Source of the DNA: a virus | Virus record (IMG/VR): IMGVR_UViG_3300027690_000096 | DNA length: 64,000 bases | Reading direction: 5' to 3' (one strand) | In this document: positions 1 through 64,000 of the stretch, piece by piece | How the letters are laid out: the number at the start of each line of letters is the position of its first letter | Position numbering within the stretch: the first letter of the stretch is position 1 | Program-made: the position numbers and the translations under genes | Notes under the pieces: model-generated | The model's input: the letters and a program-made list of their open reading frames with translations, nothing else | Database searches by the model: none | What the model was told of the DNA's origin: nothing

Positions 1-17
1 GCTTAAATATTTCAAGA

Positions 18-371
18 TTGGATGATTATAATAAAAATTATGACATAGTAGAATTTTTAGAACATAATCGAAATGAATACTTCAGAAAGAAAAAAATATT
101 AGACGATCAATATAAACCAATCATACTAATCATATTAAAATCTTGCATTAAAGGAATATTCACAATGTTAATTATTTCAATATTTTTTGTTATATTAACC
201 ATATTATTTAAACTAAACAATTATGCCATTTTGCCTGATGGCTTTTGGCTTAAAAAGTGGTTTTTGATTCCTTTACTTACGGTAGCTCTAATACTTAACT
301 TCTTTTTTTATGAACTCGCGCTACATGAAATAAAACATGAACAATTAAAATCATATTATGGTATGAAATAA
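18..371 (+). CDS. Hypothetical membrane protein (2 TM)
   Basis: ORF track; two hydrophobic segments. Confidence 0.6.
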   Translation: MDDYNKNYDIVEFLEHNRNEYFRKKKILDDQYKPIILIILKSCIKGIFTMLIISIFFVILTILFKLNNYAILPDGFWLKKWFLIPLLTVALILNFFFYELALHEIKHEQLKSYYGMK

Positions 372-379
372 TAAATTAA

Positions 380-859
380 GTGAGATGTGAGGTGTTTATA
401 ATCGTAAAGAAAAAAACTATACAAATCAAAAAAATTGACCGAGAAAAGATGGCTCAAAATCTTGAATACATAGCTGATGATGTCAAGAATATTAAACTTA
501 TACCTAGGAAATATTTTGGATTAAAATCTCTCAGGATTAACCAAAATGAATACAACGCAATATTTACTTATTTTGGAAAGAAATATATTGGTTTGATATA
601 TATAATTGGTTTTATATATGAATTATTAACTACATCCTTTGGAATATGTCTATCTATAATATTATTAGTATGCCCATTAATAATTAATCAATTATTTATA
701 GTTAAATTTTCAATATTGATTTCAGGTGCTTTATTAATGTTCATTTCAATTAAATATTATTACTTAAGCTTTTTTGGGGAACAAAACTTTATTAGCTCAT
801 ATAAAGCAGTAAAAACTCTAAGACCAAAACTCAACAAATTAAGAGATGATAATCAATAA
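380..859 (+). CDS. Hypothetical membrane protein
   Basis: ORF track; hydrophobic central segments. Confidence 0.55.
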   Translation: MRCEVFIIVKKKTIQIKKIDREKMAQNLEYIADDVKNIKLIPRKYFGLKSLRINQNEYNAIFTYFGKKYIGLIYIIGFIYELLTTSFGICLSIILLVCPLIINQLFIVKFSILISGALLMFISIKYYYLSFFGEQNFISSYKAVKTLRPKLNKLRDDNQ

Positions 860-880
860 AAGATAAGTGAGATGTGAAAC

Positions 881-1297
881 ATGACAGACAATAAACAAAT
901 AGAAAAAAGCAAGGACAAAAAGAATAATACAATATTAGTAATCACAATATCAGCCGCTACGTTTTGTATATTAGTATTCTTTCTGATATTCGCATTAATT
1001 ACAACAAAAGTTGAAATTGAAACCGAAGGTTGGTGTAATTCAGGTTACATAGGACTTGACATAGAGGGCTACAACAATATCCAAAACAAGACTTGCACAA
1101 AACCTGTATGGGATAACGTAACGCAAAGCTATAAGGATTTACCTGACCCAGAAATGGAAAACATCACTTGCTTTATAGAGGATTATCAACTTAAACATGT
1201 AAAACTAAAAGACATAAACGGGCTTAACTGCGAAGGAAAAGCAAAGGTAAAAATGCCTTTCATATTAAGCATATTATGGGGTGGTATTTATGAATAA
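881..1297 (+). CDS. Single-pass membrane protein with Cys-containing ectodomain
   Basis: Basic N-terminus, one TM helix, four Cys in the extracellular part. Confidence 0.6.
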   Translation: MTDNKQIEKSKDKKNNTILVITISAATFCILVFFLIFALITTKVEIETEGWCNSGYIGLDIEGYNNIQNKTCTKPVWDNVTQSYKDLPDPEMENITCFIEDYQLKHVKLKDINGLNCEGKAKVKMPFILSILWGGIYE

Positions 1298-1826
1298 AAC
1301 AATAATAACAGCAATACTGATATCTGTCTTACTGATATCAGCAGCCTTTGCGCACAAGCCATACATCATCGGCAAGACAAAAAATGACATCCTTGTAAAA
1401 GAACCAGAGATATCCAAAGCATACTACGGAGAACTTAAAGGCGATGATATGTTTTATGTGATATCTTCAGACACGGATTTCGAGCTTTATGTCAACATAC
1501 TGGCTCCTGACCTATCGCCTGAAACACAACATAATAACAGCGATTTATCACTCTGGATAACAGACAATAATAACCTTGACATCCGACTTAAAGGCGAAGA
1601 CTGGAACTGGACAAAGTTCTATGAGGAATACGGAAGAGATAATTACCTTAAAGGCGCAGAATACAAAGCCAACGTATCATCTGGAATATATTACATCGTA
1701 GTCTACAGCAAAACAAACTCAGAGAAATATGCTCTCGTTATAGGCGAAAAGGAAGACTTTAATCTCTTCACATACATATCAGCATTCATAAAAGCAATAT
1801 ACCTCGACTGGTGGTTTTTCGAATGA
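1281..1826 (+). CDS. Secreted hypothetical protein
   Basis: Signal peptide (MNKTIITAILISVLLISAAFA), beta-rich body, aromatic C-terminal helix. Confidence 0.7.
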   Translation: MVFMNKTIITAILISVLLISAAFAHKPYIIGKTKNDILVKEPEISKAYYGELKGDDMFYVISSDTDFELYVNILAPDLSPETQHNNSDLSLWITDNNNLDIRLKGEDWNWTKFYEEYGRDNYLKGAEYKANVSSGIYYIVVYSKTNSEKYALVIGEKEDFNLFTYISAFIKAIYLDWWFFE

Positions 1827-2146
1827 TTGGCATACGATTGAGTTGGGAATGCGTAAATTGCGGGAACGTAATCAAGACAGTCTCTCCTTTTTGGGACGCT
1901 GAAGTCAGAAAGAAAATAGTTGAGCCCAAGAGATGCGGTTGCGGAAGAAAAGGCGAATTCAGACTTTTGAATTTCAGCAGATGCACATACCTTGTCCTTC
2001 CAGAAGGGACAAGGATTGTTGATAAGGATGGAAACACTGTATATGAGGAGAATAGCGAATCAACTGAAGCAGAAGAATCAGGGCTATCAGCAGAAAACAA
2101 TAACATAAGTTACAGCGATGATGACGATGAAACAATCAAAGACTAG
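1811..2146 (+). CDS. Small Zn-finger protein resembling the MCM zinc finger, with acidic tail
   Basis: ECVNCGNVIKT...EPKRCGCGRKGEFR aligns by eye with ECPSCGNIIPT...EPNHCGCGRRGKFR of the MCM at 56700-58781. Confidence 0.7.
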   Translation: MVFRMIGIRLSWECVNCGNVIKTVSPFWDAEVRKKIVEPKRCGCGRKGEFRLLNFSRCTYLVLPEGTRIVDKDGNTVYEENSESTEAEESGLSAENNNISYSDDDDETIKD

Positions 2147-2315
2147 AATCAACAAAAAGCATTTATGTTATTCCTGCAAATTGTATGACATTGATTGTGA
2201 CAAATGCGGTTTCAACGGAGAACCAGACATATTAAAATCAAAGGTTACCGAATGCGGAACATATGAGAAAATAGACGGGAGAAAGAGGAGAAAATATAAG
2301 AATTTGTATAATTAA
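2118..2315 (+). CDS. Small Cys-rich hypothetical protein
   Basis: Two CxxC motifs; in-operon position. Confidence 0.5.
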   Translation: MMTMKQSKTRINKKHLCYSCKLYDIDCDKCGFNGEPDILKSKVTECGTYEKIDGRKRRKYKNLYN

Positions 2316-2321
2316 TTTAAA

Positions 2322-3377
2322 ATGAACCTCTCAACTGAGTTATCATTGGCTGAATTGACCCCTGAAGTCATTGCGCAAATAGACTTGAGAGTTGCAGGAC
2401 AGATTGTCAGAGGCAGAGCAATACACCTGTCCCACAAGGTCAACGAAGAGCTAATGCAACCTATCAGTCATTGGCTTGACGACCCAGACTGGATGACTCG
2501 GTTTACTGTATATGATGGCGAATTGCCTAATTGGGCAGTTTATAAGCAAAAACAGCGAGAGTGGGATGAATACCAGAAACAAGAACAAGCTATTAAGATG
2601 CGGTTGTATTGGTCAGAGGTTACTAGACTAAGGAACATGAGATCAGAAGTTTCAAAGATGTTAGCTGAATCAAGACTATCTAATGACATTGACATACAAC
2701 CCACAGACACGCCATGCGCAGACAATCCTTGCAGTGAAGATTACATCTCGCCTTTGCTTGAATCATACAGCCCAATCGCTGAACACAAGCGAAACATAAG
2801 ACAGGAATTCATCCAATCCCTTAGCCAGTCGATATCAAACCTTTTGCCGTGGCGAACCATCCTATTGTCGGAGATAAGCGAAAGCCTAAACCGAAGCCAG
2901 TCTGATTCACTTTCACTCTCAAGCCTTCAGATATATTATGAAGAAGACAAAAAGAAAGACATCGCTTCTAAGCTGATGCATCTATTACAGCTTGACAAAG
3001 ACGGCGACATCACAATTTCACAATCTGAGCCTTTCGGGGAAATATCTGTATCAATACCTTCTTTAGCTGGTATCGACTCCATAAAAACAAACACCAACAT
3101 CAACACCTACATTGAAAACAAGAATCCCCCAGATTCTTATAGTAATACACACAATCCAGTTGAAGAATGCAGATACGCTTTCCAAACAAATCGATTCCTC
3201 TCTCTGGAAGGCTCAGAACTTTCAAACAAACATCTGATTGACTATCCGTCTGACATCAACATTCAGGACACAGACGGGAACACTTACCTATTCGACTGGA
3301 AACAGCTCAGCAATGCCCAGAGGAACAAGGTCATTGCCGATATAAAATCCAACAAAATACTATGCAAGGCGATATAG
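2322..3377 (+). CDS. Hypothetical protein containing a ScpA/kleisin-like C-terminal winged-helix motif
   Basis: Segment ASKLMHLLQLDKDGDITISQSEPFGEISV matches the remembered ScpA pattern LL.L...g.I.i.Q.e.FG.I. Confidence 0.55.
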   Translation: MNLSTELSLAELTPEVIAQIDLRVAGQIVRGRAIHLSHKVNEELMQPISHWLDDPDWMTRFTVYDGELPNWAVYKQKQREWDEYQKQEQAIKMRLYWSEVTRLRNMRSEVSKMLAESRLSNDIDIQPTDTPCADNPCSEDYISPLLESYSPIAEHKRNIRQEFIQSLSQSISNLLPWRTILLSEISESLNRSQSDSLSLSSLQIYYEEDKKKDIASKLMHLLQLDKDGDITISQSEPFGEISVSIPSLAGIDSIKTNTNINTYIENKNPPDSYSNTHNPVEECRYAFQTNRFLSLEGSELSNKHLIDYPSDINIQDTDGNTYLFDWKQLSNAQRNKVIADIKSNKILCKAI

Positions 3378-3723
3378 ACATCACATAACATTCACAGAGG
3401 GTCCCCTCAAGATTCTGTGATTAATGGCAGATGACAATGTTTTGGAAACACCTCTTTTTCGTTGCCAAATGAAGCCTACCCTACACAATCGCAGAACCTC
3501 ATCAAATCAAATCAAAAATCCACATATAAAATAAACTTAAAAAAAAATCAAACTAATAAAAATCAAAAGCAAAACCAAAACTCATCATACCATCGTCGGA
3601 ATGATGAGTTCTTGATACAGCTTTTATCAGTTAATAATATTCGCAATGCATAACGATACAGTAGGTTATGCGTATTAATACAGCGATAAATGGATATTAT
3701 ACGCAATTGAGAGGTCAGACAAA

Positions 3724-4116
3724 ATGCACAAAATAACCAAAGAAGAAGCAAAAGAATTTGTTTTAAAACAAAACTACGAGATTATACTTAGCACTAAATT
3801 AAGTAATTATACAATAGATGATAACTCTTATGATACTATTTACTTTCCAATATCCAAAGAAGAATTTATGAAAGAAATTCAAGAAGAAGAAGTTGTATGG
3901 ACATCAGAAGGAGAGATTTTAGGATATTGGGATGATTGGGAAGAATTGCTTGATAATTTAGTACAAAGTTCAGAAGAAACAGAAGAAGAGTTTTGTTTAT
4001 TTTGTGCAGAAAGAGATATTGATTGGAAAGATTATGTAGAAGAGTCTGACCTCTCAACTCAAGCAAAATCAAAGATTTTGGCGTATAATAAAGGTTATGA
4101 GGTAAATCAAAAATGA
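3724..4116 (+). CDS. Acidic phage-like hypothetical protein
   Basis: ORF track; GAGGT RBS upstream. Confidence 0.6.
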   Translation: MHKITKEEAKEFVLKQNYEIILSTKLSNYTIDDNSYDTIYFPISKEEFMKEIQEEEVVWTSEGEILGYWDDWEELLDNLVQSSEETEEEFCLFCAERDIDWKDYVEESDLSTQAKSKILAYNKGYEVNQK

Positions 4117-4194
4117 TTTACCCAAATTGGCTAAAGCCAACTTCTCATAACCTAAATATTATGTTCAATAAAAACCCATACGGAGAATGATAAG

Positions 4195-4557
4195 ATGAAA
4201 GAGATAATATTACCAGATGATTGTTACAAGCATCCAGATAGAGATTATACTTGGGAGATGGATTGGATGGAAATTGAAGATAAGATTAAAGAATTGAGAA
4301 AACAGATATATCATCTTCAAAATTGTAGAAAGAAACAACCACAAATAGCCGTATTCAGAAAAGAGAAATATGGAGATGGGGAGATGAGGGTTCATGTTTT
4401 CAGAGGTTTCAAAATCATGGATGAAAAAGAACGGCTATTTTGTGCTGATAATTGGCATCCAATCCAAGAGAATGAAGCTAAACAACTAAAAGAAAAGTAT
4501 AATCTCACAGAAGATGCTTTGAGGGTAATAGATGAAACACTTAAACAAAATAAATAG
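4195..4557 (+). CDS. Hypothetical protein
   Basis: ORF track; GGAGA RBS-like sequence upstream. Confidence 0.6.
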   Translation: MKEIILPDDCYKHPDRDYTWEMDWMEIEDKIKELRKQIYHLQNCRKKQPQIAVFRKEKYGDGEMRVHVFRGFKIMDEKERLFCADNWHPIQENEAKQLKEKYNLTEDALRVIDETLKQNK

Positions 4558-4989
4558 TCCGTCTGGGTTTTTACTTTGCCCTAACGGACAACTCTCTAAC
4601 GAGAGGAACATAATAGGAATTCCGATATTAAGTGAAATTTAAATCAGGTGCTAAAATGGAAGAAGAAATTAAATGCTGTGAAACTTGTAGGTTTCATTAT
4701 TTAAGTGGAACATATAATAGTCCAAAATGTTTCCCATTTAAAAATAACACTTGTGTTTATAAGACAAATTCAGAATTTAATAAATTTAGAGGTAACTGAA
4801 ATGTTTATAAGAATGAATGAAGGAGAAAGTATTGTTATACAAGCAAGAAATTCTGATAACCCGAAGAAATCTATATGTGTTATTTGTAGAGGAAATTGGG
4901 TTGGACTAAAAGAATTTGATAACGCACCTGATATTAAACGAAATTCCGAAAAAACCATTACGAGCTTAAAAACAAATTGAAAACAACAA

Positions 4990-5568
4990 ATGACTCCCAA
5001 AACAAAATCCAAGCAAAATAGGATATATAAGCAGAAACTTTTCTTAGTTTCGTTGCGAGATAAACTCATTGAGTTTGATGATCCAAATCCGTCAATCATC
5101 ACTCACGACAGCTATGAATACATTGTCAAGAACATCTCAGGCATTGGCAGGATTCCAGCTATCCGCTTTTTTCCATATGGTAGAACCGTCAAAATAAAGG
5201 CTGATATAATGCGTTCTGCTAATATACATGACCATAAGCTTGAGAAAGAGATAGATGAAATTCGGGCAAAATACACACCAAAAGTCGCAAAGGACAAGGA
5301 AAGCCGTATCCTTGCAAGAAGGTTTGAATCCTATTGGAACAGCTATTGGCGAGGCGTAAGAACCGCTATTAATCGTATCGAGCAAGCACAAAAGCTCTTT
5401 ATCACGAGCAAATCTGAAACCATCAGTAAGCCTATGCAAATCCTGATGGGAAACAAGCTGAATATGATTCATAAGAATAATCAAACTAATCAAGATAATC
5501 AAACTAATCAAAATAATCAAAATCAGAAAACTAAATCGTATGCAGACGAACTCATGGAGGTAGATTAA
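4990..5568 (+). CDS. Hypothetical basic protein with C-terminal NQT/NQD tandem repeat
   Basis: ORF track; repeat at about 5478-5525. Confidence 0.65.
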   Translation: MTPKTKSKQNRIYKQKLFLVSLRDKLIEFDDPNPSIITHDSYEYIVKNISGIGRIPAIRFFPYGRTVKIKADIMRSANIHDHKLEKEIDEIRAKYTPKVAKDKESRILARRFESYWNSYWRGVRTAINRIEQAQKLFITSKSETISKPMQILMGNKLNMIHKNNQTNQDNQTNQNNQNQKTKSYADELMEVD

Positions 5569-5578
5569 GATTGCAGTA

Positions 5579-5917
5579 ATGGAACATCAAAAAGGAAACT
5601 GCTTCTTCGGGAATGATAAGCCATGCGATGATTGTCCTGAAGCAAAACATTGCAGAAATTATACAAAATTAAATAAAATTAATTACGAAGATAAACCTGA
5701 AGAAGAAAGAATCAAAAAGGTGTTATTAAAAATATTACAAGAAAGGCAGGTAACCCACTTATCTGCTGGGACAATGATTTGTTTTTGTAATGTTTGTGGT
5801 AACAGGGCAGATATTCTTGTTGATGGGGTTTGTAATTGTTGTAAAAGAGGTCAACATAAATTATACACAACGAAAGAAGTAATAGAAGTCATAAGACGCC
5901 TGGTATCAAGGCAATAG
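5579..5917 (+). CDS. Cys-rich (Zn-binding) hypothetical protein
   Basis: Several CxxC motifs. Confidence 0.6.
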   Translation: MEHQKGNCFFGNDKPCDDCPEAKHCRNYTKLNKINYEDKPEEERIKKVLLKILQERQVTHLSAGTMICFCNVCGNRADILVDGVCNCCKRGQHKLYTTKEVIEVIRRLVSRQ

Positions 5918-5929
5918 ACATAAACAAGG

Positions 5930-6202
5930 GTGATTAAAACGAAAAGAGAAAAGAAATCAATATGGGTCAGTCTTTACAAACATCCGAAAAATAATGAAAT
6001 CTTAATCGAGCTTGGCAAAATAAACGCCTCAGAAATGATTTACAATTTTGATAAAAATAAAAAGGAATTTATTGAAATTGGCTATCCTCATCTATTCGAA
6101 TATGTCAGATTGCCAAGGCTGATGAACTATAACGAAATGACTGAATGGATAGGCACACAAGAAGAAATCAGACAGAAGATTGAAAGGTATAGTCAAAAAT
6201 GA
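5930..6202 (+). CDS. Hypothetical protein
   Basis: ORF track; stop overlaps next start. Confidence 0.5.
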   Translation: MIKTKREKKSIWVSLYKHPKNNEILIELGKINASEMIYNFDKNKKEFIEIGYPHLFEYVRLPRLMNYNEMTEWIGTQEEIRQKIERYSQK

Positions 6203-6564
6203 ACATCCTAGTAACAACCCCAAAATCTGAAATCGATACCTCCAGAAAAGAAGGACAAATGGTCGAACAGGAAGGAGGATATTGGTTCAGAACATTCAAG
6301 TTCAAGCCGAAGGTTGAGCCTGGCGACAAAATATTCTTCACAAACGGATTCATCAAAGGCTATGGGATAATCTTCGAAGTCTCACAAGCCGATGAAGAAG
6401 GAGAACAATGCGAACTCACAGGCAGAATATGGAGTGGGAATTGGATAGTCAAATACCACGACTGGCACTGGCTACATACTCATATTCCATTCAAAGGATT
6501 TCAAGGCATTCGATACATAGACAGAATGCCTGAGCTGAAAGATAAACTCATGGAGGTTGAATGA
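6199..6564 (+). CDS. ASCH/EVE (PUA-fold)-like protein
   Basis: PGDKIFF..GFIKGYGII and PFKGFQGIRY motifs resemble phage ASCH-like proteins. Confidence 0.5.
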   Translation: MNILVTTPKSEIDTSRKEGQMVEQEGGYWFRTFKFKPKVEPGDKIFFTNGFIKGYGIIFEVSQADEEGEQCELTGRIWSGNWIVKYHDWHWLHTHIPFKGFQGIRYIDRMPELKDKLMEVE

Positions 6565-6716
6565 TATGGCACTTGCTTATGTTGAGGCTCATAATAAAAT
6601 CGAACAGGCGATAAACCTTCTTGATGGCTATTCAGCATTCAAGGACATACAGGATGATTTGAAGATATTGAAAGAAAAAATGGCAGATTTAATTTGGTAA
6701 TCTTATTACAAAACAC

Positions 6717-6745
6717 TTGACAACTTCATAACAAGATTTTAACAT
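6717..6745 (+). promoter_or_regulatory. Bacterial sigma70-type promoter
   Basis: TTGACA (6717-6722), 17-nt spacer, TAACAT (6740-6745), upstream of the AbrB-like gene. Confidence 0.6.
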
Positions 6746-6784
6746 CCCACGTTAAATAATAACACCAAAACAAAGGAGAACGTT

Positions 6785-7288
6785 ATGCCTAGAAGAAAAG
6801 AAGTTGATAATAAAGCCCTGCTCAAAGATATCAAAGAAGGAATCTCTCAAGCAGATTTGTTAAAGAAATATGGCTTTAAAAGTGCAATTTCGTTAAAAAT
6901 GGCACAGCTCAAAGCTCTTGAAGAAGAACAAGGTATAATCCCAATCAAAGGAACAGGCAGATCAAGGAAATCTAAACCTATTGAATTAAATGTAAAAATC
7001 AATTCAAGAGGCTCTTTAATACTGCCAAAAGTCCTAATTGAAAGCATGGACTTCAAGCAAGGCGAAAGCTTTGAAGTAAAAAGAACTCCATCGGGTATCA
7101 TGCTGAAGTCTGTTGAAGAATCACGAACCGCTCAACAGCAGTCAGAACAAGAACCTTCAGATACTCAATCATCCGAACAAGCGTCTGAACAATCCCACCT
7201 GGGAGACCAGCCTGATAAGGCAGATAAGGCTGATAAGGTAGAAAAAGCTGAAAAGAAAGAAAGGAAAGCAAAAAAGACTGAAGATTAA
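6785..7288 (+). CDS. AbrB/MazE/SpoVT-family DNA-binding protein with N-terminal helical domain and low-complexity tail
   Basis: KINSRGSLILPKVLIESMDFKQGESFEV is a swapped-hairpin AbrB motif; AAGGAG RBS. Confidence 0.75.
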   Translation: MPRRKEVDNKALLKDIKEGISQADLLKKYGFKSAISLKMAQLKALEEEQGIIPIKGTGRSRKSKPIELNVKINSRGSLILPKVLIESMDFKQGESFEVKRTPSGIMLKSVEESRTAQQQSEQEPSDTQSSEQASEQSHLGDQPDKADKADKVEKAEKKERKAKKTED

Positions 7289-7697
7289 TCTAAGGTTAAT
7301 CGAAGGTTAACGGGCAACATTTTTACTAAAACCTCTATAACACCAAAATTTAAAGCCATCAGCCTTTAATTCGGCAAATAGCCCTTTGCTATAAAACTAC
7401 TTGTTTGCCATACCTTTTATATATACACTCGCCTCAATACCACCCCCCGACGACAAACCTAAAAATCTCACAATCCCCCAATAGTCAGAATCCAAGACCT
7501 CCCTAAAAATCCATCAAAAATTATCCAATTGCCCAGGAAATACCCCTTATGAAATAGGTTCCATCACAAAAATACACTTTTCGTAACCAAACGATTTTTC
7601 AAAAACAATGAAAATGCCTAAATCCTCACTTTTTGGAAATAGGTGGATTTTGGACATTTTGACAAATTGGACAACAGAATAAAACAGGTGATTTGAT

Positions 7698-8225
7698 ATG
7701 AAACAAGCGGACTATCATGCAAAACTCAAGATTGCTAAGTCAGATAAGATAGCTTTAGATAGATATAAGATATATAGAGTGACAGACCCTATCCAGTTTG
7801 CCTATTTATTCTTCCCTGCAAGAAACGCAACACATTCAAGAGCAGCATTCTTGGCTATATATTTTGAGATCAAGAATGCTGAAAAGCAAAGACTACCAAC
7901 TACTGAGCATATACCTGAAAAATATGACATCAATAGAGCAACGGTCATAAAAGCAAGGACAAAGATGGTAAGTCTCGGGCTTATATCAAAACAAAGATAT
8001 GGTTGGATATTTTGCAGTGTCTTTAAGAACACACTTGAAAAATTACTTGAGTTGATAGAAACCTATAAAAGTCCTATTGAAAGGATAAGCCAGCTTGAAG
8101 GCGAAAAAATGTATATAGAAATGGCTAAAGGAGAACTCAAAAAAGAAAATCAAGAAGATGGTGATGAATTCATCTTTGGCAAAACAAAAAAATGGATTAG
8201 AAGAATCCATATTGATGATGATTAA
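7698..8225 (+). CDS. Winged-helix-type DNA-binding hypothetical protein
   Basis: IPEKYDINRATVIKARTKMVSLGLI is HTH-like. Confidence 0.55.
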   Translation: MKQADYHAKLKIAKSDKIALDRYKIYRVTDPIQFAYLFFPARNATHSRAAFLAIYFEIKNAEKQRLPTTEHIPEKYDINRATVIKARTKMVSLGLISKQRYGWIFCSVFKNTLEKLLELIETYKSPIERISQLEGEKMYIEMAKGELKKENQEDGDEFIFGKTKKWIRRIHIDDD

Positions 8226-8226
8226 C

Positions 8227-8610
8227 TTATTTTCTACATATTTCTTCTCTTTGGATTAATGGTAATCTTATAATAAGTTCGGAAATAGAGTCATCTTCTT
8301 TAAGCCAATGTTTTAAATTCCCTAAAATAACTCCTGCGTATGGATTATTATTTCCATCATCAATAAAATAGTTCACCCAAAGACCATCTTTTGCAGAATA
8401 AACCAGTCCTGCCTTTTCTAATACCTTTAAGTGCCTAGAAACATTACATTGAGATATTCCTAACCCTTCTTGAAGTTCACATACACACATTGAGCGGTGC
8501 TGAAGCATCTTTACAATTTTAACCCTGTTTGTATCTGAAAGAGCTTTAGTTACCTTTATGAATTCTTTCATATAAGAACCTGAATGAGATTCATGTAATT
8601 TTGTTCTCAT
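8227..8610 (-). CDS. ArsR/SmtB family transcriptional repressor (likely start at 8571, MKEF)
   Basis: KALSDTNRVKIV..MCVCEL...GISQCNVSRHLKVLEKAGLV...DGLWVNY, with CVC metal site. Confidence 0.92.
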   Translation of the reverse strand: MRTKLHESHSGSYMKEFIKVTKALSDTNRVKIVKMLQHRSMCVCELQEGLGISQCNVSRHLKVLEKAGLVYSAKDGLWVNYFIDDGNNNPYAGVILGNLKHWLKEDDSISELIIRLPLIQREEICRK

Positions 8611-8785
8611 TGTAACATCCCTTGAAAATTAAGAGTATTTGAGTTTAAACTAAAGATAACCAATTGTTATCATTGATATTATGTATTGACATTTCTAATT
8701 AAATTGTATATTTTTTAGGTGAAAATTTGACTTTTTTTTTAATATGTCTCAGAAGTATTTTGCAACTATTTTTTTGGATGAATCG

Positions 8786-8814
8786 TTGACATACGAATAT
8801 ATTTCTATTATATT
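8786..8814 (+). promoter_or_regulatory. Bacterial sigma70-type promoter
   Basis: TTGACA (8786-8791), 17-nt spacer, TATATT (8809-8814), upstream of the methyltransferase. Confidence 0.65.
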
Positions 8815-8839
8815 TTAACTTTTAAAAAATAGAGGGGAT

Positions 8840-9769
8840 ATGCTTGATAATATTTTTTTAACTAAACATTTCGATTATTTAGAGAAAGAAGATAGAATGG
8901 CAGTCCGTTCAGACTGCTTAAAAGTTCTATCACAAATAAAAGATAATTCAATCAACCTTATCTTTGCAGACCCACCATATAACATAGGCAAGGATTTTGG
9001 TAACGTAAAGGATAAACTAGCTAAAGATGATTACCTCTCATGGTGTAAGCTATGGATAGATGAATGCTGGCGTATTTTGGCTCACGATGGAACATTCTAT
9101 TTTATGACTGCAACTCAGAATATGTCATATCTTGACGTATATGTTGATGAAAAATATAATGTTCTTTCAAGAATAGTATGGTTTTATGATAGTTCAGGTG
9201 TGCAGTCAAAGAACTATTATGGGTCATTATATGAGCCTATAATAATGCTTGTAAAAAATCCTAAAAAATACACATTCAATGCCTCTGATATTCTTATTGA
9301 GGCAAGAACTGGTGCTGTCCGAAAACTGATAGATTATAGAAAAGACCCACCTCAACCATATAATCATAAGAAAGTTCCAGGTAATGTATGGGAGTTCCCA
9401 CGTGTAAGGTATCGTATGAAAGAATATGAGAATCATCCCACACAAAAACCTTCAGCACTTCTTGAAAGGATTATACTTGCATCAAGCAATCCTTGTGATA
9501 TAGTCCTTGATCCTTTTGCTGGAACTTTCACAACAAATGAAGTTGCATATCAAAAAGGTAGAAAAACAATAGGTATAGAAATAAATGAGGATTTCTATAA
9601 GATTGGTCTACGTCGGCTTAAAATAATAAAGGAATATAATGGTGAACAGCTTGAGCGTGACCTAAGTAGGAAAACCAATAACTTATCAAAACATGTCAGA
9701 GATAACGAAGTTAACAAATGCACGGAATATAAACCACCTGTTCAAAACATACTTTTTAATCAGATATGA
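8840..9769 (+). CDS. yhdJ: Beta-class DNA adenine methyltransferase, YhdJ-like
   Basis: DPPY near N-terminus, HPTQKP, DPFAGT SAM motif at C-terminus; YEPI..VKNPKKYTFNA..I..EARTGA.RKLIDYRK resembles YhdJ. Confidence 0.88.
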   Translation: MLDNIFLTKHFDYLEKEDRMAVRSDCLKVLSQIKDNSINLIFADPPYNIGKDFGNVKDKLAKDDYLSWCKLWIDECWRILAHDGTFYFMTATQNMSYLDVYVDEKYNVLSRIVWFYDSSGVQSKNYYGSLYEPIIMLVKNPKKYTFNASDILIEARTGAVRKLIDYRKDPPQPYNHKKVPGNVWEFPRVRYRMKEYENHPTQKPSALLERIILASSNPCDIVLDPFAGTFTTNEVAYQKGRKTIGIEINEDFYKIGLRRLKIIKEYNGEQLERDLSRKTNNLSKHVRDNEVNKCTEYKPPVQNILFNQI

Positions 9770-10862
9770 AAAATTCGACTTTTGCCTGTATAATAAGTTC
9801 TTCAAGCATCACAGCAAGTTTATTCTTTCTTATGATTTCATCAAGATATTCAAACAAAGTCGGTAAGGTTATAATTTCTTCGAAACAATCGATATATTTT
9901 TTAACTATATCTTTATCTTTGTATTCATGGACAGCCTTCTCAAATATAATTTCCATAACTTCTTTAGGCTTATGATTTGTTTTTACAACAAAAGAAATAG
10001 GGAATTTATTAAGTTTGTCTATATCTAAAAAATATTTTTTAAAATCAATTACTTCTGTCACCTGAAAAAACCTTCCAAAAGGTTTCATGACAAAATCAAT
10101 ACCGCCATCATTAGCATTAGTTCTTCCAGTCTTAAAAAGCTTAATTGGAAACCTTTTCAATGAATTCTTATCTTCACCGAACAGAATAAATTTTCCCTCA
10201 TAGAAATACTTTACAATAACAAATGATACTATCTCAAATGTCCTTGCATCGGTTGAAGGATTAAGTTGGCTTTTCACAAATTTTATTACTGAATCTTTTC
10301 TCTTTTCAAAATTACTACGCAAATCAACACAGTCATCAATAAAGCTATTAAAACTTTCTTTTTTTAGATATATATACTTATCAATAATCTCGATTACGCT
10401 TTTAGCTAAATTTAGTTTATTTCCTTCATATTCAAAAAATAATAATTTTTCATTAATCCAATATTTCAACGTTCTAAGGTTTCTGATTATAGGTGTTTCG
10501 TCTGTTATTTGATTGAAAAATTTCCTAAACTCATCATTACATCTATTATTCAAAGCATGATTTTGGAGCTTTTCACCAAATGGAAGTTCTCTCTGTCTTT
10601 GAAACAAAGCCGAGAACATAGCCCCATCATAAGATGAGTAATCCATACTCTCATCGAGATACCCTTTGTTGATATAATCTTCAATAAGGACATATAGTGC
10701 ATAAAGGTTGGCAAAACTTGGTCTTGCTTTACTTGATTTACCAATAGATTTGGTTTTTTGATACAAATATCCAATAAGAGGGGAGTCATCAATAATCTGG
10801 ACTGCTTGTTTCTCCCCAAACTCCTTGACAAGAATATCATATATAAACTGTCTGCTTGGCAA
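9756..10862 (-). CDS. Putative type II restriction endonuclease convergent with the methylase
   Basis: Convergent overlap with the MTase; GRTNANDGGIDF...FFQVT resembles a PD-(D/E)xK-type centre. Confidence 0.6.
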   Translation of the reverse strand: MPSRQFIYDILVKEFGEKQAVQIIDDSPLIGYLYQKTKSIGKSSKARPSFANLYALYVLIEDYINKGYLDESMDYSSYDGAMFSALFQRQRELPFGEKLQNHALNNRCNDEFRKFFNQITDETPIIRNLRTLKYWINEKLLFFEYEGNKLNLAKSVIEIIDKYIYLKKESFNSFIDDCVDLRSNFEKRKDSVIKFVKSQLNPSTDARTFEIVSFVIVKYFYEGKFILFGEDKNSLKRFPIKLFKTGRTNANDGGIDFVMKPFGRFFQVTEVIDFKKYFLDIDKLNKFPISFVVKTNHKPKEVMEIIFEKAVHEYKDKDIVKKYIDCFEEIITLPTLFEYLDEIIRKNKLAVMLEELIIQAKVEFFISD

Positions 10863-11057
10863 AATATCCCCCTTATAGTTATCTCAGATTATAAAGGGGT
10901 AAACTTTAGTTTAAACTCAAAAAAATATCAAGGTATTTCTGATTGACACACCCTGATTCAATCTGCATAATGCTCTCGGGAGACGTTTTGACCAATTTGA
11001 AAATATTGTTATGTCTATCTAACTTACAGAAAAACCTAAAAAATCAGGAAGGCGAGA

Positions 11058-11615
11058 GTGATGGAAGATTCAATATTTGCGAATGACATTTGTGATGGTT
11101 GCAATAAACCAGTAATCATAGGAGAAGATTATCTCTATGATATTTCTATCTATAAGTATAAACTACTCTATGCAAACAACAGAAAAGAACTGGATGTCTT
11201 GAGCGCAACTATGTATCATCAGTTATGTAAATTTTGCGTATCGGAGCCTAGAGCTAAAACTCTTCTTTTCAGCAAAAATAAAAATATCAAAAGCAAAGAT
11301 GGAAGAAAGATTGCTATTCCAACATGCAACTCCTGCGGTAAATTAATGGATGATTCGGGCGATATTTTTTGGTCAATCTGCCTAACGAAATGCGACATCA
11401 AAAAAAGCGTTAATGCAGTTCATCCAGAAGATGCTTATGATATGATTCACTATTGTGAGGAGTGCGGAAATAATAGAGATTTATATCAAGACCTCTCTTT
11501 TTGTGAATCATATATCCTTACAAAAGAGGCTTTTAGCGAACTCAGCCCACCAAAAGGAACATTTATCCCTTCACAGATTGATTTTTGTAAAGTCTGCGGT
11601 TCTCCAGTTGAATAA
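11058..11615 (+). CDS. Multi-CxxC hypothetical protein
   Basis: Five CxxC motifs. Confidence 0.6.
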   Translation: MMEDSIFANDICDGCNKPVIIGEDYLYDISIYKYKLLYANNRKELDVLSATMYHQLCKFCVSEPRAKTLLFSKNKNIKSKDGRKIAIPTCNSCGKLMDDSGDIFWSICLTKCDIKKSVNAVHPEDAYDMIHYCEECGNNRDLYQDLSFCESYILTKEAFSELSPPKGTFIPSQIDFCKVCGSPVE

Positions 11616-11623
11616 GGATATCA

Positions 11624-12103
11624 ATGACAATGCTAAACAAAATCATCTCAGGCGGACAGACGGGAGCAGACCGAGCAGGGCTTGACATAGCCCTTGATAA
11701 AGGCATACTTCATGGTGGCTGGATTCCTAAAGGAAGAAAGACTGAAGACGGAACACTCCCAGAGCGATACCATCTGCAGGAAATGACTACAACGAGCTAT
11801 CCGAAGCGAACAGAAAAGAATATCCTTGATTCGGATGGAACCATAATCATATCGCATGGCAACCTCACAGGAGGCTCACTCCTTACTCTAAAGCTTGCAA
11901 GACAGCATAATAAACCATTCATTCACATCGACTTGACAGAAAACTCAATCACTAAATCAGCAGAACATCTCACCAGGTGGATCATAGCCAACGAAATCAA
12001 GACTCTCAACGTAGCTGGCTCAAGAGCAAGCAAAGACCATGAGATATACAACAAGACAAAAGAAGTCTTAAAGATAGCTATCGAAAGCCTCATCTATAAT
12101 TAA
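11624..12103 (+). CDS. SLOG-superfamily protein (putative molybdenum carrier/YpsA-like)
   Basis: ISGGQTGADRAGLD...GGWIPKGR.TEDG, RTEKNILDSDGT, LNVAGSR. Confidence 0.88.
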   Translation: MTMLNKIISGGQTGADRAGLDIALDKGILHGGWIPKGRKTEDGTLPERYHLQEMTTTSYPKRTEKNILDSDGTIIISHGNLTGGSLLTLKLARQHNKPFIHIDLTENSITKSAEHLTRWIIANEIKTLNVAGSRASKDHEIYNKTKEVLKIAIESLIYN

Positions 12104-12196
12104 CACCTTTCTATAATTCTAAATCGCTTACAACCTCACTCGAAGCTCATCCTATCGAATTATCCGCAACAATCCGCAACATAACCACTCCAAAAG

Positions 12197-12211
12197 CGAA
12201 AAGTATATAAA
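12197..12211 (+). promoter_or_regulatory. Archaeal BRE-TATA promoter
   Basis: CGAAAAG followed directly by TATATAAA, heading the 12.3-20 kb gene run. Confidence 0.65.
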
Positions 12212-12287
12212 TAACCTATACTATCCTATAGCATAGGGTAAGCAACTAAGTCGAGCTTACCCAAAAAAACAAATACGAGGTGTCGAA

Positions 12288-12470
12288 ATGAAACCGTCAA
12301 TCAAGGAAACAATATTTTGGAACACGCGAACCTATGGCTCCGCTATCCGCCTGCCTGCAAAGGCTATTATTTGCATCTTAGTATTCCTTTGCATCATAAC
12401 CCCCGCAACCAACTGGGCGATACCATTCTTTCCGAAGATTATCAGGAAAGATTTAGTCTGGAGGTATTGA
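12288..12470 (+). CDS. Small membrane protein
   Basis: GAGGTG RBS; one hydrophobic segment. Confidence 0.55.
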   Translation: MKPSIKETIFWNTRTYGSAIRLPAKAIICILVFLCIITPATNWAIPFFPKIIRKDLVWRY

Positions 12471-12473
12471 ACA

Positions 12474-12800
12474 ATGATAGATGAACTAGACTACACGCAA
12501 GAGGACGAGATAACTTGCCCTTATTGTGGAGATAAAAACACAGACAGCTGGGAAGTTGGCAGAAATATTAATGATGGAGATATAGGGGAACAAGAATGTG
12601 ATAGTTGTGGAAAGAAGTTCACAGCATCAAGGAATATGTCAATTACATATACTTCATATCCTGCCCCATGTCTTAATGGAGAATCAAAACATGACTGGAG
12701 ACCAATTATAGGTGCCCCAAAAGAATTTTTTGAGGGTAAGTTTAGATGCTATATATGTGGCAAAGAAGAACATAGAAATCACAATCGAGAGACCTCGTAG
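12474..12800 (+). CDS. Zn-ribbon phage-like protein
   Basis: CPYCG...CDSCGKKF and C-terminal CYIC. Confidence 0.7.
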   Translation: MIDELDYTQEDEITCPYCGDKNTDSWEVGRNINDGDIGEQECDSCGKKFTASRNMSITYTSYPAPCLNGESKHDWRPIIGAPKEFFEGKFRCYICGKEEHRNHNRETS

Positions 12801-12964
12801 TTTTCTTTCTAACGACTGAAAACTTTGGCATGGAAAGAGCTGCCTCTTGATGTGGAAGCTACCGTGCCAGAGGCTCGACAACAATCCTTTCGCCGATTTT
12901 GAGCGATGCTTGTTCGCTTCGCTCAAGCCCACAAAAAAATTAAAAAAGAATAAGACAAAACAAA

Positions 12965-13153
12965 ATGATAAATAAAATATTAACTGAACTCGATAATTTC
13001 ATCGAAAACATGAGAAACTTAGGAGTATCTGATAAGATGATTGCCCTAAACTTATGCGCAGCCGCAGGTTTATTAAAGCAGAAGAAATGGGATGATTTTT
13101 ATAGCAGTCTCCCTTCAATCAAAAGACAAAATCAAAAACATAAAAAACAATAG
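12965..13153 (+). CDS. Small hypothetical protein
   Basis: ORF track. Confidence 0.45.
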   Translation: MINKILTELDNFIENMRNLGVSDKMIALNLCAAAGLLKQKKWDDFYSSLPSIKRQNQKHKKQ

Positions 13154-13167
13154 AGGTAAACAAGAAA

Positions 13168-13365
13168 ATGAGATCCCCACACCCAACAGACAGAATTAGC
13201 AGGCGAAAGCCTGAGAGCAGAAGACGAATATGGCAAATGCCAGCGTTCAACCCGAGACCTACAAACTGCTTCAACATCAGCCAGGACGCAGTTGAACAAT
13301 TGTCATACAACTTAGCAGTTGCATACAGTCAAGTAGGACTGCCCTGCAAAAATGCCCAGATGTGA
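13168..13365 (+). CDS. Small hypothetical protein
   Basis: ORF track. Confidence 0.4.
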   Translation: MRSPHPTDRISRRKPESRRRIWQMPAFNPRPTNCFNISQDAVEQLSYNLAVAYSQVGLPCKNAQM

Positions 13366-13488
13366 CCATCGGGCATCTGATACCTGCGATGATATCATGC
13401 GAGAGCTTTCATCTATCTACCGCAGATATTGGGCAAGCAAGAGCAAGAAACAACACAAGGAAATAAAACATGAGGACTAAGATAGAAA

Positions 13489-13632
13489 ATGCCAAACATA
13501 CAATTCAATGCAAAGGATGACCTCTACTTCAAGCACAGACAGCTTGAAGCCGAGCAGAAGAAGAACGTCAACGACAAACTAAGAAAAACTCTTGAGAGAG
13601 AGCTAAAGAAACTGCAACAATCAGATAGTTGA
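13489..13632 (+). CDS. 47-aa ribbon-helix-helix-like protein (not in ORF track)
   Basis: Hand translation MPNIQFNAKDDLYFKHRQLEAEQKKNVNDKLRKTLERELKKLQQSDS: alternating N-terminal strand then two helices. Confidence 0.45.
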   Translation: MPNIQFNAKDDLYFKHRQLEAEQKKNVNDKLRKTLERELKKLQQSDS

Positions 13633-13973
13633 ATACATCAAATCAGCAAATGATGAAAAAGCGAAGGAAACATTCTTTGCAGGCTAACCACTGGCAGACC
13701 ATAGCCTTGATGACTCTCCTAACAGCCTCGCTGATACTGATTGGAATATCCATATATTATCTTCTGTTCGAGACAGAGATAATAATATATGGCGATAACA
13801 ATAAATCGTCAATGGATGACAAGGTCTGCATAACAATCGGCAGTGACCTAACCGACAACAAGGCGCACATCTGTTGCAATTCATACAGGACTCTTAAGAC
13901 AACAAATATTAACACAAACTTCAGTTATGACACAACCGAATGCCTGAAGATAGATAATATAAGATACGATTAA
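13629..13973 (+). CDS. Single-pass membrane protein with Cys-containing ectodomain
   Basis: Basic N-terminus, TM helix, four Cys. Confidence 0.55.
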   Translation: MNTSNQQMMKKRRKHSLQANHWQTIALMTLLTASLILIGISIYYLLFETEIIIYGDNNKSSMDDKVCITIGSDLTDNKAHICCNSYRTLKTTNINTNFSYDTTECLKIDNIRYD

Positions 13974-14104
13974 CAGATTACATACAAATCCAAAATCAAC
14001 TCAACATCAAAATAAATCCAAATCCCCTGCCTTACCGAATACAAATCAAATCAATATCACATTAACCAAAAGGCTTTGTTTTTGATGTAAATATAACTCC
14101 ATAA

Positions 14105-14134
14105 GCAATTCCCCTTAAGCCAGAGGGGAATTGC
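14105..14134. repeat. Perfect 11-bp inverted repeat just upstream of an RBS
   Basis: GCAATTCCCCT-N8-AGGGGAATTGC, then GGAGG and ATG at 14152. Confidence 0.8.
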
Positions 14135-14397
14135 CCTTGGAGGTTTACGTCATGAAACAGATAGAAAAAGAAGAAAGGCTTGACAGGTTCAATGCAGAGG
14201 CAATCAGCGATTTGATCAGAGAGTTTGACATCAACTCCCATTCCTGCGAACACACGCCAGACAAGATAATCCCAATACGAATCGAGAGCGACATGAACAA
14301 ATGCAAACAAATCCTGATTAGCAAATGTTCTTGTTGCAATGCAGAAATAATCGAGGAATACCCATTGCCTTACATGGACGAGTCAATGATGAACTGA
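14131..14397 (+). CDS. Small Cys/His hypothetical protein (likely start 14152)
   Basis: ORF track; GGAGG RBS before ATG 14152. Confidence 0.55.
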   Translation: MPLEVYVMKQIEKEERLDRFNAEAISDLIREFDINSHSCEHTPDKIIPIRIESDMNKCKQILISKCSCCNAEIIEEYPLPYMDESMMN

Positions 14398-14433
14398 TAT
14401 AAGAACAAAACAAAGCATTAGAGGTAAACTATA

Positions 14434-16044
14434 ATGAAAAAACAAATACTAAAATATCTAACAAAAGAAAACCAGTATTATCCGACTCCAAAAGAGCTTA
14501 TCAATGACATACTTGCTAAGGTTGATGAATCCAATCGATATGACTCAATGCCTGAAGAGATACATTTCCTTGAACCATGCGCAGGCGACGGAGAGATATG
14601 CAGAACAGTCAGGGATTATTTCAAAGAGGAGCATAAAAGAATTGAGATTAAAATAAAATGTATCGAAATTGAGCCAACGCTAAGAAACAGCCTTACAGGT
14701 CAGGGATTCAACGTAATCTCATCCGACTTTGAAAAGTTTGACGGTAAACCCTTCTATGACTTAATCATAATGAACCCGCCATTTTCTAAAGGAGCAAGGT
14801 TTCTTCTTAAGGCTTACAGCCTCTTAACATCAGGCGGAAGACTTGTCTGCATCCTCAACGCTGAAACAATAAAAAACAAATGCACAAAAGAAAGAGAACA
14901 GCTTTCGCACTTAATAGAAAGGACAGGCGAGGTTGAATTCATCGGAAACGCTTTCCAATCAGAAGATACAGAAAGAAACACCGATACAGAGATAGCGGTT
15001 GTTTACCTGCAAAAGCCAGCCTATGAAAACGAATTTGACCCTTTCGGTGGAATAAATGACAACGTATTGACCGAAGAAGAGAAAGCCATTGACGAGCTTA
15101 AACAAAGGCTATCCAGCGAAGGCACAGAAAACAGTCAGCTCATAACATTTGATAAGGTTGAGAATGCAATCAACCTATACAGGAACTGCACAAAACAGAT
15201 ATTTAGCGGAATTGATACAATCCAGCAAATCAAGACAGGATTATCATACCTCAACAAAGAAGCAAAGGAGTTTGACATCAACCTTGAACAGTTCTTTAAG
15301 ATAATCCTTGAAAACGAGCCAGAGAAAGCCAAAGAAGAATCAATCAAAGTCTTACGAAAGATGATATGGAGCTATGTAATCAAGTTCTGCAACATGGATC
15401 AGTATCTATTCCACAGGCAAAGGCAAGACTTCTATGACAAGCTTGACAAGGGAAGCGGAACACTGCCTTTCACAAAAGATAACATCAACCAATTCTTCAG
15501 TAATCTATTCCTGCAAAAGAACGAATATTTTAAGCAAGGAATTGAAGACCTATTCAATGAGATAACCAGCTATCACAATGGCAACACTAAACATAGTGAT
15601 GGGTGGAAGACAAACAAAAACTGGAAAATCAACAAAAAGATTATAGTAAAATGGGGGTTAGTTGATTACACTGATTATAGTAAATACAGTAGATATGATT
15701 CAAAAAATAAATATGGTAAATTTGATTGTAAAGGTAATTACGACAGCAATTGGGTAGATGACCTTGATAAGATTGTCAGAAAAATCCAGCCAATAGGTTC
15801 ATCAGGATTAACAATCAAAGATGCCTTAAACAATAGATTCAAGTCTCTAGGCACTGTCTATGTTGGAGAATCTTATGACAATACCGCAGAAACGCCATAC
15901 TTCAATTTAAAGTTTTGGAAAAAAGGCACACTGCATATAGTGTTCAAAGACAACAAAATCCTTGAAGAGTTAAATCTTATAGGAGCAAAGCTAAGAAGAG
16001 ACTTAGGCTATGATGACTATGGTAAAAAGCCAGTCAAAGAATAA
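14434..16044 (+). CDS. N6-adenine methyltransferase with DUF4942-type C-terminal domain
   Basis: YYPTP, LEPCAGDG, IMNPPF (gamma class); C-terminal KNWKINKKII...FWKKGTLHI. Confidence 0.85.
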   Translation: MKKQILKYLTKENQYYPTPKELINDILAKVDESNRYDSMPEEIHFLEPCAGDGEICRTVRDYFKEEHKRIEIKIKCIEIEPTLRNSLTGQGFNVISSDFEKFDGKPFYDLIIMNPPFSKGARFLLKAYSLLTSGGRLVCILNAETIKNKCTKEREQLSHLIERTGEVEFIGNAFQSEDTERNTDTEIAVVYLQKPAYENEFDPFGGINDNVLTEEEKAIDELKQRLSSEGTENSQLITFDKVENAINLYRNCTKQIFSGIDTIQQIKTGLSYLNKEAKEFDINLEQFFKIILENEPEKAKEESIKVLRKMIWSYVIKFCNMDQYLFHRQRQDFYDKLDKGSGTLPFTKDNINQFFSNLFLQKNEYFKQGIEDLFNEITSYHNGNTKHSDGWKTNKNWKINKKIIVKWGLVDYTDYSKYSRYDSKNKYGKFDCKGNYDSNWVDDLDKIVRKIQPIGSSGLTIKDALNNRFKSLGTVYVGESYDNTAETPYFNLKFWKKGTLHIVFKDNKILEELNLIGAKLRRDLGYDDYGKKPVKE

Positions 16045-16065
16045 AAAATATAGGTGGCATGAACA

Positions 16066-16476
16066 ATGGATTTAATCAAACATTTTGTTGACAATTTCAA
16101 CATCAATGATTTCGACATAGAAGCTGGTATATACTCCGAATCAACGAAGAACAACAATCTACTTTTCGTTCTTAGACCTTACGGATGGTATCTTGCGTTT
16201 AAGATATATAACAAATATGACCTAGCAGGTAAACTTATAAGCAGAAAAATAGCAATACAAAACTCTGATTTCTTAGGAAGTCATCAAAAAGAATTAGAAG
16301 ATAAGCTTACTAACTTGTTGAATACAACAGAATTTGTAAACCTATTAAACGAAGCGATTTGGAAAGAAAAAAGTAGGGTTCGCAATGTGTATGAACACAC
16401 AATTAAACAGAGAGCAATCGAGAAGCATAATAATAAAGAAGAGTATGAAGAACTAAATAAACCAAGAGGTGGTTAA
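16066..16476 (+). CDS. Hypothetical protein
   Basis: ORF track; GGTGG RBS. Confidence 0.6.
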   Translation: MDLIKHFVDNFNINDFDIEAGIYSESTKNNNLLFVLRPYGWYLAFKIYNKYDLAGKLISRKIAIQNSDFLGSHQKELEDKLTNLLNTTEFVNLLNEAIWKEKSRVRNVYEHTIKQRAIEKHNNKEEYEELNKPRGG

Positions 16477-17074
16477 AATCGGATGTGATATACATTTGTA
16501 TGCAGAAAAGAAAGTAAAAGGTAAATGGATTTGCATTAATCCACTTGTATGGGAAATATATTCAACTGAACCATATACAGAAAGAGTTTTAGAAGAAATT
16601 GATGTAGGCAGAGATTATGAATTGTTTGGCTTTTTAGCAGGAGTAAGAACTACTCAGAAAGTAAATATTGGTGACCCAAAAGGATTTCCAGAAGATGCTT
16701 CAGCAGAAGTAAAACAAATATATCTCGAATGGGGAGAAGATGCTCATTCAGGAACATATGCAACGCTAAGTGAACTAAAAGAAAAATTAAGTGGTTCAAT
16801 AACTGTAAAGGGTATGATGCCAAAAACACGACTCGAAAAGTTAACATACTCAATAAATAAAGGAAACCCAGATTGGGAATTATTATATCCTTATTTTGAG
16901 TGGGCATCATTAGAGAATTATGAATCATTCAAGTTTGAAGTGCCAATTGAATACCAGTTCAAAGGATTCATAACAAACGTTGTAAAAGATATTCTTCAAG
17001 AACATACTTGGAATAAAGATGAGCAAAAACATTCAGAGGATGAGGTAAGAATTGTATTTTGGTTTGATAATTAA
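16469..17074 (+). CDS. Conserved phage hypothetical protein (GCDIH family)
   Basis: GCDIHLYAE...RDYELFGFLAGVR...GFPEDAS...HSGTY...RIVFWFDN pattern familiar from phage proteins. Confidence 0.7.
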   Translation: MVKIGCDIHLYAEKKVKGKWICINPLVWEIYSTEPYTERVLEEIDVGRDYELFGFLAGVRTTQKVNIGDPKGFPEDASAEVKQIYLEWGEDAHSGTYATLSELKEKLSGSITVKGMMPKTRLEKLTYSINKGNPDWELLYPYFEWASLENYESFKFEVPIEYQFKGFITNVVKDILQEHTWNKDEQKHSEDEVRIVFWFDN

Positions 17075-17148
17075 TTTCCCTTTCATTCGATGGAAATCAA
17101 TCCATCAGTGATATAAAATAATCAGCCCATCGTGGCGGAGGATGTAAA

Positions 17149-17772
17149 ATGGAAGTGCGTAAAGTGAAAAACAAGGATGGAATAGTCCTTACAACAAGAG
17201 AAGGAATTGAACTTGAAGAGCTACGTTTTGAATCAGGCGATGAATTCATCCCTATATTCAACAAGGTTCTTGAGAAAACAAACGAAGGCGTAGAAGTAGT
17301 TAAGAATGGAAAGAAATCAAAACAGAACATAACAAACTACAGCATCAAGTGCAGAGCAAGAGACAGAAACAAACAGAAGGTCATCCATAAAGGAAACGAT
17401 GAAATCTTTGTAACCTTGACACCGACACAAGCTGAAAGCCTGAAAAAGAAATCTGAAGATGGCATTGAACTCAATCAGAATATATTTGTTGCATACAAAT
17501 ACAAGAGCAAGGATTACGGAGAACAGATAGGTCTCGGGCCGAAGAAAGCTAACAAGCCAGCTAAGACATTCGACGACTTTGACGAGACAGGCAAACCCAA
17601 GGATGAATCTGAAGCAGTAAACACCACCAATGCGGTTAAGACTAAAGATATAACCAACGGTAAAACTACCATAGAAACTACCAGAGAAACTAACAGAGAA
17701 ACTACCAGCAAAGACAAAAGCAAGAGCAACATCAAAGACGACGTTGGATTGATAGACATAGAAGACATATAA
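17149..17772 (+). CDS. Candidate ssDNA-binding/annealing protein
   Basis: Beta-rich N-terminal domain, disordered T/E/K-rich linker, acidic C-terminal tip (LIDIEDI), own terminator. Confidence 0.4.
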   Translation: MEVRKVKNKDGIVLTTREGIELEELRFESGDEFIPIFNKVLEKTNEGVEVVKNGKKSKQNITNYSIKCRARDRNKQKVIHKGNDEIFVTLTPTQAESLKKKSEDGIELNQNIFVAYKYKSKDYGEQIGLGPKKANKPAKTFDDFDETGKPKDESEAVNTTNAVKTKDITNGKTTIETTRETNRETTSKDKSKSNIKDDVGLIDIEDI

Positions 17773-17835
17773 GGTAAGCAGTAACAACAGCGAAGACACA
17801 ACAACATAAACAAAATAAACAAAATAAAATGCAAC

Positions 17836-17870
17836 AAAAAGAGAGGGGCTATATGCCTCTCTTTTTATTT
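17836..17870 (+). terminator. Intrinsic terminator-like hairpin
   Basis: AAAAAGAGAGG-N9-CCTCTCTTTTT followed by a T-rich tract. Confidence 0.75.
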
Positions 17871-17906
17871 TAAATTAAAATATATTAAATAATAAAGGTG
17901 TAAGCT

Positions 17907-18260
17907 ATGCAAATCCAAGTGATATACAACATTCCTGAAAACCTTCTCGCTGATTTCAAAGAGAACGTTCTTGACAGATATGCAGACTATTATAGGTTTG
18001 ATGACCAAGAATTAACTTCAATAAATCGAATAATAAATACTACTCTTGAAGACGGAATAATCAACATAATAAAAAGCAAAGAGCAAACGACAAGAGAGAT
18101 TTTTGATAAAATTAGAAAGGTAGAATTGTTTAAGGATATAAACTACAAACGAATTCAAAGAAGCCTTATTTCTCTCGTTTTGAAAAAGAAGTTATCTGTA
18201 AGAAAAACATTAGGTGGAGCCAAAGGAACATTCAATATATATTCGATTGATAAAAACTAA
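17907..18260 (+). CDS. Hypothetical protein with C-terminal winged-helix-like segment
   Basis: RIQRSLISLVLKKKLSVRK...NIYSI. Confidence 0.5.
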   Translation: MQIQVIYNIPENLLADFKENVLDRYADYYRFDDQELTSINRIINTTLEDGIINIIKSKEQTTREIFDKIRKVELFKDINYKRIQRSLISLVLKKKLSVRKTLGGAKGTFNIYSIDKN

Positions 18261-18405
18261 GAGGTTATTATGACAAAACCAAAAAAGAGGACAATGTGTG
18301 AGAGATGCTCATTCGTAGCTATTGACGATAGCTGTTTGTTTGAGATTTGCACTTTAGGAAGCAGATGCTATTACCAATCAATAAGTTCAGAAGAGGTATA
18401 TTAAT

Positions 18406-18594
18406 ATGAGCGAAATGACCGAACAAAAACATAGTGCATTTGTCACAATAGACGGAATCAATCGAGTAATGAGGATATACGAGCAAGTCATATGCGACTT
18501 CTCAGACTTGATGGACGGAACTTACCTATGTTTCCAATTTGACGGTAAACAAGGCATTGACACAATCGTATATTCAAAACAAACAGGTTACTGA
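18406..18594 (+). CDS. Small hypothetical protein
   Basis: ORF track; GAGGT RBS. Confidence 0.5.
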   Translation: MSEMTEQKHSAFVTIDGINRVMRIYEQVICDFSDLMDGTYLCFQFDGKQGIDTIVYSKQTGY

Positions 18595-18727
18595 CAATGA
18601 GCCAGATACCAGAACTTACGAGAAAAGAGCTGTATGATATGAATACAGCACAGCTAATAAAATTGCATGGAGATATCACATCTCTCCAAAACAAAATCAA
18701 AGCAGAGCTTATATGCAGGGGTGATTA

Positions 18728-18940
18728 TTGATGAAACTCAAAAACAACGAAGTCCAATGTGACATATGCCATAAGAAAATAAAAGAAGGAGAAATGTTCA
18801 GAAATATATTAGTGCATAAGGTAACATATAAAGATAAATATTTCCATGAAGCCATGTCAGACTGCGAGAAAGACTTAGATGTCTGCAATAATTGTATTTT
18901 GAACATGAACTTTGGAAATATAGTAAGATGGCAATACTAA
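18728..18940 (+). CDS. Small Zn-finger protein
   Basis: CDIC...CNNC. Confidence 0.6.
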   Translation: MMKLKNNEVQCDICHKKIKEGEMFRNILVHKVTYKDKYFHEAMSDCEKDLDVCNNCILNMNFGNIVRWQY

Positions 18941-19033
18941 ACACGTCAGGATGTGATAACCAGTGGTGTGAGACATGCCATGATAGAGAACGCTGCATAA
19001 GAGAGAATAAACTAAACAATAAACAAGTAGTAG

Positions 19034-19342
19034 GTGAACACAATGGAAACTGAAAGAATGATAGCGGTAGAGATTATGGACGTATTTGAAGAGTTCCTCA
19101 CAGAGAGAGGAGTTCAGATACCTTCAATCGACAGAGAAGGATTGTATGACGAGGCTTGCATATATGGATCAGAATATTACGGAATCGAGGACAGGATAAC
19201 AGATACTTTGAAATCGCATAAGACGACATTTACAGATGAAGCTGTAAAGGCTGTCAAACAAACGCTAAAGGAAAAGGTCATCAAAATCCTAAGAATAAGG
19301 AGAGCAAGTGACAAGATAATAAAGGATGTGCATGAGTTATGA
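19034..19342 (+). CDS. Hypothetical protein
   Basis: ORF track; IMDVFEEFL...IPS.DREG...IYGSEYY.IED looks like a conserved phage/MGE family. Confidence 0.6.
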   Translation: MNTMETERMIAVEIMDVFEEFLTERGVQIPSIDREGLYDEACIYGSEYYGIEDRITDTLKSHKTTFTDEAVKAVKQTLKEKVIKILRIRRASDKIIKDVHEL

Positions 19343-19747
19343 AACAGATATCTGGATATAAAAAGGTTGATAACAAATGGATATAAAAAAATGGATAAAG
19401 CGGAAATACCCAAAATACCACAAATTAATAACTATCATTTTTGACTATGATAAAATATCAGTTTATATCAAAAATAATAAATATCAATTTGCAGTTTTAA
19501 TTAAGGATATTGGTATATACAAGAAAGGCACTTTGTTTTTAGTTAAAAGGTCAGGACACTTTGAAGAAGAAAACGCATGGGATGGAACATATGACATTTA
19601 TGGATTATTTTATTGTGGACAAAAAGTGACTGCCTCTGGATATCATCACATTTCAATTTTTAGTGAAGATTATTACATGATTTTAGACGAATAACTATGC
19701 AGATAATAAAGGATGTGCATGAGCTATGAAACAGATATCCGAATATA
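19314..19747 (+). repeat. 47-bp direct repeat (19314-19360 and 19701-19747, 44/47 identical) flanking one gene
   Basis: AGATAATAAAGGATGTGCATGAG(T/C)TATGAAACAGATATC(T/C)G(G/A)ATATA read directly in both places. Confidence 0.92.
19377..19694 (+). CDS. AT-rich hypothetical protein inside the direct repeat
   Basis: ORF track. Confidence 0.6.
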   Translation: MDIKKWIKRKYPKYHKLITIIFDYDKISVYIKNNKYQFAVLIKDIGIYKKGTLFLVKRSGHFEEENAWDGTYDIYGLFYCGQKVTASGYHHISIFSEDYYMILDE

Positions 19748-19851
19748 GAGAGATTGAAATCTTCTGTCATGACTGCAAAGCCTTGTTATTCAAAGGAACA
19801 GAGCAAGAAGGCAGGAGACAGATTATCTATTGTGATGAATGCACCTCTTGA
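19726..19851 (+). CDS. 41-aa Zn-ribbon protein (not in ORF track)
   Basis: Hand translation MKQISEYREIEIFCHDCK...IIYCDECTS. Confidence 0.45.
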   Translation: MKQISEYREIEIFCHDCKALLFKGTEQEGRRQIIYCDECTS

Positions 19852-20267
19852 ATGTAACTCTTGAATGCACAGCAAATCATAGGCAGAGACACATCCTGCC
19901 TTATTTTCTCGATTATGTTGTAAGTTATTCTTCTCGAATCTGAAAATAAAATCTCAATAAGCATAATCTTATTATGTGTCTTATGTATCTCTTCCTGAAG
20001 ATTAATCGCTTTATGCCTTATTTCTTATATATGTTCTTGTTTTCAGTAGCCGATTGTTTCATATCATCTGTTTACAAGTTATCATCCTCATATTAATACC
20101 ATTTCTTACGCAACCATTCTTCTCATATATATCCCCATAATTTGTATCGTAGGCAGTCGGACAATACCTAAAGTTTTCCATTTGGCAAATGCCAGAGCAT
20201 AGCTCTTGAAAACTTTATGGATTGTCTCTCCTTCTAAGGCTCCTTAACAAATTTTGGAGGCGATATT

Positions 20268-20507
20268 ATGGAAAAATTGGAAAGCGTAAGAAAAGGTAAA
20301 ATCTGGATGAACATCTTTGAAACAGATGATAAGAAGTTAATCTTTAACTTCAACAAGACATATTATAAGAAAAGCGAATGGCATAAAGCAGAATTCTTCA
20401 CACAGGAAGAGACTGTTCACATAAGTATGCTCATTGAGATTTTCCACGAGTTCGAGAAGATCTACAACAACAATCAAGAAAGGCAGGACGGAGAACCTGC
20501 CTTTTGA
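20268..20507 (+). CDS. Small hypothetical protein, PC4/YdbC-like fold possible
   Basis: GGAGG RBS; KIWMNIFE...FNFNKTYYKKSEWHKAEFF. Confidence 0.55.
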   Translation: MEKLESVRKGKIWMNIFETDDKKLIFNFNKTYYKKSEWHKAEFFTQEETVHISMLIEIFHEFEKIYNNNQERQDGEPAF

Positions 20508-21187
20508 TTTTTTTTTCTATGCAAAAATCAAAATGCGAGGTGCAGGATATGGAAAGCGAGATGAAAGGAATCAAGACATACGGACAGATAGGAGAAGAAG
20601 TAGATAGCTGGATAGCTGAAGAAGAATTGCCAACAAGAGCAAGGCTCACGATTGAGAGAAGACAAAAACAAGAATATTTAGGAATATGGGACAACATAAA
20701 CAATGAATGGTTAGTTGAGCCGATGGATGAAGACGAGATTGAAGCATACAAGGAGTTCAGGAGATGGTTCGTCAACAAAGAGCTTGACCTGATAAAGATT
20801 ATACCAGTGAAAGACAATGATGAATTCTACATACCATTCGAGAACGATGATTCGATATCATTCGCATTCAGTTCAATGGATTTCAGGAGACTTGTTCCAG
20901 AGTTCAACAAGTATCAATACAAGCTCAGGAAGATATACGAGAGAGTCAAGGATTTGGCAGACACGCACTCAGCGATAAGCGACAGCGAAGGAAAAGAGAA
21001 TACAAGACAGAAATACATAGGATTGGTCGAGAGGGAGTTCAGAGACAATGCAAAAGAGCTTTTGGAGTCATACAAGAAATACCCACATCTTGTAAACAAA
21101 GAGAAGCTATTTCAGAGGATACAGGAGAACAACAACAGGATATTGAAATGCAAAGGTATCTGGGACAGATACGCATACCTCAAGTGA
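20504..21187 (+). CDS. Hypothetical protein
   Basis: ORF track. Confidence 0.65.
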   Translation: MIFFSMQKSKCEVQDMESEMKGIKTYGQIGEEVDSWIAEEELPTRARLTIERRQKQEYLGIWDNINNEWLVEPMDEDEIEAYKEFRRWFVNKELDLIKIIPVKDNDEFYIPFENDDSISFAFSSMDFRRLVPEFNKYQYKLRKIYERVKDLADTHSAISDSEGKENTRQKYIGLVEREFRDNAKELLESYKKYPHLVNKEKLFQRIQENNNRILKCKGIWDRYAYLK

Positions 21188-21715
21188 GGTATGAACGAAA
21201 GCAAAGATAAACAAAAGATTGAGAGAGGATGATAAATATTAAGAAATGATTGAGGTCATCTGGAAGATGTAAAGGTTGGACTTCCCATGTGACCTCATGA
21301 ATGGATTGAGTGATAAATAGGAGTATAAAAACATATATGTGATTGAGGCTATAATACGGAGATAAGCCAATCGTTACCCTTCGGGTAAGGGGTCTGTGAA
21401 AATCAGACACCAGAAAAAAAGATGACAAATTGAAAGAAATACAAAAAGAGTCAGGAATAAAATGGGAATAAAAATTGAAAAAAACAGGAAAAACTAAGAA
21501 AACGGAAAAAGTGAGGAAAAGTGAAGATATTGAAGGAAAACTAAAGGATTATTAAGAAGAGGATATAGTCGGCTAATGATAGCAGAACAGGGAATCAGAC
21601 TGGAGTAGGCTAATTAAGACTGAGGATAAAAGAGGGATAATAGGTGGGATAATATGATGCAAATATTCCAAAAACTTTAAAAATAAACCTTAATTACTAC
21701 TTGTTAGTGGTTTAA

Positions 21716-22399
21716 ATGGTTAAAGGGCATATATTTAAAAACGATTATGACTTTCCCAGATATAATTATAATAGCATTGAAGAAGAGTATCTTTATAATA
21801 GTTATAGAACAAGTTATTTCTCAGAATCAGATGGAGTAAAATTAAGAGTTCTACCAAGCGTTTTGAAATACGTCAGGCAATATGACCCTAAAAGGCATTC
21901 GCCATATACTATGTCACGAGAGGTTGTTGATGAGTTCATGAAACATTCAAAAGAAGAGGGAAAACAAGCGAATCTTGAGGATTTGTCGCAGATTGACATA
22001 GAACAGTCAGCAGATAAGATAAACCTTGTTTTAGGCGAAATAAAAGGCAGAAGCCATATCATGGAAAATAACTTATCATTGCTATATGAGGATTTGTTCA
22101 GAGTGTATAACTGGAGGCATTGCAGACCATATCCTTCTAACATTGTGGCTGATAAGACATGGCTTGAGCTTAACAAGATTGAGCTTGACATAAGAGATAA
22201 AATAAGAAGAGAGGTCAAGGATTCAGCAAGAGATTTATCATTCCAGCAAAAGGATATCAGGGAATCATTGCTTGAGCATAAGATGAGAACTAAGGAAAGC
22301 CAGGCTTTCGATTATGATTGTGAACAAGACGTTTCAGGAGGTCTTGAGGAAGAAGTGAACAAAGAAGAAAATAATAGGAATTATGAAAAACAGGAGTGA
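21716..22399 (+). CDS. Hypothetical coiled-coil protein upstream of the ATPase
   Basis: ORF track; operon-like with 22429. Confidence 0.7.
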   Translation: MVKGHIFKNDYDFPRYNYNSIEEEYLYNSYRTSYFSESDGVKLRVLPSVLKYVRQYDPKRHSPYTMSREVVDEFMKHSKEEGKQANLEDLSQIDIEQSADKINLVLGEIKGRSHIMENNLSLLYEDLFRVYNWRHCRPYPSNIVADKTWLELNKIELDIRDKIRREVKDSARDLSFQQKDIRESLLEHKMRTKESQAFDYDCEQDVSGGLEEEVNKEENNRNYEKQE

Positions 22400-22428
22400 A
22401 TCTTGAATAGATTAAACCAGAATATCAG

Positions 22429-24489
22429 ATGTTATCCATTGATGAAAAGCTTAGGATATTGCAACCCATACTCGGGACAGAGAAAGTCTTAGGGTTTCGT
22501 AGGTATTATTACATCAAGAATGATTTCAGGGACAAAAAGAGGATTGAGAATCATATTGACCTTCTGATTAGCAGGTATGCAAAGAAAGGCATTGAAGAAG
22601 AGATTATACTGCCACCGCCTGATCCAGAGAGATGCAAAGGCGATATTGCAATAGGTAGAGTCGAATACCTCGGAGTCAAGAAAAGTAATTTTGAGCTTAA
22701 ACTAAAAGACATAAACAGGCATGTAGGCATATTCGGTTCAACAGGCTCAGGTAAAACAACATTTGCGAGAAACGTAATCCGAAAGCTTCACAGAAGGAAA
22801 ATACCTTTCATAGTATTTGATTGGGAAAAATCATATCGAAGTCTTGTGAGAGACATGCCAGATGTCAGGGTGTTCACAGTCGGGACAGACATAAACCCTC
22901 TATTCATCAATTTCTTAACAGTCCCGCCCGGAATACAGTATGACGAATATATCAAGTCAGTCATAGCAGTCATATCAGAAGATTATATAGGCGGAATCGG
23001 AGCAGATACAATGCTTCTCACATACATGGAGAAAGCATACGATGAAACCAAAAATCCATTCTTTGCAGACTTAAAAGAGATAATAGTCAGAGAAATAACC
23101 AAAGACATGAAAGGCAAAGGCAGGCTTGCAGGCAGATCAGGGCTATGGAAAGAATCCGTATCAAGGCAAATCACGTTCATGTCGAAAGGTTCAGCAGGAA
23201 ACATAATCAACACAAGAAACCATTATCCGCTTGAAGAATTATTCCAAAGACCAGTAGTGCTTGAGTTCGGTGGAATCAAGAGTCCGCATGACAGGAAATT
23301 CTTCATCCACATAATCCTGAACTGGTTATCCATATACAACCAATACATGGGAATACAATCAGAGAATCTTAGGCAGGCTATCATATTTGAAGAGTTTCAT
23401 AACATCGCAATACAGAGCAAAGATGATAATATGGTATCAAACCTTTTCAGGGAAAGCCGAAAATACGGTATTGGGTTGTTTGCTCTTGACCAGACGCCTT
23501 CAGAGATTCCTAACTCAATCTTTGCCAACATGAACGTCAAGGTCAGCTTCTCGCTTAACACAAGCAGGGATATATCTGCAATGTCAAAAGCGATGAACCT
23601 TGACATGATGAAAGCCAGATATTTAGGTATGCTTGACACGGGGAAAGCAATCGTAAACATCAAACAGAGGTATAATGATTCGTTCCTTATACAAGCTGAA
23701 TATATCAAGATTGAGGAGAATATGGCAGATGAAGAGCTAAAAGAGTTCATGAAGCCATTCACAAACGAACACACGCAAAATAACACTCTGAATCCTAATC
23801 AGGGCAAATCAAGCAGTTCACAGATAACTGATACTATCACCCCAACTGAAAAACTCGTTATGTCAAATGTCATTGAGCATCCGCTGTTAGGCATTGATAA
23901 ACGAACAAAACTATTAGGTCTTCACTCGTCGGAAATGTCACAGATTCATAAAAGCATGGAAGAGAAAGGCATTATAAGGACTGCAACGATTGACAGAAAG
24001 AAATTGATTGAATTGACAGATAAAGGCAAGGAGATTGCCATAGATGAAGGATTTCAGATTGACCGAAGGAATAGCAGAGGAGGTATTGAACACTTTTACT
24101 GGACTGAACAAGTTTGCCAGTATCTCGGTAAACTTGAATTTCAGCCTGCTAAGGAAATGTTTAACATCGACATAACGGATGTAAGACAAGGATTGGCGAT
24201 TGAGATTGAGACAGGCAAAAGCGATATCAAGAAAAATGTTCTCAAGCTGATGTCTTCAAGGCTCACGAATTGTTATATGCTATCAACAACAAAAATATTT
24301 GAGGTTAAACTCAAAGATATTGTAGATGATACGCTAAGAGATATGCAAACAAAAAAGCCAGAAAAAGAAATAAAAGCCATGTTCATAGGAGATTTTTTGA
24401 AGCTTGCAAAAGACAAAATCATAAGCCAAAACAAACAAGACCTGCCTCAAATCCATACCATCGAAATCCCTCCAAATCAATCGCTTTAG
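22429..24489 (+). CDS. HerA/VirB4/TraG-like (DUF87) P-loop ATPase with C-terminal wHTH and possible nuclease-like domain
   Basis: Walker A GSTGSGKT, Walker B IIFEEFH, RESRKYGIG..ALDQTPS; C-terminal AIEIETGK. Confidence 0.88.
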   Translation: MLSIDEKLRILQPILGTEKVLGFRRYYYIKNDFRDKKRIENHIDLLISRYAKKGIEEEIILPPPDPERCKGDIAIGRVEYLGVKKSNFELKLKDINRHVGIFGSTGSGKTTFARNVIRKLHRRKIPFIVFDWEKSYRSLVRDMPDVRVFTVGTDINPLFINFLTVPPGIQYDEYIKSVIAVISEDYIGGIGADTMLLTYMEKAYDETKNPFFADLKEIIVREITKDMKGKGRLAGRSGLWKESVSRQITFMSKGSAGNIINTRNHYPLEELFQRPVVLEFGGIKSPHDRKFFIHIILNWLSIYNQYMGIQSENLRQAIIFEEFHNIAIQSKDDNMVSNLFRESRKYGIGLFALDQTPSEIPNSIFANMNVKVSFSLNTSRDISAMSKAMNLDMMKARYLGMLDTGKAIVNIKQRYNDSFLIQAEYIKIEENMADEELKEFMKPFTNEHTQNNTLNPNQGKSSSSQITDTITPTEKLVMSNVIEHPLLGIDKRTKLLGLHSSEMSQIHKSMEEKGIIRTATIDRKKLIELTDKGKEIAIDEGFQIDRRNSRGGIEHFYWTEQVCQYLGKLEFQPAKEMFNIDITDVRQGLAIEIETGKSDIKKNVLKLMSSRLTNCYMLSTTKIFEVKLKDIVDDTLRDMQTKKPEKEIKAMFIGDFLKLAKDKIISQNKQDLPQIHTIEIPPNQSL

Positions 24490-24693
24490 CAAAACTTAAA
24501 TATCCAAAAACACAAAATATTTATTTCAGAAAAAAAATCCATCCAAAATTACATCCAAAAAAATCACACTCACAAACCAAAATGTGAATCAGGATTGATG
24601 ATAACAACCGAAGCGTAAGTATCATCCTTTCACATAATATCATGCAAAGCAGACGACCTCAGCAGTGAAAGTTGCTTTGCTTGATTTCAGTAT

Positions 24694-24721
24694 AAGCCTT
24701 CTCGTCGGAGAGGGCTTTTTT
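24694..24721 (+). terminator. Hairpin plus T-tract preceding an AAGGAGG RBS
   Basis: AAGCCTTCTC-GTCG-GAGAGGGCTT then TTTT. Confidence 0.7.
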
Positions 24722-24766
24722 GTTAGCTTAAGCTGTCTAATTCTAAGAAAGGAGGTTTATAGGATT

Positions 24767-25141
24767 ATGGCGATTGATTTCTTTGATAATGAGGCAATTA
24801 AACTTCAAAACAGATTCAATGAAACATTTGGGGATTTGCAGGCTTTCAACATTTCAGCAAGGTTCAGTTTTATTTTAGCTATTGTTCATATTGGCATGTT
24901 GGCAAAGGAACTCAACCAGCAAAACAAGAAAAAAGACATATTGAAAATTAAAGAGTTCATGCGGATCAAGGAGATTCTAAACAAGGCATTTGACAATGCT
25001 TTTGACCAGGCTTGTGACAAGGCTGTTAAAGGTTCATCTGATAGTGCCCAAAAAGGAAAGGAGAATAAAAGTCATGGCAGATATCTCACAGACTCAAGAG
25101 ACTTCGAAGTGCGAAAACTGCGGAAATGTTTACAGGGTTGA
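24767..25141 (+). CDS. Hypothetical protein (start MAIDFF, chosen over the track start 24665)
   Basis: AAGGAGG RBS at about 24748-24755. Confidence 0.5.
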   Translation: MAIDFFDNEAIKLQNRFNETFGDLQAFNISARFSFILAIVHIGMLAKELNQQNKKKDILKIKEFMRIKEILNKAFDNAFDQACDKAVKGSSDSAQKGKENKSHGRYLTDSRDFEVRKLRKCLQG

Positions 25142-25289
25142 ACTTGTTGTTGAAAGCGAAGACTGGAACGATTTCGGTTTCAGTTATTGTCCATTCTGCG
25201 GTCATGAAACAGATGACATTGCAGAATATCATCAGAGGATTCAAAAGAGACAAAAAGAAAGGAGAGTATGCAATGCAGACAAGGATTGA
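24990..25289 (+). CDS. Zn-ribbon protein (likely start near 25071, MADISQ)
   Basis: CENCG...CPFCG. Confidence 0.6.
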   Translation: MTMLLTRLVTRLLKVHLIVPKKERRIKVMADISQTQETSKCENCGNVYRVELVVESEDWNDFGFSYCPFCGHETDDIAEYHQRIQKRQKERRVCNADKD

Positions 25290-25444
25290 GATTAAGGCGT
25301 GTCCCAGATGCAGGATGTCAGCGCATCTCATAGGAAGCAGGTATTATTGCCTTTGCGGATGGAGTGAGAAGAAAATATCTCTCAACTTCAGCATAACGAA
25401 ATCTGATGAGCCTTGCTTGGCAGAGGCTCATAGTTTAGGAGCTT

Positions 25445-25930
25445 TTGGAGGAAAAAAATATGTGGAATGAACCAAGCAAAGAAAGATTAGATAAAGTGCC
25501 AAAGCTGTATGCAACAGAAGGAATACCTGTCCAGGACAAAGAGATACACCTGCATTTTTTCATAGGCGGAACAGATTATTATATATCCGAGTTTGACGGA
25601 GAGGATATCATGTTTGGGTTTTGCATCCTAAACAATGATTTAGAGATGGCTGAATGGGGATATATATCCTTAGCAGAACTCAGAGAAATAAAGGTCAAAG
25701 GGTGGCTTGAGGTTGATTGCGAACTTGAAGAGTATTGGACAGTGAAGACAGCGAAAGAAGTAAAACAGATTGCTGATGCCTGCGGATGGGTTACTGAAAC
25801 CCAGAAAGGAGATGAAGATGATTATGCAGACCAATCTTTCAATAAACATTATGGATTTAGTGGAGAAGACATTTCGGGAAGGAATACTGGAAATGGACTG
25901 TCCTGTTTGCGGAGCAATCATCATAACTGA
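25445..25930 (+). CDS. DUF2958-family protein
   Basis: PKLYATE...IHLHFFIGGTDYYISEFD...FGF.......EWGYISLAEL. Confidence 0.82.
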   Translation: MEEKNMWNEPSKERLDKVPKLYATEGIPVQDKEIHLHFFIGGTDYYISEFDGEDIMFGFCILNNDLEMAEWGYISLAELREIKVKGWLEVDCELEEYWTVKTAKEVKQIADACGWVTETQKGDEDDYADQSFNKHYGFSGEDISGRNTGNGLSCLRSNHHN

Positions 25931-26012
25931 ACCCGATGCAGAAGAGCTGTATTGCGAGGAATGCGAAAAAGTGACAGGAAAAAACCCATTAACAGAGTTA
26001 GGCTGGATATAG
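25770..26012 (+). CDS. Small Zn-ribbon protein
   Basis: CPVCG...EPDA...YCEEC. Confidence 0.55.
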   Translation: MLMPADGLLKPRKEMKMIMQTNLSINIMDLVEKTFREGILEMDCPVCGAIIITEPDAEELYCEECEKVTGKNPLTELGWI

Positions 26013-26045
26013 GCTAAAACCACAGCAAAGACAGATTTTAATTCT

Positions 26046-26077
26046 AAAGCCCTCTTGAATTTCAGGAGGGCTTTTTT
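26046..26077 (+). terminator. Hairpin plus T-tract preceding an AAGGAGG RBS
   Basis: AAAGCCCTCTTGA-ATT-TCAGGAGGGCTTT then TTT. Confidence 0.75.
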
Positions 26078-26139
26078 GTTTTTAAACCAAATTTTTCAAA
26101 CTGAATCTTGCAAACTTAAGCTTTAAAAGGAGGAATATC

Positions 26140-26493
26140 ATGCGAAGAGTCAGCTACAAGCTAAAGAAGGAATCGTGGGATGACATGATTGAAGCAGGAA
26201 GACTTAATCCGTCGCTGGAGATAATCTTCAGGGACAAGAAAGGGTCTCATAAGCACAAGATAGGCTCGGGTTACAGTGATGATATTTACGCATACAGAGA
26301 AGCTGAAGAGACATTTATCTTATCGCTAAACGAGGGTTTGGGTTACATCAGCCTTGAATGTTTCAAAGGCGATGAACAGACAGGCGACATTTTCATAGAA
26401 AGTCATGAGGTTGAGAATGCAGTCGGTAAATGCGGGCTAGACCTGGCGCCGCACACAATAATCCGAAGACTCATGTTTGGTGTCGCTGTTTGA
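26140..26493 (+). CDS. Hypothetical protein
   Basis: AAAAGGAGG RBS; ORF track. Confidence 0.65.
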   Translation: MRRVSYKLKKESWDDMIEAGRLNPSLEIIFRDKKGSHKHKIGSGYSDDIYAYREAEETFILSLNEGLGYISLECFKGDEQTGDIFIESHEVENAVGKCGLDLAPHTIIRRLMFGVAV

Positions 26494-26515
26494 AGTGAAA
26501 CATACTTAAAAGGAG

Positions 26516-27055
26516 GTGGCAGTCATGCAAACAATGAAACAGATGTCTTTCATCGACAGTTATGAGAAACAGTTCTGGAAGGATTTGCGGTCTGGCAAAT
26601 TCGCAAAGATGGTCAGAGAAGAATCAAGAGGGCAATACCTAAGAAGTTCAACAGAAGCTTTCAATATCCTGAAACCGATTTATGCGGATGCCATCGACAT
26701 AGAGAGGATGTATTGCATATTCATGGACACAAAGAACAATATCATTTCGATTGACAAAGTATCTCAAGGCTCATTGACTTCATCAGCAGTATATCCAAGA
26801 GAACTTATCAAACTGGCTCTCAAATACATGGCTGGCTCGATTGTAATCAGCCATAACCATCCATCAGGAGATCCGCAACCTTCACAAGAAGATAAGGAAA
26901 TCACTCTCAGGCTGGCGTTTGCTTTCAAGTCAATAGATATCAATCTGTTAGACCACATCATTGTTGGCAATACATATTACAGCTTTGCCGATAACGGTAT
27001 CATGGAAACGATAAACAGCAAATTCAGGCAGGAAACAACATTCAAATCCATATAG
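26516..27055 (+). CDS. radC: RadC-like JAB/MPN-domain protein
   Basis: E.....MDTKN.II......GSL....VYPRE......HNHPSGDPQPSQED..IT......LLDHIIVG. Confidence 0.93.
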   Translation: MAVMQTMKQMSFIDSYEKQFWKDLRSGKFAKMVREESRGQYLRSSTEAFNILKPIYADAIDIERMYCIFMDTKNNIISIDKVSQGSLTSSAVYPRELIKLALKYMAGSIVISHNHPSGDPQPSQEDKEITLRLAFAFKSIDINLLDHIIVGNTYYSFADNGIMETINSKFRQETTFKSI

Positions 27056-27067
27056 GAGGATTATCGC

Positions 27068-27280
27068 ATGGCATACACACCCGAACTCAGTCAGGAGTAT
27101 AGCAGGGTTCTTCGAAGGATTGCATGGGCTTTAAGCCTTCCGATGACGACTGCATTAGAAGAGGTAATATTTCAGTATTCGAGGGACACTGAAAAAGAGT
27201 TGGTTTGCGATAAATGCAAAGACAAATCGTTCTGTCAATCTTGCGTATTCAGCAGGATAGAGAAAGGAGCAGTCCAATGA
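27068..27280 (+). CDS. Small hypothetical protein (RHH-like with Cys tail)
   Basis: GGAGG RBS; YTPELS......LRRIAWALSLPMT..LE; CDKC. Confidence 0.6.
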   Translation: MAYTPELSQEYSRVLRRIAWALSLPMTTALEEVIFQYSRDTEKELVCDKCKDKSFCQSCVFSRIEKGAVQ

Positions 27281-27660
27281 GTGAGAAACTTGCAGATAAC
27301 AGATACCTTGAGAAGAGATGTCAACAGCAGTTTATTGAGCTTAAACTAAAAAACCCTGAAAAGATGCAGGAATATATCAAGAGCTTGTTTGAAAAATACA
27401 ACACGCAAGGCGAGGTCTTGATTGACATCTATAAGATGGTCTTGCCTGACTGGGACATGATTGAGTCAATTTACGCTCATCCAACAATCGGCAAAAGGTT
27501 TTGGCGATGGATTTGCCAGTTATTCATCGAATTTGACAGAAAGCATCATCCAGAAATATTTGCAGGTGGGATTTGGTTCAACCAAGGATTCTCATCAGAC
27601 GGAAAGCTTTCAGACTGGGAGATAAGCTTTGAAAAATGCAGGATAACAATAGCTGAGTGA
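27214..27660 (+). CDS. Hypothetical protein (likely start near 27277, MSEKL)
   Basis: ORF track; AAGGAG RBS. Confidence 0.6.
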   Translation: MQRQIVLSILRIQQDRERSSPMSEKLADNRYLEKRCQQQFIELKLKNPEKMQEYIKSLFEKYNTQGEVLIDIYKMVLPDWDMIESIYAHPTIGKRFWRWICQLFIEFDRKHHPEIFAGGIWFNQGFSSDGKLSDWEISFEKCRITIAE

Positions 27661-27709
27661 CAATGGCTGAATAACATCTAACTAACACTCGACATCCGAA
27701 ACCGCAAAC

Positions 27710-27750
27710 AACCCTTCTGGAATCAATCTGAATCCAGAGGGGTTTTTTTA
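27710..27750 (+). terminator. Hairpin plus T-tract preceding an AAGGAGG RBS
   Basis: AACCCTTCTGGA-N11-TCCAGAGGGGTT then T-run. Confidence 0.7.
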
Positions 27751-27789
27751 TGCAAATTCTACAAGGTTTTAGCCTGAAAGGAGGCAGAT

Positions 27790-28257
27790 ATGACTTTTGT
27801 GGGTATTGTGGGAGCAAGGAAATATAAATGCAAAAATTCGGTTAAAAACCTCATTGTTTCGCTGCCAGAAGATTCAGTGATTGTAACAAGCAATTGCTCA
27901 GGGGTCTGCTCATGGTCACAAGGATTTGCCAGGGAAAGAGGTCTTGAGGTTCTTGTATATGCCCCAGACCTTGAAAACATCCGTTCAAAGTTCGATGTGG
28001 CTGATAGGTATTACATCAGAAACAAAGAGCTTGTTGAGAAGTGCGACCTGTTGCACGCATTCATCAGTAAAGCCGATGGTTACTCTGGGGGAACAAAGTT
28101 CGAAGTCGATTATGCAATCAAGATAGGTGTGCCAGTCAAGGCGCATCATGAAGAAGGCAAAAGCGAGATTTTCCAGCAGTTCAGGATTCCGTTCAAGAGC
28201 GAGGATAACCTTTTCTTCCAGAGATGGGAATCGTTCTTCACAGAAACATTTGCTTAG
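27790..28257 (+). CDS. SLOG-superfamily (DprA/SMF-like) protein
   Basis: VGIVGAR, IVTSNCSGVCSW, RNKELVEKCD.LHAF, GGT...VDYAIK.G.PV. Confidence 0.65.
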   Translation: MTFVGIVGARKYKCKNSVKNLIVSLPEDSVIVTSNCSGVCSWSQGFARERGLEVLVYAPDLENIRSKFDVADRYYIRNKELVEKCDLLHAFISKADGYSGGTKFEVDYAIKIGVPVKAHHEEGKSEIFQQFRIPFKSEDNLFFQRWESFFTETFA

Positions 28258-28940
28258 AACAGACAGCATATAACCTAAAGGAGGATGTCATGCAGACTAA
28301 ACATGTATTGAACGAGAGAGTCAATATAGAAGTCAAGGATAACGAGATTAATTCAGACTGGCATCTAAGCAGATTAGCCCATGAACTGTATTGGTGGTAT
28401 GATTTCATCAACATATTATTTTTCAAAGAAGAGCCTGTGCCTGTGCCAGTAATATCGTTTGAAAAGACCAGTGTAAAAACTCTAGGTCATTTTGTAATCG
28501 GAAAGAATGCGATAGGGCTATCAAATAACATCAACGTAAACAGGATATATCTTCACAGACCATTATGGGAAGTGATTGCTACTCTCACTCACGAGCTTTG
28601 CCATTCATGGCAACAAACATACGGAAAGCTTGAAAGCCGAAACTGGTATCATGGCAAAGAGTTCCAGCAGAAGATGCTTGAGATTGGCATTGTAACAAAC
28701 AACAAAGGACAGCACTTAGCAGTCTCGGACCCATTTGTTTACCTTCTTAGAAGGCACGGAGTCAATGTTTGCATTGAACCCAACATTGAAGGGATATTAG
28801 AGATTGACACAGAACCAAAGAAGAAAGGCAAATCCAAGCTTAAGAAATGGTCATGCGGCTGCACTAATATAAGGGTAGCAATTACCGATTTTAAAGCGAT
28901 ATGTTTGAAATGTGAGAACGAGTTCGAATTGGTCGAATGA
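28224..28940 (+). CDS. SprT-like zinc metalloprotease (likely start 28288, MQTKH)
   Basis: HELCH, HGKEF, C-terminal WSCGC.NIR...CLKC. Confidence 0.88.
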   Translation: MGIVLHRNICLEQTAYNLKEDVMQTKHVLNERVNIEVKDNEINSDWHLSRLAHELYWWYDFINILFFKEEPVPVPVISFEKTSVKTLGHFVIGKNAIGLSNNINVNRIYLHRPLWEVIATLTHELCHSWQQTYGKLESRNWYHGKEFQQKMLEIGIVTNNKGQHLAVSDPFVYLLRRHGVNVCIEPNIEGILEIDTEPKKKGKSKLKKWSCGCTNIRVAITDFKAICLKCENEFELVE

Positions 28941-28970
28941 AATTAAAACAAAAAATAAAATAAAAAACTG

Positions 28971-28995
28971 AGGAGGGGTTGATAAGACCCCTCCC
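28971..28995. terminator. Hairpin between convergent modules
   Basis: GGAGGGGT-N7-ACCCCTCC at the junction of the + ICE-like block and the - structural block. Confidence 0.6.
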
Positions 28996-29030
28996 AGAAA
29001 CCAAAGGATAGCCTTAAGCTATTAGCGTTA

Positions 29031-29777
29031 TCATTGCAATATGTTTGCAAGCATCAGCCTGGCTTTAAGCTTGAAAGGTATCTTAACATTCTGTTCAATC
29101 TCTTCAAACCCTATCTCTTCTCTATTCCTTGCTTTCTCTGTTGCATGATATAGATACCACTCTGTTGTTTTTATGGTGTAACATTTAGGGGGTTCACCAT
29201 TAAGCCAGCCTACTGTTCCGTCACTGTTGACTCTGAGATAAGCTATCCTCTGTTCAGTATGAACGCAAAAATCCTCTCCTGCAAATGATTTAAGCGAAGA
29301 AGTGAGATATTTGTCACTATTAGCCAAAATCAAAGCATCTTCGATATCAACAATATTATCTGAAGTCTCTGAATCATCTAAATCTCCTGAATCTCCTGAA
29401 TCTTCTGTTGAATATCCGTCATTTACCTCTTGACTATTTCTTTCCTGATTTCTCTCTTGGTTCCTCTCTTGATTCTGTGCCTGATTCTGCTCATTATTCT
29501 GCTCTTGATTTCCTTCTAAGCCTGATCCTGAATTTACTATATCTTGTTGTTCTTTCTCTATCCCTTTATCGCTTACATGAAAGCCGAACAACGAGAACCC
29601 GAATGCGTAAGCATCAGCAGAAGCTCCTGCGATAGTTACAGCTAACATCAGTATTACAGCAGATATTTTACCAAGCAGGAGAAACATCTTACCTAATCTT
29701 TTCAGATTATTGTAAACCATGTTTTCATTCGTTTTATGCCTTTTGTTCAGTTTAATGCTTTTTTTCAGTTCAATCAC
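29031..29777 (-). CDS. Secreted/membrane protein with QERN low-complexity linker
   Basis: Hydrophobic N-terminal segment; NQER repeats; globular C-terminal part. Confidence 0.7.
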   Translation of the reverse strand: MIELKKSIKLNKRHKTNENMVYNNLKRLGKMFLLLGKISAVILMLAVTIAGASADAYAFGFSLFGFHVSDKGIEKEQQDIVNSGSGLEGNQEQNNEQNQAQNQERNQERNQERNSQEVNDGYSTEDSGDSGDLDDSETSDNIVDIEDALILANSDKYLTSSLKSFAGEDFCVHTEQRIAYLRVNSDGTVGWLNGEPPKCYTIKTTEWYLYHATEKARNREEIGFEEIEQNVKIPFKLKARLMLANILQ

Positions 29778-29818
29778 CTCAAATTATTTTCACTTATTTT
29801 GATATTTATTTGTAATAT

Positions 29819-32800
29819 TCACACAATCCTGAATATGCTTAATATCCAGAATCCAGCCATGCCAAGACCTGTAATCAAAGAAAGGACAGTCAGGTAAAAA
29901 ATAGATTTCTGTGTAAAAGTATCGTTATCAATCCTATCAACAAGGTCAGACGTGAAATCAAACAATTTGGCTTTTCGGATTGTGATGTTATATGGCTGTG
30001 AAACCGCCACGTTGTTTGAATAAACCTGAACAAAGCCGTCAATTTTACCTGTGTCATAAAACTCGTTCAGAAAAATATCATCGCTTAAGTTACCCATTGC
30101 AAATATGTATTTTTCTTCGCCTTCTTTGAAGTCAATCTTAGTATGGCAGTCACCAGTCCTAAGCTCACAGATAGCCCCAGAGAAATAAGGCTTTAGATTG
30201 TCGCTGAAAAATAAAGTAGCCTCTTTGATATCCCCGCCAATCGCCTTGATAACGACCTCCTTATAGAAATCGTCTGTGGGGAGATATGAAATAAGTCTTT
30301 CATGCCCTGGATAATAGAACTGAATATAAACAGACATGCTGTTCTGCTGAGTTATTATTTTTGTGATTGTATCGTTAAGCTCTTCTTCATCGAGGTCATA
30401 ATCACCGCTTCCTCCTCCACCACCACCGCTTGAATCTGTAGGTGGAGCAGAGGATATGACTGTATAATCAAAGCTGTTTGAATATGCAGGATAACCGTCA
30501 TTTGTCCCGTTATCGCAAACAAGCCTTATACTTCCGTCATATAACCCTATCGCTGGATTCACAATACTAAGGGTTACATCTACAGATGTGCCTTCTTCGA
30601 TAGAGAACTCTGTATATGATAGATAGCTGTCAAGACCATCTGAAGCGACAAAATTACATTCAGAAGCGTTATAAACTGTGTTTGATATTGTAATAACCCT
30701 TGTATTTGTTTCGGAATTATAAGTGTTAAGAAGCCATATTGTAGTAGGGGATATCGTAAGGACTGCCGAACTTGAAGATACCCTTATTGTGACTGGAAGA
30801 TTGAATGTTTGCCCGTCTATAATCCTTGTGAGAGTTATATTGAAAGTCTGAGAACCTGCCACATTACTGCTATTTAAAGTTACAGTTATAGATGCTTCTG
30901 TTGTATTGATTAAGGATAATGTTGTATTACTGTATGAAACTGCGGATATGAACGAGGCGTTATGATTATCTGTTATGTTGTATTCAAGCGTAGTGTTCTG
31001 GTCTTGTTGAAGACTAAGAGTGAATGTTGTATAGTTTTCTAGCTGAAGAGTATAGTTAAAGTATGCAAGCGAATCGACCTCAGTTGTAACATTTACATCC
31101 TGCACAAGAAAAGATGAATTAACCCAAGCTGTTGAGTTAGCAGTCCCGTCATTCCCGAGGATTGAAAAGGTTATATTCTCTCCGTAATTGTCAAAGTTTG
31201 CGAATGTCAAAGAGGTTCCGTTATACTGCCCTGAGCTGTTTAACACACCATCAACATACCATCTGTAATATGAAGTGTCATTGTCACTATCTGAATCTGT
31301 GAAAGTCCATGAGGCTGATGCAGTCTGTCCTAAGTAAGTATTAGAGAATGTTATCACTGATATTGTAGGATTTGAGTTGGATATGGTAATTGCTGAAGTG
31401 TTAAGATATGAGGAATATGCTGTTCCGTCGCCACAATAGAGTTCAGCTTTCCAGGAATCTCCTTTTTTTGTTATCGAATCTGATACATTGCAAACATTAG
31501 TATTTGTTCCGTTTAAGATAGTCATGCTCTGGATTGAACCATAAGCTGTTGTAGAATTGTATATTTGGCAATAAGAGGTTATGGTGTTGCCTTCATCAAT
31601 ATCTGTGCAAGTTAAATTGAATTGCAAGACATCAGTTGTATAAGCTGTCGCTGGATATGTAGCGTTTGCTGTGATAGTCGGTGCAATGTTTAAAGACAAC
31701 AGAAGTGCATCAAGCGATAATTTACCCCATACTGAAGCTGATATATTCAGATAATTTATTACTCCTGCAGTGAGTGACGATGAGAAATCTGATGTGGTTT
31801 CTGTTGATAACATATCTGATGGGGCATATAAATCGTTGGTAATTGCAAAAGTTCCTTTGTTTAAATTACCACCATCTCGATAAGCTACAATCAATCTACC
31901 ATCTGATAATTCTGTCATTGAAATATAATAAGTTGTTGCTGCATTAAAGACAGTTTCAACACAATTACCGCCTGAACTATTGCATATCGCAAACTCCCCA
32001 TAAAAAGAATTTTCTTCATCTTGATAAGCTACAGCCAATCTACCATCAGATAGTTCTGTCATTGATATTTCGTTGGTCAATGCAGTATTAAACACGCTTT
32101 CAACACAACTACCCCCTGAACTATTACATATAGCTAAAGTCCCATAACTCGAATTTCCACCATCAGTATAAGCCACTGCCAATCTACCATCAGATAATTC
32201 TAAAATTGAATTAAAAGTAGTGGATGCTGAATTAAATACGCTTTCTACGCAACCCCCTCCTGTGCTGTTACATATAGCTAACATTCCATAATTTGAATTT
32301 CCACCATCTTGATAAGCAACAGCTAATCTACCATCTGATAATTCTAATATTGAATTAAAAGTAGTGGATGCTGAATTAAATACGCTTTCAACACAACTTT
32401 CTCCTGAACTATTACAAATGGCAAAAGTCCCATAATATTCATTACCATTATCGGAATACGCAACAGCCAATCTACCATCAGATAATTCTACAATTGAATT
32501 ATGAAAAGTTCCTGCTAAATTAAACACATTTTCAACACAACTACCCCCTGAACTATTACATATAGCTAAAGTCCCATAACTCGAATTTCCACCATCAGTA
32601 TAAGCCACTGCCAATCTACCATCAGATAATTCTAAAATTGAATTAAAAGTAGTGGATGCTGAATTAAATACGCTTTCTACGCAACCCCCTCCTGTGCTGT
32701 TACATATAGCTAACATTCCATAATTTGAATTTCCACCATCTTGATAAGCAACAGCTAATCTACCATCTGATAATTCAGTCATTGATATATAATTACTTGC

Positions 32801-33121
32801 TGCCAAATTAAATATGCTTTCAACACTACTCGTAATGTGTTTATAACTCCAAATATGATTCCCAGCTATAGAAATTATAACTGAAGAAGGATATCCACTA
32901 TCGTTTATACCAGTTACATCCATTGTGGCAGAAAGAATCGTTGCAGAAAGAACGCCTGTATAATCTGTGAGATTTATCGCACATGTTGTAGAATCGTTAG
33001 ATGTTACATTGCATGAAGTCAGTCCGTTTGAGAATGTATTCAAGGTAATTGCAGATATTGGATTGATGAAAGTCACTCCGATTATTGCAATAAATGTTAA
33101 GATTAGTATTTGTTTGTTCAT
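29819..33121 (-). CDS. Large spike/adhesin-like surface protein with seven 48-aa repeats (putative 7-bladed beta-propeller)
   Basis: Signal peptide, 7 ELSDGRLxVAY repeats, many N-x-S/T sequons, Gly linker, C-terminal TM. Confidence 0.85.
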   Translation of the reverse strand: MNKQILILTFIAIIGVTFINPISAITLNTFSNGLTSCNVTSNDSTTCAINLTDYTGVLSATILSATMDVTGINDSGYPSSVIISIAGNHIWSYKHITSSVESIFNLAASNYISMTELSDGRLAVAYQDGGNSNYGMLAICNSTGGGCVESVFNSASTTFNSILELSDGRLAVAYTDGGNSSYGTLAICNSSGGSCVENVFNLAGTFHNSIVELSDGRLAVAYSDNGNEYYGTFAICNSSGESCVESVFNSASTTFNSILELSDGRLAVAYQDGGNSNYGMLAICNSTGGGCVESVFNSASTTFNSILELSDGRLAVAYTDGGNSSYGTLAICNSSGGSCVESVFNTALTNEISMTELSDGRLAVAYQDEENSFYGEFAICNSSGGNCVETVFNAATTYYISMTELSDGRLIVAYRDGGNLNKGTFAITNDLYAPSDMLSTETTSDFSSSLTAGVINYLNISASVWGKLSLDALLLSLNIAPTITANATYPATAYTTDVLQFNLTCTDIDEGNTITSYCQIYNSTTAYGSIQSMTILNGTNTNVCNVSDSITKKGDSWKAELYCGDGTAYSSYLNTSAITISNSNPTISVITFSNTYLGQTASASWTFTDSDSDNDTSYYRWYVDGVLNSSGQYNGTSLTFANFDNYGENITFSILGNDGTANSTAWVNSSFLVQDVNVTTEVDSLAYFNYTLQLENYTTFTLSLQQDQNTTLEYNITDNHNASFISAVSYSNTTLSLINTTEASITVTLNSSNVAGSQTFNITLTRIIDGQTFNLPVTIRVSSSSAVLTISPTTIWLLNTYNSETNTRVITISNTVYNASECNFVASDGLDSYLSYTEFSIEEGTSVDVTLSIVNPAIGLYDGSIRLVCDNGTNDGYPAYSNSFDYTVISSAPPTDSSGGGGGGSGDYDLDEEELNDTITKIITQQNSMSVYIQFYYPGHERLISYLPTDDFYKEVVIKAIGGDIKEATLFFSDNLKPYFSGAICELRTGDCHTKIDFKEGEEKYIFAMGNLSDDIFLNEFYDTGKIDGFVQVYSNNVAVSQPYNITIRKAKLFDFTSDLVDRIDNDTFTQKSIFYLTVLSLITGLGMAGFWILSIFRIV
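31830..32825 (-). repeat. 144-bp intragenic tandem repeat x7, including an exact duplication of about 246 bp (32099-32344 = 32531-32776)
   Basis: Direct sequence comparison; offset 432 = 3 x 144. Confidence 0.92.
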
Positions 33122-33160
33122 TATATCCTCCTTTGGTCGCCTTTAATATCCTTTGGTATT

Positions 33161-33634
33161 CTATCCATATCTTGATTTTAATCTCAGCCAGAACCCAGCT
33201 ATGAACGCCACGCCAATAGTCATAAACGGATATAAAACCCCCCCAGCGATTTTCTCGGAGAGTTCACGCCAGGTATAAAACTCAGCGAGGTTTTCATATT
33301 TATCGAAATCAAAGACTGTATGGGCTGTCATATATCCTTTTTGGACGCTGTCATTAATCTTGAGATTAAAATCAAGGCAAACGCTTTTCGCTCCTTTTCC
33401 GTGCATCACATGAAAGGCTTCTTCGGTAATTGTTGCAAACTGGATGATTCCAAACAAAGAGAGTATTATAAGAAAAATAAACTTGCTTTTTTTCAATGAG
33501 ATTATATTTCTATCATTTGGCTTCTTAATTTTTATTGGTTTCACTTTCTTCACGCTCACAAAAAATATTTGATTATTATCCATACTATTGCCCCTGCCGA
33601 TATAACCAAACCTATTGGGTTGGTAAACAGCCAA
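33161..33634 (-). CDS. Membrane protein, possibly a degenerate M50-like peptidase
   Basis: TM, then EEAFHVMHG, then second TM. Confidence 0.45.
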   Translation of the reverse strand: MAVYQPNRFGYIGRGNSMDNNQIFFVSVKKVKPIKIKKPNDRNIISLKKSKFIFLIILSLFGIIQFATITEEAFHVMHGKGAKSVCLDFNLKINDSVQKGYMTAHTVFDFDKYENLAEFYTWRELSEKIAGGVLYPFMTIGVAFIAGFWLRLKSRYG

Positions 33635-35373
33635 ATTGAGGCTTGAATCAAAAAAGGCATTAGGAGATATAGCGTTAAAAGTGTTATGAATATTAAAAAG
33701 ATTATTATAGTCAACGCTACATATTTCATTATTCCATCGCTGTGAATCGAGACTGAAGAAGAAGACAGCAAAGGAAACTTATTGACTATGAGCGAAACTA
33801 AGGTAGGAATATTATTAACATTCTTATCCTTAGTAGATGTAAGGTCTATTGATTCTCGTTCAGTTATTGGTTCAAGGATTGGTTCAGCAGATTCTAAGAC
33901 GGGTTCAACAGCTACATAGACGCAACTAAAGTTTAGGCATTGCATACCATCACAGCAATCGACTGAAAACACGCAAGAATCGCCTTCTGATATACATGAA
34001 CTGCCACCGCCTCCACCTCCACCGCTGCTTTCGCCTGATGAGGTTATCGGGCTTAATGTGTAATAATATAGATTGTAATCATATCCTGTTGAATAATTAG
34101 TGCTAGGTATGCTCAATTCAGCGTATGTAACACCATCTGTTGTAGTATGCGAGACTAAAGAAGAGGTTGTATTATCTGTTGCAGAAGAACCCCAAGTGGC
34201 AGTCTTACTCTCCCATTCGGTTATCGAGGTAAGGTCTATATTTTCTGTTATTATCTTGTTTGACAGATTGAAGTTTAAGAAATATGTCCTGTCAAGAGAC
34301 CAAAGGCGATATTCGCCAGACAAAACATAATCAGATATTGATTCTCCGCTCCAGTTTGATATGACTGCATCATAACTAAACCTATATTCCTGCGAGCTTG
34401 AAGAGTTTAAGACAGACAGATTAAACAAGATATGGGTATTATTATATGAAGAGTTCAAGTCAGGCCATAAAAGCCCGTCTTGTTTTTCAGCGAGAGTAGA
34501 CGAATCATAATAATCAAGACTTATTGCAAGCATTATCTCAGGAAGGTCAACAGACAAAGTATTATTCAACGTAAAAGCCTTGTATATATTATAACCAGTT
34601 CGGACTATGAAGGTATCTCCTGCAATCGTATAACTCAAATCCTCCTCGATGAAATCTGCTGAATATGAACCATTATGTGACGTAGTCCCGTTTGTGACAT
34701 TAATTATCCTGTAAGAATTTCCAGCATTTGCTCCGAAGGAAATGTCTGTAAAATTTCGCAATAGATTATTTGTTATGTTGAATTCACGCAAGAAATGTTG
34801 TAATTCAAGACTACTATATGATAAATTGTCTTGATAATATTCAGAGCCAGGCAAAGAAACCTCCACGCCTTTTTGTTTTGTTGTATTGATTCGAAAATGC
34901 GAATCCAATGCAGTCGGATAAAAACTGTTCGAAGAGTTTTGAGGCAATGTGATTGAGCCAGAGCATGAATTAATGGTGCTGTTGTATGCCAGACTCTTAT
35001 TGCCTGATTGAGTGTTAATGTAACAAGAAGATATGCCAAACACACCAGAGGTCACATCATAACTCGCATTATATGACTGATTGCCAGACAATAGAGAGGT
35101 CAAGTTTATTTCAACATTCTGTATCAATGAGGCGATTGAACCATTGATATATAACCCAGTCGCAGTCACGTTAACGCTTGACGCATTGAAAGCTGTAACG
35201 ACTGTATAAGTATTATTACTGCTTGTCGGATTAAAGATGACTCCATCGCCTACTTCGACAGCGTAAGTTGAAGACATTAATATTAAACTAAAAAAAAATA
35301 AGAAGCTGAAACTTAATAGGCTGGAATATCTACTGGAATATTTGCTGGTTTTATCATCTGTCTTTGGTTTCAT
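33556..35373 (-). CDS. Surface glycoprotein with Gly linker, Cys-rich knot and C-terminal TM anchors
   Basis: Signal peptide, N/S/T-rich, SSGGGGGGG, CISEGDSC..CC..C, terminal hydrophobic helices. Confidence 0.8.
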   Translation of the reverse strand: MKPKTDDKTSKYSSRYSSLLSFSFLFFFSLILMSSTYAVEVGDGVIFNPTSSNNTYTVVTAFNASSVNVTATGLYINGSIASLIQNVEINLTSLLSGNQSYNASYDVTSGVFGISSCYINTQSGNKSLAYNSTINSCSGSITLPQNSSNSFYPTALDSHFRINTTKQKGVEVSLPGSEYYQDNLSYSSLELQHFLREFNITNNLLRNFTDISFGANAGNSYRIINVTNGTTSHNGSYSADFIEEDLSYTIAGDTFIVRTGYNIYKAFTLNNTLSVDLPEIMLAISLDYYDSSTLAEKQDGLLWPDLNSSYNNTHILFNLSVLNSSSSQEYRFSYDAVISNWSGESISDYVLSGEYRLWSLDRTYFLNFNLSNKIITENIDLTSITEWESKTATWGSSATDNTTSSLVSHTTTDGVTYAELSIPSTNYSTGYDYNLYYYTLSPITSSGESSGGGGGGGSSCISEGDSCVFSVDCCDGMQCLNFSCVYVAVEPVLESAEPILEPITERESIDLTSTKDKNVNNIPTLVSLIVNKFPLLSSSSVSIHSDGIMKYVALTIIIFLIFITLLTLYLLMPFLIQASIWLFTNPIGLVISAGAIVWIIIKYFL

Positions 35374-35410
35374 GTTTAGGTTGATGTTGATTTTTTTTAC
35401 TGATTTTTCG

Positions 35411-36634
35411 TTAAGATTTTACTGCTGCAAGGCTGGCTCCGCTCATTATCCTGATTATATATCCTCCGTCAAAATCGTCAGGGATTTTATGTATTTCTTT
35501 TGCAGATATTGAAGCATTTATTGTCAATATTCCATCATCTCCGAACACGCTGAATATGTTTGGATATATGTTTGTATCTGTGCTGAGTGTGCAATTGTCG
35601 GAGATATTTATAGCCCAATCGCCAGAGCCTGAGTATGTGCATGTGTCAGTTATTGTTGTAATATTAAGTGCATCAAGCGATAATTCTCCCCAGACTGAAG
35701 CAGATATATTCAGATAATTTACAACTCCTGCCGTGAGTGAAGATGAAAAGTCTGATGTGGTTTCTGTTGATGAAAAAATTCCTGATTGATTCCAGATAAC
35801 CGAATCAGAGATTGAAATTGATGGTGAAGATGGATAAGTTTCATCTTGATACAATTTAAAATCAGCAATTGCACCAGTGCTACTTAAACCACCCGACACT
35901 TTCCATCCAGTTGATGGATGATTATAACCCATTAAATATTTATCTGTAGATTTATTTATTAAAATAGTATATCTAGCAAAAGAAGTAGTAGCAGTTTGAT
36001 TTATAAAATCGAAAAAGATTATATATTTTTTATCATCTGATATATAATATGTTGAATCAAAAGTAATATTTCTATACTCACCAGAACTTACAGACCCCCA
36101 AGATGATAAATTATAATCATTTGCAACTATAGTATAATTGGAAGAACAATTATCTACAGGATTATATCCACTTGTCGATAAAAAATCAATAATATCAGTT
36201 TCACATATTTTAATATCAACTACAAAATTTTCATTTTCTGGTTCTCCTACATCTTCACCCATTAATAATCCAATTTTAAATATATTACCTGTTGATGAAT
36301 TTGTAATTAATAAATAACCATCATAACCTAATGATACAGTATTATATCCACCACAAAATATTACTGGTAAACTTGTCCCATCTGGTTTTTCTGAAATAAA
36401 TGAATTATAAACTTCTACTATTGATGTTGCAATCCCACTAATATTCATGGTAGCAGAACTAACGCCTGTATAATCTGTAAGATTTATCGCACATGTTGTA
36501 GAATCGTTAGATGTTACATTGCATGATGTCAGTCCGTTTGTGAATGTTGTTAATGTATCCGCAAATATCGCGATAGATAAAGCTAATAAGAGAATAAAAA
36601 ATACATAAACCTTAATAATATTTCTGCTTAACAT
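35411..36634 (-). CDS. Secreted spike-like protein sharing a scaffold with 29819-33121
   Basis: Shared NGLTSCNVTSNDSTTCAINLTDYTGV and STETTSDFSSSLTAGVxNYLNISASVWG segments. Confidence 0.8.
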   Translation of the reverse strand: MLSRNIIKVYVFFILLLALSIAIFADTLTTFTNGLTSCNVTSNDSTTCAINLTDYTGVSSATMNISGIATSIVEVYNSFISEKPDGTSLPVIFCGGYNTVSLGYDGYLLITNSSTGNIFKIGLLMGEDVGEPENENFVVDIKICETDIIDFLSTSGYNPVDNCSSNYTIVANDYNLSSWGSVSSGEYRNITFDSTYYISDDKKYIIFFDFINQTATTSFARYTILINKSTDKYLMGYNHPSTGWKVSGGLSSTGAIADFKLYQDETYPSSPSISISDSVIWNQSGIFSSTETTSDFSSSLTAGVVNYLNISASVWGELSLDALNITTITDTCTYSGSGDWAINISDNCTLSTDTNIYPNIFSVFGDDGILTINASISAKEIHKIPDDFDGGYIIRIMSGASLAAVKS

Positions 36635-37827
36635 ATTGTATAAACACCTGTGCTATTAACTTTCTCATAACATCCGTTTCCAAAATATCTGACGTTCCCA
36701 TTTGTTTCGGTCTGATTGATAAACCCTGATAATGTTAGGCTTGTTCCTGTCGCTACCCCGAGAATTGGAGTGACTAAAGTGGGGCTTGTTGCAAAGACCC
36801 AAGCTCCTGTGCCAGTCTGGTTGCTTACCTTTGCTAATAGTGTTGCATAAGTCCAGTCCCATAATGTGTGATTGGTATTAGACCAAAGATAAGCTAAGTC
36901 CCAGTTTGTGCTGTCCTGAACCTTGCTCTTAGAAAGCGTTCCGTCTGCGAGGTCTGCAAGGTCTGCATCATAAGCCTGAACAGAAGAGCCTATATCAGAA
37001 TCATCAACAACATTATTCCCATTCTGATTTATAGTTACTGCACTCAAGAGATTTATGTTGGTGGCATTACGATTATTAAAGTTTAAATTATTCACAGCGC
37101 CTGAATATGGAACAAAATTTTCAACACTTACTGCTCCTACTGGCATGACCAGCCTAGTCTTACTTGCGCCTTGTATATATGCGTCTATATCTGGGCTTAC
37201 ACCCGTTCCAGTTACATAAGCATACCCTTTAACACGAATTCTGTTGGTTGTATCAATCATTGTTTCATTCAATAATATCCAAATCGAATAATCAGTTCTT
37301 GTTGTTGTAAGACCTGATGTATATTCTGAAGTTGCAAGCAGAGTCTCATTGCCTCCTGTTGAATTTGTTTTATATACCTCATAATAAAACTGCACAATCT
37401 TGCTTGATGATGATTTCTTTCCAGCAACATGAACCCTCATGTTTCCCTCTATGAGATTTATATTTGGCACACCAACATCGGTTATCCATTCGCCTAATAA
37501 TGTTGAGCCATCAGCTAAAGAAGTGCCTGATAATGTGACCTCTGTTGCATTATAAATAGAAGTAAGCGTTTTATTTCCAGGACATGATGAACAAGAGCTT
37601 GATTTATCAGCAAAATATAATATCAGCTCCCCTTGTTCTAATCCTGTCAGCTTTGAACCATCTCCATTAATATAAGTCGCATTCAATGTATCAACTCTTA
37701 TGTATGTGTCCTGAATGTTCGTGGTCACTGCAAACGCTGAATATGAAAATAACATCAAGAAAGAAATCAATGTTAGAATCATGACTGGTCTTTTTAGAAA
37801 CTTAAACTTTGTATTTTTATTTGTCAC
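36628..37827 (-). CDS. Secreted fibre-like protein with phage tail-fibre-type motifs
   Basis: GDGSKLTGL, QAYDADLADLADG, GTGAWVFATSPTLVTPILG. Confidence 0.65.
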   Translation of the reverse strand: MTNKNTKFKFLKRPVMILTLISFLMLFSYSAFAVTTNIQDTYIRVDTLNATYINGDGSKLTGLEQGELILYFADKSSSCSSCPGNKTLTSIYNATEVTLSGTSLADGSTLLGEWITDVGVPNINLIEGNMRVHVAGKKSSSSKIVQFYYEVYKTNSTGGNETLLATSEYTSGLTTTRTDYSIWILLNETMIDTTNRIRVKGYAYVTGTGVSPDIDAYIQGASKTRLVMPVGAVSVENFVPYSGAVNNLNFNNRNATNINLLSAVTINQNGNNVVDDSDIGSSVQAYDADLADLADGTLSKSKVQDSTNWDLAYLWSNTNHTLWDWTYATLLAKVSNQTGTGAWVFATSPTLVTPILGVATGTSLTLSGFINQTETNGNVRYFGNGCYEKVNSTGVYTIC

Positions 37828-37861
37828 TTATATCAAACCTCCTTTGGTTGTTTTTTTAATA

Positions 37862-39067
37862 TTAAGCGAATATGTCAGCTATGAAAAACTTCATCTTCAG
37901 CCATAATGCATCCCACCAGCTAAGGCTTGCTGTTGGTTTCGAGATACATTTTCCAGTATATTCGCATGTGTTAGATGATGTGCATTGGACATCTACGCCC
38001 GTGCAAGGGGCTTTAGGGCAGTCGGAATCTATTGTGCATTGTATTTTTCGAGGGTTGCATTCCCCTATATAAAAGCATCTGTTACCGAGGTTGTCAGGGT
38101 TCTTGCAGATGCCAGTTACACCGTCACAAGGAGCAGTGCAGTCAGCGTTTGAAAAACAGAAATTTCCGTATACAGGCTCACAAGTGCCATTTAGATATGA
38201 TGTGTAGCCAGAAGCTTCGGCAAAGCATTTGTTAGGGAATGTCACGCAAGAACTACCATCGCCTGAATTGACAGGCTCAAAGATTGTCCTGCAGAACACT
38301 CCTTCAGATTCTACATCATCGCAAACAAAGTTTTGGTTAGAATCAACACATGAACTGCCTTGTATGGAAACATCATCTTCATCGCAAACACCGTTTGAAT
38401 TTGCATCAGAACAAAGGAAAGACGTTGTTTCGTCGCATACCAAGTCTTCATCACGGTCAGCGCAATAATGAGAAGGGTTATCAATCTCAAATCCAAGACC
38501 ATAATCCAAGACGAAAAGTGAGTAAGCATTATCACATAGATTTGTCGAAAAAGTGTCCAGGCATACTGGCTGTGCATTAAAACAAAGGTTATCCTTCAGC
38601 ATCATCCCATCAGCGCATAGGCTGATTGCTTCTTCTCCAGACCTATAATCAATAGGGACTTCAATCTGTTCAACCCATTTATAAGATGTAGTTTCATATA
38701 CCTGTCTAAGGTCAACAAGGAATGTTACAACTGCATACCTGCTTCCTCTCGGAGGTATGAAAGTGATTGTTATATCGCCTTGATTGACATCTGTTATATC
38801 TTTGCATTCCTTGACAACAGCATCAGCTAATGAGTTACTGCCCTTCGGAACGACTACACCGCATGCATAAAGATATGAACATGAGCCAGATTCCCAGTTT
38901 GAATCAGTATTACAGCTTTTGTATTGATAATTTGATGCGTCAATCCGATATGTTTTTTGGAATGTGTCTTTTACTATGGTTGCAGAGCTTACACTTACAG
39001 CAGATATGATGAAGACAGACATCATGAGTATTAAGCAGGATAATATTTTTTGGTTAATTCTAAACAC
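37862..39067 (-). CDS. Secreted Cys-rich protein with Ca-binding-like DxDxDxxCD repeats
   Basis: CADRDEDLVCD, CSDANSNGVCD, CVDSNQNFVCD; aromatic C-terminal helix. Confidence 0.75.
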   Translation of the reverse strand: MFRINQKILSCLILMMSVFIISAVSVSSATIVKDTFQKTYRIDASNYQYKSCNTDSNWESGSCSYLYACGVVVPKGSNSLADAVVKECKDITDVNQGDITITFIPPRGSRYAVVTFLVDLRQVYETTSYKWVEQIEVPIDYRSGEEAISLCADGMMLKDNLCFNAQPVCLDTFSTNLCDNAYSLFVLDYGLGFEIDNPSHYCADRDEDLVCDETTSFLCSDANSNGVCDEDDVSIQGSSCVDSNQNFVCDDVESEGVFCRTIFEPVNSGDGSSCVTFPNKCFAEASGYTSYLNGTCEPVYGNFCFSNADCTAPCDGVTGICKNPDNLGNRCFYIGECNPRKIQCTIDSDCPKAPCTGVDVQCTSSNTCEYTGKCISKPTASLSWWDALWLKMKFFIADIFA

Positions 39068-39602
39068 CCCCTGAGATTGTTTTAATTAAAAAGTATATGC
39101 CTAATATGACTAAGCCAAAAAAGATTGGATGGAACGTAAAACCCAAAACGAGACCTATTAAAATCAAAGCGATTGAGACAATTATAACTGCTTTGCTTTC
39201 TGTCCTTGAGCCTGCAAAGTCAACGCATCGGGCTTTTCCATCTGATTCAGTGCATCTGCCTTTGCCGAGATAATCTTCACAATTCTCGCTTCTTTGTTGC
39301 CATTCCATACCACTCATTGTCTGAAGGCATTGATAATATATCCTGATGTTTCCTGAACAATAATCGCCTGTCGAAGCGTATATATTAGAACATTCAGAGC
39401 CAGCGATTGACAGAGGCGAGGCAGATATATCAAGAGCAGGGAGTGATGATTTGCCATACACAGATAATAATACATTCGAGTCAAATGGATCAGACGGAGC
39501 TAATGGCTTATCAATCGCAAACACAAAAAAAGAAGCCAAAGCTAACAAGGTCATGAACAATATTGATTTTTTGAGTTTATTTTTAGATATTATTTTTATC
39601 AC
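39060..39602 (-). CDS. Cys-rich protein with signal peptide and C-terminal TM hairpin
   Basis: ORF track; hydropathy read by eye. Confidence 0.7.
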   Translation of the reverse strand: MIKIISKNKLKKSILFMTLLALASFFVFAIDKPLAPSDPFDSNVLLSVYGKSSLPALDISASPLSIAGSECSNIYASTGDYCSGNIRIYYQCLQTMSGMEWQQRSENCEDYLGKGRCTESDGKARCVDFAGSRTESKAVIIVSIALILIGLVLGFTFHPIFFGLVILGIYFLIKTISGGV

Positions 39603-39605
39603 CCT

Positions 39606-40886
39606 TTATTTGAACAATCCTGCTATCCATTGCATGAATCCGATTGACATAATCTTATCCCATAAGCTTGTTGATTCCTTCTGAGGCTTATAGATACAGC
39701 TACCTACATATTCGCATTTGTTATCTGCGCAACTGGAAGATACGCCTGTGCATCCAGGAGGGATGTAACAATCAGATGTTAATTTACATCCTACAATAGC
39801 CCTCTCAGAAGGATTCTCACAGATTCCAGTATTTGTATCATATGCTTCTCCGATATCGCATCTTAACTCAATATTTGGAGTATTTTTTGTTATATAGAAA
39901 ACCTTCCATTCTTCAGCAGGAGCAACAACCGCAGACTGACCTCTCACAATCTTCTGAAGGATTTCTCCCCTGATATCTGTCTTTATTCCATCAGCAGAAA
40001 AGCTTCTTGCTTTGATTGGATAATCAAGGCAAAACTTGACAGGCTCATAAGCAAGGCTTGATATGTTGACTATACTGTTCTCACTGAACGAATCAAACAC
40101 AAGGATTTCATCGTCTTCAATCTTGCAGTTATAAGGGATTTTGTATTTGACGTAATCAATATATGATTTTGCATTAGCTCCTATATCATAAGCATAACTT
40201 GCAGTTGGAGTTGGGATTCCACCGCTTAGAATGAATTTGATTCTACCATCTCCTTGAGCGTTTGATGTGTTTATAGTTTGATATTCTTCTCCATTTACCT
40301 TAATGAAATAAATCTCAGGATATTCAAAAGATGGTATTGCTTCAACTGAACATGTTCTTTTAGTGAAACCTACTCCGTCTGGATATCTGCAAGTATAAAC
40401 TACTAAATCATTGATAATAAGTGATGACGTAGAAGCAAAATAGGTGTCAGACCCACCAGTCCCCCAATAATTCTTTTCCGTCATTAACTGAGTTTTAATA
40501 GACATTCCTTGTGTTATATCAGAAGGTATTAAAACCAAATCTGATGATATATAATTAAAAGTTCCTACACCTGCATTTTTTCTCGTTACATATTTTGAAT
40601 AAGAAACCCATCCATCTGAAAAAGATATCCTATTAGGCTCATCAGCGACAGAATATCCGTTCCAATAACCTCCTGTGAAGTCAATGTCCCATATCTCATA
40701 GTCAAGATAACCTTTCTGGAAATCGTCGTATATGATATAATCGTCAGCTATGCCTATTGACAGCTTATCAGATATCTTTGAGCCGAAGATGAACAATAAA
40801 ATGATAGCTATAATTCCTAAAAGCATGACTGGGTTAAGAAAACCTTTTTTAAGTTTTGATTTTGTATTTATATTCAATATGTTCAC
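39606..40886 (-). CDS. Membrane-anchored structural protein with KKG prepilin-like N-terminus
   Basis: KLKKG/FLNPVMLLG; C-terminal Cys cluster. Confidence 0.7.
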   Translation of the reverse strand: MNILNINTKSKLKKGFLNPVMLLGIIAIILLFIFGSKISDKLSIGIADDYIIYDDFQKGYLDYEIWDIDFTGGYWNGYSVADEPNRISFSDGWVSYSKYVTRKNAGVGTFNYISSDLVLIPSDITQGMSIKTQLMTEKNYWGTGGSDTYFASTSSLIINDLVVYTCRYPDGVGFTKRTCSVEAIPSFEYPEIYFIKVNGEEYQTINTSNAQGDGRIKFILSGGIPTPTASYAYDIGANAKSYIDYVKYKIPYNCKIEDDEILVFDSFSENSIVNISSLAYEPVKFCLDYPIKARSFSADGIKTDIRGEILQKIVRGQSAVVAPAEEWKVFYITKNTPNIELRCDIGEAYDTNTGICENPSERAIVGCKLTSDCYIPPGCTGVSSSCADNKCEYVGSCIYKPQKESTSLWDKIMSIGFMQWIAGLFK

Positions 40887-41758
40887 TTAAACCACCCCAT
40901 GAAAAAGCTTTTTATGGATTCCAATAATCTAACAAGTCTGCCTTTGCCTTCATTGTTCACGTTGTCAGGTATGTCCATGACAACCTCGTATTTGGTTTTT
41001 ATCGGCGAATCCTGTCTGATTGTAATCTTTTGGTCTGCATCAATTATTATGTAAGGCTGAATCTCAAGATCAGCTTTGCCGAGTTCAGAGGAATCAGGAG
41101 ATATCAGATAATTATTTGAGCCTTTGTTAAGTTTCATCGGAACAGCTACCCAGCCCTCGCCTCTCTCAAGAAGGTAATGTTTCTGCCTTACCCAGAGTCC
41201 AGCATGTTCTGAGTCAAAGTTTGCTAGATTGTTGTTTATCGTAGCAAGGAAATCCTTATCGCTGTTCAACGCAACATAATAAGGAGCATCATCAAATTGT
41301 GAGCTTAGGATATAAGATGTCTTGACAATGAAGTTATATGTGACTTGCCAATCTTTGTCTAAATAACCTCCTGCGATTCCGCTATCGTTACCGAATATGA
41401 CCTTTCCTTTAGGATTCATCGTCACAGAAAGATAATCGTTTATCTTAGTGTTTTGTCCTGCAATGAGTGTATAAGACTTTCCGTCGAATTTGATTTCTGT
41501 CTTCCAGCAATCAGTCCCGGGTTCAGGGTATATAACTCTTTTCTCACCTATGTCACCGCAGGTGTATTTGAGAGATGAAGAAGTGAATGATTTATCGCCT
41601 ATCATCAAAGGAGAAGCTGAAGAATAATGAGTGAATGAGAATGATGTTTCGTCTGAGAAAACTGAAAGTTTGTTTGCGCCTGACCCAAGCATAAACAGAG
41701 CAAAAGCTATAACTAAAATAATAAAAAAATAATTTAAATATCCTTTTTTTGAGTTCAT
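40883..41758 (-). CDS. Membrane-anchored structural protein with KKG prepilin-like N-terminus
   Basis: MNSKKG/YLNYFFIIL. Confidence 0.7.
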   Translation of the reverse strand: MNSKKGYLNYFFIILVIAFALFMLGSGANKLSVFSDETSFSFTHYSSASPLMIGDKSFTSSSLKYTCGDIGEKRVIYPEPGTDCWKTEIKFDGKSYTLIAGQNTKINDYLSVTMNPKGKVIFGNDSGIAGGYLDKDWQVTYNFIVKTSYILSSQFDDAPYYVALNSDKDFLATINNNLANFDSEHAGLWVRQKHYLLERGEGWVAVPMKLNKGSNNYLISPDSSELGKADLEIQPYIIIDADQKITIRQDSPIKTKYEVVMDIPDNVNNEGKGRLVRLLESIKSFFMGWFK

Positions 41759-41774
41759 GGTTTTAGACTTTATC

Positions 41775-42068
41775 TTATCCTCTGATAAAGCTTAATGCCT
41801 GCCAGTCGAGTGGGTTCCACATTACAAGCAGTGCTATTGCGATAAGGAATATTGCCATCTTTGCATTGACCATCCCCCTCATCATTCCTACTACAGCCCC
41901 AATTATAAGGACTCCACCTAGTATTTTGCCGAGCATGAAAAGAGAAGTGAACCATAATCCTAGTATGAAAACACCAATAAGTGCCCATATCCATGGATTC
42001 ATAAGCAGTCCAATTAACTGGAAAGCTCCTCTTTTGCTGGCGAACATTTGCCTATTTATTTTATTCAT
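41775..42068 (-). CDS. Small multi-TM protein with KRG prepilin-like N-terminus
   Basis: ASKRG/AFQLIGLL; three hydrophobic segments. Confidence 0.7.
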   Translation of the reverse strand: MNKINRQMFASKRGAFQLIGLLMNPWIWALIGVFILGLWFTSLFMLGKILGGVLIIGAVVGMMRGMVNAKMAIFLIAIALLVMWNPLDWQALSFIRG

Positions 42069-42077
42069 TTTATTAAA

Positions 42078-42221
42078 TCACCTCGCTATATTTTCGATTT
42101 GTTTTTGATTGGATTTGCTAAGACTCAATTGAGTTTGTGGTGTGAGAGCTTTCCCACAATGCCAACAGAATAATAATGGCGCAGTATTCAATGTTCCGCA
42201 ATTGTTACAATACCTATTCAT
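42078..42221 (-). CDS. 47-aa zinc-ribbon protein (not in ORF track)
   Basis: Hand translation MNRYCNNCGTLNTAPLLFCWHCGKALT... Confidence 0.6.
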   Translation of the reverse strand: MNRYCNNCGTLNTAPLLFCWHCGKALTPQTQLSLSKSNQKQIENIAR

Positions 42222-42251
42222 GTTTATCTACCCATTTGGTTTTTGTTATAT

Positions 42252-42677
42252 TCAAAAGTTATGTTTTCTTAAGACATTCCACCACAACCACAGATAACCG
42301 ATTGCGAAAGCAAATACTAAAAAATATGCAATCGCAAGAGCCCATCCGAATGAAAGGCTCCATGAAGACTCAAGCAATCTCCCGAGAGGGAATGCAAACA
42401 ATGTCTCGATGTCAAATCCGTATGGGGGGGTCACGATATCAATTGATAGGATAAATAATATCCAACCAATGATCTTAACGATGAATCCTATGTTGAGGAT
42501 GTATGAAATGATGGTCAGCAAAGAAAGACCGACCAAAAAATGTGTTACAGCCTTGTATGCTCCTCTTATACTGCCCCAGATAACTGCTGGGACATTCATA
42601 AGATTAAATCCTGTTGTTGTAAATATATTGACTCCTGCATAAGCAAGAATCATCAGCAAGAGGATTGTGAAGAGCAT
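42252..42677 (-). CDS. Multi-pass membrane protein
   Basis: About four hydrophobic segments. Confidence 0.65.
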   Translation of the reverse strand: MLFTILLLMILAYAGVNIFTTTGFNLMNVPAVIWGSIRGAYKAVTHFLVGLSLLTIISYILNIGFIVKIIGWILFILSIDIVTPPYGFDIETLFAFPLGRLLESSWSLSFGWALAIAYFLVFAFAIGYLWLWWNVLRKHNF

Positions 42678-42713
42678 TTTATATCAAGTATATCTCGTAT
42701 ATCAGGCTCAGGC

Positions 42714-44114
42714 TCATATCAAATATTGCCATATCAAGAGCAGTATTCCGATTACGAAAGCTCCTATTCCTACAGGCAAGCCTCCTAATGCGACTAAGAC
42801 AATTCCTAATATGACTGCCATCCAGCCGAAGATTATCCATAACATACTGCTTCCAGAGGTTAGGACATTACCTACCCCTACTGTAGCAACTTTCTGATAA
42901 TCTGGTATCGGACCGACAAGCTGATATTCGTTATGGTTCTCAAGTTGTTCATTAGTAAGGTCTTTATAGCATTTGTGCCTTGTTAAAAAATATACGTCAA
43001 ACTGCCCGTCACCGAGTATTGATTTTGGGACTTGAAGCTGTATGACTGATGTCTCTCCTTTCTTAAGCATGAATTGTTTATGCACATTCTCAGGATGTGT
43101 CGGGTCGCATGTCATCTGGCTTGAGATAAATGCAAAGTGAGGTTTGCCTTTTGGAACGACCTGCATTTCAAGGATATAAGTATCAATCATGTCATCGCCA
43201 GTGTTAGTGAACTCTGCTCGACCTATTACCTGTTCGGATGTTGGATCATAGTAAGCAGTTGTAGCTTTTGAGATTATGTTAGCTGAAGCTGATGGATTGA
43301 CTGCTCCTCCTCCTGAACCACTGCCTGAACCACCAGAACTTGAACAAGCGCCTACATCGACCCATTTACCAGTCTTACCTTCACATTGATAATTCCTGTC
43401 ATTAATGCACTCTTTACTTCCTGCATCGCCTGTTGGATGAAAGCAGTTTAGTGTGCAATCCTGATAATCTTTGTATGTCTCGCATGATTCAGTTGTTATC
43501 GTTCGGCTCTGTTTACCATCTGTGCAAGTGCCCCAGTTGGTTGACTTATAATCGCATGTATCAACTCCTGTGCATGTTGTCCAAGGGATGCATCTCTCAG
43601 TCTCAATACTTGACGGAGCGTTCTGACATGTCCTTACCCTGAGCATTTCGTCATCATCGCAGACTGCATATTTGCCACTTTTACCACAGCCCTTGGATGC
43701 AAAGTCTGAACATGTGTATTGAACAGTATAACAATTATACCTTTGCCAGTATGCAGCATTAGACGGAGCAGCTTTTGTGTTCTCGCCAGGATTAAGTGTA
43801 TCTTCACGGATAACTCTCCAGCTTGAGTCAAAGAACAGAACAACACAACCAGTCATGTCATCTGTAACCCCTGTCGGACCCGTGCACCAAACCCTGTAAC
43901 CTAAGTCAATTGAGGGTGTGCCCTGGTCATCTGGCAAATCTTGGCAGAGTCCGCCTTGGAAAACCCTAAGCTCTTTTGCAAGGCTTACAAAATTGCTATA
44001 CCTATCATCAGATGTTATTGGCAGATTGCCCTGCTGTGTTGCGTATGCAATAGATGATATTATCATCAGCATAGCTATAGCAAATATCAGTTTGATTGAA
44101 TTTTTTGTTTTCAT
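42714..44114 (-). CDS. Secreted Cys-rich protein (TSP1-like repeats) with Gly/Ser linker and C-terminal TM hairpin
   Basis: WGTCTDGKQSRTIT, CDDDEMLRVRTC, SSSGGSGSGSGGG. Confidence 0.75.
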   Translation of the reverse strand: MKTKNSIKLIFAIAMLMIISSIAYATQQGNLPITSDDRYSNFVSLAKELRVFQGGLCQDLPDDQGTPSIDLGYRVWCTGPTGVTDDMTGCVVLFFDSSWRVIREDTLNPGENTKAAPSNAAYWQRYNCYTVQYTCSDFASKGCGKSGKYAVCDDDEMLRVRTCQNAPSSIETERCIPWTTCTGVDTCDYKSTNWGTCTDGKQSRTITTESCETYKDYQDCTLNCFHPTGDAGSKECINDRNYQCEGKTGKWVDVGACSSSGGSGSGSGGGAVNPSASANIISKATTAYYDPTSEQVIGRAEFTNTGDDMIDTYILEMQVVPKGKPHFAFISSQMTCDPTHPENVHKQFMLKKGETSVIQLQVPKSILGDGQFDVYFLTRHKCYKDLTNEQLENHNEYQLVGPIPDYQKVATVGVGNVLTSGSSMLWIIFGWMAVILGIVLVALGGLPVGIGAFVIGILLLIWQYLI

Positions 44115-44148
44115 GTTTAAATAAACCTCCTTAGCCTATCTTATTATT

Positions 44149-44715
44149 CTAACTGGCAGACCATTTGCCATCTCTGAACGATACATATTTGTTTATGACT
44201 TTTTCTTGGTCATCTTCATAAACATAAGCGACAAGCTGACCATCGAAATCGTCTATCATGTTATCGCAATTGTTATCTGGTAGCTTGAAATCAAGCACAT
44301 AATTCTTACGCTGAATTTCGTCACCGCCTGGATGATTATCTTTACCTGAATCGCAATCGACCTCGTTATTTGTTCGGGTATTAACAAGGCAGACTTTCCA
44401 TTCATAATCTTGATTGAATACTCCTAATAGTGAATATTCCCTTACTTCTGATACGGATATTTTTACTGGTTCAGGAGAAACACCCCAGAAAGCTGTATCA
44501 GAAACATCAAGAGTTCCAGCAATCCTCACGCCAATGTTCTTTGGCTTACATCCATTTTGAGATGGTGTTAAACTGTCTATAACAGAACCGCCTGATACAT
44601 TGTTTACAAGGATTACTGCTAATACTCCGAAGACTACAATGCCAGCCATGATTGCTGCAATGTGAATCATTCCTTTGTTTGTTTTTGTTAATTGATTAAG
44701 ATTATTTCTTGTCAT
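44149..44715 (-). CDS. Membrane-anchored protein with NKG prepilin-like N-terminus
   Basis: TNKG/MIHIAAIMAGIVV. Confidence 0.7.
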   Translation of the reverse strand: MTRNNLNQLTKTNKGMIHIAAIMAGIVVFGVLAVILVNNVSGGSVIDSLTPSQNGCKPKNIGVRIAGTLDVSDTAFWGVSPEPVKISVSEVREYSLLGVFNQDYEWKVCLVNTRTNNEVDCDSGKDNHPGGDEIQRKNYVLDFKLPDNNCDNMIDDFDGQLVAYVYEDDQEKVINKYVSFRDGKWSAS

Positions 44716-44759
44716 GTTACCACCTTGATTTAGTTTTTTTTGTGTGATTTATTTTATTT

Positions 44760-45539
44760 TTATATCGCTATCGAGAGGCTCTCTTGTGATGTAAGCCACC
44801 CATTCCATCCGCCGTGAGCTGTGTCCATTGCGGTTGTATCTTTGCCTGTCATGTAATACGATGATATCCAAAGAACCATTATCATAGAAGCCCACCATAT
44901 AAGTTTCCATACAACGCTATATGCGATGATATGAAAAAGACCAAATGTGATTGATGTGATTAAGATTGGAAGCATGAGTGAAAGAGGAGCTATCATGCCT
45001 AATATTGGGATAAGTGATAAGACAACCTGCAATGCGCCTTTGGATAATAATAATATACTAAGCCATGCAATGAACATCCTGTTTTCAATGAATCCGAGAG
45101 ATAATGATATCGCTGGAGCGAACTGAGCTGTGATCCATGCTGAAAAGCCTGCGCCTGTGACGGATAGAGGAGCAACTCCTAAGAATTGTCCTTTTGTTGA
45201 CGATATTATCGCCATTACAGATAAGATGATTAAACCTATTACTATGCTCAACAGATGATATCTTAATCCTTTTACAACACCTCCTGTCTTAAGACCGTTT
45301 GTGTCCATAGAGGTTGCGTTTGTCTGCAATTGATTTCCGAGATTGGCTCTTACCGCCATGAAGAAAACAATACCTAAAGGATAGAATATCTTCTGGATTG
45401 TTGTCATATCAAAAGCTATAAGCCCCCACATGTAAAACATGAAAAGAATACCCGAGCTTAGAAGTGGATGAATTGCATCAGCTACAAGCAGAAGAGCAAA
45501 AACTGATATTGCAATTATTAATGATAGTGTAAATGACAT
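44760..45539 (-). CDS. CPBP/Abi (Rce1-like) intramembrane protease-like protein
   Basis: Multi-TM; IENRMF (variant of EExxxR), FGLFH (FxxxH), HGGWN (HxxxN). Confidence 0.65.
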   Translation of the reverse strand: MSFTLSLIIAISVFALLLVADAIHPLLSSGILFMFYMWGLIAFDMTTIQKIFYPLGIVFFMAVRANLGNQLQTNATSMDTNGLKTGGVVKGLRYHLLSIVIGLIILSVMAIISSTKGQFLGVAPLSVTGAGFSAWITAQFAPAISLSLGFIENRMFIAWLSILLLSKGALQVVLSLIPILGMIAPLSLMLPILITSITFGLFHIIAYSVVWKLIWWASMIMVLWISSYYMTGKDTTAMDTAHGGWNGWLTSQESLSIAI

Positions 45540-45658
45540 TGACTTCCAGCCTCCATTGGTTTGTTTTTATAGATAGGATGTTTACGATTTAATGAATGAT
45601 TAGCAAACTATCTAATGATATTAATTTTAAAATAAAAAATAAAAAATGGCTGGTAGCC

Positions 45659-46726
45659 TTAAGCCTGGTAATAAATCGCTGTGGTGTTGCCCTGAGAGAT
45701 TACATTATTGTCTTCATCATATATTCCAGTTATGATTGTAAGCTCATCTGCATCAAGGTCTTTATTGATTGGATACCAATGGACTTTCACGTTACCTTGG
45801 TCTTCTTCAGAGGTTGCTGAAGTCATCTTCACATCAAAGCAGATTTCAACTTTTTTACCGTTGCATAGCTCACCGCTGTATTTCATCAGCTTATACTGAT
45901 CCATGTCAAGACCTGTTGCGCTGTGGTTTGTATCGTGCGCTGCAAAGAATGATGAGTCAGTGTTCACAAGGTCGCTTGAGCTAATCTGTGAAACATAGGT
46001 TGCATCATACTCGAAAGCTACAATCGCTCCATACCTTGAAGAACATGCTTCAGTTGGTGCTTTTACAGTTATGCAAGGTGTGTATGTTTCAGACCCGTCG
46101 GCAAGTTGGTGATTTGCGTCGCTGTTTGATGTTACGCCATTATCATTCACAATCGTTAATGTTGGCGCGCTTGCTGGCTTAAGCATTGGCTGGATGTCAA
46201 CATCTGAACATACGGTTGAGAACTCAATCTCTTCAGCGAAATAGCTGGATATTGGAGTTCCTAAGTTGTTTCCTGCTAGAGCTTTATATTTAGAAAGAAC
46301 ATCAGCTTTTGTTGTGGTTGCATCGTCTGCTACAGTCTTCAATACAAAATTGTCATCGCCAATCTTACTATAGATTGTGAGTGTATTGTTTGGGTCTGTG
46401 CCAGCCTTGTAAGCGTTTATGTCGTTGTATAGAGCATAGACTGAAGCAATTCCATCGCATGAAAGAGCATCCTTAACTGCTGGTGTTACAGAAGAATCTA
46501 TTAATTTTTCACCGCTAGGGGTTGTAACTTTTAGTTGAGGAGCAGGGGCTTCTTCGCCATCTGACTCGCCATCTGACATAAAATGTTGATAAGCTCCATA
46601 TCCAAGTATTCCTACACCTACTAATGCAAGAAGAGGAATTATTGCTGCTGCAATTCCTTTTTTCTGTTTTATCAAAGCGTTTGTTGGCACGACTTCGATT
46701 TTTTTTATATTATGCAAAGTTTTCAT
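45659..46726 (-). CDS. Candidate major structural protein with KKG prepilin-like N-terminus
   Basis: First gene after a promoter with a strong AGGAGGA RBS; QKKG/IAAAIIPLL; beta-rich body. Confidence 0.55.
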   Translation of the reverse strand: MKTLHNIKKIEVVPTNALIKQKKGIAAAIIPLLALVGVGILGYGAYQHFMSDGESDGEEAPAPQLKVTTPSGEKLIDSSVTPAVKDALSCDGIASVYALYNDINAYKAGTDPNNTLTIYSKIGDDNFVLKTVADDATTTKADVLSKYKALAGNNLGTPISSYFAEEIEFSTVCSDVDIQPMLKPASAPTLTIVNDNGVTSNSDANHQLADGSETYTPCITVKAPTEACSSRYGAIVAFEYDATYVSQISSSDLVNTDSSFFAAHDTNHSATGLDMDQYKLMKYSGELCNGKKVEICFDVKMTSATSEEDQGNVKVHWYPINKDLDADELTIITGIYDEDNNVISQGNTTAIYYQA

Positions 46727-46782
46727 TTCTAAATCCTCCTGCGGGTCAAAGCCGCAACATGGATTAATATGATATAAGCTTG

Positions 46783-46823
46783 TTTATATACTAGAGGCTC
46801 AAAAGGTCACTTTTTGAGCCTCT
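46783..46823 (-). promoter_or_regulatory. TATA box with an adjacent 12-bp perfect inverted repeat
   Basis: TATATAAA on the - strand (46783-46790); AGAGGCTCAAAA-N7-TTTTGAGCCTCT (46793-46823). Confidence 0.55.
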
Positions 46824-47098
46824 CATTTAAATAAGGTTCTACTATTGAGTAATGAACAGCGAGAGGATGAGCAGATCCAATAGGTAGATTTTTGGAAGTT
46901 TTTTTGGTTACTTTTGTGCTTTCTTTTGCTTACTTTAGAAATATAATGCGGTCTCTTTTTGCTACTTTTACATTCTCTTTTGCTTACTTTTAGATATTTC
47001 TCAGATTTACTCAGAGGCGGATTTTGAAAGGATATCATTAAAAATATGCAAATAATATTATATGTTAGGATATAAAATATTGGCTTCGCCAATATATT

Positions 47099-47608
47099 TT
47101 ATGTTCGCGCAAGGCTAAGATAGATTGGAGCCTTAAGATAAGGAGGGCATTTAGGTAGATTTCTTTTTTTATTATATAAGCCTTGATTAATATTTATAAC
47201 TGAATTTAATACTTTTCTGTAGCCTTGTTCATCACGAATATCTATACAGAGTAAACCACTTATTATATAGACAGTATTAAGCAGAGTTGACCTAGAGATT
47301 TTCATATGCTTACTAATTTCATTATACATCTTTTCTAAAGTTACTTTACAATCCTTGCTTGGAAGATTATGCAGATATTTAGCAATCAAGATAATCCTTA
47401 AAGCCATCCTTTTATTTATATGAATAAAACTTACTGGCTCTCCTGATGAATCATATCTATACACTAATCTGAATTTGTTATGGATTGGTATTCTTGATTT
47501 TTTTTTACAATTGTTAATTGGATTAGTTTGGTCTGGATTATCCTGAATAGAATTATAATTTTCTTTAGATGTATCATAATGAAAATTTGTTGAGTCTTCT
47601 GTCATCAT
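47099..47608 (-). CDS. Winged-helix-like DNA-binding hypothetical protein
   Basis: VTLEKMYNEISKHMKISRSTLLNTV. Confidence 0.5.
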   Translation of the reverse strand: MMTEDSTNFHYDTSKENYNSIQDNPDQTNPINNCKKKSRIPIHNKFRLVYRYDSSGEPVSFIHINKRMALRIILIAKYLHNLPSKDCKVTLEKMYNEISKHMKISRSTLLNTVYIISGLLCIDIRDEQGYRKVLNSVININQGLYNKKRNLPKCPPYLKAPIYLSLART

Positions 47609-49008
47609 ACTTTTCCTCCTAATTGTTCTAATGCTGTTTCCATATCAAGAACACCCCTAAAACTGTTCTCTGGAATGTCTTTTAGTTTTCTTGGTTTCTG
47701 TTGCTTAAGCCAGGATTTAACTCTCGATTCATATTCCCTAACTGGCATAGGGAAAAAACCTCCTATTGTTGAAAGGTCAATTATCTCAGTTAGAAAACAA
47801 TTCTGAGTTTCATATAAATATTCTGCTGGGGATTCCTTATAAGTCTTAAGCATTTGAATGAAGGGTTCATTAGCTCGGGCTTTGTGGCAATAAGGAACTA
47901 CTCCGAATCTGTATTTGTTTTCTATGTCAACGAAATCACCAACCTTAAGTTTTAATAATGTAGACCTGTCTTTCTTTTTAATTCCAAATATATTTAACAT
48001 GTTAAGGTCTTTTGGGTTTCTAGCTTTGCCTGCATAAATCCTTGTCTGAGAAAGCATGTCAGGAGGTAATGAGGATAAGTTTTGAAGATTCAACCTAAGC
48101 CTTACGCCAAAGCTTCTCATTAGCAGAAGACCTACAAGCATTGAATATTGGAGAGTATTGACTACGTTCTCTAATGCTCTCACTTTCTTCGGCATGATTA
48201 TCTGAATCTCTGGGATAAGGATTGAAAATACCTCATCACTCTTTCTATGACGATGAACACCTTTGCCGATTGTAAGAAGCTCGTTTAGTATTCCTATCAT
48301 AAAACTTGTTGCAGCAACGACATTCTGACCCATCATGAAAAATGTTGAGATTATATTGACTTCTTTATTGTTTGACATCTCATCAAAATTTATGTATTCC
48401 CATCCGCAGCCTTCTTCGCTGAAATCATCATCATCAAAAGCAAGTTTCATCTTGCCCATCTCTTCCTTGAACTCGTTTAAAATTCTGGTTTGACCCATCA
48501 ATTTGTCTCGGTTTGATTTAGAAGCGATTGATTGAAGATGAGACTTTGCAAGTGCCATGTTTGCTGTATCTTCAGAGATCAGCATTGATTGAAGTATTCT
48601 GAAGGGTCTTATCCGAAGGTTCGGATGATGCAGATTAAGAAGCTCTTTGAAGTGGAGATTGTGCTGCAATCCGTTGATGTAAGGAATCCAGAGATTGACT
48701 TTATAACCTCTACCGACAAGACGATTCTTCTCTAAGATATTTCTTAATATGACATCCTGCTGGCTGTAGATTGCGCACGGGTATTCCATCTTAACGTCAA
48801 GGATTATGACTGTCCTATTATGGGCTATGTCATTGTTGACTGCATAAGAACAGATTGTGTCTTTGCCTGAACCTGACTGACCGAATGCTATAAGACTGAA
48901 ATCCCCATCGCCAAAGATAGTGTTCCAGCTAGAAGGGACAGATATATTCTCCTGATACAAGTTAGCAGGATATACTAGTTTCTGACTATAATTTCGAAAA
49001 TTCCCCAT
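47605..49008 (-). CDS. FtsK/HerA-superfamily ATPase with variant Walker motifs (packaging/secretion candidate)
   Basis: GQSGSGKD (Walker A variant), ILIPEIQ (Walker B variant), RSFGVRLRLNLQ. Confidence 0.7.
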   Translation of the reverse strand: MGNFRNYSQKLVYPANLYQENISVPSSWNTIFGDGDFSLIAFGQSGSGKDTICSYAVNNDIAHNRTVIILDVKMEYPCAIYSQQDVILRNILEKNRLVGRGYKVNLWIPYINGLQHNLHFKELLNLHHPNLRIRPFRILQSMLISEDTANMALAKSHLQSIASKSNRDKLMGQTRILNEFKEEMGKMKLAFDDDDFSEEGCGWEYINFDEMSNNKEVNIISTFFMMGQNVVAATSFMIGILNELLTIGKGVHRHRKSDEVFSILIPEIQIIMPKKVRALENVVNTLQYSMLVGLLLMRSFGVRLRLNLQNLSSLPPDMLSQTRIYAGKARNPKDLNMLNIFGIKKKDRSTLLKLKVGDFVDIENKYRFGVVPYCHKARANEPFIQMLKTYKESPAEYLYETQNCFLTEIIDLSTIGGFFPMPVREYESRVKSWLKQQKPRKLKDIPENSFRGVLDMETALEQLGGKV

Positions 49009-49700
49009 AGTTTTTTGCGACGTTTAATTTTACCAGGTTGAATGTCTTCAAGAGGTTTTAGTCTCAGACCTTTCTCACAGATTGTTTTCATCTGGTTTGC
49101 TTTGCTTCTGTATAATTTGTATTCTTCAAGAAGTTTATTATGCTCTTCAGCAAGATGTTTGTAATGGACTTCTCCTCGGTCAATCTCTGTCTGAAGTTTG
49201 TCATATACCAATAACATTTTATCGTATTTGTCACGCAATGCGTTTAACAGCTTAACTTTCTCCTGAATCTTTGCATCAGCTTGAAAGTTTGTCATAATCC
49301 TGTTCTGGTCTTCTTTGTAATCCGAATATTCTTGGGTCACTCTTTGAAGTTTGCTCTCTAAATCATTTATCCTTTCCTTTAGTTCCATTGCAATCCTGTA
49401 TTGTATCTGGACTTCTTTAGCCTGGATAGCCTTCTCAAGAAGTTTTGATTTATTCTCTGGGTCAAGGTCGATGTCTTTCTCAAGCTTGTCATAGAAGAAC
49501 TCAAGCTCTCTTCGAAGTTTCAATACCTGATTATCTGCTTCCTTGACATTATCCTTGAGGAGCGAGTTCTCATCTTTGACCTTGCATCTGGTAACTACAC
49601 ATTCCGAGCCAGACAACATCCCTTTAGTCTTCAACTGACCTACAGCATGAGCTATATTGTCTCTCTTAATCACTTGTTGTATATCTTCATTCATATTCAT
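48975..49700 (-). CDS. Coiled-coil protein
   Basis: Heptad-rich, K/E/Q-rich sequence. Confidence 0.7.
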   Translation of the reverse strand: MNMNEDIQQVIKRDNIAHAVGQLKTKGMLSGSECVVTRCKVKDENSLLKDNVKEADNQVLKLRRELEFFYDKLEKDIDLDPENKSKLLEKAIQAKEVQIQYRIAMELKERINDLESKLQRVTQEYSDYKEDQNRIMTNFQADAKIQEKVKLLNALRDKYDKMLLVYDKLQTEIDRGEVHYKHLAEEHNKLLEEYKLYRSKANQMKTICEKGLRLKPLEDIQPGKIKRRKKLWGIFEIIVRN

Positions 49701-49802
49701 AACGATTCACCTATATATTCCTTTGGTTTAATTTATTTTTTTGGTTTTCTTTAGTTTTTCAATTGATTTATTTTTTTGTGTTTTATTTATTATTTCCAAA
49801 AC

Positions 49803-50516
49803 TCAGCCCATTGCAGCTCCTATCTCTGAAATCTCTGAGCCTGATGAACCTTGCTTGGTTATAATCTTAACATTCTTGACCTTATCTGATATGTATTGCA
49901 GATGTTGAGCCATCTGTTCAGAGTCAAGATTCTTGACGTTTGCAATATTGGCTACCTGTTCTTCAAGCTTTGCCATTGCCGTGAATACATAACTGATTAT
50001 TGCGGATTGTCTTTCTAGCTGTTTTACTGGAATGATTATGTCTGGGTTTTTGAGTTCTCCACCGTCAAGCCTGCCTAAGTATAATATGCATCCGTTAGGA
50101 TTTTCGTTGTCCTCCTGCGGAATCTCTACCCATTGCCAGCTTTTGCCTTGGATTTCAAGGGTTATGACACCTGAAACGAAATCCCAAAGCCAGACCATGC
50201 CTCTTTCTCTTTGTGACCTAATATCTGGATGAATCAAATCTCTTGGAAATGCTACTCTTCGAGTTTCAAATCCGCCATATTCAAGTATTGGCTGTCCTAT
50301 CTGTGTGCCTGATATACCCGAAAGAGTGTTGATCTGCGCTCCTCTTCTCATAGGGAACCAATCGCCCCACAAATGATTGACGTTCAGCGTAATCATCGCC
50401 AAAGGCAATAAGATTGCTATAATTCTTGCATAAGGGTTCCTGAATATATCAATCAAAATAAATCCTATTGCTATCATAAGACTGCAAAATGCTGCTATTC
50501 CTGTCAAATCTCTCAT
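49803..50516 (-). CDS. Membrane protein with C-terminal coiled coil
   Basis: Two N-terminal TM segments. Confidence 0.7.
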   Translation of the reverse strand: MRDLTGIAAFCSLMIAIGFILIDIFRNPYARIIAILLPLAMITLNVNHLWGDWFPMRRGAQINTLSGISGTQIGQPILEYGGFETRRVAFPRDLIHPDIRSQRERGMVWLWDFVSGVITLEIQGKSWQWVEIPQEDNENPNGCILYLGRLDGGELKNPDIIIPVKQLERQSAIISYVFTAMAKLEEQVANIANVKNLDSEQMAQHLQYISDKVKNVKIITKQGSSGSEISEIGAAMG

Positions 50517-50582
50517 AAATTACACTTCTCCTATCCTTTGGTTGGTTTCTTTTAGTTTTATGAATTTAAAGCGATTTTAGCC

Positions 50583-50972
50583 TTAAAATGCTCCGTTTCT
50601 CGGGATTGGCAGTCTTCTATACTTGACTACGCAACCCCATAAATATGCCAATAAAATAAGGCATGTCATGTTAATCAGATTGTTTTGTATCGCTATCGTT
50701 TCACTCGGTGGGATAATGTCTCTATATGAACTAATCCACCACAAGATGAACAATGTTATGAATATGACAAATGCTGTTATTGGTCCGAACATGACGATAA
50801 TATTCTTATATTCGACGGATTTCTTTCGGATTAAATATAAAAATGGGACTTTTGTCAGGAGGGACGAGCCTAATCTGAACTGTTTAGGTATTTTAATTGA
50901 GTCGCTCTTAATAGGCAGAGGCTTGAGCCTTATTTTGTTCATCGTAACTATTACTCTCCACTCTATATTCAT
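50583..50972 (-). CDS. Membrane protein (2 TM)
   Basis: ORF track. Confidence 0.55.
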   Translation of the reverse strand: MNIEWRVIVTMNKIRLKPLPIKSDSIKIPKQFRLGSSLLTKVPFLYLIRKKSVEYKNIIVMFGPITAFVIFITLFILWWISSYRDIIPPSETIAIQNNLINMTCLILLAYLWGCVVKYRRLPIPRNGAF

Positions 50973-51672
50973 CAGGTTCTATGGATTTTCTTAGCAAATC
51001 TCTTTCAATGTCATACTGTTGCGCTACTTCTTTGCCGAATCTAGACCTGACATATTCAGAATCAGGGTTCTCAATGTATGCAACCTCATAAGCATTGCCT
51101 ATGTCGAGTGTAACAAATATAAACATCCCACCAAAATGGTTTGTCCTTGCTAAGAAATTTACTACCTTATTATAAGGATTCTTATCTCCATCTTTATCCT
51201 TGTTTGATAATTTTATTACATTGTGATATGGCATTGGAGAGCCGAAACCAACTCCTCTATGAGGTCTTGCTTTTGCCCTGCGATAGATGAGTTCCCATGC
51301 CTTAAACTCAAGCTTCTCCATCTTCATAGGTCTTAGTTTTGCCATGTCTTTGTTGAAATAATACCACACACCCATCATGAATAAAGCAAAGACCCACCAA
51401 TGCTCTCTTACCCATCCTTCTTGGATTACATTAAATGCTTCAAGTATAAGCAGGATGACAGCAAGAATAAGGGTTATGATGATAGTCTTAAACAGAGGGT
51501 TCATAAACCTCTTATCTTCTTTTGAATCAATCTTACGACGGGATTCTATGTAAAACAACAGCGAGATAAAACCAATTACTGCAACTATTACAATCGTCAA
51601 CTGCCAGGTAAGATTAAAACCAGTATCAACTACTGGTTGAACTTGACCATAAACAACTGAATTATCTACCAT
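50908..51672 (-). CDS. Membrane protein (3 TM) with soluble C-terminal domain
   Basis: ORF track. Confidence 0.7.
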   Translation of the reverse strand: MVDNSVVYGQVQPVVDTGFNLTWQLTIVIVAVIGFISLLFYIESRRKIDSKEDKRFMNPLFKTIIITLILAVILLILEAFNVIQEGWVREHWWVFALFMMGVWYYFNKDMAKLRPMKMEKLEFKAWELIYRRAKARPHRGVGFGSPMPYHNVIKLSNKDKDGDKNPYNKVVNFLARTNHFGGMFIFVTLDIGNAYEVAYIENPDSEYVRSRFGKEVAQQYDIERDLLRKSIEPDEYRVESNSYDEQNKAQASAY

Positions 51673-51675
51673 ATT

Positions 51676-52032
51676 CTACTTATCTCCTCTAATAACCAAC
51701 AGCATGGAATCTGTTGATATCTCTTGGACATATACACTATCTCCTAAGCTGAATTTTCTGACTTCTTTCCCGTTATAAAGACCCAAGCATTCCTTGACAA
51801 ATTCAATTTCGCATCTAACAGGGTCTTCAAGATATTGCTTGATAGCAATCTTTAAATTCAAAATCTTTGACCTTGCTTGTTCAATGCCTTTTTCAGCTCT
51901 ACGCCTGCCAATCTTTCTTTTGAGTTCACAGAGAGGGACTGCTCCATTTTTTACCTGGTTAATCAGCGAGATTAGTTCAGGTTCTTGAATCAATATTGGA
52001 AAATCTCTCATAGTCATGACTATTTGTTTCAC
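51676..52032 (-). CDS. Hypothetical protein
   Basis: ORF track. Confidence 0.55.
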   Translation of the reverse strand: MKQIVMTMRDFPILIQEPELISLINQVKNGAVPLCELKRKIGRRRAEKGIEQARSKILNLKIAIKQYLEDPVRCEIEFVKECLGLYNGKEVRKFSLGDSVYVQEISTDSMLLVIRGDK

Positions 52033-52041
52033 TCTGTATTA

Positions 52042-52251
52042 TCACTCGTAAGCTTGACCTGATATGTTCTGAATCATTATTTCGGCTACACAAAACAGGA
52101 CAGCAAATATCAGCCAGTGCCACCATCTCGACGGGTCACTTATCCCACCTAGCTTATTTGCAGCCATTATCCCATTTGTTAAGACAAATGCACCTTTGTA
52201 TATTGCGAATGTTATTGGCACAGGCCATAATATTGATCCCACTGTTATCAC
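52042..52251 (-). CDS. Small membrane protein
   Basis: Two hydrophobic segments. Confidence 0.5.
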   Translation of the reverse strand: MITVGSILWPVPITFAIYKGAFVLTNGIMAANKLGGISDPSRWWHWLIFAVLFCVAEIMIQNISGQAYE

Positions 52252-52316
52252 CTATATTTCCTTTGGTTTACTCTGTTTATTTGGTTTATAAATAAAATAA
52301 ATAGTATTGTTTGCTA

Positions 52317-52892
52317 TTAAGTTATCACTGGTTCTTTGGTAGATGATTCTGCATCCTTTTCTTGCTGTTTTTTAAGTTTTCTTATATTAACAATGTCAGA
52401 ATGCCTAAGCTCGCATGTTGACCTGAATTCGTCATAAAAAGGGTCATCAGGAGATAAGACATAAGACTGGTAAGCTTTTGCTAGAATTGAGTTAATATTA
52501 ATCTGAGATATCATGGCAGTTAGATATTTCGGATTGTTCAATACCAGGTTGATGAAGAATTTAGGCGTAAATCCCTGCTCGCCATTCTTTTCAGTATCAC
52601 TTAATTTGTCGAAGTCAATCTCTTCGCCATCCTTGAGTATTTTGATTCTATCGCCCAATGCTTCCTTTAGCCTGGCAAAAGACATAGGGATAACGGGAGA
52701 TTCAAGAACAGAGTTTATTACCTTAATCTGGACTTTCTCAGGAAGGTCTTCGATGGATTCGATGTTTTCAATGCGGTATTTTTGGATTTTGTCAATCAGT
52801 GGTAGTTTCTTTGGTTTATCTGCTTTCTTTGTTTTGTCTTTAGTTTCTGTCATTTGTGTCATCTGCTTATTCTGTTTTACTGTATAATTCAC
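52317..52892 (-). CDS. Hypothetical protein
   Basis: ORF track. Confidence 0.65.
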   Translation of the reverse strand: MNYTVKQNKQMTQMTETKDKTKKADKPKKLPLIDKIQKYRIENIESIEDLPEKVQIKVINSVLESPVIPMSFARLKEALGDRIKILKDGEEIDFDKLSDTEKNGEQGFTPKFFINLVLNNPKYLTAMISQININSILAKAYQSYVLSPDDPFYDEFRSTCELRHSDIVNIRKLKKQQEKDAESSTKEPVIT

Positions 52893-52940
52893 TGAAATTT
52901 TATATGTTAATATTTAAAAAATTAATCAAAAAAAATGTTG

Positions 52941-53162
52941 CTATGAAGCAACCATAAGTTTTTCGTATACAGTTCTTACTCTCGACCTTATAGTTTCTAC
53001 TTGATTTTCAAGAGTGGTATATCTCGGGTTATCTAGCAGTTTACCTCTCTGGAATCTGGGGGTTTTCATCAACTGTATTTCTTTTCTGGCAAGAAATCTC
53101 GCCATAGCGCGTAATCTCTCACGTTTATGAAGCTCTTCCTGGGGTCTGGATTCGGTTTTCAT
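52941..53162 (-). CDS. Small basic hypothetical protein
   Basis: ORF track. Confidence 0.5.
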   Translation of the reverse strand: MKTESRPQEELHKRERLRAMARFLARKEIQLMKTPRFQRGKLLDNPRYTTLENQVETIRSRVRTVYEKLMVAS

Positions 53163-53198
53163 TGAAAATGATATTATTGAAAATTATATAAGCTGATT

Positions 53199-53384
53199 TT
53201 AGCATCTAAAAGGTCTTCTTCGGAATACTAGATTTATTTTCATCTTATTTGCAAGAGCAAGGTCTGGATGAGTTTCTTCAAGAGATTTTAGAAATTCACG
53301 TTTAGAATTTTTCTTGAAAATTTCATTCTTTTGTTTTTGAATAAATCTCATTTGTATTTTCTGTTGATCTTTTGACATTACCAT
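53199..53384 (-). CDS. Small basic hypothetical protein
   Basis: ORF track. Confidence 0.45.
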   Translation of the reverse strand: MVMSKDQQKIQMRFIQKQKNEIFKKNSKREFLKSLEETHPDLALANKMKINLVFRRRPFRC

Positions 53385-53521
53385 TTTTGCTGTTTTTTCT
53401 TCTAAACCTCTTATTCTAAAGTGCCGACCAGCATATCAGCTGAAATGCTGTTTGGCTGTTTCCATGCTTACATTTTATATAAAATATATATATAAAGATT
53501 ACTATACTTGAGTATATAAAT

Positions 53522-53536
53522 CGAAAAGTTTATATA
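53522..53536 (+). promoter_or_regulatory. Archaeal BRE-TATA promoter within a divergent promoter region
   Basis: CGAAAAG + TTTATATA about 27 nt before ATG 53563 (leaderless geometry); further TATA-like tracts at 53474-53520. Confidence 0.7.
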
Positions 53537-53562
53537 TTTGTTATTCCAGAATAGAAAAAGAG

Positions 53563-53781
53563 ATGGTTCAGGTAGATATATCCAACAATCTGATGAAAGA
53601 GGTAATAAGGACTGCTGATAATGACCCAATCTATCGCTCACTAGACCTTGACAGCAAGAAATCATATGTCAAAGAAATTCTAAAGGATTATGTCAAGCTG
53701 AAAGGTGATTTTATGAGGCAGGCTTTCAGGGAAGAGGTTGAGAAGATATTGATACAGCATCAAGTTACAGGTAACAAGTAA
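53563..53781 (+). CDS. Small RHH/CopG-like DNA-binding protein
   Basis: MVQVDISNNLMKEV: strand-helix start; divergent regulator position. Confidence 0.55.
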   Translation: MVQVDISNNLMKEVIRTADNDPIYRSLDLDSKKSYVKEILKDYVKLKGDFMRQAFREEVEKILIQHQVTGNK

Positions 53782-53900
53782 AAAGATGGACATGAATTTT
53801 CTAATCAAGAAAAATATCTGTATGACTGATATTTGGAGGAGCAAAGAAGAAGGAAAGAATCTATTATGCGATTTTGATTTTATGAAGCCAAAAAAGAAGG

Positions 53901-55106
53901 TTATTTTGGATTTTTCTCTCTCTTAAGGTCTTTTATGGTTTTCTTGTTGAGCTTAATGACATATTCCTCAAGCTCTTTTTGTTTCTTAAATATATGTTTC
54001 ATCTCAGATAATCCTTTTTTTGAGTATTCCAGGTATTCAAGGCAGTCATGAGGATAGAGGCTTTTTAGTCTCTGCATGGCTTTTGCGATTGTCTGGTTGA
54101 ATGTTTGCGTGAATGAAACAATCTTTGATTCATATGATTCTATGAAATTCAATAATTCTATCATCTGCTTTTGATATTTCAGTTCTTCCTCGATGGCTTT
54201 CTGCTGCTTAGGATTATCTTTTGATTCGCTATGCCTCTTCTCAAGCTCGCTTATATCCTTTCTATGCTTTGATTTGAATATTTCAGCGTGATGTTTAAGT
54301 GTAGGCATAGCTCTCAGTAGGACGTTTTCATTCTCGTTTATCTTCTGTAAAAGCTTTGAGATTTCCAGCCCCTCTTCTTGAGTCACGCCTGAGCCTTTGC
54401 TTTTTATCAAGCTTATCAGATGTTCAAGGATATTTTCCATGTCATCAATTGTATGAATCTCAAACTTTGTCAATTTGAGGGTTTTGCCTTTCAATAATTT
54501 ATCTTCTTTTTTATCCTCATGTATTTCATGCTCAATCTCTGGCTCATCCTTGACAGGACTTTTAATATCTTTTATTTCTTTGGCAGTTTCTTTCAGATCA
54601 GGCTTAAGATGGGATATGAATGCCTTGATGAGATAATACAGCGAGATAAAAAACAGGACAGCCATTGTTAACTTTGCCAATGGAAAAACGCTTTGGAAAT
54701 CAGTCATGATATTAGGAGTCAATCGAACAAGAGAGATGTAAAACAAAACAAAACCCAGAGGTAAGGCTAACCTGGTTCTCATTCCAAAGCTTTTGTTCAA
54801 GCTAAACAAGACAAAGAAGATGATTATCAGGATAAGGACTCCACCGAACATTCCTAATCCTTCAAGCGATAGATTCAATTTTCTTATATGTATAAGATAA
54901 TAAGTGCCAATCGATAACATCAATGCAGTAGATGTTGCAAGAACTCTGAAAGCTTTCGAATCTCCAAACCTTTTCTTAAGCGCAATCGTAACAACTGCCC
55001 AAAAGAAGAAAGTCAAAAGAAAAAATAATATCCAATCCTGAAACTGATTAATCAACCTATCAGGTTTAATTTTTCGAAAAACTGATAGGATATCAAGGTC
55101 TGTCAT
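53901..55106 (-). CDS. Multi-TM protein with long coiled-coil C-terminus
   Basis: About five N-terminal TM segments; K/E-rich helical tail. Confidence 0.75.
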   Translation of the reverse strand: MTDLDILSVFRKIKPDRLINQFQDWILFFLLTFFFWAVVTIALKKRFGDSKAFRVLATSTALMLSIGTYYLIHIRKLNLSLEGLGMFGGVLILIIIFFVLFSLNKSFGMRTRLALPLGFVLFYISLVRLTPNIMTDFQSVFPLAKLTMAVLFFISLYYLIKAFISHLKPDLKETAKEIKDIKSPVKDEPEIEHEIHEDKKEDKLLKGKTLKLTKFEIHTIDDMENILEHLISLIKSKGSGVTQEEGLEISKLLQKINENENVLLRAMPTLKHHAEIFKSKHRKDISELEKRHSESKDNPKQQKAIEEELKYQKQMIELLNFIESYESKIVSFTQTFNQTIAKAMQRLKSLYPHDCLEYLEYSKKGLSEMKHIFKKQKELEEYVIKLNKKTIKDLKREKNPK

Positions 55107-55180
55107 TCAGTTACTTATTTGTATACAGATATATATATTTTATGGTTTGAAATATTTTTTTATCATAAAATTATATTTGA

Positions 55181-55471
55181 ACTCTCCGCTATAATTCCGG
55201 AGAGTAAATTATATAATAATAAATCTATTTAACGTAAGTGAACTACTACTGTCAGAATCCGGAGAGTAGTAGTTAGTTTTGTATCGACAAAACCTTTAAA
55301 CTTACTCTCCGTATTTTGACCGGAGAGTTAATTTTTAAGAGGCTAAAACTAAGAAAATACTGAACTCTCCGCTATAATTCCGGAGAGTCCAATTTCAGCT
55401 AAAAAACATACTTTTTGTATCTTTTTTACAACATATTGCAAAATAACTCTCCGTAAATATACGGAGAGTTA
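55181..55471. repeat. Array of five palindromes ACTCTCCG-N-CGGAGAGT (candidate replication origin)
   Basis: Right arms at 55198, 55260, 55321, 55381, 55462; units 1 and 4 identical; unit 2 has a degenerate left arm; AT-rich spacers. Confidence 0.9.
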
Positions 55472-55493
55472 AATAACCACTAAAAAGAGGTTA

Positions 55494-55507
55494 GAAAGAT
55501 TTATATA
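55494..55507 (+). promoter_or_regulatory. Archaeal BRE-TATA-like promoter upstream of the replication operon
   Basis: GAAAGA + TTTATATA directly after the palindrome array. Confidence 0.5.
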
Positions 55508-55790
55508 TAAGTTATGTTCAACAGATAAATAATGGTTTATACAACAATACAGATTGGAAAGAGAACGAGAGAGTTAATTAAAGAATTAAGAATAACCAAA
55601 CTTGAAACCTATGATGAGATACTACTTAGGTTGATAAAAAATTATAAAGAAAAAAAGACCGAGGTTATTAACCTCGATCCAGATCCCCTTGCCATGTCAG
55701 AACATAGCTAAGCAATTTTATCCTGCTTAGATTAGTTCTATATGCTAGGAGTATATATATTTTTTGGTTTGACGGTATGGAATTAATAAA

Positions 55791-56030
55791 ATGGAACGGA
55801 AAAACAGCGGAATATCATTTTTTTTAAATAAGAGTGTAAGGCTTATTGTTGAAGACAGCGGTAAAGTCTTTCCAAGAGATGGAATTCTTAAAGATTTTGA
55901 TGAATTAAATTATTATATCGAAATGCTACAAGGACCTAAAAAATGTATGATAATAGGATTCTTGAAAACTACTGTTAGAAGAATTGAGCCTTTGAATTAT
56001 AGTAGAGGTGATTCAAATAACCAATATTGA
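55791..56030 (+). CDS. Small Sm/LSm-like fold protein
   Basis: FLNKSVRLIV...RDGILKDFDE..YYI resembles the Sm1 motif. Confidence 0.45.
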   Translation: MERKNSGISFFLNKSVRLIVEDSGKVFPRDGILKDFDELNYYIEMLQGPKKCMIIGFLKTTVRRIEPLNYSRGDSNNQY

Positions 56031-56721
56031 AACAACTTCACAAAAGAGGATATCTTCTATATATGATTTTGTAGCAAAACTTGATGTGACAAATACTCAA
56101 AATATTAGTCTTCACTTTGAGAGAACTTTTAATGATATACTATCAATATTTTTTGATAAGTGGAAATGTAAATTAATTTATGTCTTATATAATGTTGAAA
56201 TTTCAAGTATATGGGAATTATCTAATCATTTCAACCTTTGTTATAATTATAGAAAAGATATGAATACTATATTAATGGATCTTGAAACAAAGAACATCGT
56301 TGAAGAAATTTATAGCGATACTGTTGAGTGTAAAACACTTCGTAAAGTATGGGAAATACTTCATCCTAATGGGAAGAGGACATATAGAAAAACAAAACTT
56401 TTCAAGTTATCTGATGATTTTAAATCAGTATTTGAATTATTCTTAGACGAGGTTTATTCAAAATATATTTACAGAAGTGAATATCTAAATATTGAAATAA
56501 GAAAAATATCTTTTCATAAAATCTATAATGAAATAATAGGAAAAGAGAAACAATCTTTAGTTCTTGATGAAAATTGCATAGGAAGATGCTTTAAATGTAA
56601 TCAACCTATCAGTAAAGACTCAACTGAATACATGAATATCTATGAAGGTGTAGTTCATAAGACATGCTTTAAGAACACTCCGCAAAAAGAAGCAATAACA
56701 TGGAAACAGAAACACAAATAA
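56008..56721 (+). CDS. Winged-helix plus Zn-finger protein (candidate initiator or MCM loader)
   Basis: ILMDLETKNIVEE...LFKL wHTH-like; CFKC...HKTC; overlaps the mcm start. Confidence 0.5.
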   Translation: MIQITNIETTSQKRISSIYDFVAKLDVTNTQNISLHFERTFNDILSIFFDKWKCKLIYVLYNVEISSIWELSNHFNLCYNYRKDMNTILMDLETKNIVEEIYSDTVECKTLRKVWEILHPNGKRTYRKTKLFKLSDDFKSVFELFLDEVYSKYIYRSEYLNIEIRKISFHKIYNEIIGKEKQSLVLDENCIGRCFKCNQPISKDSTEYMNIYEGVVHKTCFKNTPQKEAITWKQKHK

Positions 56722-58781
56722 CCACCTTCAGAAATATAATAGACTCATATTACTATGAATCTCTTATTGAATCTGTTAGGAATGGGAATAAATTCTTTGT
56801 GATAGATTTCCAAGATATTTCTAAGAGCAATATTGAACTTGCAGATGATTTGCTTGAAAACCCTGAAGAATGCCTTAAATCTGCAGGTATAGCAATATCT
56901 CAGTTTGACCTTCCTGTTTCACATACACCAGACATAATAATAAGAATCAAGAATCTTCCAAAAATACAAATAAAAAGAATAAGAGACCTCAGAAGCAAAC
57001 ATATTGGAAAATTTATCTGTTTAGAAGGAACTATAAGACAAAAGAGCGAGATAAGACCTCAGATAATCGCGGCAAAATTTGAATGTCCATCTTGTGGTAA
57101 CATCATACCAACTCTTCAGATTGACAGTAAATTTAAAGAACCAAATCACTGTGGTTGCGGAAGAAGAGGAAAATTTAGGATGATATCAAAAGACCTGATT
57201 GACGCTCAAAACGTAAAGCTTGAAGAAGACATTGACGCTCTTGACGGAGGAGAGCAACCAAAAAGACTTAACATATTCATGCAAGATGATTTAATCACTC
57301 CTCTGCTTGAGAAAAGAGCTTACCCAGGCTCAAAAATAAAGGTTAACGGGTATCTAAAAGAAACTCCAGTAATCCTAAAAAACGGTGGAAAAAGCACAAG
57401 ATTAGAATGGATATTTGAAGCCAATTATTTTGAATCAATTAATGAGGATTTTGGTGAAGTCAAGATAAGCGATAATGAAAAGATGGAAATCGAAATTATG
57501 TCTCAGGAAGATGATATAATCCATCGCTTAGTAAAATCAATCGCTCCTTCAATATATGGGCATGAAAGAATCAAAGAAGCCCTTCTTATTCAGCTTGTCG
57601 GAGGAGTTAAGAAATACCAGCAAGACGGAATGAAGATTAGAGGGGATATGCATGTCCTTCTTATAGGCGACCCAGGTTCTGGAAAATCTCAATTATTAAA
57701 GAGAATAAACAAAATCGCCCCAAAATCAAGATTTATAAGCGGTAAAGGTGCATCAGCCGCAGGACTAACGGCATCCGTAGTAAGAGATGATTTTATGGGT
57801 GGCTGGGCGCTTGAAGCTGGGGCATTAGTTCTAGCAAACAAAGGACTAATCTGTATTGACGAGCTTGACAAGATGTCAAAAGATGACACAAGCGCAATGC
57901 ACGAGGCCCTTGAAGGACAGCTTGTCACAATCTCAAAAGCTAATATTCAAGCAACTTTGAAATGCGAAACAACAGTCCTTGCAGCAGCCAACCCTAAGTT
58001 TGGTAAATTTGACCTTCACGCAAAAACAATAGCAGACCAGTTTGAACTGCCTTCGACATTGATAAATAGGTTTGACTTGATATTTCCTATAAAGGATATA
58101 CCAGACAACAAAAAAGATGAGAAATTAGCTAAATTCCTGATTAATGTCCACATAAAATCTAATAATCATAAAACTAATAATCAAAATACAGAGACCTCAA
58201 ATAATGTAAATAAGCAAATCATAGATAATAATAATATAATTGACACTGATATGCTTCGCAAATATATTGCCTATGTAAGAACATTAACACCTATAATAAC
58301 TGAAGAAGCAAGTAAGCAATTCGTTCAATATTATCTCAAGATGAGACAAAGCGGTTTAAAGGAAGGTTCAGTTAAATCTATACCTATATCAGCAAGACAG
58401 CTCGAAGGGCTTATAAGAATGTCAGAAGCATTTGCAAAACTAAGAATGCGAGATAAGGTAACAATTGAAGATGCGAATCAGGCAATAAACCTTCTTGATT
58501 TTTGTTTAAATCAAATAGCTTTTGATGATCAGACTGGAACGATTGACATAGACAGGATAACAACAGGCATAACAGCAAGCTCAAGAAACAATATTTCTAT
58601 CTTGAAAGATATAATTAATACGCTTGAAGATAAGTTTGGGAAATGTATTCCTATAAGCGAGATATCACTTGTTGCATCAGATAGAGGAATATCAGAAGAT
58701 AATCTTGAACCTACTCTTGATAAACTAAAAAAGGCAGGTGATGTATTCGAACCGAGAAGAGGATTTATTTCAAAATTTTGA
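56700..58781 (+). CDS. mcm: Archaeal MCM replicative helicase
   Basis: GDPGSGKS Walker A, IDELDKM Walker B, AAANPK.G.F, LINRFD and ISARQLE arginine motifs, Zn finger, C-terminal wHTH. Confidence 0.98.
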   Translation: METETQITTFRNIIDSYYYESLIESVRNGNKFFVIDFQDISKSNIELADDLLENPEECLKSAGIAISQFDLPVSHTPDIIIRIKNLPKIQIKRIRDLRSKHIGKFICLEGTIRQKSEIRPQIIAAKFECPSCGNIIPTLQIDSKFKEPNHCGCGRRGKFRMISKDLIDAQNVKLEEDIDALDGGEQPKRLNIFMQDDLITPLLEKRAYPGSKIKVNGYLKETPVILKNGGKSTRLEWIFEANYFESINEDFGEVKISDNEKMEIEIMSQEDDIIHRLVKSIAPSIYGHERIKEALLIQLVGGVKKYQQDGMKIRGDMHVLLIGDPGSGKSQLLKRINKIAPKSRFISGKGASAAGLTASVVRDDFMGGWALEAGALVLANKGLICIDELDKMSKDDTSAMHEALEGQLVTISKANIQATLKCETTVLAAANPKFGKFDLHAKTIADQFELPSTLINRFDLIFPIKDIPDNKKDEKLAKFLINVHIKSNNHKTNNQNTETSNNVNKQIIDNNNIIDTDMLRKYIAYVRTLTPIITEEASKQFVQYYLKMRQSGLKEGSVKSIPISARQLEGLIRMSEAFAKLRMRDKVTIEDANQAINLLDFCLNQIAFDDQTGTIDIDRITTGITASSRNNISILKDIINTLEDKFGKCIPISEISLVASDRGISEDNLEPTLDKLKKAGDVFEPRRGFISKF

Positions 58782-58880
58782 CCTTTAATAGTATATACTA
58801 AACCTTACTAACCCTTGCTAGTAAAATAAAATAACTAATAATAGTAGTTTTTAAAACAAAACAAACAGATAGGTGAAACT

Positions 58881-59111
58881 ATGCCACATGAAGAACAAAG
58901 AACAAAGAAAGAATGTCCTCTTCTTAACGGAAGTATGACTGGTCGCCTAATGAGTGATTACATGAGAGGGGATAAAGGAATTGATGTAAACAAAACCAGA
59001 AGAATGACAGAATTAGAAAAGGCATTTGTTAAACAAATAAAAAAAAAGCTTGCTCTCAAGAATCAGAGAGCAAGCATTACAAAAACTGAATCTTCAGAAA
59101 TTGAGGTCTAA
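58881..59111 (+). CDS. Small hypothetical protein
   Basis: AGGTGA RBS; ORF track. Confidence 0.5.
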   Translation: MPHEEQRTKKECPLLNGSMTGRLMSDYMRGDKGIDVNKTRRMTELEKAFVKQIKKKLALKNQRASITKTESSEIEV

Positions 59112-59958
59112 AATTCCATCTTCAAAACACCATCTTTTCACTCCTTACACTCCAGAAGGAAAACAATTCATTGAGATGTATAATTCTGCAGATAAAGTTG
59201 GAATCCAAAAAAGGCTTTCGCAACATTTTAGCATCAGCATCCCTACAGTCTACAGGATAAGGAAAAACCTGAAACTGCCAGACTTTCATGACAAAAAGAA
59301 TCATCCTGGTAAAATTAATCTTATGAAACGAATAAGAAAGCTTTATATTAATAAAGAGAGAAGCACTATCCAGATAGGTCAAATATTAAGAATCTCGTCT
59401 GAAAAAGTAAGATACATGCTGTTAAAGATGAGAGTCACATTACGACCTTCTCATGTCACAAATCCATCCTACTATAAAACTAGGCAGACCAAATTCACTC
59501 CTTATCAGCTCTTGCAACAAATACGGAACTTGTATCTCTATGAACATCTTCCAATACTGCATATCTCAAATAGATTAGGGATAAGTGAGGAATCAGTCCG
59601 AACCAAACTTAAAGCTATGAAAATCCATAAACCAAGAAAATTAGATTATTCGACATTAACAAAGGCTAACTGTCAATGGTGCAACACATTATTTCCGCAA
59701 TACATCAGTAAAGGCCCCAAAACTCAGAGATACTGCTCTCCAAGATGTTCTAACAAGGCAAAAGATTATCGTAGGATTATTAAGGACAGAATCTCGCATG
59801 AAAAAAGGATTAAATCTATGGAAGATTCTCTAAAGAACACTTGGAAGGACAAATTTGAAGAAATAAAGGATAAAATCCTCTCAGTCAAACCCGCTCGAAC
59901 TCAAAAGATTCAGCTCAATAATTCTCTACATTGCAAACAAACATATCAAGAAGCTTGA
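59050..59958 (+). CDS. Protein with three HTH repeats and a C4 Zn finger
   Basis: SISIPTVYRIR, RISSEKVRYML, GISEESVRTKL; CQWC...YCSPRC. Confidence 0.65.
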   Translation: MLSRIREQALQKLNLQKLRSKIPSSKHHLFTPYTPEGKQFIEMYNSADKVGIQKRLSQHFSISIPTVYRIRKNLKLPDFHDKKNHPGKINLMKRIRKLYINKERSTIQIGQILRISSEKVRYMLLKMRVTLRPSHVTNPSYYKTRQTKFTPYQLLQQIRNLYLYEHLPILHISNRLGISEESVRTKLKAMKIHKPRKLDYSTLTKANCQWCNTLFPQYISKGPKTQRYCSPRCSNKAKDYRRIIKDRISHEKRIKSMEDSLKNTWKDKFEEIKDKILSVKPARTQKIQLNNSLHCKQTYQEA

Positions 59959-60262
59959 TTCCCAAGTTATTGAGAGCTTTCAAAACAATCGACATTTTCT
60001 CAGGCTCGTATTTCTTCAGCATCACTTCCTGTTGAACAATCCTGTCAGATATAAGCCTTCCATTCTTAACAACCGTTTCAGACACAATATAACTATCGCC
60101 TGGTCTAAGCGGACTAAGGATAACATTATCGCCTATTTCCTTAAGCCTTATATCTGCAAAAATCACATCCGATGAAAAAAGGCAAAATAACAATGAGAAA
60201 ATCATCAAGCCAACAACTATAGCAATCCAACTCATTTTTCTTCTTTTGAGTATTTTCTGCAT
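59915..60262 (-). CDS. Small membrane-anchored/secreted protein (start MQKIL, chosen over the track start 60397)
   Basis: AAGGAGGA RBS at 60270-60277; N-terminal TM. Confidence 0.55.
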   Translation of the reverse strand: MQKILKRRKMSWIAIVVGLMIFSLLFCLFSSDVIFADIRLKEIGDNVILSPLRPGDSYIVSETVVKNGRLISDRIVQQEVMLKKYEPEKMSIVLKALNNLGIKLLDMFVCNVENY

Positions 60263-60433
60263 GACAATATCCTCCTTAGTGACAGGATTATAACATGTTT
60301 CATAACAGGATTCATAACATGAACTCCATACAATTAAGTTATGTAAGAAAAAAGAATATGTCAAGCAAAAAACATAACAACTATCCAATAATTTCAAACA
60401 TTTATATTGAGTTTAAACTAAAAAATGTTAAAG

Positions 60434-61726
60434 TCAATGCACTGATAGGACTATCTGCCCGTGACCAAAAAGAAAACATTCGCCTTGCATAAACCCAAAT
60501 ATTATATCTTTATTCATGAAAATCATCTCATTGCTTGGCTCGATCCGATATGCCACCTCTATATAATGCTTCGCGTTATAAGAATCGCCTGAACTAAAAA
60601 AGCAGACAGCAATATTATTATTCAATGATGCATCTTCGGGATATGTTTCCAACAATATTCTATAAATCTCCAAAGACTTTTGTGTATGACCTGTATGACT
60701 ATAAACTAATGCTAAATGACTTATCGTATAAAAGTTTCCTTCACTTATGGCATTCGCTCTCTCTAAAGTCTTGACAGCTTTCATATAATCCTTATCTGCA
60801 ATATATGATATACCTAAATTAGTCAAAATATTACTATCTTTTGGTAGAATAGCCTCAGCAGTTTCAAGCAACCCTACTGATTCCTTTATTTTATCGAGAT
60901 TGAAATAAGCCAAAGCTAAATTATTGATTATATTTGCATCTTTTGGATTGATCTGGTCAGCTTTCTCTAATACAAACATCGCTTTATAGAACTGCTTAGT
61001 CCTCAGATACGATTCTCCGAGATTGCAAAGGATAGAAATATTTCTATTATCATTGTCATCCTCATTGTCATTAACATTAGCATTAGCATTAGCCTTATCA
61101 TTAATTAAATCGTTAGCCTTCTCAAGATAATTTATTGCTTCATTGAACAAACCTCTCTTCATGTAAACAACACCTAATAGATTCATCACTTCAGTATTGT
61201 CTGGGTCAATCTGTAAAACCATTTGCGAATATTCAATTGACTTATGATATTCTTTCATAAGGAAATAAATGTAAGCCAGCCTTGATATGAAATCCTTATT
61301 ATCTGGATAATATTTGTTCAGTAAATTAAAAGCTTTTAACGAGTTATCAAGCAATCCCTTCGCTAGACATCTATCTCCTATATCAATAATCAGTTGAATC
61401 GCTTCAATCTCTGGTCTGCTTTGATTGACAATCAGTATATCCTGTAAGCATCCGAGAGCCTCATCAAACTTTTTGTATTTCTTGAAATCATTGGCTTCTA
61501 TTAATTTGCTTTCGATAAAATCTTTTTGCAAATCATTGAAAGCATTTGATTTATAGAGTCTCTGGAAAAATTCAAAGTTATTCCTGCACTCCTCACACTC
61601 GAAAGAATGTTCTTCCATCTCATATTTAATCTTCCAGTCAAGCTCATGGTTGACAAAATACTCGAATAAATACTGATTGAATTTAGAGCAGTCCATAACT
61701 TCTCTCAGTGAAGATATCATAACCAT
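60434..61726 (-). CDS. zf-HC2 anti-sigma domain fused to TPR repeats
   Basis: MDC......Y....L.......EEHSFECEECR (HxxxCxxC) followed by many TPRs. Confidence 0.85.
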   Translation of the reverse strand: MVMISSLREVMDCSKFNQYLFEYFVNHELDWKIKYEMEEHSFECEECRNNFEFFQRLYKSNAFNDLQKDFIESKLIEANDFKKYKKFDEALGCLQDILIVNQSRPEIEAIQLIIDIGDRCLAKGLLDNSLKAFNLLNKYYPDNKDFISRLAYIYFLMKEYHKSIEYSQMVLQIDPDNTEVMNLLGVVYMKRGLFNEAINYLEKANDLINDKANANANVNDNEDDNDNRNISILCNLGESYLRTKQFYKAMFVLEKADQINPKDANIINNLALAYFNLDKIKESVGLLETAEAILPKDSNILTNLGISYIADKDYMKAVKTLERANAISEGNFYTISHLALVYSHTGHTQKSLEIYRILLETYPEDASLNNNIAVCFFSSGDSYNAKHYIEVAYRIEPSNEMIFMNKDIIFGFMQGECFLFGHGQIVLSVH

Positions 61727-62498
61727 ATTTTTCTTTTGCGCGATTCCTCACACATTTTGCCATATATGAATTTGCTTGAGATATTATCCGATTAATCCAA
61801 TTAGGAGATTTCTTTATTTCCCTGCTTATCATACCTCCTGACATATTCTTGAAATAATGGCACACCATTATATAATAGTCTTGTTCAATATTCTTTTCAG
61901 GTCTGCTTGACTTCCATCTATCAAGGCAATTAAAAAACATCTTAATATTTTTCTTATACTCTTTTTTTATGTTCAGCGATTCAGGATTATCTTCAACAGG
62001 CTTATAATGGCTTAACAAAACATCATCATCAATATCAGATTCATCATCAGAAGCCTCATTTCTCAAGCTTGACACATTGACTTCTTTATACATCCTGCCT
62101 CTTTGGATTGTCTCATTCACTCGCACAACATATTTAGCTTCTTTGACACTTATATTTTCTTTATCAGCCATATAATCAACTTTCTGCTGAAAATCTTTTA
62201 TCTCCCTCGCTTTAATCATATTAAGCCCTACTTGATTCTTCAGACATGTTTTTATTGCTTTCATGCAATAAAATGCATAATAAGACTTGTTCTCTATTTT
62301 TCTGGATTTGTCTTTCAGAATCTCGACATATGTATCATTTACAACATCCTCAATCAATTCATTGCCTAATATATCAGCCCCAGCCAAACGGACAACAATA
62401 GCTTTAATATATCTGTAATCCTCGACAGAATTTATATCAAAATATTTTTTACTGCCTGTAATCTGTTTTTTGTCTGCTTCTGGCAATTCTCTCTCCAA
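61683..62498 (-). CDS. ECF-type sigma factor-like protein
   Basis: Region 2-like IEDVVNDTYVEIL; region 4-like HYFKNMSGGMISREIKKSPNWINRIISQA; directly upstream of the zf-HC2 gene. Confidence 0.65.
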   Translation of the reverse strand: MERELPEADKKQITGSKKYFDINSVEDYRYIKAIVVRLAGADILGNELIEDVVNDTYVEILKDKSRKIENKSYYAFYCMKAIKTCLKNQVGLNMIKAREIKDFQQKVDYMADKENISVKEAKYVVRVNETIQRGRMYKEVNVSSLRNEASDDESDIDDDVLLSHYKPVEDNPESLNIKKEYKKNIKMFFNCLDRWKSSRPEKNIEQDYYIMVCHYFKNMSGGMISREIKKSPNWINRIISQANSYMAKCVRNRAKEKYGYDIFTERSYGLL

Positions 62499-62611
62499 AA
62501 TAATCTTTTCAAAAAAAAATTTTAAAAATTAAAAAAAATGTTCCTGTTTTGGATTTTGCGCAACCTTAGTAAGCAAGAAAGAATTAATACAAACTAAATC
62601 GAGGTTTTGTC

Positions 62612-63133
62612 ATGATAGATTATGAGAACTATCCAGATTCAAGCCAGGATGTCAAGCAAAATCCTGATATCAGGCAAACCGAGCCTGGCATAACCCTCAA
62701 CACCCAAAAAATCAAAGTCCTTCTAACAACTGAAGAGGTATTGAGGATAAACAGCGAATCAGGTTTTCCTTCAATAAGAGAATCTGTCAGAGAGATAAAT
62801 GGACAACCAGTTGAAGTCATTGAAGAACTGTATCGCATTGACCCTATCGGAAGAGTCATACGCAATGATGACTTTGCAGGCATAAGTTGGCTGATGAAGA
62901 AAATAATCCCTTCAGACCTTATCGCAATCTGTCCAGGTTATTTCGGGGTTCATCAAGACCCAAGGCAACTATGCTTGTTTGTTGACGGTTTTCCAATAAC
63001 CTTTGAACCTGATTTTGAAGACAGTGAGCTTGCAGGGAAAACCCTATCATTCTGTTCTACATGCCATAAAATCTTTAGCGAGCATGTCAAATGGTATAAA
63101 CGAAGCAGTTGGCTTTTCCCACTGCACATCTGA
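62612..63133 (+). CDS. Hypothetical protein
   Basis: GAGGT RBS; ORF track. Confidence 0.55.
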   Translation: MIDYENYPDSSQDVKQNPDIRQTEPGITLNTQKIKVLLTTEEVLRINSESGFPSIRESVREINGQPVEVIEELYRIDPIGRVIRNDDFAGISWLMKKIIPSDLIAICPGYFGVHQDPRQLCLFVDGFPITFEPDFEDSELAGKTLSFCSTCHKIFSEHVKWYKRSSWLFPLHI

Positions 63134-63182
63134 TTGATGTAACTTTGTAAAGCAAGGAAAATTTCAAAACAGGATAAATGCG

Positions 63183-64000
63183 ATGCTTAAGCCAGCCAGA
63201 AAATCAGGTTTAGAATCTTTTGAATATTGGAACGACATCATTGAAACTCTTGACATGGGCGGTATGACTAGAGACCCATTAATACTCAAGGCTTGTAAGC
63301 TTTGCAACGAAACAGGGTATTATAAGCTACTTCGAGATATTCTAACAAGAAAACCTCAAATCCTTATGGCTGCAAAGCGAAACATATCTGAACAGAAAAA
63401 GTTTCCTTTCATGCCTTATCCTTGGAAACGTAAAGATTTAGCAAAGCTTTCAGGCAAATATGACATCGGCATAATAAACAACAATGGCGACCGAGCAGGA
63501 TTAGACCCTATTGATTTCACAAGAGGTTTATTCATCTGCGGTGAGACAGGCTCAGGAAAATCCTATCCGTCTTTAAGGCTGATGAAACAGATATTCTCTG
63601 AACCGATCGATAAGAGAGGCTTTAATGTAATCGTTGTTCAGTCTGTCAAGCGAGATGCAGATTTTTTGCTAAATACAAACAAAGATATAGTCATCCTTGA
63701 TTGGCAGGACATTCGAAGGTCTCCTTTATTTGTTGAACCTTGGGACAAACAAGCCTCAAAAATCAGTTCTTTTTGTGATGTTTACTCATCTGTCAATTGG
63801 TTAATGATGCACGGTCAACCTCTTCTAAGCAACACATTGAAAATATGCCTTAACAAATTCGGCAACGACACAAACTTTGAACATCTGTTTGACCATGTTG
63901 ACCTTTCAGCAAAATACATCGGTCTTCTTGGACCAGAACACCGCAACTCCAGAGACCATTTGAAGTTCTCTTTATTCTCTTTCAAAGAGACGGGCAGTAT
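63183..64000 (+). CDS. HerA/DUF87-like P-loop ATPase, 3'-truncated by the window (not in ORF track)
   Basis: Hand translation is open from ATG 63183 to the window end; GLFICGETGSGKS Walker A at about 63540-63563. Confidence 0.8.
   Translation, partial: MLKPARKSGLESFEYWNDIIETLDMGGMTRDPLILKACKLCNETGYYKLLRDILTRKPQILMAAKRNISEQKKFPFMPYPWKRKDLAKLSGKYDIGIINNNGDRAGLDPIDFTRGLFICGETGSGKSYPSLRLMKQIFSEPIDKRGFNVIVVQSVKRDADFLLNTNKDIVILDWQDIRRSPLFVEPWDKQASKISSFCDVYSSVNWLMMHGQPLLSNTLKICLNKFGNDTNFEHLFDHVDLSAKYIGLLGPEHRNSRDHLKFSLFSFKETGS

What the first reader, a model, noticed from the sequence alone, without database searches (positions are those of the whole stretch)
31703..36547. Two spike genes share one scaffold domain with different passenger domains inserted at different loops
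Seen: 29819-33121 and 35411-36634 share an 87-bp N-flank (84/87 identical) and a 106-bp C-flank. Both also contain a middle motif YPSSxxISIxxxxIW. In the first gene the 7-repeat propeller is inserted after this motif. In the second gene an unrelated AT-rich domain is inserted before it. No recombinase or reverse transcriptase is nearby. Inference: a plug-and-play receptor-binding system in which a conserved carrier domain accepts interchangeable passengers, and the near-identical flanks allow swapping or gene conversion by homologous recombination to switch host range.
Basis: partly seen in the sequence, partly recalled or inferred. Interest (0 to 1): 0.82.

Follow-up and report, generated by a model that had tools for sequence, protein, structure and literature searches.

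The report
Split display domain carrying swappable lectins
Two neighbouring surface-protein genes of an archaeal mobile element start with the same small beta-sandwich domain, which carries a different sugar-binding domain in a different loop in each gene; relatives use this carrier with at least ten other inserts, but nothing shows active swapping or a virus.

Summary
Genes A (29819-33121) and B (35411-36634) share 84/87 nt and 96/106 nt tracts with sharp borders, plus the YPSS..IW motif.

An AlphaFold model of B (pLDDT 75), searched against solved structures, indicates that the N-flank, the motif and the C-flank form one jelly-roll domain of about 115 residues. A CBM-like jelly roll is nested in loop 1. 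In A, a seven-bladed lectin-type propeller (similar to Photorhabdus PLL2/PHL) sits in loop 2.

The carrier has no Pfam match. It occurs in relatives of this element and in DPANN archaeal surface proteins, in 16 of 301 genomes of one phylum. At least ten unrelated passengers occupy one or both loops, and one passenger family appears in either loop.

The flanks have far fewer synonymous differences between A and B than against the orthologue in a 70%-identical sister element. This points to recent homologous exchange. Flank near-identity is not general (63-76% between copies in another protein), and no recombinant contigs were seen.

No virus hallmark genes were found. The context (integrase, MCM, HerA/VirB4-like ATPases, pilin-like genes, RadC/SprT) looks like a conjugative or cell-contact element. 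"Spikes" and "host-range switch" are therefore unsupported. The genes are better read as modular adhesins.

The parts
29819..33121 (-). Gene A (P0001, 1100 aa). Order: signal peptide, split display domain with a propeller in loop 2, Ig-like region, Gly linker, C-terminal domain, TM anchor.
   Evidence: ORF and translation. It has 41 N-x-S/T sequons, 3.7 per 100 aa. The C-terminal 191 aa are 58% identical to the C-end of P0010.
32948..33046 (-). A N-flank (aa 26-58). By correspondence with the gene B model, these are strands beta1-beta3 and the start of beta4 of the carrier. It lies within the DNA repeat 32937-33058.
   Evidence: The strand assignment is transferred from the model of B through the alignment.
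32849..32947 (-). A inner scaffold strands: SATMDVTGI and YPSS..IW, joined by a short, empty loop 1 (NDSG). A 15-nt tandem duplication (LSATI/LSATM) lies at the flank border.
   Evidence: Only 62-70% nt identity to the B counterpart.
31811..32818 (-). A passenger in loop 2: seven 48-aa blades, a lectin-type beta-propeller.
   Evidence: Tandem 144-nt repeats and the blade table. phmmer against PDB gives PLL2 6rfz E 2.3e-6 and PHL 5mxe E 5.4e-4 over aa 105-417.
31700..31807 (-). A C-flank (aa 439-474), last strands of the carrier. DNA repeat 31703-31808.
35411..36634 (-). Gene B (P0002, 407 aa). Order: signal peptide, split display domain with a passenger in loop 1, C-terminal module of about 80 aa. 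No TM anchor.
   Evidence: Model of aa 22-330.
36458..36556 (-). B N-flank (aa 27-59). DNA repeat 36447-36568.
35840..36427 (-). B passenger in loop 1 (aa 70-265): CBM / galactose-binding-like jelly roll, 26.4% GC.
   Evidence: CBM35, CBM32, CBM6, Eph ligand-binding and neuropilin b1 domains align to model residues about 50-243 with Z 6.4-7.2. It is 32% identical to the loop-1 insert of P0146. GC.
35792..35836 (-). B YPSS..IW motif (aa 267-281), strands beta5-beta6.
35663..35770 (-). B C-flank (aa 289-324), strands beta7-beta9. DNA repeat 35666-35771.
35414..35653 (-). B C-terminal module (DTCTYSGSGDW...). It is found at the C-end of more than 100 protein clusters that have unrelated N-terminal domains.
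33556..35373 (-). P0003 (605 aa), a sequon-rich surface protein encoded between A and B. In relatives its core is fused into the same polypeptide as the carrier.
   Evidence: P0003 aa 84-448 is 57% identical to P0010 aa 1285-1649. It is also present in P0127.
33161..33634 (-). Small ORF (157 aa) between P0003 and A. In L001 its counterpart lies directly upstream of the single fused gene.
   Evidence: blastn of L001 6342-6556 against window 33475-33264 gives 78.6%.

Best explanation
A and B are co-oriented paralogous genes for secreted, heavily N-glycosylated adhesins. They lie in the surface/transfer gene block of an integrase-bearing archaeal mobile element on a 73.8-kb contig, probably from a DPANN archaeon. 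Each protein opens with the same jelly-roll 'display' domain of about 115 residues, whose chain is interrupted by a nested passenger domain. In B, a CBM-like jelly roll sits between strand beta4 (SATMNISGI) and beta5 (YPSS). In A, a seven-bladed lectin-type propeller sits after beta6 (..IW) and before the C-flank strands. Both ends of a passenger emerge from one loop, so the carrier can fold around almost any compact domain and hold it out from the cell surface. Comparison shows the carrier is a family with no Pfam match that is used this way in DPANN surface proteins and in sister elements, with many different passengers. The near-identical DNA of the two flanks is best explained by a recent homologous exchange between the two paralogues in this genome, either short-tract gene conversion or a partial duplication. 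The same kind of event could move a whole cassette. Shown: the repeats, the mosaic borders, the passenger diversity and the deficit of synonymous differences. Modelled: the single discontinuous domain. Inferred: glycan binding, a role in cell-to-cell contact for the element, and recombination as the route of cassette exchange.
For: Repeats and sharp borders.

Structure: the AlphaFold model of P0002 aa 22-330 was built from a 22-row alignment and has pLDDT 74.9, pTM 0.63 and scaffold blocks at 80-95. Single-domain jelly rolls of 107-131 aa and single domains within larger chains (Ena1B 7a02 Z 8.0 with 94 aligned; BcsB 6yg8 Z 9.0 with 110 aligned; CBM51) align across model residues 1..309. CBM-type domains align to about 50..243. 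This gives two nested domains.

Both loops filled: P0010 and P0127 carry inserts in both loops. P0126 has three carrier copies with different inserts.

Canonical carriers: proteins from Pacearchaeota and Iainarchaeum genomes and from 16 of 301 genomes of that phylum carry NHL-like, BNR-like, beta-helix, Cys-rich and CBM-like inserts.

Passenger diversity: at least 10 passenger types are mutually unrelated. One family occurs in loop 1 (L003) and in loop 2 (P0127), at 32% identity and E 3e-21. Passengers also occur without the carrier in P0004 and P0008.

Recent exchange: synonymous codon differences between A and B are 4 (N-flank) and 8 (C-flank), against 13-16 versus the L001 orthologue. The inner scaffold strands are only 62-70% identical at nt level. 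Fisher p = 0.019.

Other: passenger B is 26% GC against 35-39% in the flanks. Sequon density is 3.7-4.5 per 100 aa against 0.1-1.0 in cytoplasmic proteins. The propeller is similar to the PLL2/PHL lectins.

Context: MCM, CedD/HerA-like and VirB4-like ATPases, RadC, SprT, methylases and an integrase.
Against: The model rests on a shallow alignment, and I could not inspect coordinates. The one-domain reading comes from alignment ranges and lengths with middling Z scores (7-9), and the Foldseek TM scores were low. Gene A itself was not modelled. Two DPANN proteins show a C-half of the carrier without a recognisable N-half (L014, L015), so the halves may be semi-autonomous. The synonymous-site test uses only about 75 codons. 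In P0126 the flanks of the three copies are only 63-76% identical in DNA, so the flanks are not general recombination handles. There are no expression data, no host assignment and no binding data. The window element's ATPase was not found in 401 genomes of the phylum searched.
Confidence: 0.62

Rival explanations
1. Programmed plug-and-play switch. The near-identical flanks are maintained as recombination arms, so that cassettes are swapped or the genes fused at appreciable frequency to retarget binding.
For: The direct repeats of 87-122 and 106 nt are long enough for homologous recombination. The flanks are homogenised at synonymous sites. The locus shows other very recent recombination: blades 2 and 5 are 100% identical in DNA, blade 4 is a chimera, and a 15-nt duplication lies at the flank border. 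The sister element L001 has the single-gene form (with its own loop-1 insert) rather than two genes.
Against: No joint or alternative path appears in the only run that holds the locus. The three contigs across the repeat have equal depth (23.6, 25.0, 24.9), so a deletion form is at most a small minority. Only two copies exist and both are complete genes; there is no silent cassette store. Flanks are not homogenised in P0126. No dedicated recombinase or reverse transcriptase is adjacent.
Confidence: 0.12
2. The two proteins are virion spikes (receptor-binding proteins) of a novel archaeal virus or provirus, and the passengers set viral host range.
For: Nested CBMs in a beta-sandwich loop are typical of phage adhesion devices ('evolved Dits', PMC7291167). 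Weak fold matches include phage tail and baseplate proteins. The upstream gene 36628-37827 has a motif that I recall from tail fibres. An integrase is present. Archaeal virus proteins often escape profile searches.
Against: No capsid, portal, terminase or tail family was found in Pfam or PHROGs. There were no hits in IMG/VR or in 50,697 phage records. The block instead holds five pilin-like genes, polytopic membrane proteins, a VirB4-like ATPase and a 686-aa CedD/HerA-like ATPase. The canonical carrier sits in cellular membrane proteins with cytoplasmic PRC-barrel tails.
Confidence: 0.18
3. Assembly artefact. Two strain variants of one gene were stitched in tandem at a shared repeat, so the two-gene arrangement is not real.
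For: The de Bruijn contigs break exactly at the 47-nt exact repeat in the N-flank.
Against: One 3523-nt contig runs from one N-flank copy to the other. Its depth equals that of both neighbours, as expected for a single tandem arrangement. The C-flank copies lie inside long contigs. The 73.8-kb contig and the Logan assembly agree, although both derive from the same sample, so this is not independent support. The flank copies differ at 3 and 10 positions.
Confidence: 0.04

Closest known systems
Evolved distal tail proteins (Dits) of siphophages of Gram-positive bacteria
   Same: A peripheral beta-sandwich (galectin) domain carries one or two carbohydrate-binding modules inserted in its loops. 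The modules vary between phages (PMC7291167). The ESM Atlas structure search listed a Dit/Sipho_tail cluster at TM 0.40.
   Different: There is no Dit ring domain, no tail module and no sequence relation. The carrier here is a distinct family with no Pfam match, found in DPANN archaeal surface proteins. The passengers include whole seven-bladed propellers. The proteins are membrane-anchored or carry a separate C-terminal module.
Photorhabdus seven-bladed propeller lectins PLL2 / PHL (PDB 6rfz, 5mxe)
   Same: The gene A passenger aligns over about 310 residues, and both have seven blades of about 48 aa.
   Different: Similarity is weak (E 2.3e-6). The Photorhabdus lectins are free soluble proteins, not nested in a carrier. 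The sugar-binding residues were not checked.
Fsx1-type integrated mobile elements of archaea (Moi et al. 2022, PMC9259645)
   Same: These are large integrase-bearing elements with HerA and VirB4-type ATPases, proposed to move by cell contact or fusion. A distant relative of the window element (L008) carries a HAP2/GCS1-family gene three genes upstream of its carrier protein P0127.
   Different: No fusexin was detected in the window or in L001. The published elements come from haloarchaeal genomes and from metagenomes. The relationship rests on a few weakly similar genes.
Cassette variation systems (Neisseria pilE/pilS gene conversion, tail-fibre shufflons, DGRs)
   Same: Conserved flanks border a variable binding segment, and there is evidence of homologous exchange.
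   Different: There are no silent cassettes, no invertase with inverted repeats and no reverse transcriptase with a template repeat. The mismatches are not adenine-specific. Only two expressed-looking copies exist.

Membership tests
Evolved Dit (phage distal tail protein with inserted CBMs) | N-terminal Dit ring domain (Pfam Sipho_tail / SPP1_Dit) | tested here: not met
   No Pfam or PHROGs family matched P0002 or its neighbours; P0001 had only two marginal, unrelated Pfam matches.
Evolved Dit (phage distal tail protein with inserted CBMs) | Beta-sandwich domain with a carbohydrate-binding module nested in a loop | tested here: met
   This holds at the level of a predicted model. The scaffold is model residues 1-49 plus 244-309 and the CBM-like domain is residues 50-243.
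Evolved Dit (phage distal tail protein with inserted CBMs) | Location in a TMP-Dit-Tal tail module | tested here: not met
   No tail genes were recognised. The neighbours are pilin-like, membrane and Cys-rich exported proteins.
PLL/PHL-type propeller lectins | Seven tandem blades of about 48 residues with sequence similarity to PLL2/PHL | tested here: met
   Seven 48-aa blades. 6rfz E 2.3e-6 and 5mxe E 5.4e-4 over aa 105-417.
PLL/PHL-type propeller lectins | Conserved sugar-binding pockets between blades, and sugar binding itself | not tested
   No residue-level comparison or assay was done.
Programmed cassette-variation systems (pilE/pilS, shufflon, DGR) | Silent donor cassettes, or a site-specific invertase with inverted repeats, or a reverse transcriptase with a template repeat | tested here: not met
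   Both copies are full genes with signal peptides. The repeats are direct. No RT or invertase was found in the window ORFs scanned. The only recombinase is an integrase more than 30 kb away.
Fsx1-type archaeal integrated mobile element | A fusexin (HAP2/GCS1-Fsx1) gene | tested here: not met
   No hit even at E up to 10 for the exported proteins of the block. BLASTP of the positional counterpart found only a short match in the membrane-anchor segments (E 0.036) and no ectodomain similarity. The Atlas search gave nothing. A fusexin is present only in the distant relative L008 (HAP2-GCS1 8.2e-13).
Fsx1-type archaeal integrated mobile element | HerA/VirB4-type ATPases plus a tyrosine recombinase | tested here: met
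   CedD/HerA-like 22429-24489 (1.8e-32, below cutoff). The VirB4-like match at 47605-49008 covers only aa 38-76, around the Walker A (2.1e-5). Integrase 3.7e-27 on L011.
Viral spike / receptor-binding protein | Encoded in a genome with capsid and packaging hallmark genes | tested here: inconclusive
   None were found. Most ORFs have no match at all, so a novel virus cannot be excluded.

The most novel reading that the evidence does not exclude
DPANN archaea and their mobile elements possess a dedicated two-socket 'display' domain, a jelly roll with no Pfam match, that can present almost any lectin or propeller. On mobile elements, paralogous copies exchange whole passenger cassettes by short-tract gene conversion at the conserved flank strands, retargeting which cells the element or its host can dock to.
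Probability: 0.25. Interest if true: 0.75.

Novelty: new variant of a known kind. Interest (0 to 1): 0.55.

Why it matters
DPANN archaea live by attaching to other cells, and how they or their mobile elements choose partners is largely unknown. This carrier domain is recognisable but apparently uncatalogued: it had no Pfam, NCBIfam or PDB sequence match here. It marks where the binding modules sit in otherwise unannotatable giant surface proteins, which gives a direct handle for finding and comparing their specificity determinants. It is also a natural example of a small scaffold that tolerates large insertions at two sites, which is useful for display engineering. If the flank exchange seen here is recurrent, it would be an example in archaea of cassette retargeting by homologous recombination.

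Tried and rejected
- Single-sequence AlphaFold of P0002 failed (pLDDT 36).
- MAFFT placed scaffold fragments wrongly in three alignments (A3, A8, A9). I discarded or trimmed them before modelling.
- IMG/VR found nothing, either with the protein or with two degenerate flank patterns. The phage records gave no hit for the two neighbouring genes queried (36628-37827 and the ATPase 47605-49008).
- A word-based search with A aa 20-100 returned only the query itself.
- The JGI metagenome scan with the C-flank profile found a single contig.
- Only one sequencing run holds the locus, and it is kept as contigs.
- A profile search of PDB sequences with the carrier alignment gave nothing.
- Foldseek against PDB, BFVD and AFDB gave only low-TM beta-sandwich matches.
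- DGR rejected: no reverse transcriptase, and the mismatches are not A-specific.
- A fusexin in the window was sought and not found.
- The element's ATPase was not found in 401 genomes of the Pacearchaeota genome's phylum, so the host is unassigned.
- The idea that the flanks are universal recombination handles was rejected after the P0126 comparison.


Full report
**1. Observation**

The minus strand holds gene A (29819-33121, 1100 aa, P0001) and gene B (35411-36634, 407 aa, P0002). P0003 (33556-35373) and a small ORF lie between them.

The repeat finder and direct counting give two shared tracts:
- N-flank: 84/87 identical nt at 32951-33037 vs 36461-36547, and 107/122 over the longer tract.
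- C-flank: 96/106 at 31703-31808 vs 35666-35771.

Identity collapses to background within one or two 30-nt bins on either side. BLASTP finds only these two segments as significant similarity between the proteins. The YPSS..IW motif is present in both, but it is only 62% identical in DNA. Seven 144-nt tandem units follow the motif in A. In B, a 196-aa segment of 26.4% GC precedes it.

**2. Is there one discontinuous carrier domain?**

Comparative evidence came first.
- P0010 is the single orthologous gene of a syntenic sister element, L001, which has about 70% nt identity over most of 24.6-43.8 kb of the window. It has the same N-flank, inner strand, YPSS..IW and C-flank, but with inserts in both positions: a WD40/SGL-like propeller before YPSS and a propeller like that of gene A after IW.
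- An exhaustive HMMER search with P0002 added two more. P0127 has both loops filled with yet other domains. P0126 has three carrier copies in one protein. The first carries a gene A-type propeller in loop 2. The second carries an LVIVD propeller in loop 2 (Pfam 5.5e-23). The third carries a third repeat domain in loop 1 plus a 193-aa domain in loop 2.
- The same search found a more canonical form of the carrier (..ENLTFxGxENxTRY.EIPK.ANVTSA.LNLTGY | insert | ..YLEIGN.DG..EWN.TG.F..T.DF...L...L..C....C.VPF.FHSD..G.L..S.I.I) in P0128, P0193, P0146, P0149 and P0184.
- A genome scan placed the canonical form in a Candidatus Pacearchaeota protein of 1785 aa, which has two copies with different inserts, and in a Candidatus Iainarchaeum protein.
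- A profile of its C-half hit 16 of 301 genomes of that phylum. All hits lie in open frames of 426-2534 aa. Those inspected carry loop-1 inserts that look like NHL-type and BNR-type propellers, a Gly-rich beta-helix-like segment and a Cys-rich domain.
- All-against-all BLASTP of 17 passenger segments shows at least ten mutually unrelated types. One family occupies loop 1 in the Pacearchaeota protein but loop 2 in P0127 (32% identity, E 3e-21). Two passenger families also occur outside any carrier, in P0004 and in P0008 (70% identical to A's propeller).

Structure. Single-sequence AlphaFold failed. With a checked 22-row alignment, the model of P0002 aa 22-330 reached pLDDT 74.9 and pTM 0.63, with 80-95 in the scaffold blocks. 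Coordinates are not exposed, so I used an all-against-representatives structural alignment.
- Single-domain jelly rolls of 107-131 residues, and single domains within larger chains, align with 94-111 residues across model range 1..309. Examples are the Ena1B spore-appendage subunit (Z 8.0), the BcsB carbohydrate-binding domain (Z 9.0), CBM51 and the galactosidase sugar-binding domain.
- CBM35, CBM32 and CBM6, the Eph ligand-binding domain and neuropilin b1 align to about 50..243.

The simplest reading is two nested domains. The carrier is P0002 aa 22-70 plus 265-330: beta1-beta4 (N-flank and SATMNISGI), beta5-beta6 (YPSS..IW) and beta7-beta9 (C-flank). The CBM-like passenger is aa 71-264.

The Z values are middling and indicate a common fold, not a family. 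The carrier profile matched nothing in PDB by sequence, and no Pfam family matched it.

Caveats: the alignment is shallow, gene A itself was not modelled, and two DPANN proteins show an extra C-half without an obvious N-half.

**3. What the passengers and proteins are**

- A's propeller matches the Photorhabdus lectins PLL2 and PHL over about 310 residues (E 2.3e-6 and 5.4e-4).
- B's passenger is 32-34% identical to the loop-1 insert of P0146, P0149 and P0184. These are membrane proteins with cytoplasmic PRC-barrel tails, so that carrier-passenger pair is old and cellular.
- A, B and P0003 carry 3.7-4.5 N-x-S/T sequons per 100 aa, against 0.1-1.0 in the window's cytoplasmic proteins. They have signal peptides, and A ends in a TM helix. 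This is as expected for archaeal surface glycoproteins.
- B lacks a TM anchor. It ends in an 80-aa module (DTCTYSGSGDW..) that closes more than 100 protein clusters with unrelated N-terminal domains such as LamG and propellers, and that also exists alone. Its role is unknown. Attachment to another surface component is a guess.

**4. Context**

The window lies on a 73.8-kb contig, and no whole genome is held for it. It encodes:
- an archaeal MCM;
- two DNA methylases;
- a cpYpsA-family protein;
- RadC;
- an SprT-like protein;
- a 686-aa CedD/HerA-like ATPase;
- a 467-aa ATPase with a VirB4-like Walker A.

The minus-strand block upstream of A and B is full of pilin-like, polytopic and Cys-rich exported proteins. 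An HTH_17 gene and a tyrosine integrase lie just past the 3' end, on another contig of the same sample that carries the window's gene 62612-63133.

No capsid, portal, terminase or tail family was detected in Pfam or PHROGs. Nothing was found in IMG/VR or the phage records.

A distant relative, L008, shares a CPBP-like gene at 40% identity, RadC and the carrier protein P0127. It carries a HAP2/GCS1-family fusexin gene (8.2e-13) three genes upstream of P0127. Archaeal fusexins were described in integrated elements with HerA, VirB4 and XerC/D genes, proposed to move by cell fusion (PMC9259645). The window itself has no detectable fusexin.

I therefore read the element as an integrative, conjugation- or contact-type element, and A and B as its adhesins rather than virion spikes. 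A new kind of virus is not excluded.

**5. Why are the flanks nearly identical in DNA?**

Protein-level constraint alone does not explain it.

| Segment | Synonymous codon differences, A vs B | A or B vs L001 orthologue |
|---|---|---|
| N-flank (32 codons) | 4 | 15-16 |
| C-flank (32 codons) | 8 | 13-15 |

The inner scaffold strands are far more diverged between A and B. Pooled synonymous differences are 12 of 60 identical-residue codons in the flanks against 8 of 15 in the inner strands (Fisher p = 0.019).

B's signal peptide, N-flank and inner strand are closest to the N-end of P0010. A's YPSS motif and everything downstream are closest to the rest of P0010. The two-gene state therefore looks derived from a one-gene state by a rearrangement within loop 1. 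After that, or as part of it, the flank copies were homogenised.

The locus shows other fresh recombination scars:
- blades 2 and 5 are 144/144 identical;
- blade 4 is a chimera;
- a 15-nt tandem duplication lies at the inner edge of A's N-flank;
- passenger B has a foreign base composition.

So homologous exchange did happen here, and it is a plausible route for moving cassettes.

Three results argue against a maintained switch. The three carrier copies of P0126 have flanks only 63-76% identical in DNA, while the adjacent Ig-like domain is 82-92% identical. The only run holding the locus shows no joints. The contigs on either side of and between the N-flank copies have equal depth: 23.6, 25.0 and 24.9. 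Rare recombinants cannot be seen in contigs, so the read test remains open.

**6. Comparison and verdict**

The closest known design is the evolved Dit of siphophages, in which one or two CBMs are inserted into loops of a galectin domain (PMC7291167). The present carrier is not a Dit: it has no ring domain and no tail module. It is a separate family, with no Pfam match, centred on DPANN archaea.

The finding is a new variant of a known kind. The 'spike / host-range switch' half does not, at least not yet.

Noticed in passing
L008:4839-6617 (relative of the window element); positional counterpart in the window is 42714-44114: A distant relative of this element encodes a HAP2/GCS1-family fusexin (Pfam 8.2e-13) three genes upstream of its carrier protein. 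The window's Cys-rich 466-aa protein at the equivalent position shows no detectable similarity.
   Followed up: partly
window 31811-32818: Propeller blades 2 and 5 are 100% identical in DNA (144/144). Blade 4 is a chimera of blades 2 and 1. Logan unitigs in this stretch have doubled depth. This is a very recent internal duplication of about three blades.
   Followed up: yes
window 32906-32947: There is a 15-nt tandem duplication (LSATI/LSATM) at the inner border of gene A's N-flank, exactly where identity with gene B ends. It may be a recombination scar.
   Followed up: no
window 35414-35653 (B aa 328-407): An 80-aa C-terminal module (DTCTYSGSGDW...) is shared by more than 100 protein clusters with unrelated N-terminal domains (LamG, propellers) and by stand-alone 80-150 aa proteins. 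It has no Pfam family, and its function is unknown.
   Followed up: partly
window 36628-37827: The gene that overlaps B's start encodes a 399-aa exported protein with motifs (QAYDADLADLA, SPTLVTPILG) that I recall from phage tail fibres. It had no database match in Pfam, PHROGs or the phage records.
   Followed up: partly
window 33556-35373 and 29819-30406 vs L001:6701-12268: P0003 and the C-terminal anchor domain of gene A are separate genes here. In the sister element (P0010, 1855 aa) and in P0127 they are parts of one polypeptide. This is gene fission or fusion within the family.
   Followed up: yes
L011:4921-6280 (contig of the same sample that continues past the window's 3' end): An HTH_17 gene and a tyrosine integrase (3.7e-27) end that contig, so the element is integrative.
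   Followed up: partly
L005-L007 (JGI contig, more than 16 kb of one open frame): A frame of more than 5124 aa, open at its 3' end, is a longer form of P0126. Its 1115-aa unit (gene A-type propeller carrier plus LVIVD-propeller carrier) is repeated four times. This is either real amplification or an assembly effect.
   Followed up: partly
window 25445-28940 and 14434-16044: DUF2958, RadC, SprT-like and DUF4942-methylase genes lie together. From my own knowledge, this combination is typical of the leading regions of bacterial conjugative elements.
   Followed up: no
window 35840-36427: Passenger B is 26.4% GC, against 35-39% in its flanks and 36.1% for the window. This suggests import from a lower-GC genome.
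   Followed up: partly

Follow-up and report, generated by a model that had tools for sequence, protein, structure and literature searches.

The conserved core of a surface and membrane operon occupies the region between 37.9 and 49.0 kb of the window (the whole 64,000-nucleotide stretch of IMG/VR record IMGVR_UViG_3300027690_000096), and five of its proteins begin with a leader that fits the class III (type IV prepilin-like) signal peptides of archaea. With slightly better than even confidence, we read this region as a class III-leader surface module whose leaders would be removed by an A24 peptidase of the host, whose divergent CPBP-family protease would act on the element's own membrane proteins and whose role would lie in membrane attachment or fusion.

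The five minus-strand reading frames reported in the initial annotation were all recovered, with the N-termini it quoted (Table 1). Upstream of the first of them lies a putative promoter region, so assigned from sequence features, and a counterpart gap of 300–400 nt occurs at the same place in five related loci (L001–L005). Orthologues of the ATPase that starts the syntenic block share 48–78% identity in L001–L006 and L009, and profile searches returned no family match for either the 169-residue protein or the 141-residue polytopic protein. Large adhesin-like proteins are encoded further downstream in the operon.

Table 1. Features of the conserved operon core, in window coordinates
Position	Strand	Feature	Remarks
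47605..49008	-	P-loop ATPase, 467 aa, HerA/FtsK-VirB4-like	First conserved gene of the syntenic block; weak DUF87 match (E 0.011); VirB4_plasma P-loop match (2e-5)
47099..47608	-	Small conserved protein, 169 aa	Orthologues in L001-L006, L009
46727..46830	-	Putative operon promoter region	12-bp stem-loop, TATATAAA box and GGAGGA ribosome-binding site before the 355-aa gene; read from sequence
45659..46726	-	Class III-type signal protein, 355 aa, KKG/IAAAI	Leader 24 aa
44760..45539	-	Divergent CPBP-family (Rce1/Abi-like) intramembrane protease, 259 aa, about 9 helices	Putative catalytic E152, H203, H242, N246
44149..44715	-	Class III-type signal protein, 188 aa, NKG/MIHIA	
42714..44114	-	Sec-exported (AYA/TQQGNLP) Cys-rich surface protein, 466 aa	Membrane-proximal Ig-like domain (278-415); C-terminal TM hairpin
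42252..42677	-	Polytopic membrane protein, 141 aa	Orthologues in L001-L005, L009, L010
41775..42068	-	Multi-pass membrane protein, 97 aa	Class III-type junction at start, KRG/AFQLI
40883..41758	-	Class III-type signal protein, 291 aa, KKG/YLNYF	C-terminal amphipathic tail, Trp/Phe-rich
39606..40886	-	Class III-type signal protein, 426 aa, KKG/FLNPV	Cys-rich C-terminal domain, then Trp-rich tail
39060..39602	-	Sec-signal protein, 180 aa	TM anchor at C-terminus
37862..39067	-	Sec-signal Cys-rich protein, 401 aa	C-terminal Trp-rich tail as in the 291- and 426-aa families

Across 14 related loci, [KR][KRN][G/A] before a hydrophobic helix is conserved in 49 of 50 orthologous N-termini, and the remainder of the five proteins diverges down to 15–25% identity. 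Within the 355-residue family, position −1 holds G or A after K/R (or K-N) in all 12 resolved N-termini, and a 13th, from L021, fits as well; the −1 rule holds in 9/9, 9/9, 9/10 and 10/10 members of the other four families. An alignment of 11 orthologues of the 355-residue protein (15–77% identity) leaves K22-K23-G24 as the sole nearly invariant N-terminal residues, and the positions that flank the junction vary freely across orthologues. Orthologous junctions read KRG/I, LRG/Q, KKG/V, SKG/Q, NKA/Q, KKG/M and KKA/N in the 188-residue family and KKG/I, KKG/T, RKG/M, KKA/Q and KKA/F in the 97-residue family. The 291-residue family keeps the junction in nine of ten orthologues, the L020 member having an ordinary Sec signal instead, and the 426-residue family keeps it in all ten once starts are corrected. 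The motif is also confined: among all 175 window reading frames of at least 60 residues, only six have [KR]G leading straight into a hydrophobic stretch in residues 1–45, and all six lie between 39.6 and 46.7 kb. The sixth of these (42252-42677) is accounted for by an internal loop of the polytopic protein. Beyond its leader, the 355-residue protein probably has a beta-sandwich ectodomain, as judged from a poor model (ESM Atlas, pLDDT 0.41) with weak resemblance to Ig-like pilin or adhesin domains.

Archaeal class III signals are defined by G, A or S at −1 and a charged residue at −2, critical in archaea, before the H-domain, and known processing sites include KGQV, KGQI, RAQI, KAIS, KGIS and RALS (PMC4371748). 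The initial assignment of the leaders to this class is supported, as the conserved junction matches these experimentally defined sites, and Gln at +1 is frequent among orthologues of the five families, as in substrates of EppA (PMC4371748). The proteins share with pilins, archaellins and bindosome proteins, the substrates of PibD, FlaK and EppA, a basic leader, K/R at −2, G/A at −1 and an H-domain of roughly 20 residues after the site. Unlike known A24 substrates, they are large and heterogeneous (97–426 residues), one is multi-pass and two carry additional C-terminal amphipathic tails; unlike known class III systems, their genes lie on a mobile element, with a CPBP protease alongside and no PilB, PilC or peptidase gene of the element's own. 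That last absence, already noted in the initial annotation, was upheld among window reading frames of about 190 residues or more, and the gene tables of the related loci, annotated with Pfam, likewise list no A24, PilB or PilC. A prepilin peptidase of the A24 family (PF01478, above cut-off) is present in five of five candidate host-lineage genomes, namely three Woesearchaeota MAGs, one Methanosarcinales MAG and one further genome of the same phylum; the four MAGs hold the closest relatives of the element's MCM (50–56% identity), an indirect lead to the host. None of the five proteins has Asp or Glu at +5, as first observed, but the suggestion that this points away from a pilus does not carry over, since in archaea it is no evidence against filament formation. 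Leader cleavage is predicted from sequence rules only, and we infer the cleaving enzyme, the assembly and the function of the products with the same reserve.

Some features run counter to a class III reading: several residues at +1 to +4 (G, P, N, Y) are unlike typical starts of a pilin H-domain, the multi-pass 97-residue carrier would be an unusual substrate for a prepilin peptidase, no PilB/PilC assembly genes lie alongside, and the leader of about 22 residues in the 355-residue family, itself conserved in most loci, is atypically long and might point to a cytoplasmic tail that is kept. The long leader, the multi-pass carrier and the missing assembly genes also favour an alternative that we regard as unlikely, in which the K[KR]G segments act as uncleaved signal anchors of type II membrane proteins, their basic residues following the positive-inside rule, the Gly/Ala capping a helix and the 355-residue leader serving as a functional cytoplasmic tail. 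Five unrelated families, however, keep G/A at a single position in 49 of 50 N-termini, which exceeds what the positive-inside rule would produce, and the leader of the 355-residue family is just 7 residues in L009, so that its length is dispensable. Other exported proteins of the operon have ordinary Sec signals with AxA sites, so the operon retains two different kinds of signal in parallel.

Directly downstream of the 355-residue gene, the initial annotation had placed a CPBP-like gene with the motifs IENR, FGLFH and HGGWN; the gene is present, with the motifs at residues 150–154, 199–203 and 242–246, and its identity is corroborated by a predicted fold that ranks known CPBP structures first and by intact E/H/H/N residues. 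No match was found in Pfam or NCBIfam. In ESM Atlas, 98 of 100 feature matches were Rce1-like; an AF2 model (pLDDT 81) searched against 48,161 chains with VIA-align placed SpdC (6u0o_A, Z 8.5) and Rce1 (4cad_C, Z 7.9) at ranks 1–2, with the next match at Z 5.1, and its best structural matches in AFDB are mostly CPBP. Among 22 homologues, 13 residues are invariant, seven of them within the three CPBP motifs (E152-N153, FxxFH203 and H242xxxN246). Motif 2 (FxxxH), motif 3 (HxxxN) and the invariant first Glu of motif 1 are shared with MmRce1 (4CAD), SpdC (6U0O) and the myxosortase MrtX. The protein departs from the CPBP/Rce1/Abi family in scoring too low for detection by the Pfam PF02517 and NCBIfam models, in a motif 1 that reads E-N-(R) and not EExxxR, in its motif spacing (51 residues from E to H, 39 from H to H) and in having additional helices at the N-terminus and a hydrophilic loop, conserved among its homologues, at residues 71–90. 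Frequent absence of CPBP from homologous modules, named in the initial annotation as counting against its proposal, was not observed: the gene lies beside KKG genes in 14 of 14 modules, including loci found through the 466-residue protein (L009, L021) or through Fsx1 (L020), and it adjoins the 355-family gene in the window, L001–L010, L020 and L021. Against the host lead given by MCM, this CPBP family was absent from the 401 genomes of the indicated phylum that were searched. The enzyme belongs to the core of the module and is probably a catalytically active glutamic intramembrane protease, and its substrate is most likely one of the module's own membrane proteins, which may be cut at the KKG junctions or at the Trp-rich C-terminal tail shared by three operon families.

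These candidate substrates lead to different accounts of the enzyme. That it, and not the host prepilin peptidase, trims the K[KR]G leaders, as a non-aspartyl, element-encoded, class III-like leader peptidase, would suit its strict adjacency and co-occurrence with the 355-residue KKG gene in 14/14 loci, its invariant catalytic residues and the conservation of the junction even where the carrier is multi-pass and unlikely to be a pilin, as would suit a recognition signal specific to the module; Rce1, moreover, reportedly cleaves at the cytoplasmic membrane face, where the KKG junction would lie. We nevertheless find this improbable: we know of no characterised CPBP enzyme that cuts after K/R-G before an N-terminal hydrophobic helix, and the motif corresponds exactly to the requirements of archaeal A24 peptidases, which the candidate host lineages possess. 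A similarly doubtful account, built on analogy with Rce1 (CAAX) and myxosortase (MYXO-CTERM), would leave the KKG leaders to the host peptidase and make CPBP a C-terminal sorting or processing enzyme. The 291-, 426- and 401-residue families, otherwise unrelated, share an amphipathic, Trp/Phe-rich stretch of 18–20 residues at the extreme C-terminus, kept in the window, L001–L004, L006, L009, L010 and L020 wherever the genes are present. Myxosortases are CPBP enzymes, now with experimental support, and several proteins with one shared sorting signal beside a dedicated membrane protease is the pattern behind their discovery (10.1101/2023.06.07.544157; PMC11980579). The tail, however, does not show the motif, TM helix and basic cluster that normally make up a sorting signal, has no invariant Cys, and could be a mere interfacial membrane anchor or an interaction helix. 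Very unlikely, in our view, is a protein that does not cleave module proteins at all and serves as an immunity or entry-exclusion factor or as a scaffold for a single-pass partner. Exclusion functions are common in conjugative elements, Abi/CPBP proteins act as immunity factors for bacteriocins, and SpdC, the best structural match (Z 8.5), binds SagB; strict invariance of E/H/H/N in 22 sequences with identity down to 26% argues instead for catalysis.

In the mechanism that we favour, host A24 cleavage with a separate role for CPBP, the five proteins would be made with class III signals, cut at [KR][KRN][G/A]/x before a hydrophobic helix. Sec would insert them with the N-terminus inside, a host peptidase of the PibD/FlaK/EppA type would then cut the leaders at the cytoplasmic face, and the products would stay anchored in the membrane through the N-terminal helix, in the manner of pilins and bindosome subunits. 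The resulting apparatus for attachment or fusion, borne by the cell or by the envelope of a vesicle or virion, would also include the Sec-exported Cys-rich proteins, the adhesin-like proteins and whichever protein fills the fusogen slot (Fsx1 in sister elements, the product of 42714-44114 in the window). The CPBP enzyme would process one membrane protein of its own module.

The fusion part of this proposal comes from related elements. True Fsx1 is encoded in L007, L010 and L020 (NCBIfam Fsx1, 7.5e-42; Pfam Fsx1; HAP2-GCS1; PDB 7P4L, 1.2e-16), at the slot filled in the window by 44149-44715 and 42714-44114, and its presence in the same operon of sister elements suggests a role of the operon in membrane attachment or fusion. 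L010 and the window have in common the CPBP gene, the 141- and 426-residue families and the adhesin; more distant Fsx1 loci (G187, L022) have no CPBP gene nearby. The 466-residue protein belongs to a family whose alignment holds 21 invariant Cys. In its AF2 model (pLDDT 67.5) the Ig-like domain aligns with Ig domains of GH2 at Z about 9 and with domain III of HAP2 at Z 7.3–7.8, but no profile similarity to Fsx1 was detected outside the TM region, so a fusion role for this element rests on positional equivalence.

The element that carries the operon is probably an archaeal mobile element of roughly 75 kb that replicates with MCM and is kin to Fsx1-carrying elements. Profile searches place MCM, HerA/VirB4 and DUF87/TraG-like ATPases in the window, and MCM and DUF87/TraG-like ATPases are listed for the Fsx1 integrated elements (PMC9259645). 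With those archaeal elements it shares a size above 50 kb, HerA/VirB4/TraG-like ATPases and a cluster of secreted and membrane proteins (Moi et al. 2022, PMC9259645); it differs in lacking Fsx1, with the unrelated 188- and 466-residue pair in its slot, and in hosts that are probably not haloarchaea. CPBP, CAAX and prepilin are not mentioned in that paper or in the supplements consulted (PMC9259645). Particle maturation, as first proposed for the module, is not supported, because no capsid, portal or terminase is recognisable, the genes for replication and for the ATPases are like those of integrated elements with Fsx1, and two copies are embedded in contigs 0.54 and 1.06 Mb long. A PHROGs search detected no homology to pleolipovirus proteins in the window. 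Pleolipoviruses and pR1SE (membrane-enveloped pleomorphic viruses or vesicle-transferred plasmids) presumably also lack a recognisable capsid and have an NTPase adjoining spike-like and membrane proteins, whereas the genome here is, we assume, several-fold larger than theirs and differs in carrying MCM and TraG-like genes. In L002 an intein splits the orthologue of the 467-residue ATPase.

We recovered all five ORFs, with the N-termini described in the initial annotation, in which a basic junction ending in glycine leads straight into a hydrophobic helix (the KKG proteins, of 355, 188, 97, 291 and 426 aa). Of the 175 window ORFs with 60 aa or more, only six have, in their first 45 residues, a [KR]G that runs directly into a hydrophobic segment, and all six lie at 39.6–46.7 kb; five are the KKG genes, and in the sixth, which encodes the polytopic 141-aa protein, the match falls in an internal loop. 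After correction of a few mis-called starts, including two apparent CTG starts (loci L004 and L005), the −1 residue is G or A in 49 of 50 orthologous N-termini (12/12 in the 355-aa family, 9/9 in the 188-aa, 9/9 in the 97-aa, 9/10 in the 291-aa and 10/10 in the 426-aa family), with K or R at −2 in nearly all of them and a few K-N-[GA] variants, and it is also kept in a 13th member of the 355-aa family in L021. Within the latter family, near-invariance at the N-terminus is limited to K22-K23-G24, and the ectodomains share 15–23% identity between subclades. Elsewhere in the operon, exported proteins have conventional Sec signals with an AxA site, such as the conserved A↓(T/E)QQGNLP of the 466-aa family. 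Taken together, the confinement of the motif to one region, its conservation across orthologues and the ordinary Sec signals elsewhere in the operon indicate, at the level of sequence, a motif that is real, specific and under selection.

Prepilin-type processing requires G, A or S at −1, and experimentally supported sites include KGQV, KGQL, KGQI and RAQI for EppA and KAIS, KGIS and RALS for PibD (PMC4371748). All five window proteins follow the class III rule (G/A/S at −1 and a charged −2, directly before a hydrophobic domain near the N-terminus): their sites KKG↓I, NKG↓M, KRG↓A, KKG↓Y and KKG↓F fit what is allowed in archaea, as do the orthologous LRG↓Q, SKG↓Q, NKA↓Q and KKA↓Q, which include a +1 Gln as in EppA substrates. 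The proposal that these leaders are class III (prepilin-type) signals is thus upheld by the rules of PMC4371748, and the lack of a +5 acid, on which the initial annotation laid weight, carries no information in archaea. As it also stated, no PibD/FlaK peptidase, PilB or PilC is visible: neither the window ORFs of at least ~190 aa nor the Pfam-annotated gene tables of related loci contain an A24 peptidase, and a type IV pilus- or archaellum-like assembly finds neither a PilB-type ATPase nor a PilC-type platform protein alongside the KKG genes in these same sets. This is a mobile element that carries class III signal peptides in bulk and no pilus-assembly genes of its own. Peptidase_A24 (PF01478) scores above the Pfam cut-off in all five candidate host-lineage genomes examined (four metagenome-assembled genomes, MAGs, with relatives of the element's MCM helicase, and a fifth genome from the same phylum), so that a host enzyme for the leaders is plausibly available. 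Pfam, NCBIfam and PHROGs provided nothing informative for the five KKG proteins, the CPBP-like protein or the 466-aa protein, and ESM Atlas searches with the 355-aa and 466-aa proteins were uninformative.

The CPBP-like ORF behind the first KKG gene has no Pfam match at E ≤ 0.1 (PF02517, Abi, included) and no NCBIfam match, and none of 20 homologues has a precomputed Pfam domain. By features, 98 of its 100 neighbours in the ESM Atlas are Rce1-like; by structure, a CPBP cluster comes first (TM 0.50). When an AlphaFold2 model that draws on 17 homologues (pLDDT 81, pTM 0.82) was aligned to 48,161 PDB representatives with VIA-align, SpdC (6u0o_A, Z 8.5, 177 aligned) and Methanococcus maripaludis Rce1 (4cad_C, Z 7.9, rmsd 3.5 Å over 154 residues) ranked first and second and the third chain reached Z 5.1, where a Z of about 8 is only moderate for helical bundles. 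In AlphaFold-DB, most of the top 30 clusters for the model are annotated as CPBP or CAAX proteases. These three largely independent lines place the modelled protein in the CPBP/Rce1 fold. A Foldseek search of the PDB with the same model returned no match, and the family profile (A1, the alignment and HMM of the CPBP-like family) found only a chance match among PDB sequences; given the Foldseek null and the moderate Z, sequence motifs matter for the assignment.

Across 22 family members, with identity down to 26%, 13 positions are invariant, including E152, N153, F199, F202, H203, H242 and N246. Motif 2 (FxxxH) and motif 3 (HxxxN) are therefore complete in every sequence (F199, F202, H203, H242, N246), and motif 1 reads E-N-(R) instead of EExxxR, with Asn in place of the second Glu and an Arg (R154) that is shifted and variable. 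With the fold and the E/H/H/N residues present, the CPBP-like identity first proposed for this gene holds, and we read it as a very divergent subfamily that is predicted to be catalytically competent and that adds to those covered by current HMM libraries, which miss it. An A24 prepilin peptidase, which would have two catalytic Asp, the second in GxGD, and a match to the Peptidase_A24 HMM, was rejected as its identity: there is no Pfam match, A1 has no GxGD, and its invariant acids are E152 and D234.

To place the module in context, we collected related loci via the CPBP-like protein (L001–L008 and L010), the 466-aa protein (L009 and L021) and Fsx1 (L020). The conserved order runs from an ATPase, a small protein and a gap of ~350 nt to the 355-aa family, the CPBP-like gene, the 188-aa and 466-aa families, the 141-, 97-, 291- and 426-aa families, Sec-exported Cys-rich proteins and finally giant adhesin-like proteins. 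The CPBP-like gene lies directly downstream of the 355-aa-family gene in 14 of 14 loci, including those fetched by other genes, so CPBP is not often absent and its co-occurrence with KKG genes, which the initial annotation had suggested checking, is borne out.

Coordinates of genes and sequence features in the window and in related loci (L-numbers; G187, a genome with an Fsx1-like gene)
Feature	Location	Strand	Detail
467-aa ATPase	47605-49008	minus	
12-bp stem-loop	46790-46830	minus	perfect; GAGGCTCAAAAG / CTTTTGAGCCTC
355-aa KKG protein	45659-46726	minus	
CPBP-like protein (259 aa)	44760-45539	minus	
188-aa KKG protein	44149-44715	minus	
466-aa protein	42714-44114	minus	
141-aa protein	42252-42677	minus	
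97-aa KKG protein	41775-42068	minus	
291-aa KKG protein	40883-41758	minus	
426-aa KKG protein	39606-40886	minus	
401-aa protein	37862-39067	minus	
Trp/Phe-rich tails	40883-40945 (291-aa), 39606-39670 (426-aa), 37862-37925 (401-aa)		e.g. SLWDKIMSIGFMQWIAGLFK, LSWWDALWLKMKFFIADIFA
Shared Cys-rich C-terminal domain	39606-39800 (426-aa), 37862-38100 (401-aa)		CTGV..C....C.Y.G.C
Long block of exported and membrane proteins	~53 kb to 29 kb	minus	
Archaeal MCM helicase	56700-58781		
DUF87/TraG-like ATPase	22429-24489		
SprT-like zinc metalloprotease domain	28224-28940		Pfam E 1.5e-9; end of plus-strand block
Lipobox-like small proteins	L007:3578-3817, 5716-6162; L010:11058-11599; L020:3800-4066, 6115-6552		IVGC, LTGC, MTGC, VSGC, LAGC
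Intein-interrupted orthologue of the 467-aa ATPase	L002:5493-8079		LAGLIDADG homing endonuclease; Pfam Intein_splicing + LAGLIDADG_3
426-aa orthologues opened by CTG	L004:14455-14600; L005:14480-14600		
426-aa + 401-aa fusions	L005:14518-15897; L006:7540-9642		
764-aa Fsx1-like gene (L018/L019)	G187:C1:769055-771349		E 4e-33

One position in this order is occupied by different genes. L007, L010 and L020 lack the 188-aa and 466-aa genes downstream of the CPBP gene and have there small lipobox proteins together with a 592–625-aa protein that has Pfam Fsx1 and HAP2-GCS1 annotations; that of L007 matches HAP2-GCS1 (1.4e-10), NCBIfam Fsx1 (7.5e-42) and the Fsx1 crystal structure 7P4L (1.2e-16). Besides a CPBP gene with 39% identity to that of the window, L010 has members of the 141-aa and 426-aa families and the adhesin (42–52%); L020 shares with the window the CPBP gene (A1 HMM, 3e-31), a 291-aa-family protein and the C-terminus of the adhesin. 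The window and the Fsx1 loci carry homologous modules that differ in the genes filling one slot.

The 466-aa protein in the window's version of this slot is Sec-exported and Cys-rich (21 invariant Cys), with a membrane-proximal Ig-like domain and a transmembrane hairpin, an architecture compatible with a fusogen. As a recognisable Fsx1 homologue it was rejected for want of any sequence or profile similarity: neither it nor its six orthologues match Fsx1, HAP2-GCS1 or 7P4L at E ≤ 10, BLASTP against Fsx1 returned no match, and hhalign against the L007 Fsx1 aligned the transmembrane region alone, at a probability of 7.7%. For a class II fusogen fold (domains I–III), structural matches came solely through the Ig-like domain (residues 278–415), to generic Ig domains (Z ~9) and HAP2 domain III (Z 7.3–7.8). 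BFVD and Atlas folds gave generic Ig/Fn3/CARDB domains only for the model of the whole protein; the N-terminal Cys-rich part is modelled at pLDDT 60–80. It is its position, and that only, which suggests a fusogenic function.

Among prokaryotes, Fsx1 fusexins are the only known homologues of HAP2, the fusogen of eukaryotic gametes. Their genes have been described from integrated elements that exceed 50 kb and also encode HerA, VirB4 and TraG/VirD4 (PMC9259645); in the text and accessible supplements of that original description, DNA-mobilisation genes are the sole neighbours listed, and CPBP, CAAX and prepilin are not mentioned. An association of CPBP with all Fsx1 genes was discarded, as there is no CPBP gene near Fsx1 in G187 or in L022, a more distant locus on a short contig. 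The 764-aa Fsx1-like gene of G187, an 829-kb single-contig genome from the same DPANN phylum as the Woesearchaeota MAGs considered below, sits in another context without the CPBP/KKG module. Fsx1 matches occur in only two of the 401 genomes sampled from that phylum.

The window has a G+C content of ~36%, contains no tRNA genes and encodes DNA methyltransferases in addition to its MCM helicase. Its CPBP-like protein is carried in the protein collection by a 73.8-kb contig, and the 74.7-, 75.8- and 65.9-kb contigs hold close relatives, with others lying within contigs of 541 kb and 1.06 Mb. Contigs of ~66–76 kb together with copies inside the two much longer ones point to an element of ~75 kb that probably exists in both free and integrated forms. 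It may be an enveloped pleomorphic virus; the lack of any capsid, portal, terminase or pleolipovirus-like protein recognised in the window by Pfam or PHROGs, ATPases of the DUF87/HerA/VirB4/TraG type and copies in very long contigs favour instead an integrating element that moves via cell contact, fusion or vesicles. The same observations leave the particle maturation envisaged by the initial annotation unsupported, though not refuted, and of its interpretation the class III signals, the CPBP fold and the CPBP–KKG co-occurrence stand.

Among species-representative genomes, the nearest MCM relatives are found in three Woesearchaeota MAGs (50–56% identity) and one Methanosarcinales MAG (51%). 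This similarity offers a lead towards DPANN (Woesearchaeota-like) or methanogen-related archaea as putative hosts, to whose biology membrane contact and fusion are central. The MCM relatives sit on short contigs, and may themselves represent related mobile elements and not chromosomal MCM genes. The ATPase has no match in these four genomes, A1 has none in them, in 401 genomes of their phylum or in the genome-contig and metagenome-contig collections, and neither the CPBP-like protein nor the ATPase matches the viral contig collection.

These data suggest, as the most likely course, that the five KKG proteins would insert with their N-terminus inside, that a host A24 peptidase would cut the leader at the cytoplasmic face, and that the N-terminal helix would keep the proteins anchored. 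Joined by Sec-exported partners and by the slot protein, they would build an apparatus for attachment or fusion, either at the surface of the cell or on an envelope. It builds on features observed here: the motif and its conservation, the fold, the synteny, the slot swap and the availability of a peptidase. The CPBP enzyme, whose activity is predicted from motifs and model, most likely processes one of the module's own proteins. Its signal may be the KKG junction, as the initial annotation had it, and a complex prediction with residues 1–60 of the 355-aa protein scored 0.00, which speaks neither for nor against binding. Another candidate, by analogy, is an amphipathic, Trp/Phe-rich tail of 18–20 aa at the extreme C-terminus of three otherwise unrelated families (291-, 426- and 401-aa), kept in every checked locus that holds these genes (L001–L004, L006, L009, L010 and L020); it gains some weight from the known CPBP enzymes Rce1 and myxosortase (10.1101/2023.06.07.544157; PMC11980579), which act on C-terminal signals. 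The tail could also be an interfacial anchor or an interaction helix instead of a C-terminal sorting signal. A part in lipoprotein N-acylation is also possible for the CPBP gene, by comparison with LnsB of S. aureus, a CPBP-family protein that takes part in this process (PMC7387801). Lipobox-like small proteins flank the fusexin gene in Fsx1-type loci.

The components are of known kinds, namely class III signals, a CPBP fold and an Fsx1-type element. New against the literature searched are a cryptic CPBP subfamily fixed beside a set of prepilin-type proteins, the persistence of both as the conserved surroundings of a fusogen slot whose content is exchangeable, and the presence of this module on an MCM-encoding element, probably of DPANN- or methanogen-related archaea. 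This conserved set comprises the prepilin-type 355-aa protein, the cryptic CPBP protease, four more prepilin-type proteins and the Trp-tail proteins, and provides concrete candidates for partner and maturation factors; the alternation in nature of Fsx1 and a non-Fsx1 protein in one position lends itself to tests of fusion activity. A bolder reading, which we consider rather unlikely, is that the operon is a self-contained machine for membrane fusion and entry in archaea, with an exchangeable fusogen (Fsx1, or the 466-aa protein as a new fusogen class), in which the five class III-signal proteins and CPBP would be accessory and maturation factors of archaeal fusexins, and CPBP would process these membrane proteins as a dedicated protease.

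Several features of the loci stand apart from these questions. An intein interrupts the orthologue of the 467-aa ATPase in L002. The 426-aa orthologues of L004 and L005 have no ATG, GTG or TTG start; their frames open with CTG right after a stop codon and overlap the stop of the upstream 291-aa-family gene, which could reflect translationally coupled initiation at CTG, or else a programmed frameshift. A Cys-rich C-terminal domain is common to the 426-aa and 401-aa proteins, whose genes are apparently fused or recombined into one longer protein in L005 and L006. Finally, the stem-loop between the ATPase and the 355-aa gene precedes a TATATAAA box and a GGAGGA site 5′ of the latter, and might serve either to terminate the ATPase unit or as an operator.

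Follow-up and report, generated by a model that had tools for sequence, protein, structure and literature searches.

A palindromic array upstream of a winged-helix-MCM operon: a candidate docking region and possible Orc1/Cdc6-independent origin of a mobile genetic element

Here we describe an array of four perfect ACTCTCCG-N8/9-CGGAGAGT palindromes and one half-site, found by sequence reading and repeat search at positions 55181-55469 of a 64-kb stretch of viral DNA (the window), part of a 73.8-kb contig. The array stands in front of an operon that encodes a winged-helix protein with a predicted zinc ribbon, which we refer to as WZ, and an MCM helicase. Comparison of related loci suggests that the array is most likely the docking region of WZ and that it changes in step with this protein. 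Our best reading, which we hold tentatively, is that the palindromes are iterons for WZ and form an origin and control region independent of an element-encoded Orc1/Cdc6. The host of the element is probably a DPANN (Woesearchaeota-like) archaeon. DPANN archaea are mostly uncultured and their mobile elements are known from sequence alone. To our knowledge, the way in which archaeal plasmids, viruses and integrated elements that encode an MCM choose their start sites is largely unknown, and we know of no dissected Orc1/Cdc6-independent archaeal origin other than WhiP/oriC3. Literature searches returned no description of this WZ-array-MCM module.

The array occupies a 425-bp gap between a leftward gene for a 401-aa protein and the rightward replication operon. 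Unit 1 (U1, 55181-55205) is a perfect ACTCTCCG-N9-CGGAGAGT palindrome with the centre CTATAATTC, and its orthologue is found in L083-L090, L096 and L132. Unit 3 (U3, 55304-55328) is likewise perfect with the centre TATTTTGAC, a centre of the type ATTTT(G/A)A that the alignment shows to be kept in relatives. Unit 4 (U4, 55364-55388) is the same as U1 including the centre, and unit 5 (U5, 55446-55469) is a perfect palindrome whose 8-nt centre, TAAATATA, is kept in all close relatives. The initial annotation had counted five palindromic units; these four stand, and the remaining one, unit 2 (U2, 55241-55276), is a half-site, since the left arm proposed for it (ACTGTCAG, with a 4-nt centre) matches at only 6 of 8 positions and is not kept in relatives. 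What U2 does hold is CGGAGAGT at 55260-55267, lying within an outer palindrome AACTACTAC...GTAGTAGTT; every relative has this right arm alone, in the arm variant of its own lineage.

The array is the sole recurrent cluster of palindromes in the 64-kb window. The arm 8-mer occurs 10 times in 64 kb, with 9 of the 10 copies inside the array, against an expectation of 0.55 and a count that no shuffle reached; no further copy of the full palindrome was found in the window at up to three mismatches. Right arms are spaced by 62, 61, 60 and 81 bp, exactly as first reported. The accompanying suggestion of phasing at about 6 and 8 helical turns fits only at about 10.2 bp per turn, and strict phasing is not a feature of the family because spacings in distant relatives deviate (57/59, 57/60 and, in L096, 117/48 bp). 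A spacing near 60 bp (57-62) is roughly kept across the family, L096 excepted. There are thus more than three regularly spaced sites, five units 60-81 bp apart, near a candidate initiator gene, the array lying 0.5 kb upstream of the WZ gene and 1.2 kb upstream of mcm. In classic iterons the repeats run in the same direction, whereas the units here are palindromic, with U2 the only half-site.

The spacers had been called very AT-rich and likened to flanking unwinding elements, which overstates a moderate bias: they are 72-78% AT against 64% for the whole window. The TA-rich tract between U1 and U2 (55206-55240) is a candidate DNA-unwinding element, and the stretch starting at 55205 is the least stable 40-bp duplex of the array and in the top 0.3% of the window. 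The AT-rich tracts of the array are neither the least stable nor unique in the window; by the same 40-bp measure the segment 55129-55170, outside the array, ranks about tenth. GC and AT skew, computed on the window, shift at the array no more than the change of gene orientation predicts and are confounded by that orientation.

The same array is found in register upstream of the same operon in ten syntenic metagenome relatives (L083-L085, L087-L091, L116 and L132) and in two decayed copies in a metagenome-assembled genome (L126 and L128), so that its predicted presence upstream of mcm in relatives is borne out. Three WZ homologues are 56-58% identical to that of the window, and the closest MCM matches yielded further syntenic contigs. 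Six relatives (L083, L084, L085, L088, L089 and L090) have the window layout with five units in register, while the contig of L091 ends inside the array and leaves only U4 and U5 visible. A near-identical copy of the window locus, L086, lies on a 36-kb JGI sediment contig. A search of sequencing runs located the locus in a single DNA run, a sediment metagenome that is probably the source sample, and in no RNA run. Array and intergenic DNA are 71-78% identical, compared with 66-73% for the flanking genes; between the window and five relatives, unit centres are 69-80% and spacers 70-76% identical. L087 has two units only and the same MCM protein as L088; recombination between the identical U1 and U4 has removed its U2 and U3. 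L087 also encodes a tyrosine integrase and L132 sits within a 541-kb contig, which marks elements of this type as integrative, at least in some relatives. Three distant WZ loci include the upstream region: L096 (WZ 29% identical; three units and a half-site unit), L093 (32%) and L132 (26%; two full units flanking a half-site unit, with spacings of 57 and 59 bp).

Across this family the arms occur in five variants and change symmetrically, in every unit of a lineage. The window has ACTCTCCG/CGGAGAGT, the close relatives all have ACTCTACG/CGTAGAGT, L096 has ACTCTCCT/AGGAGAGT, L093 has ACTCTACA/TGTAGAGT and L132 has AG(C/T)AGACC/GGTC(A/T)(A/T)CT. When the window is compared with five close relatives, position 6 is changed in 9 of 9 arms, and agreement at the remaining arm positions is 62-63 of 63. 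In an alignment of 21 units, 97.9% of cells keep the symmetry, two-sided changes fall at four of the eight arm positions and one-sided changes at none, values that 0 of 500 shuffles reached. Hence the check that had been proposed, for a different palindrome in relatives co-varying with WZ, came out positive: arms differ by lineage and stay symmetric. Symmetric change of this kind could arise from base pairing or from recognition of duplex DNA by a two-fold symmetric protein. U2, however, is conserved, co-varies and is incapable of forming a hairpin, and the constraint therefore points to protein recognition of duplex DNA.

Four genes make up the operon in the window and its relatives, in the order small regulator, ~80-aa protein, ~240-aa protein and MCM, with genes 2, 3 and mcm overlapping one another in series in the window. 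Gene 1 (55532-55711, plus strand) encodes a 59-aa ribbon-helix-helix-like protein of the DUF7557 type; its Pfam match (E 4.8e-5) is just below the cutoff and those of the L090 and L096 orthologues are above it. Its slot is a swappable regulator module. DUF7557-type genes accompany three arm variants, namely ACTCTCCG in the window, ACTCTACG in L090 and ACTCTCCT in L096; unrelated small proteins fill the slot in other relatives, among them L083-L089, which have the ACTCTACG arms; and L093 and L132 share a CopG-type ribbon-helix-helix protein with near-identical beta-strands (KISITVD/KVSITVD), yet their arms differ. Swapped between lineages irrespective of arm type, gene 1 was rejected as the arm reader. 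Gene 2 (55791-56030, plus strand; 79 aa, no family match, overlapping gene 3) exists as two divergent alleles shuffled among close relatives independently of the arm variant, and the window and L084 have a common allele and unlike arms.

Gene 3 (56008-56721, plus strand) encodes WZ, 237 aa, our proposed palindrome reader and MCM partner. Array, WZ gene and mcm keep the same order throughout, and the arms differ more the further WZ has diverged, from one change at 56-58% identity to five at about 25%. From these comparisons WZ is the only recognisable candidate for a sequence-specific DNA-binding protein inherited with the array. Within the predicted recognition helix, comparison of WZ proteins gave no clean correlation between any residue and arm position 6; L089 and L090 differ from L083 in this region, yet share the ACTCTACG arms, and the window WZ has a unique two-residue insertion just before the helix. 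MCM is likewise co-inherited with the array.

The AlphaFold2 model of WZ, built from a 47-sequence alignment, reaches a pLDDT of 91 (47 when built from 4 sequences). In it, a winged helix (about residues 30-152) is followed by a long helix (156-188) and, at the C terminus, by a zinc ribbon that holds the invariant cysteines Cys194, Cys197 and Cys220. In VIA-align the winged helix (residues 30-152) matches CzrA (Z 8.5), MarR-operator (Z 8.1) and AspA-DNA (Z 6.8); Foldseek matches are weak (E 0.04-0.5) and of the same fold class, and an Atlas search agrees. The model thus assigns WZ to the ArsR/MarR-type winged-helix fold and agrees with the winged helix-turn-helix first annotated in this product, while by sequence WZ falls outside the ArsR/MarR families (Pfam HTH_5, MarR). 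It had no Pfam match at E 0.01, no PHROG match and no match in phage or plasmid databases; scans of viral contigs with the MCM and two distant WZ proteins also gave none. A profile search places it in a family of 51 cluster representatives, and the WZ gene lies directly upstream of the MCM gene in 11 of 11 contexts examined, overlapping it in the window; in distant contexts a gene of ~80-100 aa precedes it. ArsR/MarR-class winged helices usually bind palindromes as dimers. The proposal in the initial annotation that the palindromes are dimer-binding iterons for this protein is strengthened by the arm comparison and the predicted fold; that WZ would bind them as a dimer is suggested by the symmetry of the sites.

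The operon ends in mcm (56700-58781, plus strand), which encodes a 693-aa MCM helicase with a complete domain set (Pfam MCM at 1.3e-89, MCM_OB, MCM_lid and MCM_WH_arc) and whose closest named homologues are from Woesearchaeota and Nanoarchaeota, at 55-64% identity. Other genes of the window encode DNA methylases, a HerA/TraG-like ATPase, SprT, RadC, cpYpsA and many unknowns. Among window ORFs of at least 150 aa there was no match to Orc1/Cdc6 or another AAA+ initiator, in agreement with the first reading of the locus, and none to Rep, primase, polymerase or integrase. No tRNA was found.

Taken together, these observations suggest a mechanism in which the array would be the cis-acting docking region of a replication module on an integrative mobile element. 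The four palindromes and the half-site would be read sequence-specifically by a two-fold symmetric element-encoded protein, most likely WZ, with WZ dimers on U1, U3, U4 and U5 and a single subunit contacting the U2 half-site. The resulting complex, beside easily melted TA-rich DNA, may recruit or position the MCM translated from the same mRNA, so that replication would start at the array and the region would act as an origin without the need for an element-encoded Orc1/Cdc6. Since each of the divergent TATA boxes has sites 45-60 bp upstream, the same complex would probably also tune the leftward promoter and the promoter of the replication operon. Counting against the origin reading, two units are apparently enough in L087, and operator regions just as typically lie between divergent promoters.

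Systems in which an initiator or regulator has repeated sites beside a replication gene are known, and what is new here is the WZ family, its strict coupling to MCM in DPANN-like elements, the palindromic nature of the putative iterons and the naturally co-varying specificities. The closest archaeal parallel is Sulfolobus oriC3, which fires without the help of Orc1/Cdc6 and requires WhiP, a winged-helix protein encoded beside it (PMC3607249). WhiP is described as having tandem winged helices, resembling Cdt1 and binding direct repeats rich in AT. In both cases an archaeal origin, putative here, would be set by an adjacently encoded winged-helix protein rather than by Orc1/Cdc6, with MCM as the helicase, and oriC3 presumably descends from an extrachromosomal element that was captured. 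The differences are that the WZ model has one ArsR/MarR-like winged-helix domain, followed by the long helix and zinc ribbon, instead of tandem winged helices, with neither a Cdt1 nor a WhiP entry among the listed fold matches, and that the sites in the window are GC-containing palindromes, not AT-rich direct repeats.

Iteron plasmids and phage lambda offer a second comparison, in which a repeated, regularly spaced site lies beside AT-rich DNA and an initiator gene, here a candidate one. In iteron replicons the site and its initiator diverge jointly into groups of distinct specificity, as the arms and WZ would here. The iterons of plasmids repeat in one direction and are bound by monomers of a winged-helix Rep, with bacterial DnaB as the helicase; lambda O binds as a dimer to the dyad-symmetric iterons of ori-lambda and brings in the helicase. 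The dyad units of the window resemble the lambda type rather than plasmid Rep iterons, but the MCM is self-encoded here where the plasmid and lambda systems use bacterial DnaB, and WZ lacks sequence similarity to the Rep or O families (no Pfam or PHROG match). Copy control of the pMV158 type places an origin, a promoter, copG (ribbon-helix-helix), an antisense-RNA region and rep in series, an order similar to that of repeat array, promoter, small ribbon-helix-helix gene, conserved hairpin and candidate initiator gene in the window. That system differs in belonging to a bacterial rolling-circle plasmid with a nicking Rep. The hairpin in question, at 55660-55676, is conserved, and an antisense RNA at this place is conceivable, perhaps from a TATA at 55752.

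A bolder and still more tentative extension of the origin reading is that WZ founds a new non-AAA+ family of archaeal initiators that would recognise palindromic iterons and, with no Orc1/Cdc6, load or position an MCM encoded by the element itself, the single-base changes in the arms (C/G, A/T and others) marking incompatibility or specificity groups among DPANN elements. The locus comes down to two small, testable partners, the 25-bp palindrome and the 237-aa WZ, and the natural specificity variants CGGAGAGT, CGTAGAGT, AGGAGAGT, TGTAGAGT and GGTCAACT predict the outcomes of cross-binding. If WZ recruits MCM, the pair would provide a minimal in vitro helicase-loading system and an origin marker for such elements in metagenomes. 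Should the array be an operator only, it would still be a clean example, from an archaeal mobile element, of concerted evolution between a regulator and its sites.

This last possibility, that the array is a purely transcriptional operator or upstream activator through which WZ or another regulator autoregulates the operon and controls the 401-aa gene as in a switch or immunity system, with replication starting elsewhere or through host Orc1/Cdc6, is in our view somewhat unlikely; it is nevertheless a strong rival, given that divergent promoters flank the array and that WZ has a fold of the regulator class. The intergenic setting is as the initial annotation described it, between divergent genes and followed by a TATA promoter. 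On the left, the 401-aa gene (53901-55106, minus strand, start codon at 55106; no convincing family match) is preceded by a TATA box at 55130-55138 on the minus strand, 24-32 bp from its start codon, and on the right a TATA box of the putative promoter P1 (55500-55509, plus strand, TTTATATATA) lies 23-32 bp before the ATG at 55532. The alignment shows the leftward box to be kept in all close relatives and the P1 box to be conserved as well. A TATA-like motif at 55130-55150 (repeat D7) could in principle fire rightward into the array. Between U5 and the rightward TATA box lies a second, different palindrome, TAACC-N10-GGTTA (55474-55493), possibly an operator for the product of the first gene; its AACCACT...GGTTAG block is kept in L083-L090 and L096.

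A purely regulatory role is further consistent with ArsR/MarR-type winged helices being typically transcription factors, with the first gene of the operon encoding, as in the early operons of phages, a small DNA-binding protein that can be swapped, with the retention of two units only in L087, and with lineage-specific site changes, which are also typical of immunity specificities. Archaeal repressors, however, usually act over the TATA/BRE or the start sites, whereas the palindromes here are centred about 45-60 bp upstream of each divergent TATA box, overlapping neither and clear of TATA/BRE and start sites. Five sites in 290 bp with conserved, unit-specific centres and spacers exceed the needs of simple autoregulation. 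The motif is absent from every other promoter in the 64 kb, and WZ stands beside MCM in all 11 contexts. These points count against a purely regulatory role.

It is improbable that the array is a centromere-like partition site on which WZ, as a winged-helix adaptor, builds a higher-order complex in the manner of AspA/pNOB8 or TubR/tubC, an option raised at the outset. AspA of pNOB8, a winged-helix protein that forms dimers, recognises a 23-bp palindrome in front of the overlapping operon to which it belongs (PMC5120986), and the AspA-DNA structure is among the WZ fold matches (Z 6.8). The parallel with AspA-ParB-ParA extends to a palindrome just upstream of an operon of overlapping genes, putatively bound by the winged-helix protein, and to downstream machinery that would be recruited, and multiple regularly spaced sites are typical of centromeres. 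However, the machinery downstream is MCM, a replicative helicase, and not ParB/ParA or another segregation motor, and the five discrete sites differ from the single nucleation site with spreading in the AspA system. No ParA, ParB, ParM or TubZ-like gene, and thus no linked partition NTPase, was found in the operon or among window ORFs of at least 150 aa, and at least some relatives of the element (L087, L132) are integrative. Downstream at locus L095 there is a faint ParB_N match, the only one of its kind among the loci.

Reading of the sites by a host protein, either host Orc1/Cdc6 or a host transcription factor, seems to us quite improbable. An element without its own Orc1/Cdc6 could borrow that of the host, and arm variants could follow different host lineages. 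Against this, the arms differ between elements that are otherwise ~75% identical in DNA, and a dedicated DNA-binding protein is translationally coupled to MCM. Archaeal ORB elements are widely conserved and bound by Orc1/Cdc6; the region shares with ORB and mini-ORB origins an intergenic AT-rich setting, repeated dyad elements and an adjacent replication gene, but the window has no orc1/cdc6 gene in its 64 kb (ORFs of at least 150 aa) and its motif varies between close relatives. By eye, ACTCTCCG...CGGAGAGT seems unlike ORB or mini-ORB, with no apparent ORB-like G-string.

That the array works as structured nucleic acid, through cruciforms, single-strand hairpins or a transcribed RNA processed into crRNA-like units, is very improbable. 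Every change keeps the arms complementary, the single strand folds much better than shuffles (z = -10.9) and the TATA-like motif at 55130-55150 might transcribe the array, but low folding energy is automatic for any palindrome array and the stems measure just 8 bp. U2 has no partner to pair with, yet is conserved and co-varies; the units all have one arm sequence and change together, which structure alone would not demand; and no one-sided G-U-type (wobble) intermediates are seen. Protein reading of the arms is thus favoured over pairing on comparative grounds, which tells against the cruciform and crRNA-like alternatives initially listed. A CRISPR or mini-CRISPR was rejected since unit centres differ, the spacers, unlike CRISPR spacers, are 70-76% identical between relatives, the window has no Rfam match and its scanned ORFs have no Cas-like Pfam match.

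Searches with the motif itself gave matches of other kinds. The exact palindrome pattern has 82 single scattered matches in IMG/VR, none forming an array, which we attribute to chance. A pattern of two units, left free (N) at positions 6 and 8 of the arms, had no match in viral contigs and matched 29 metagenome loci, of which only L116 belongs to the family. The others are tandem arrays of ACTCTCCC-N9-GGGAGAGT with a period of 30-32 bp on contigs of 40-47% GC, an unrelated satellite, and these contigs encode eukaryote-type genes: eIF-1A, split IF-2/EF-Tu-like GTPase ORFs, and zf-MYND with ankyrin.

The first gene after the palindromic array (gene 1) is a swappable cassette, the DNA on either side of it being conserved in all relatives compared. 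In the window (55532-55711), in the close relative L090 and in the distant relative L096, this gene encodes a DUF7557 RHH-like protein. The syntenic relatives L083-L089 instead carry at this place (L083:2639-2779; L084:432-629) a small basic protein unrelated to the DUF7557 type, for which a Pfam search returned no match and which by eye is AbrB/SpoVT-like, and two distant relatives (L093:299-442; L132:9446-9595) carry a CopG-type RHH gene. For gene 2, relatives that are otherwise close carry one or the other of two strongly divergent alleles, the first found in the window (55791-56030), L084, L088, L090 and L096 and the second in L083 (2944-3177), L085, L089 and L091; both end in an RGG motif. 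The presence of two such alleles in close relatives points to recombination within the operon.

A block of conserved DNA lies around the end of gene 1. At window positions 55660-55745 it comprises the hairpin CGAGG TTATTAA CCTCG and, after it, ATCC(A)GATCCC and AGTTCTA boxes. The hairpin has a stem of 5 bp and a loop of 7 nt; in the window the pairing can be extended to 7 bp, leaving a loop of 3 nt. The hairpin and boxes are kept across the family, and the changes in the stem are compensatory. Since the block lies over the 3′ end of gene 1 in the window but past the stop codon in L083, the constraint acts on the DNA or RNA rather than on the protein. The block may act in copy control, as an antisense RNA or a leader RNA element.

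Two further sequence elements were noted around the array and the start of the operon. The promoter-like 21-bp motif TATATATATTTT(A/T)TGGTTTGA is present in two near-identical copies of the same orientation, one at the leftward promoter (55130-55150) and the other before gene 2 (55752-55772). Either the left TATA box may also fire rightward into the array, or the copy before gene 2 may drive an antisense transcript across the hairpin region. Between the TATA box and the last array unit, U5, stands a separate palindrome, TAACC-N10-GGTTA (55474-55493). Relatives keep it independently of their arm variant, and a different regulator may use it as its operator.

The array itself differs in size between L087 and L088, two contigs from different samples that encode identical MCM proteins. 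Only two units are found in L087 (L087:4369-4473 versus L088:4475-4759), and the endpoints of the deletion are exactly the identical units U1 and U4. The difference is either natural variation in the number of array units or, with lower probability, a collapse in the assembly.

Two decayed copies of the module (L126, L128, L129, L130) were found near both ends of OY759599.1, a record labelled as a Desulfatiglandales MAG chromosome. In both copies MCM is cut to ~255 aa. The array of L128 is interrupted between U1 and U2 by a DDE transposase, with an adjoining IS21 (IstB) element. An archaeal-type element within a bacterial chromosome record suggests chimeric assembly or mis-binning, and the Kosmotogaceae label of L096 and L127 raises the same question.

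Loci L097-L125, except L116, were rejected as members of the array family. They carry tandem ACTCTCCC-N9-GGGAGAGT arrays with a period of 30-32 bp, on contigs of 40-47% GC mainly from microbial mats and beside eukaryote-type genes (eIF-1A, zf-MYND/ankyrin), and represent a satellite-like repeat sharing the motif core by chance.

Elsewhere, the window encodes a MazE-like domain protein (6785-7288), a cpYpsA SLOG protein (11624-12103), a DUF2958 protein (25445-25930), RadC (26516-27055) and an SprT-like protein (28224-28940), an accessory set typical of conjugative or integrative elements, together with DNA methylases (8840-9769 and 14434-16044).
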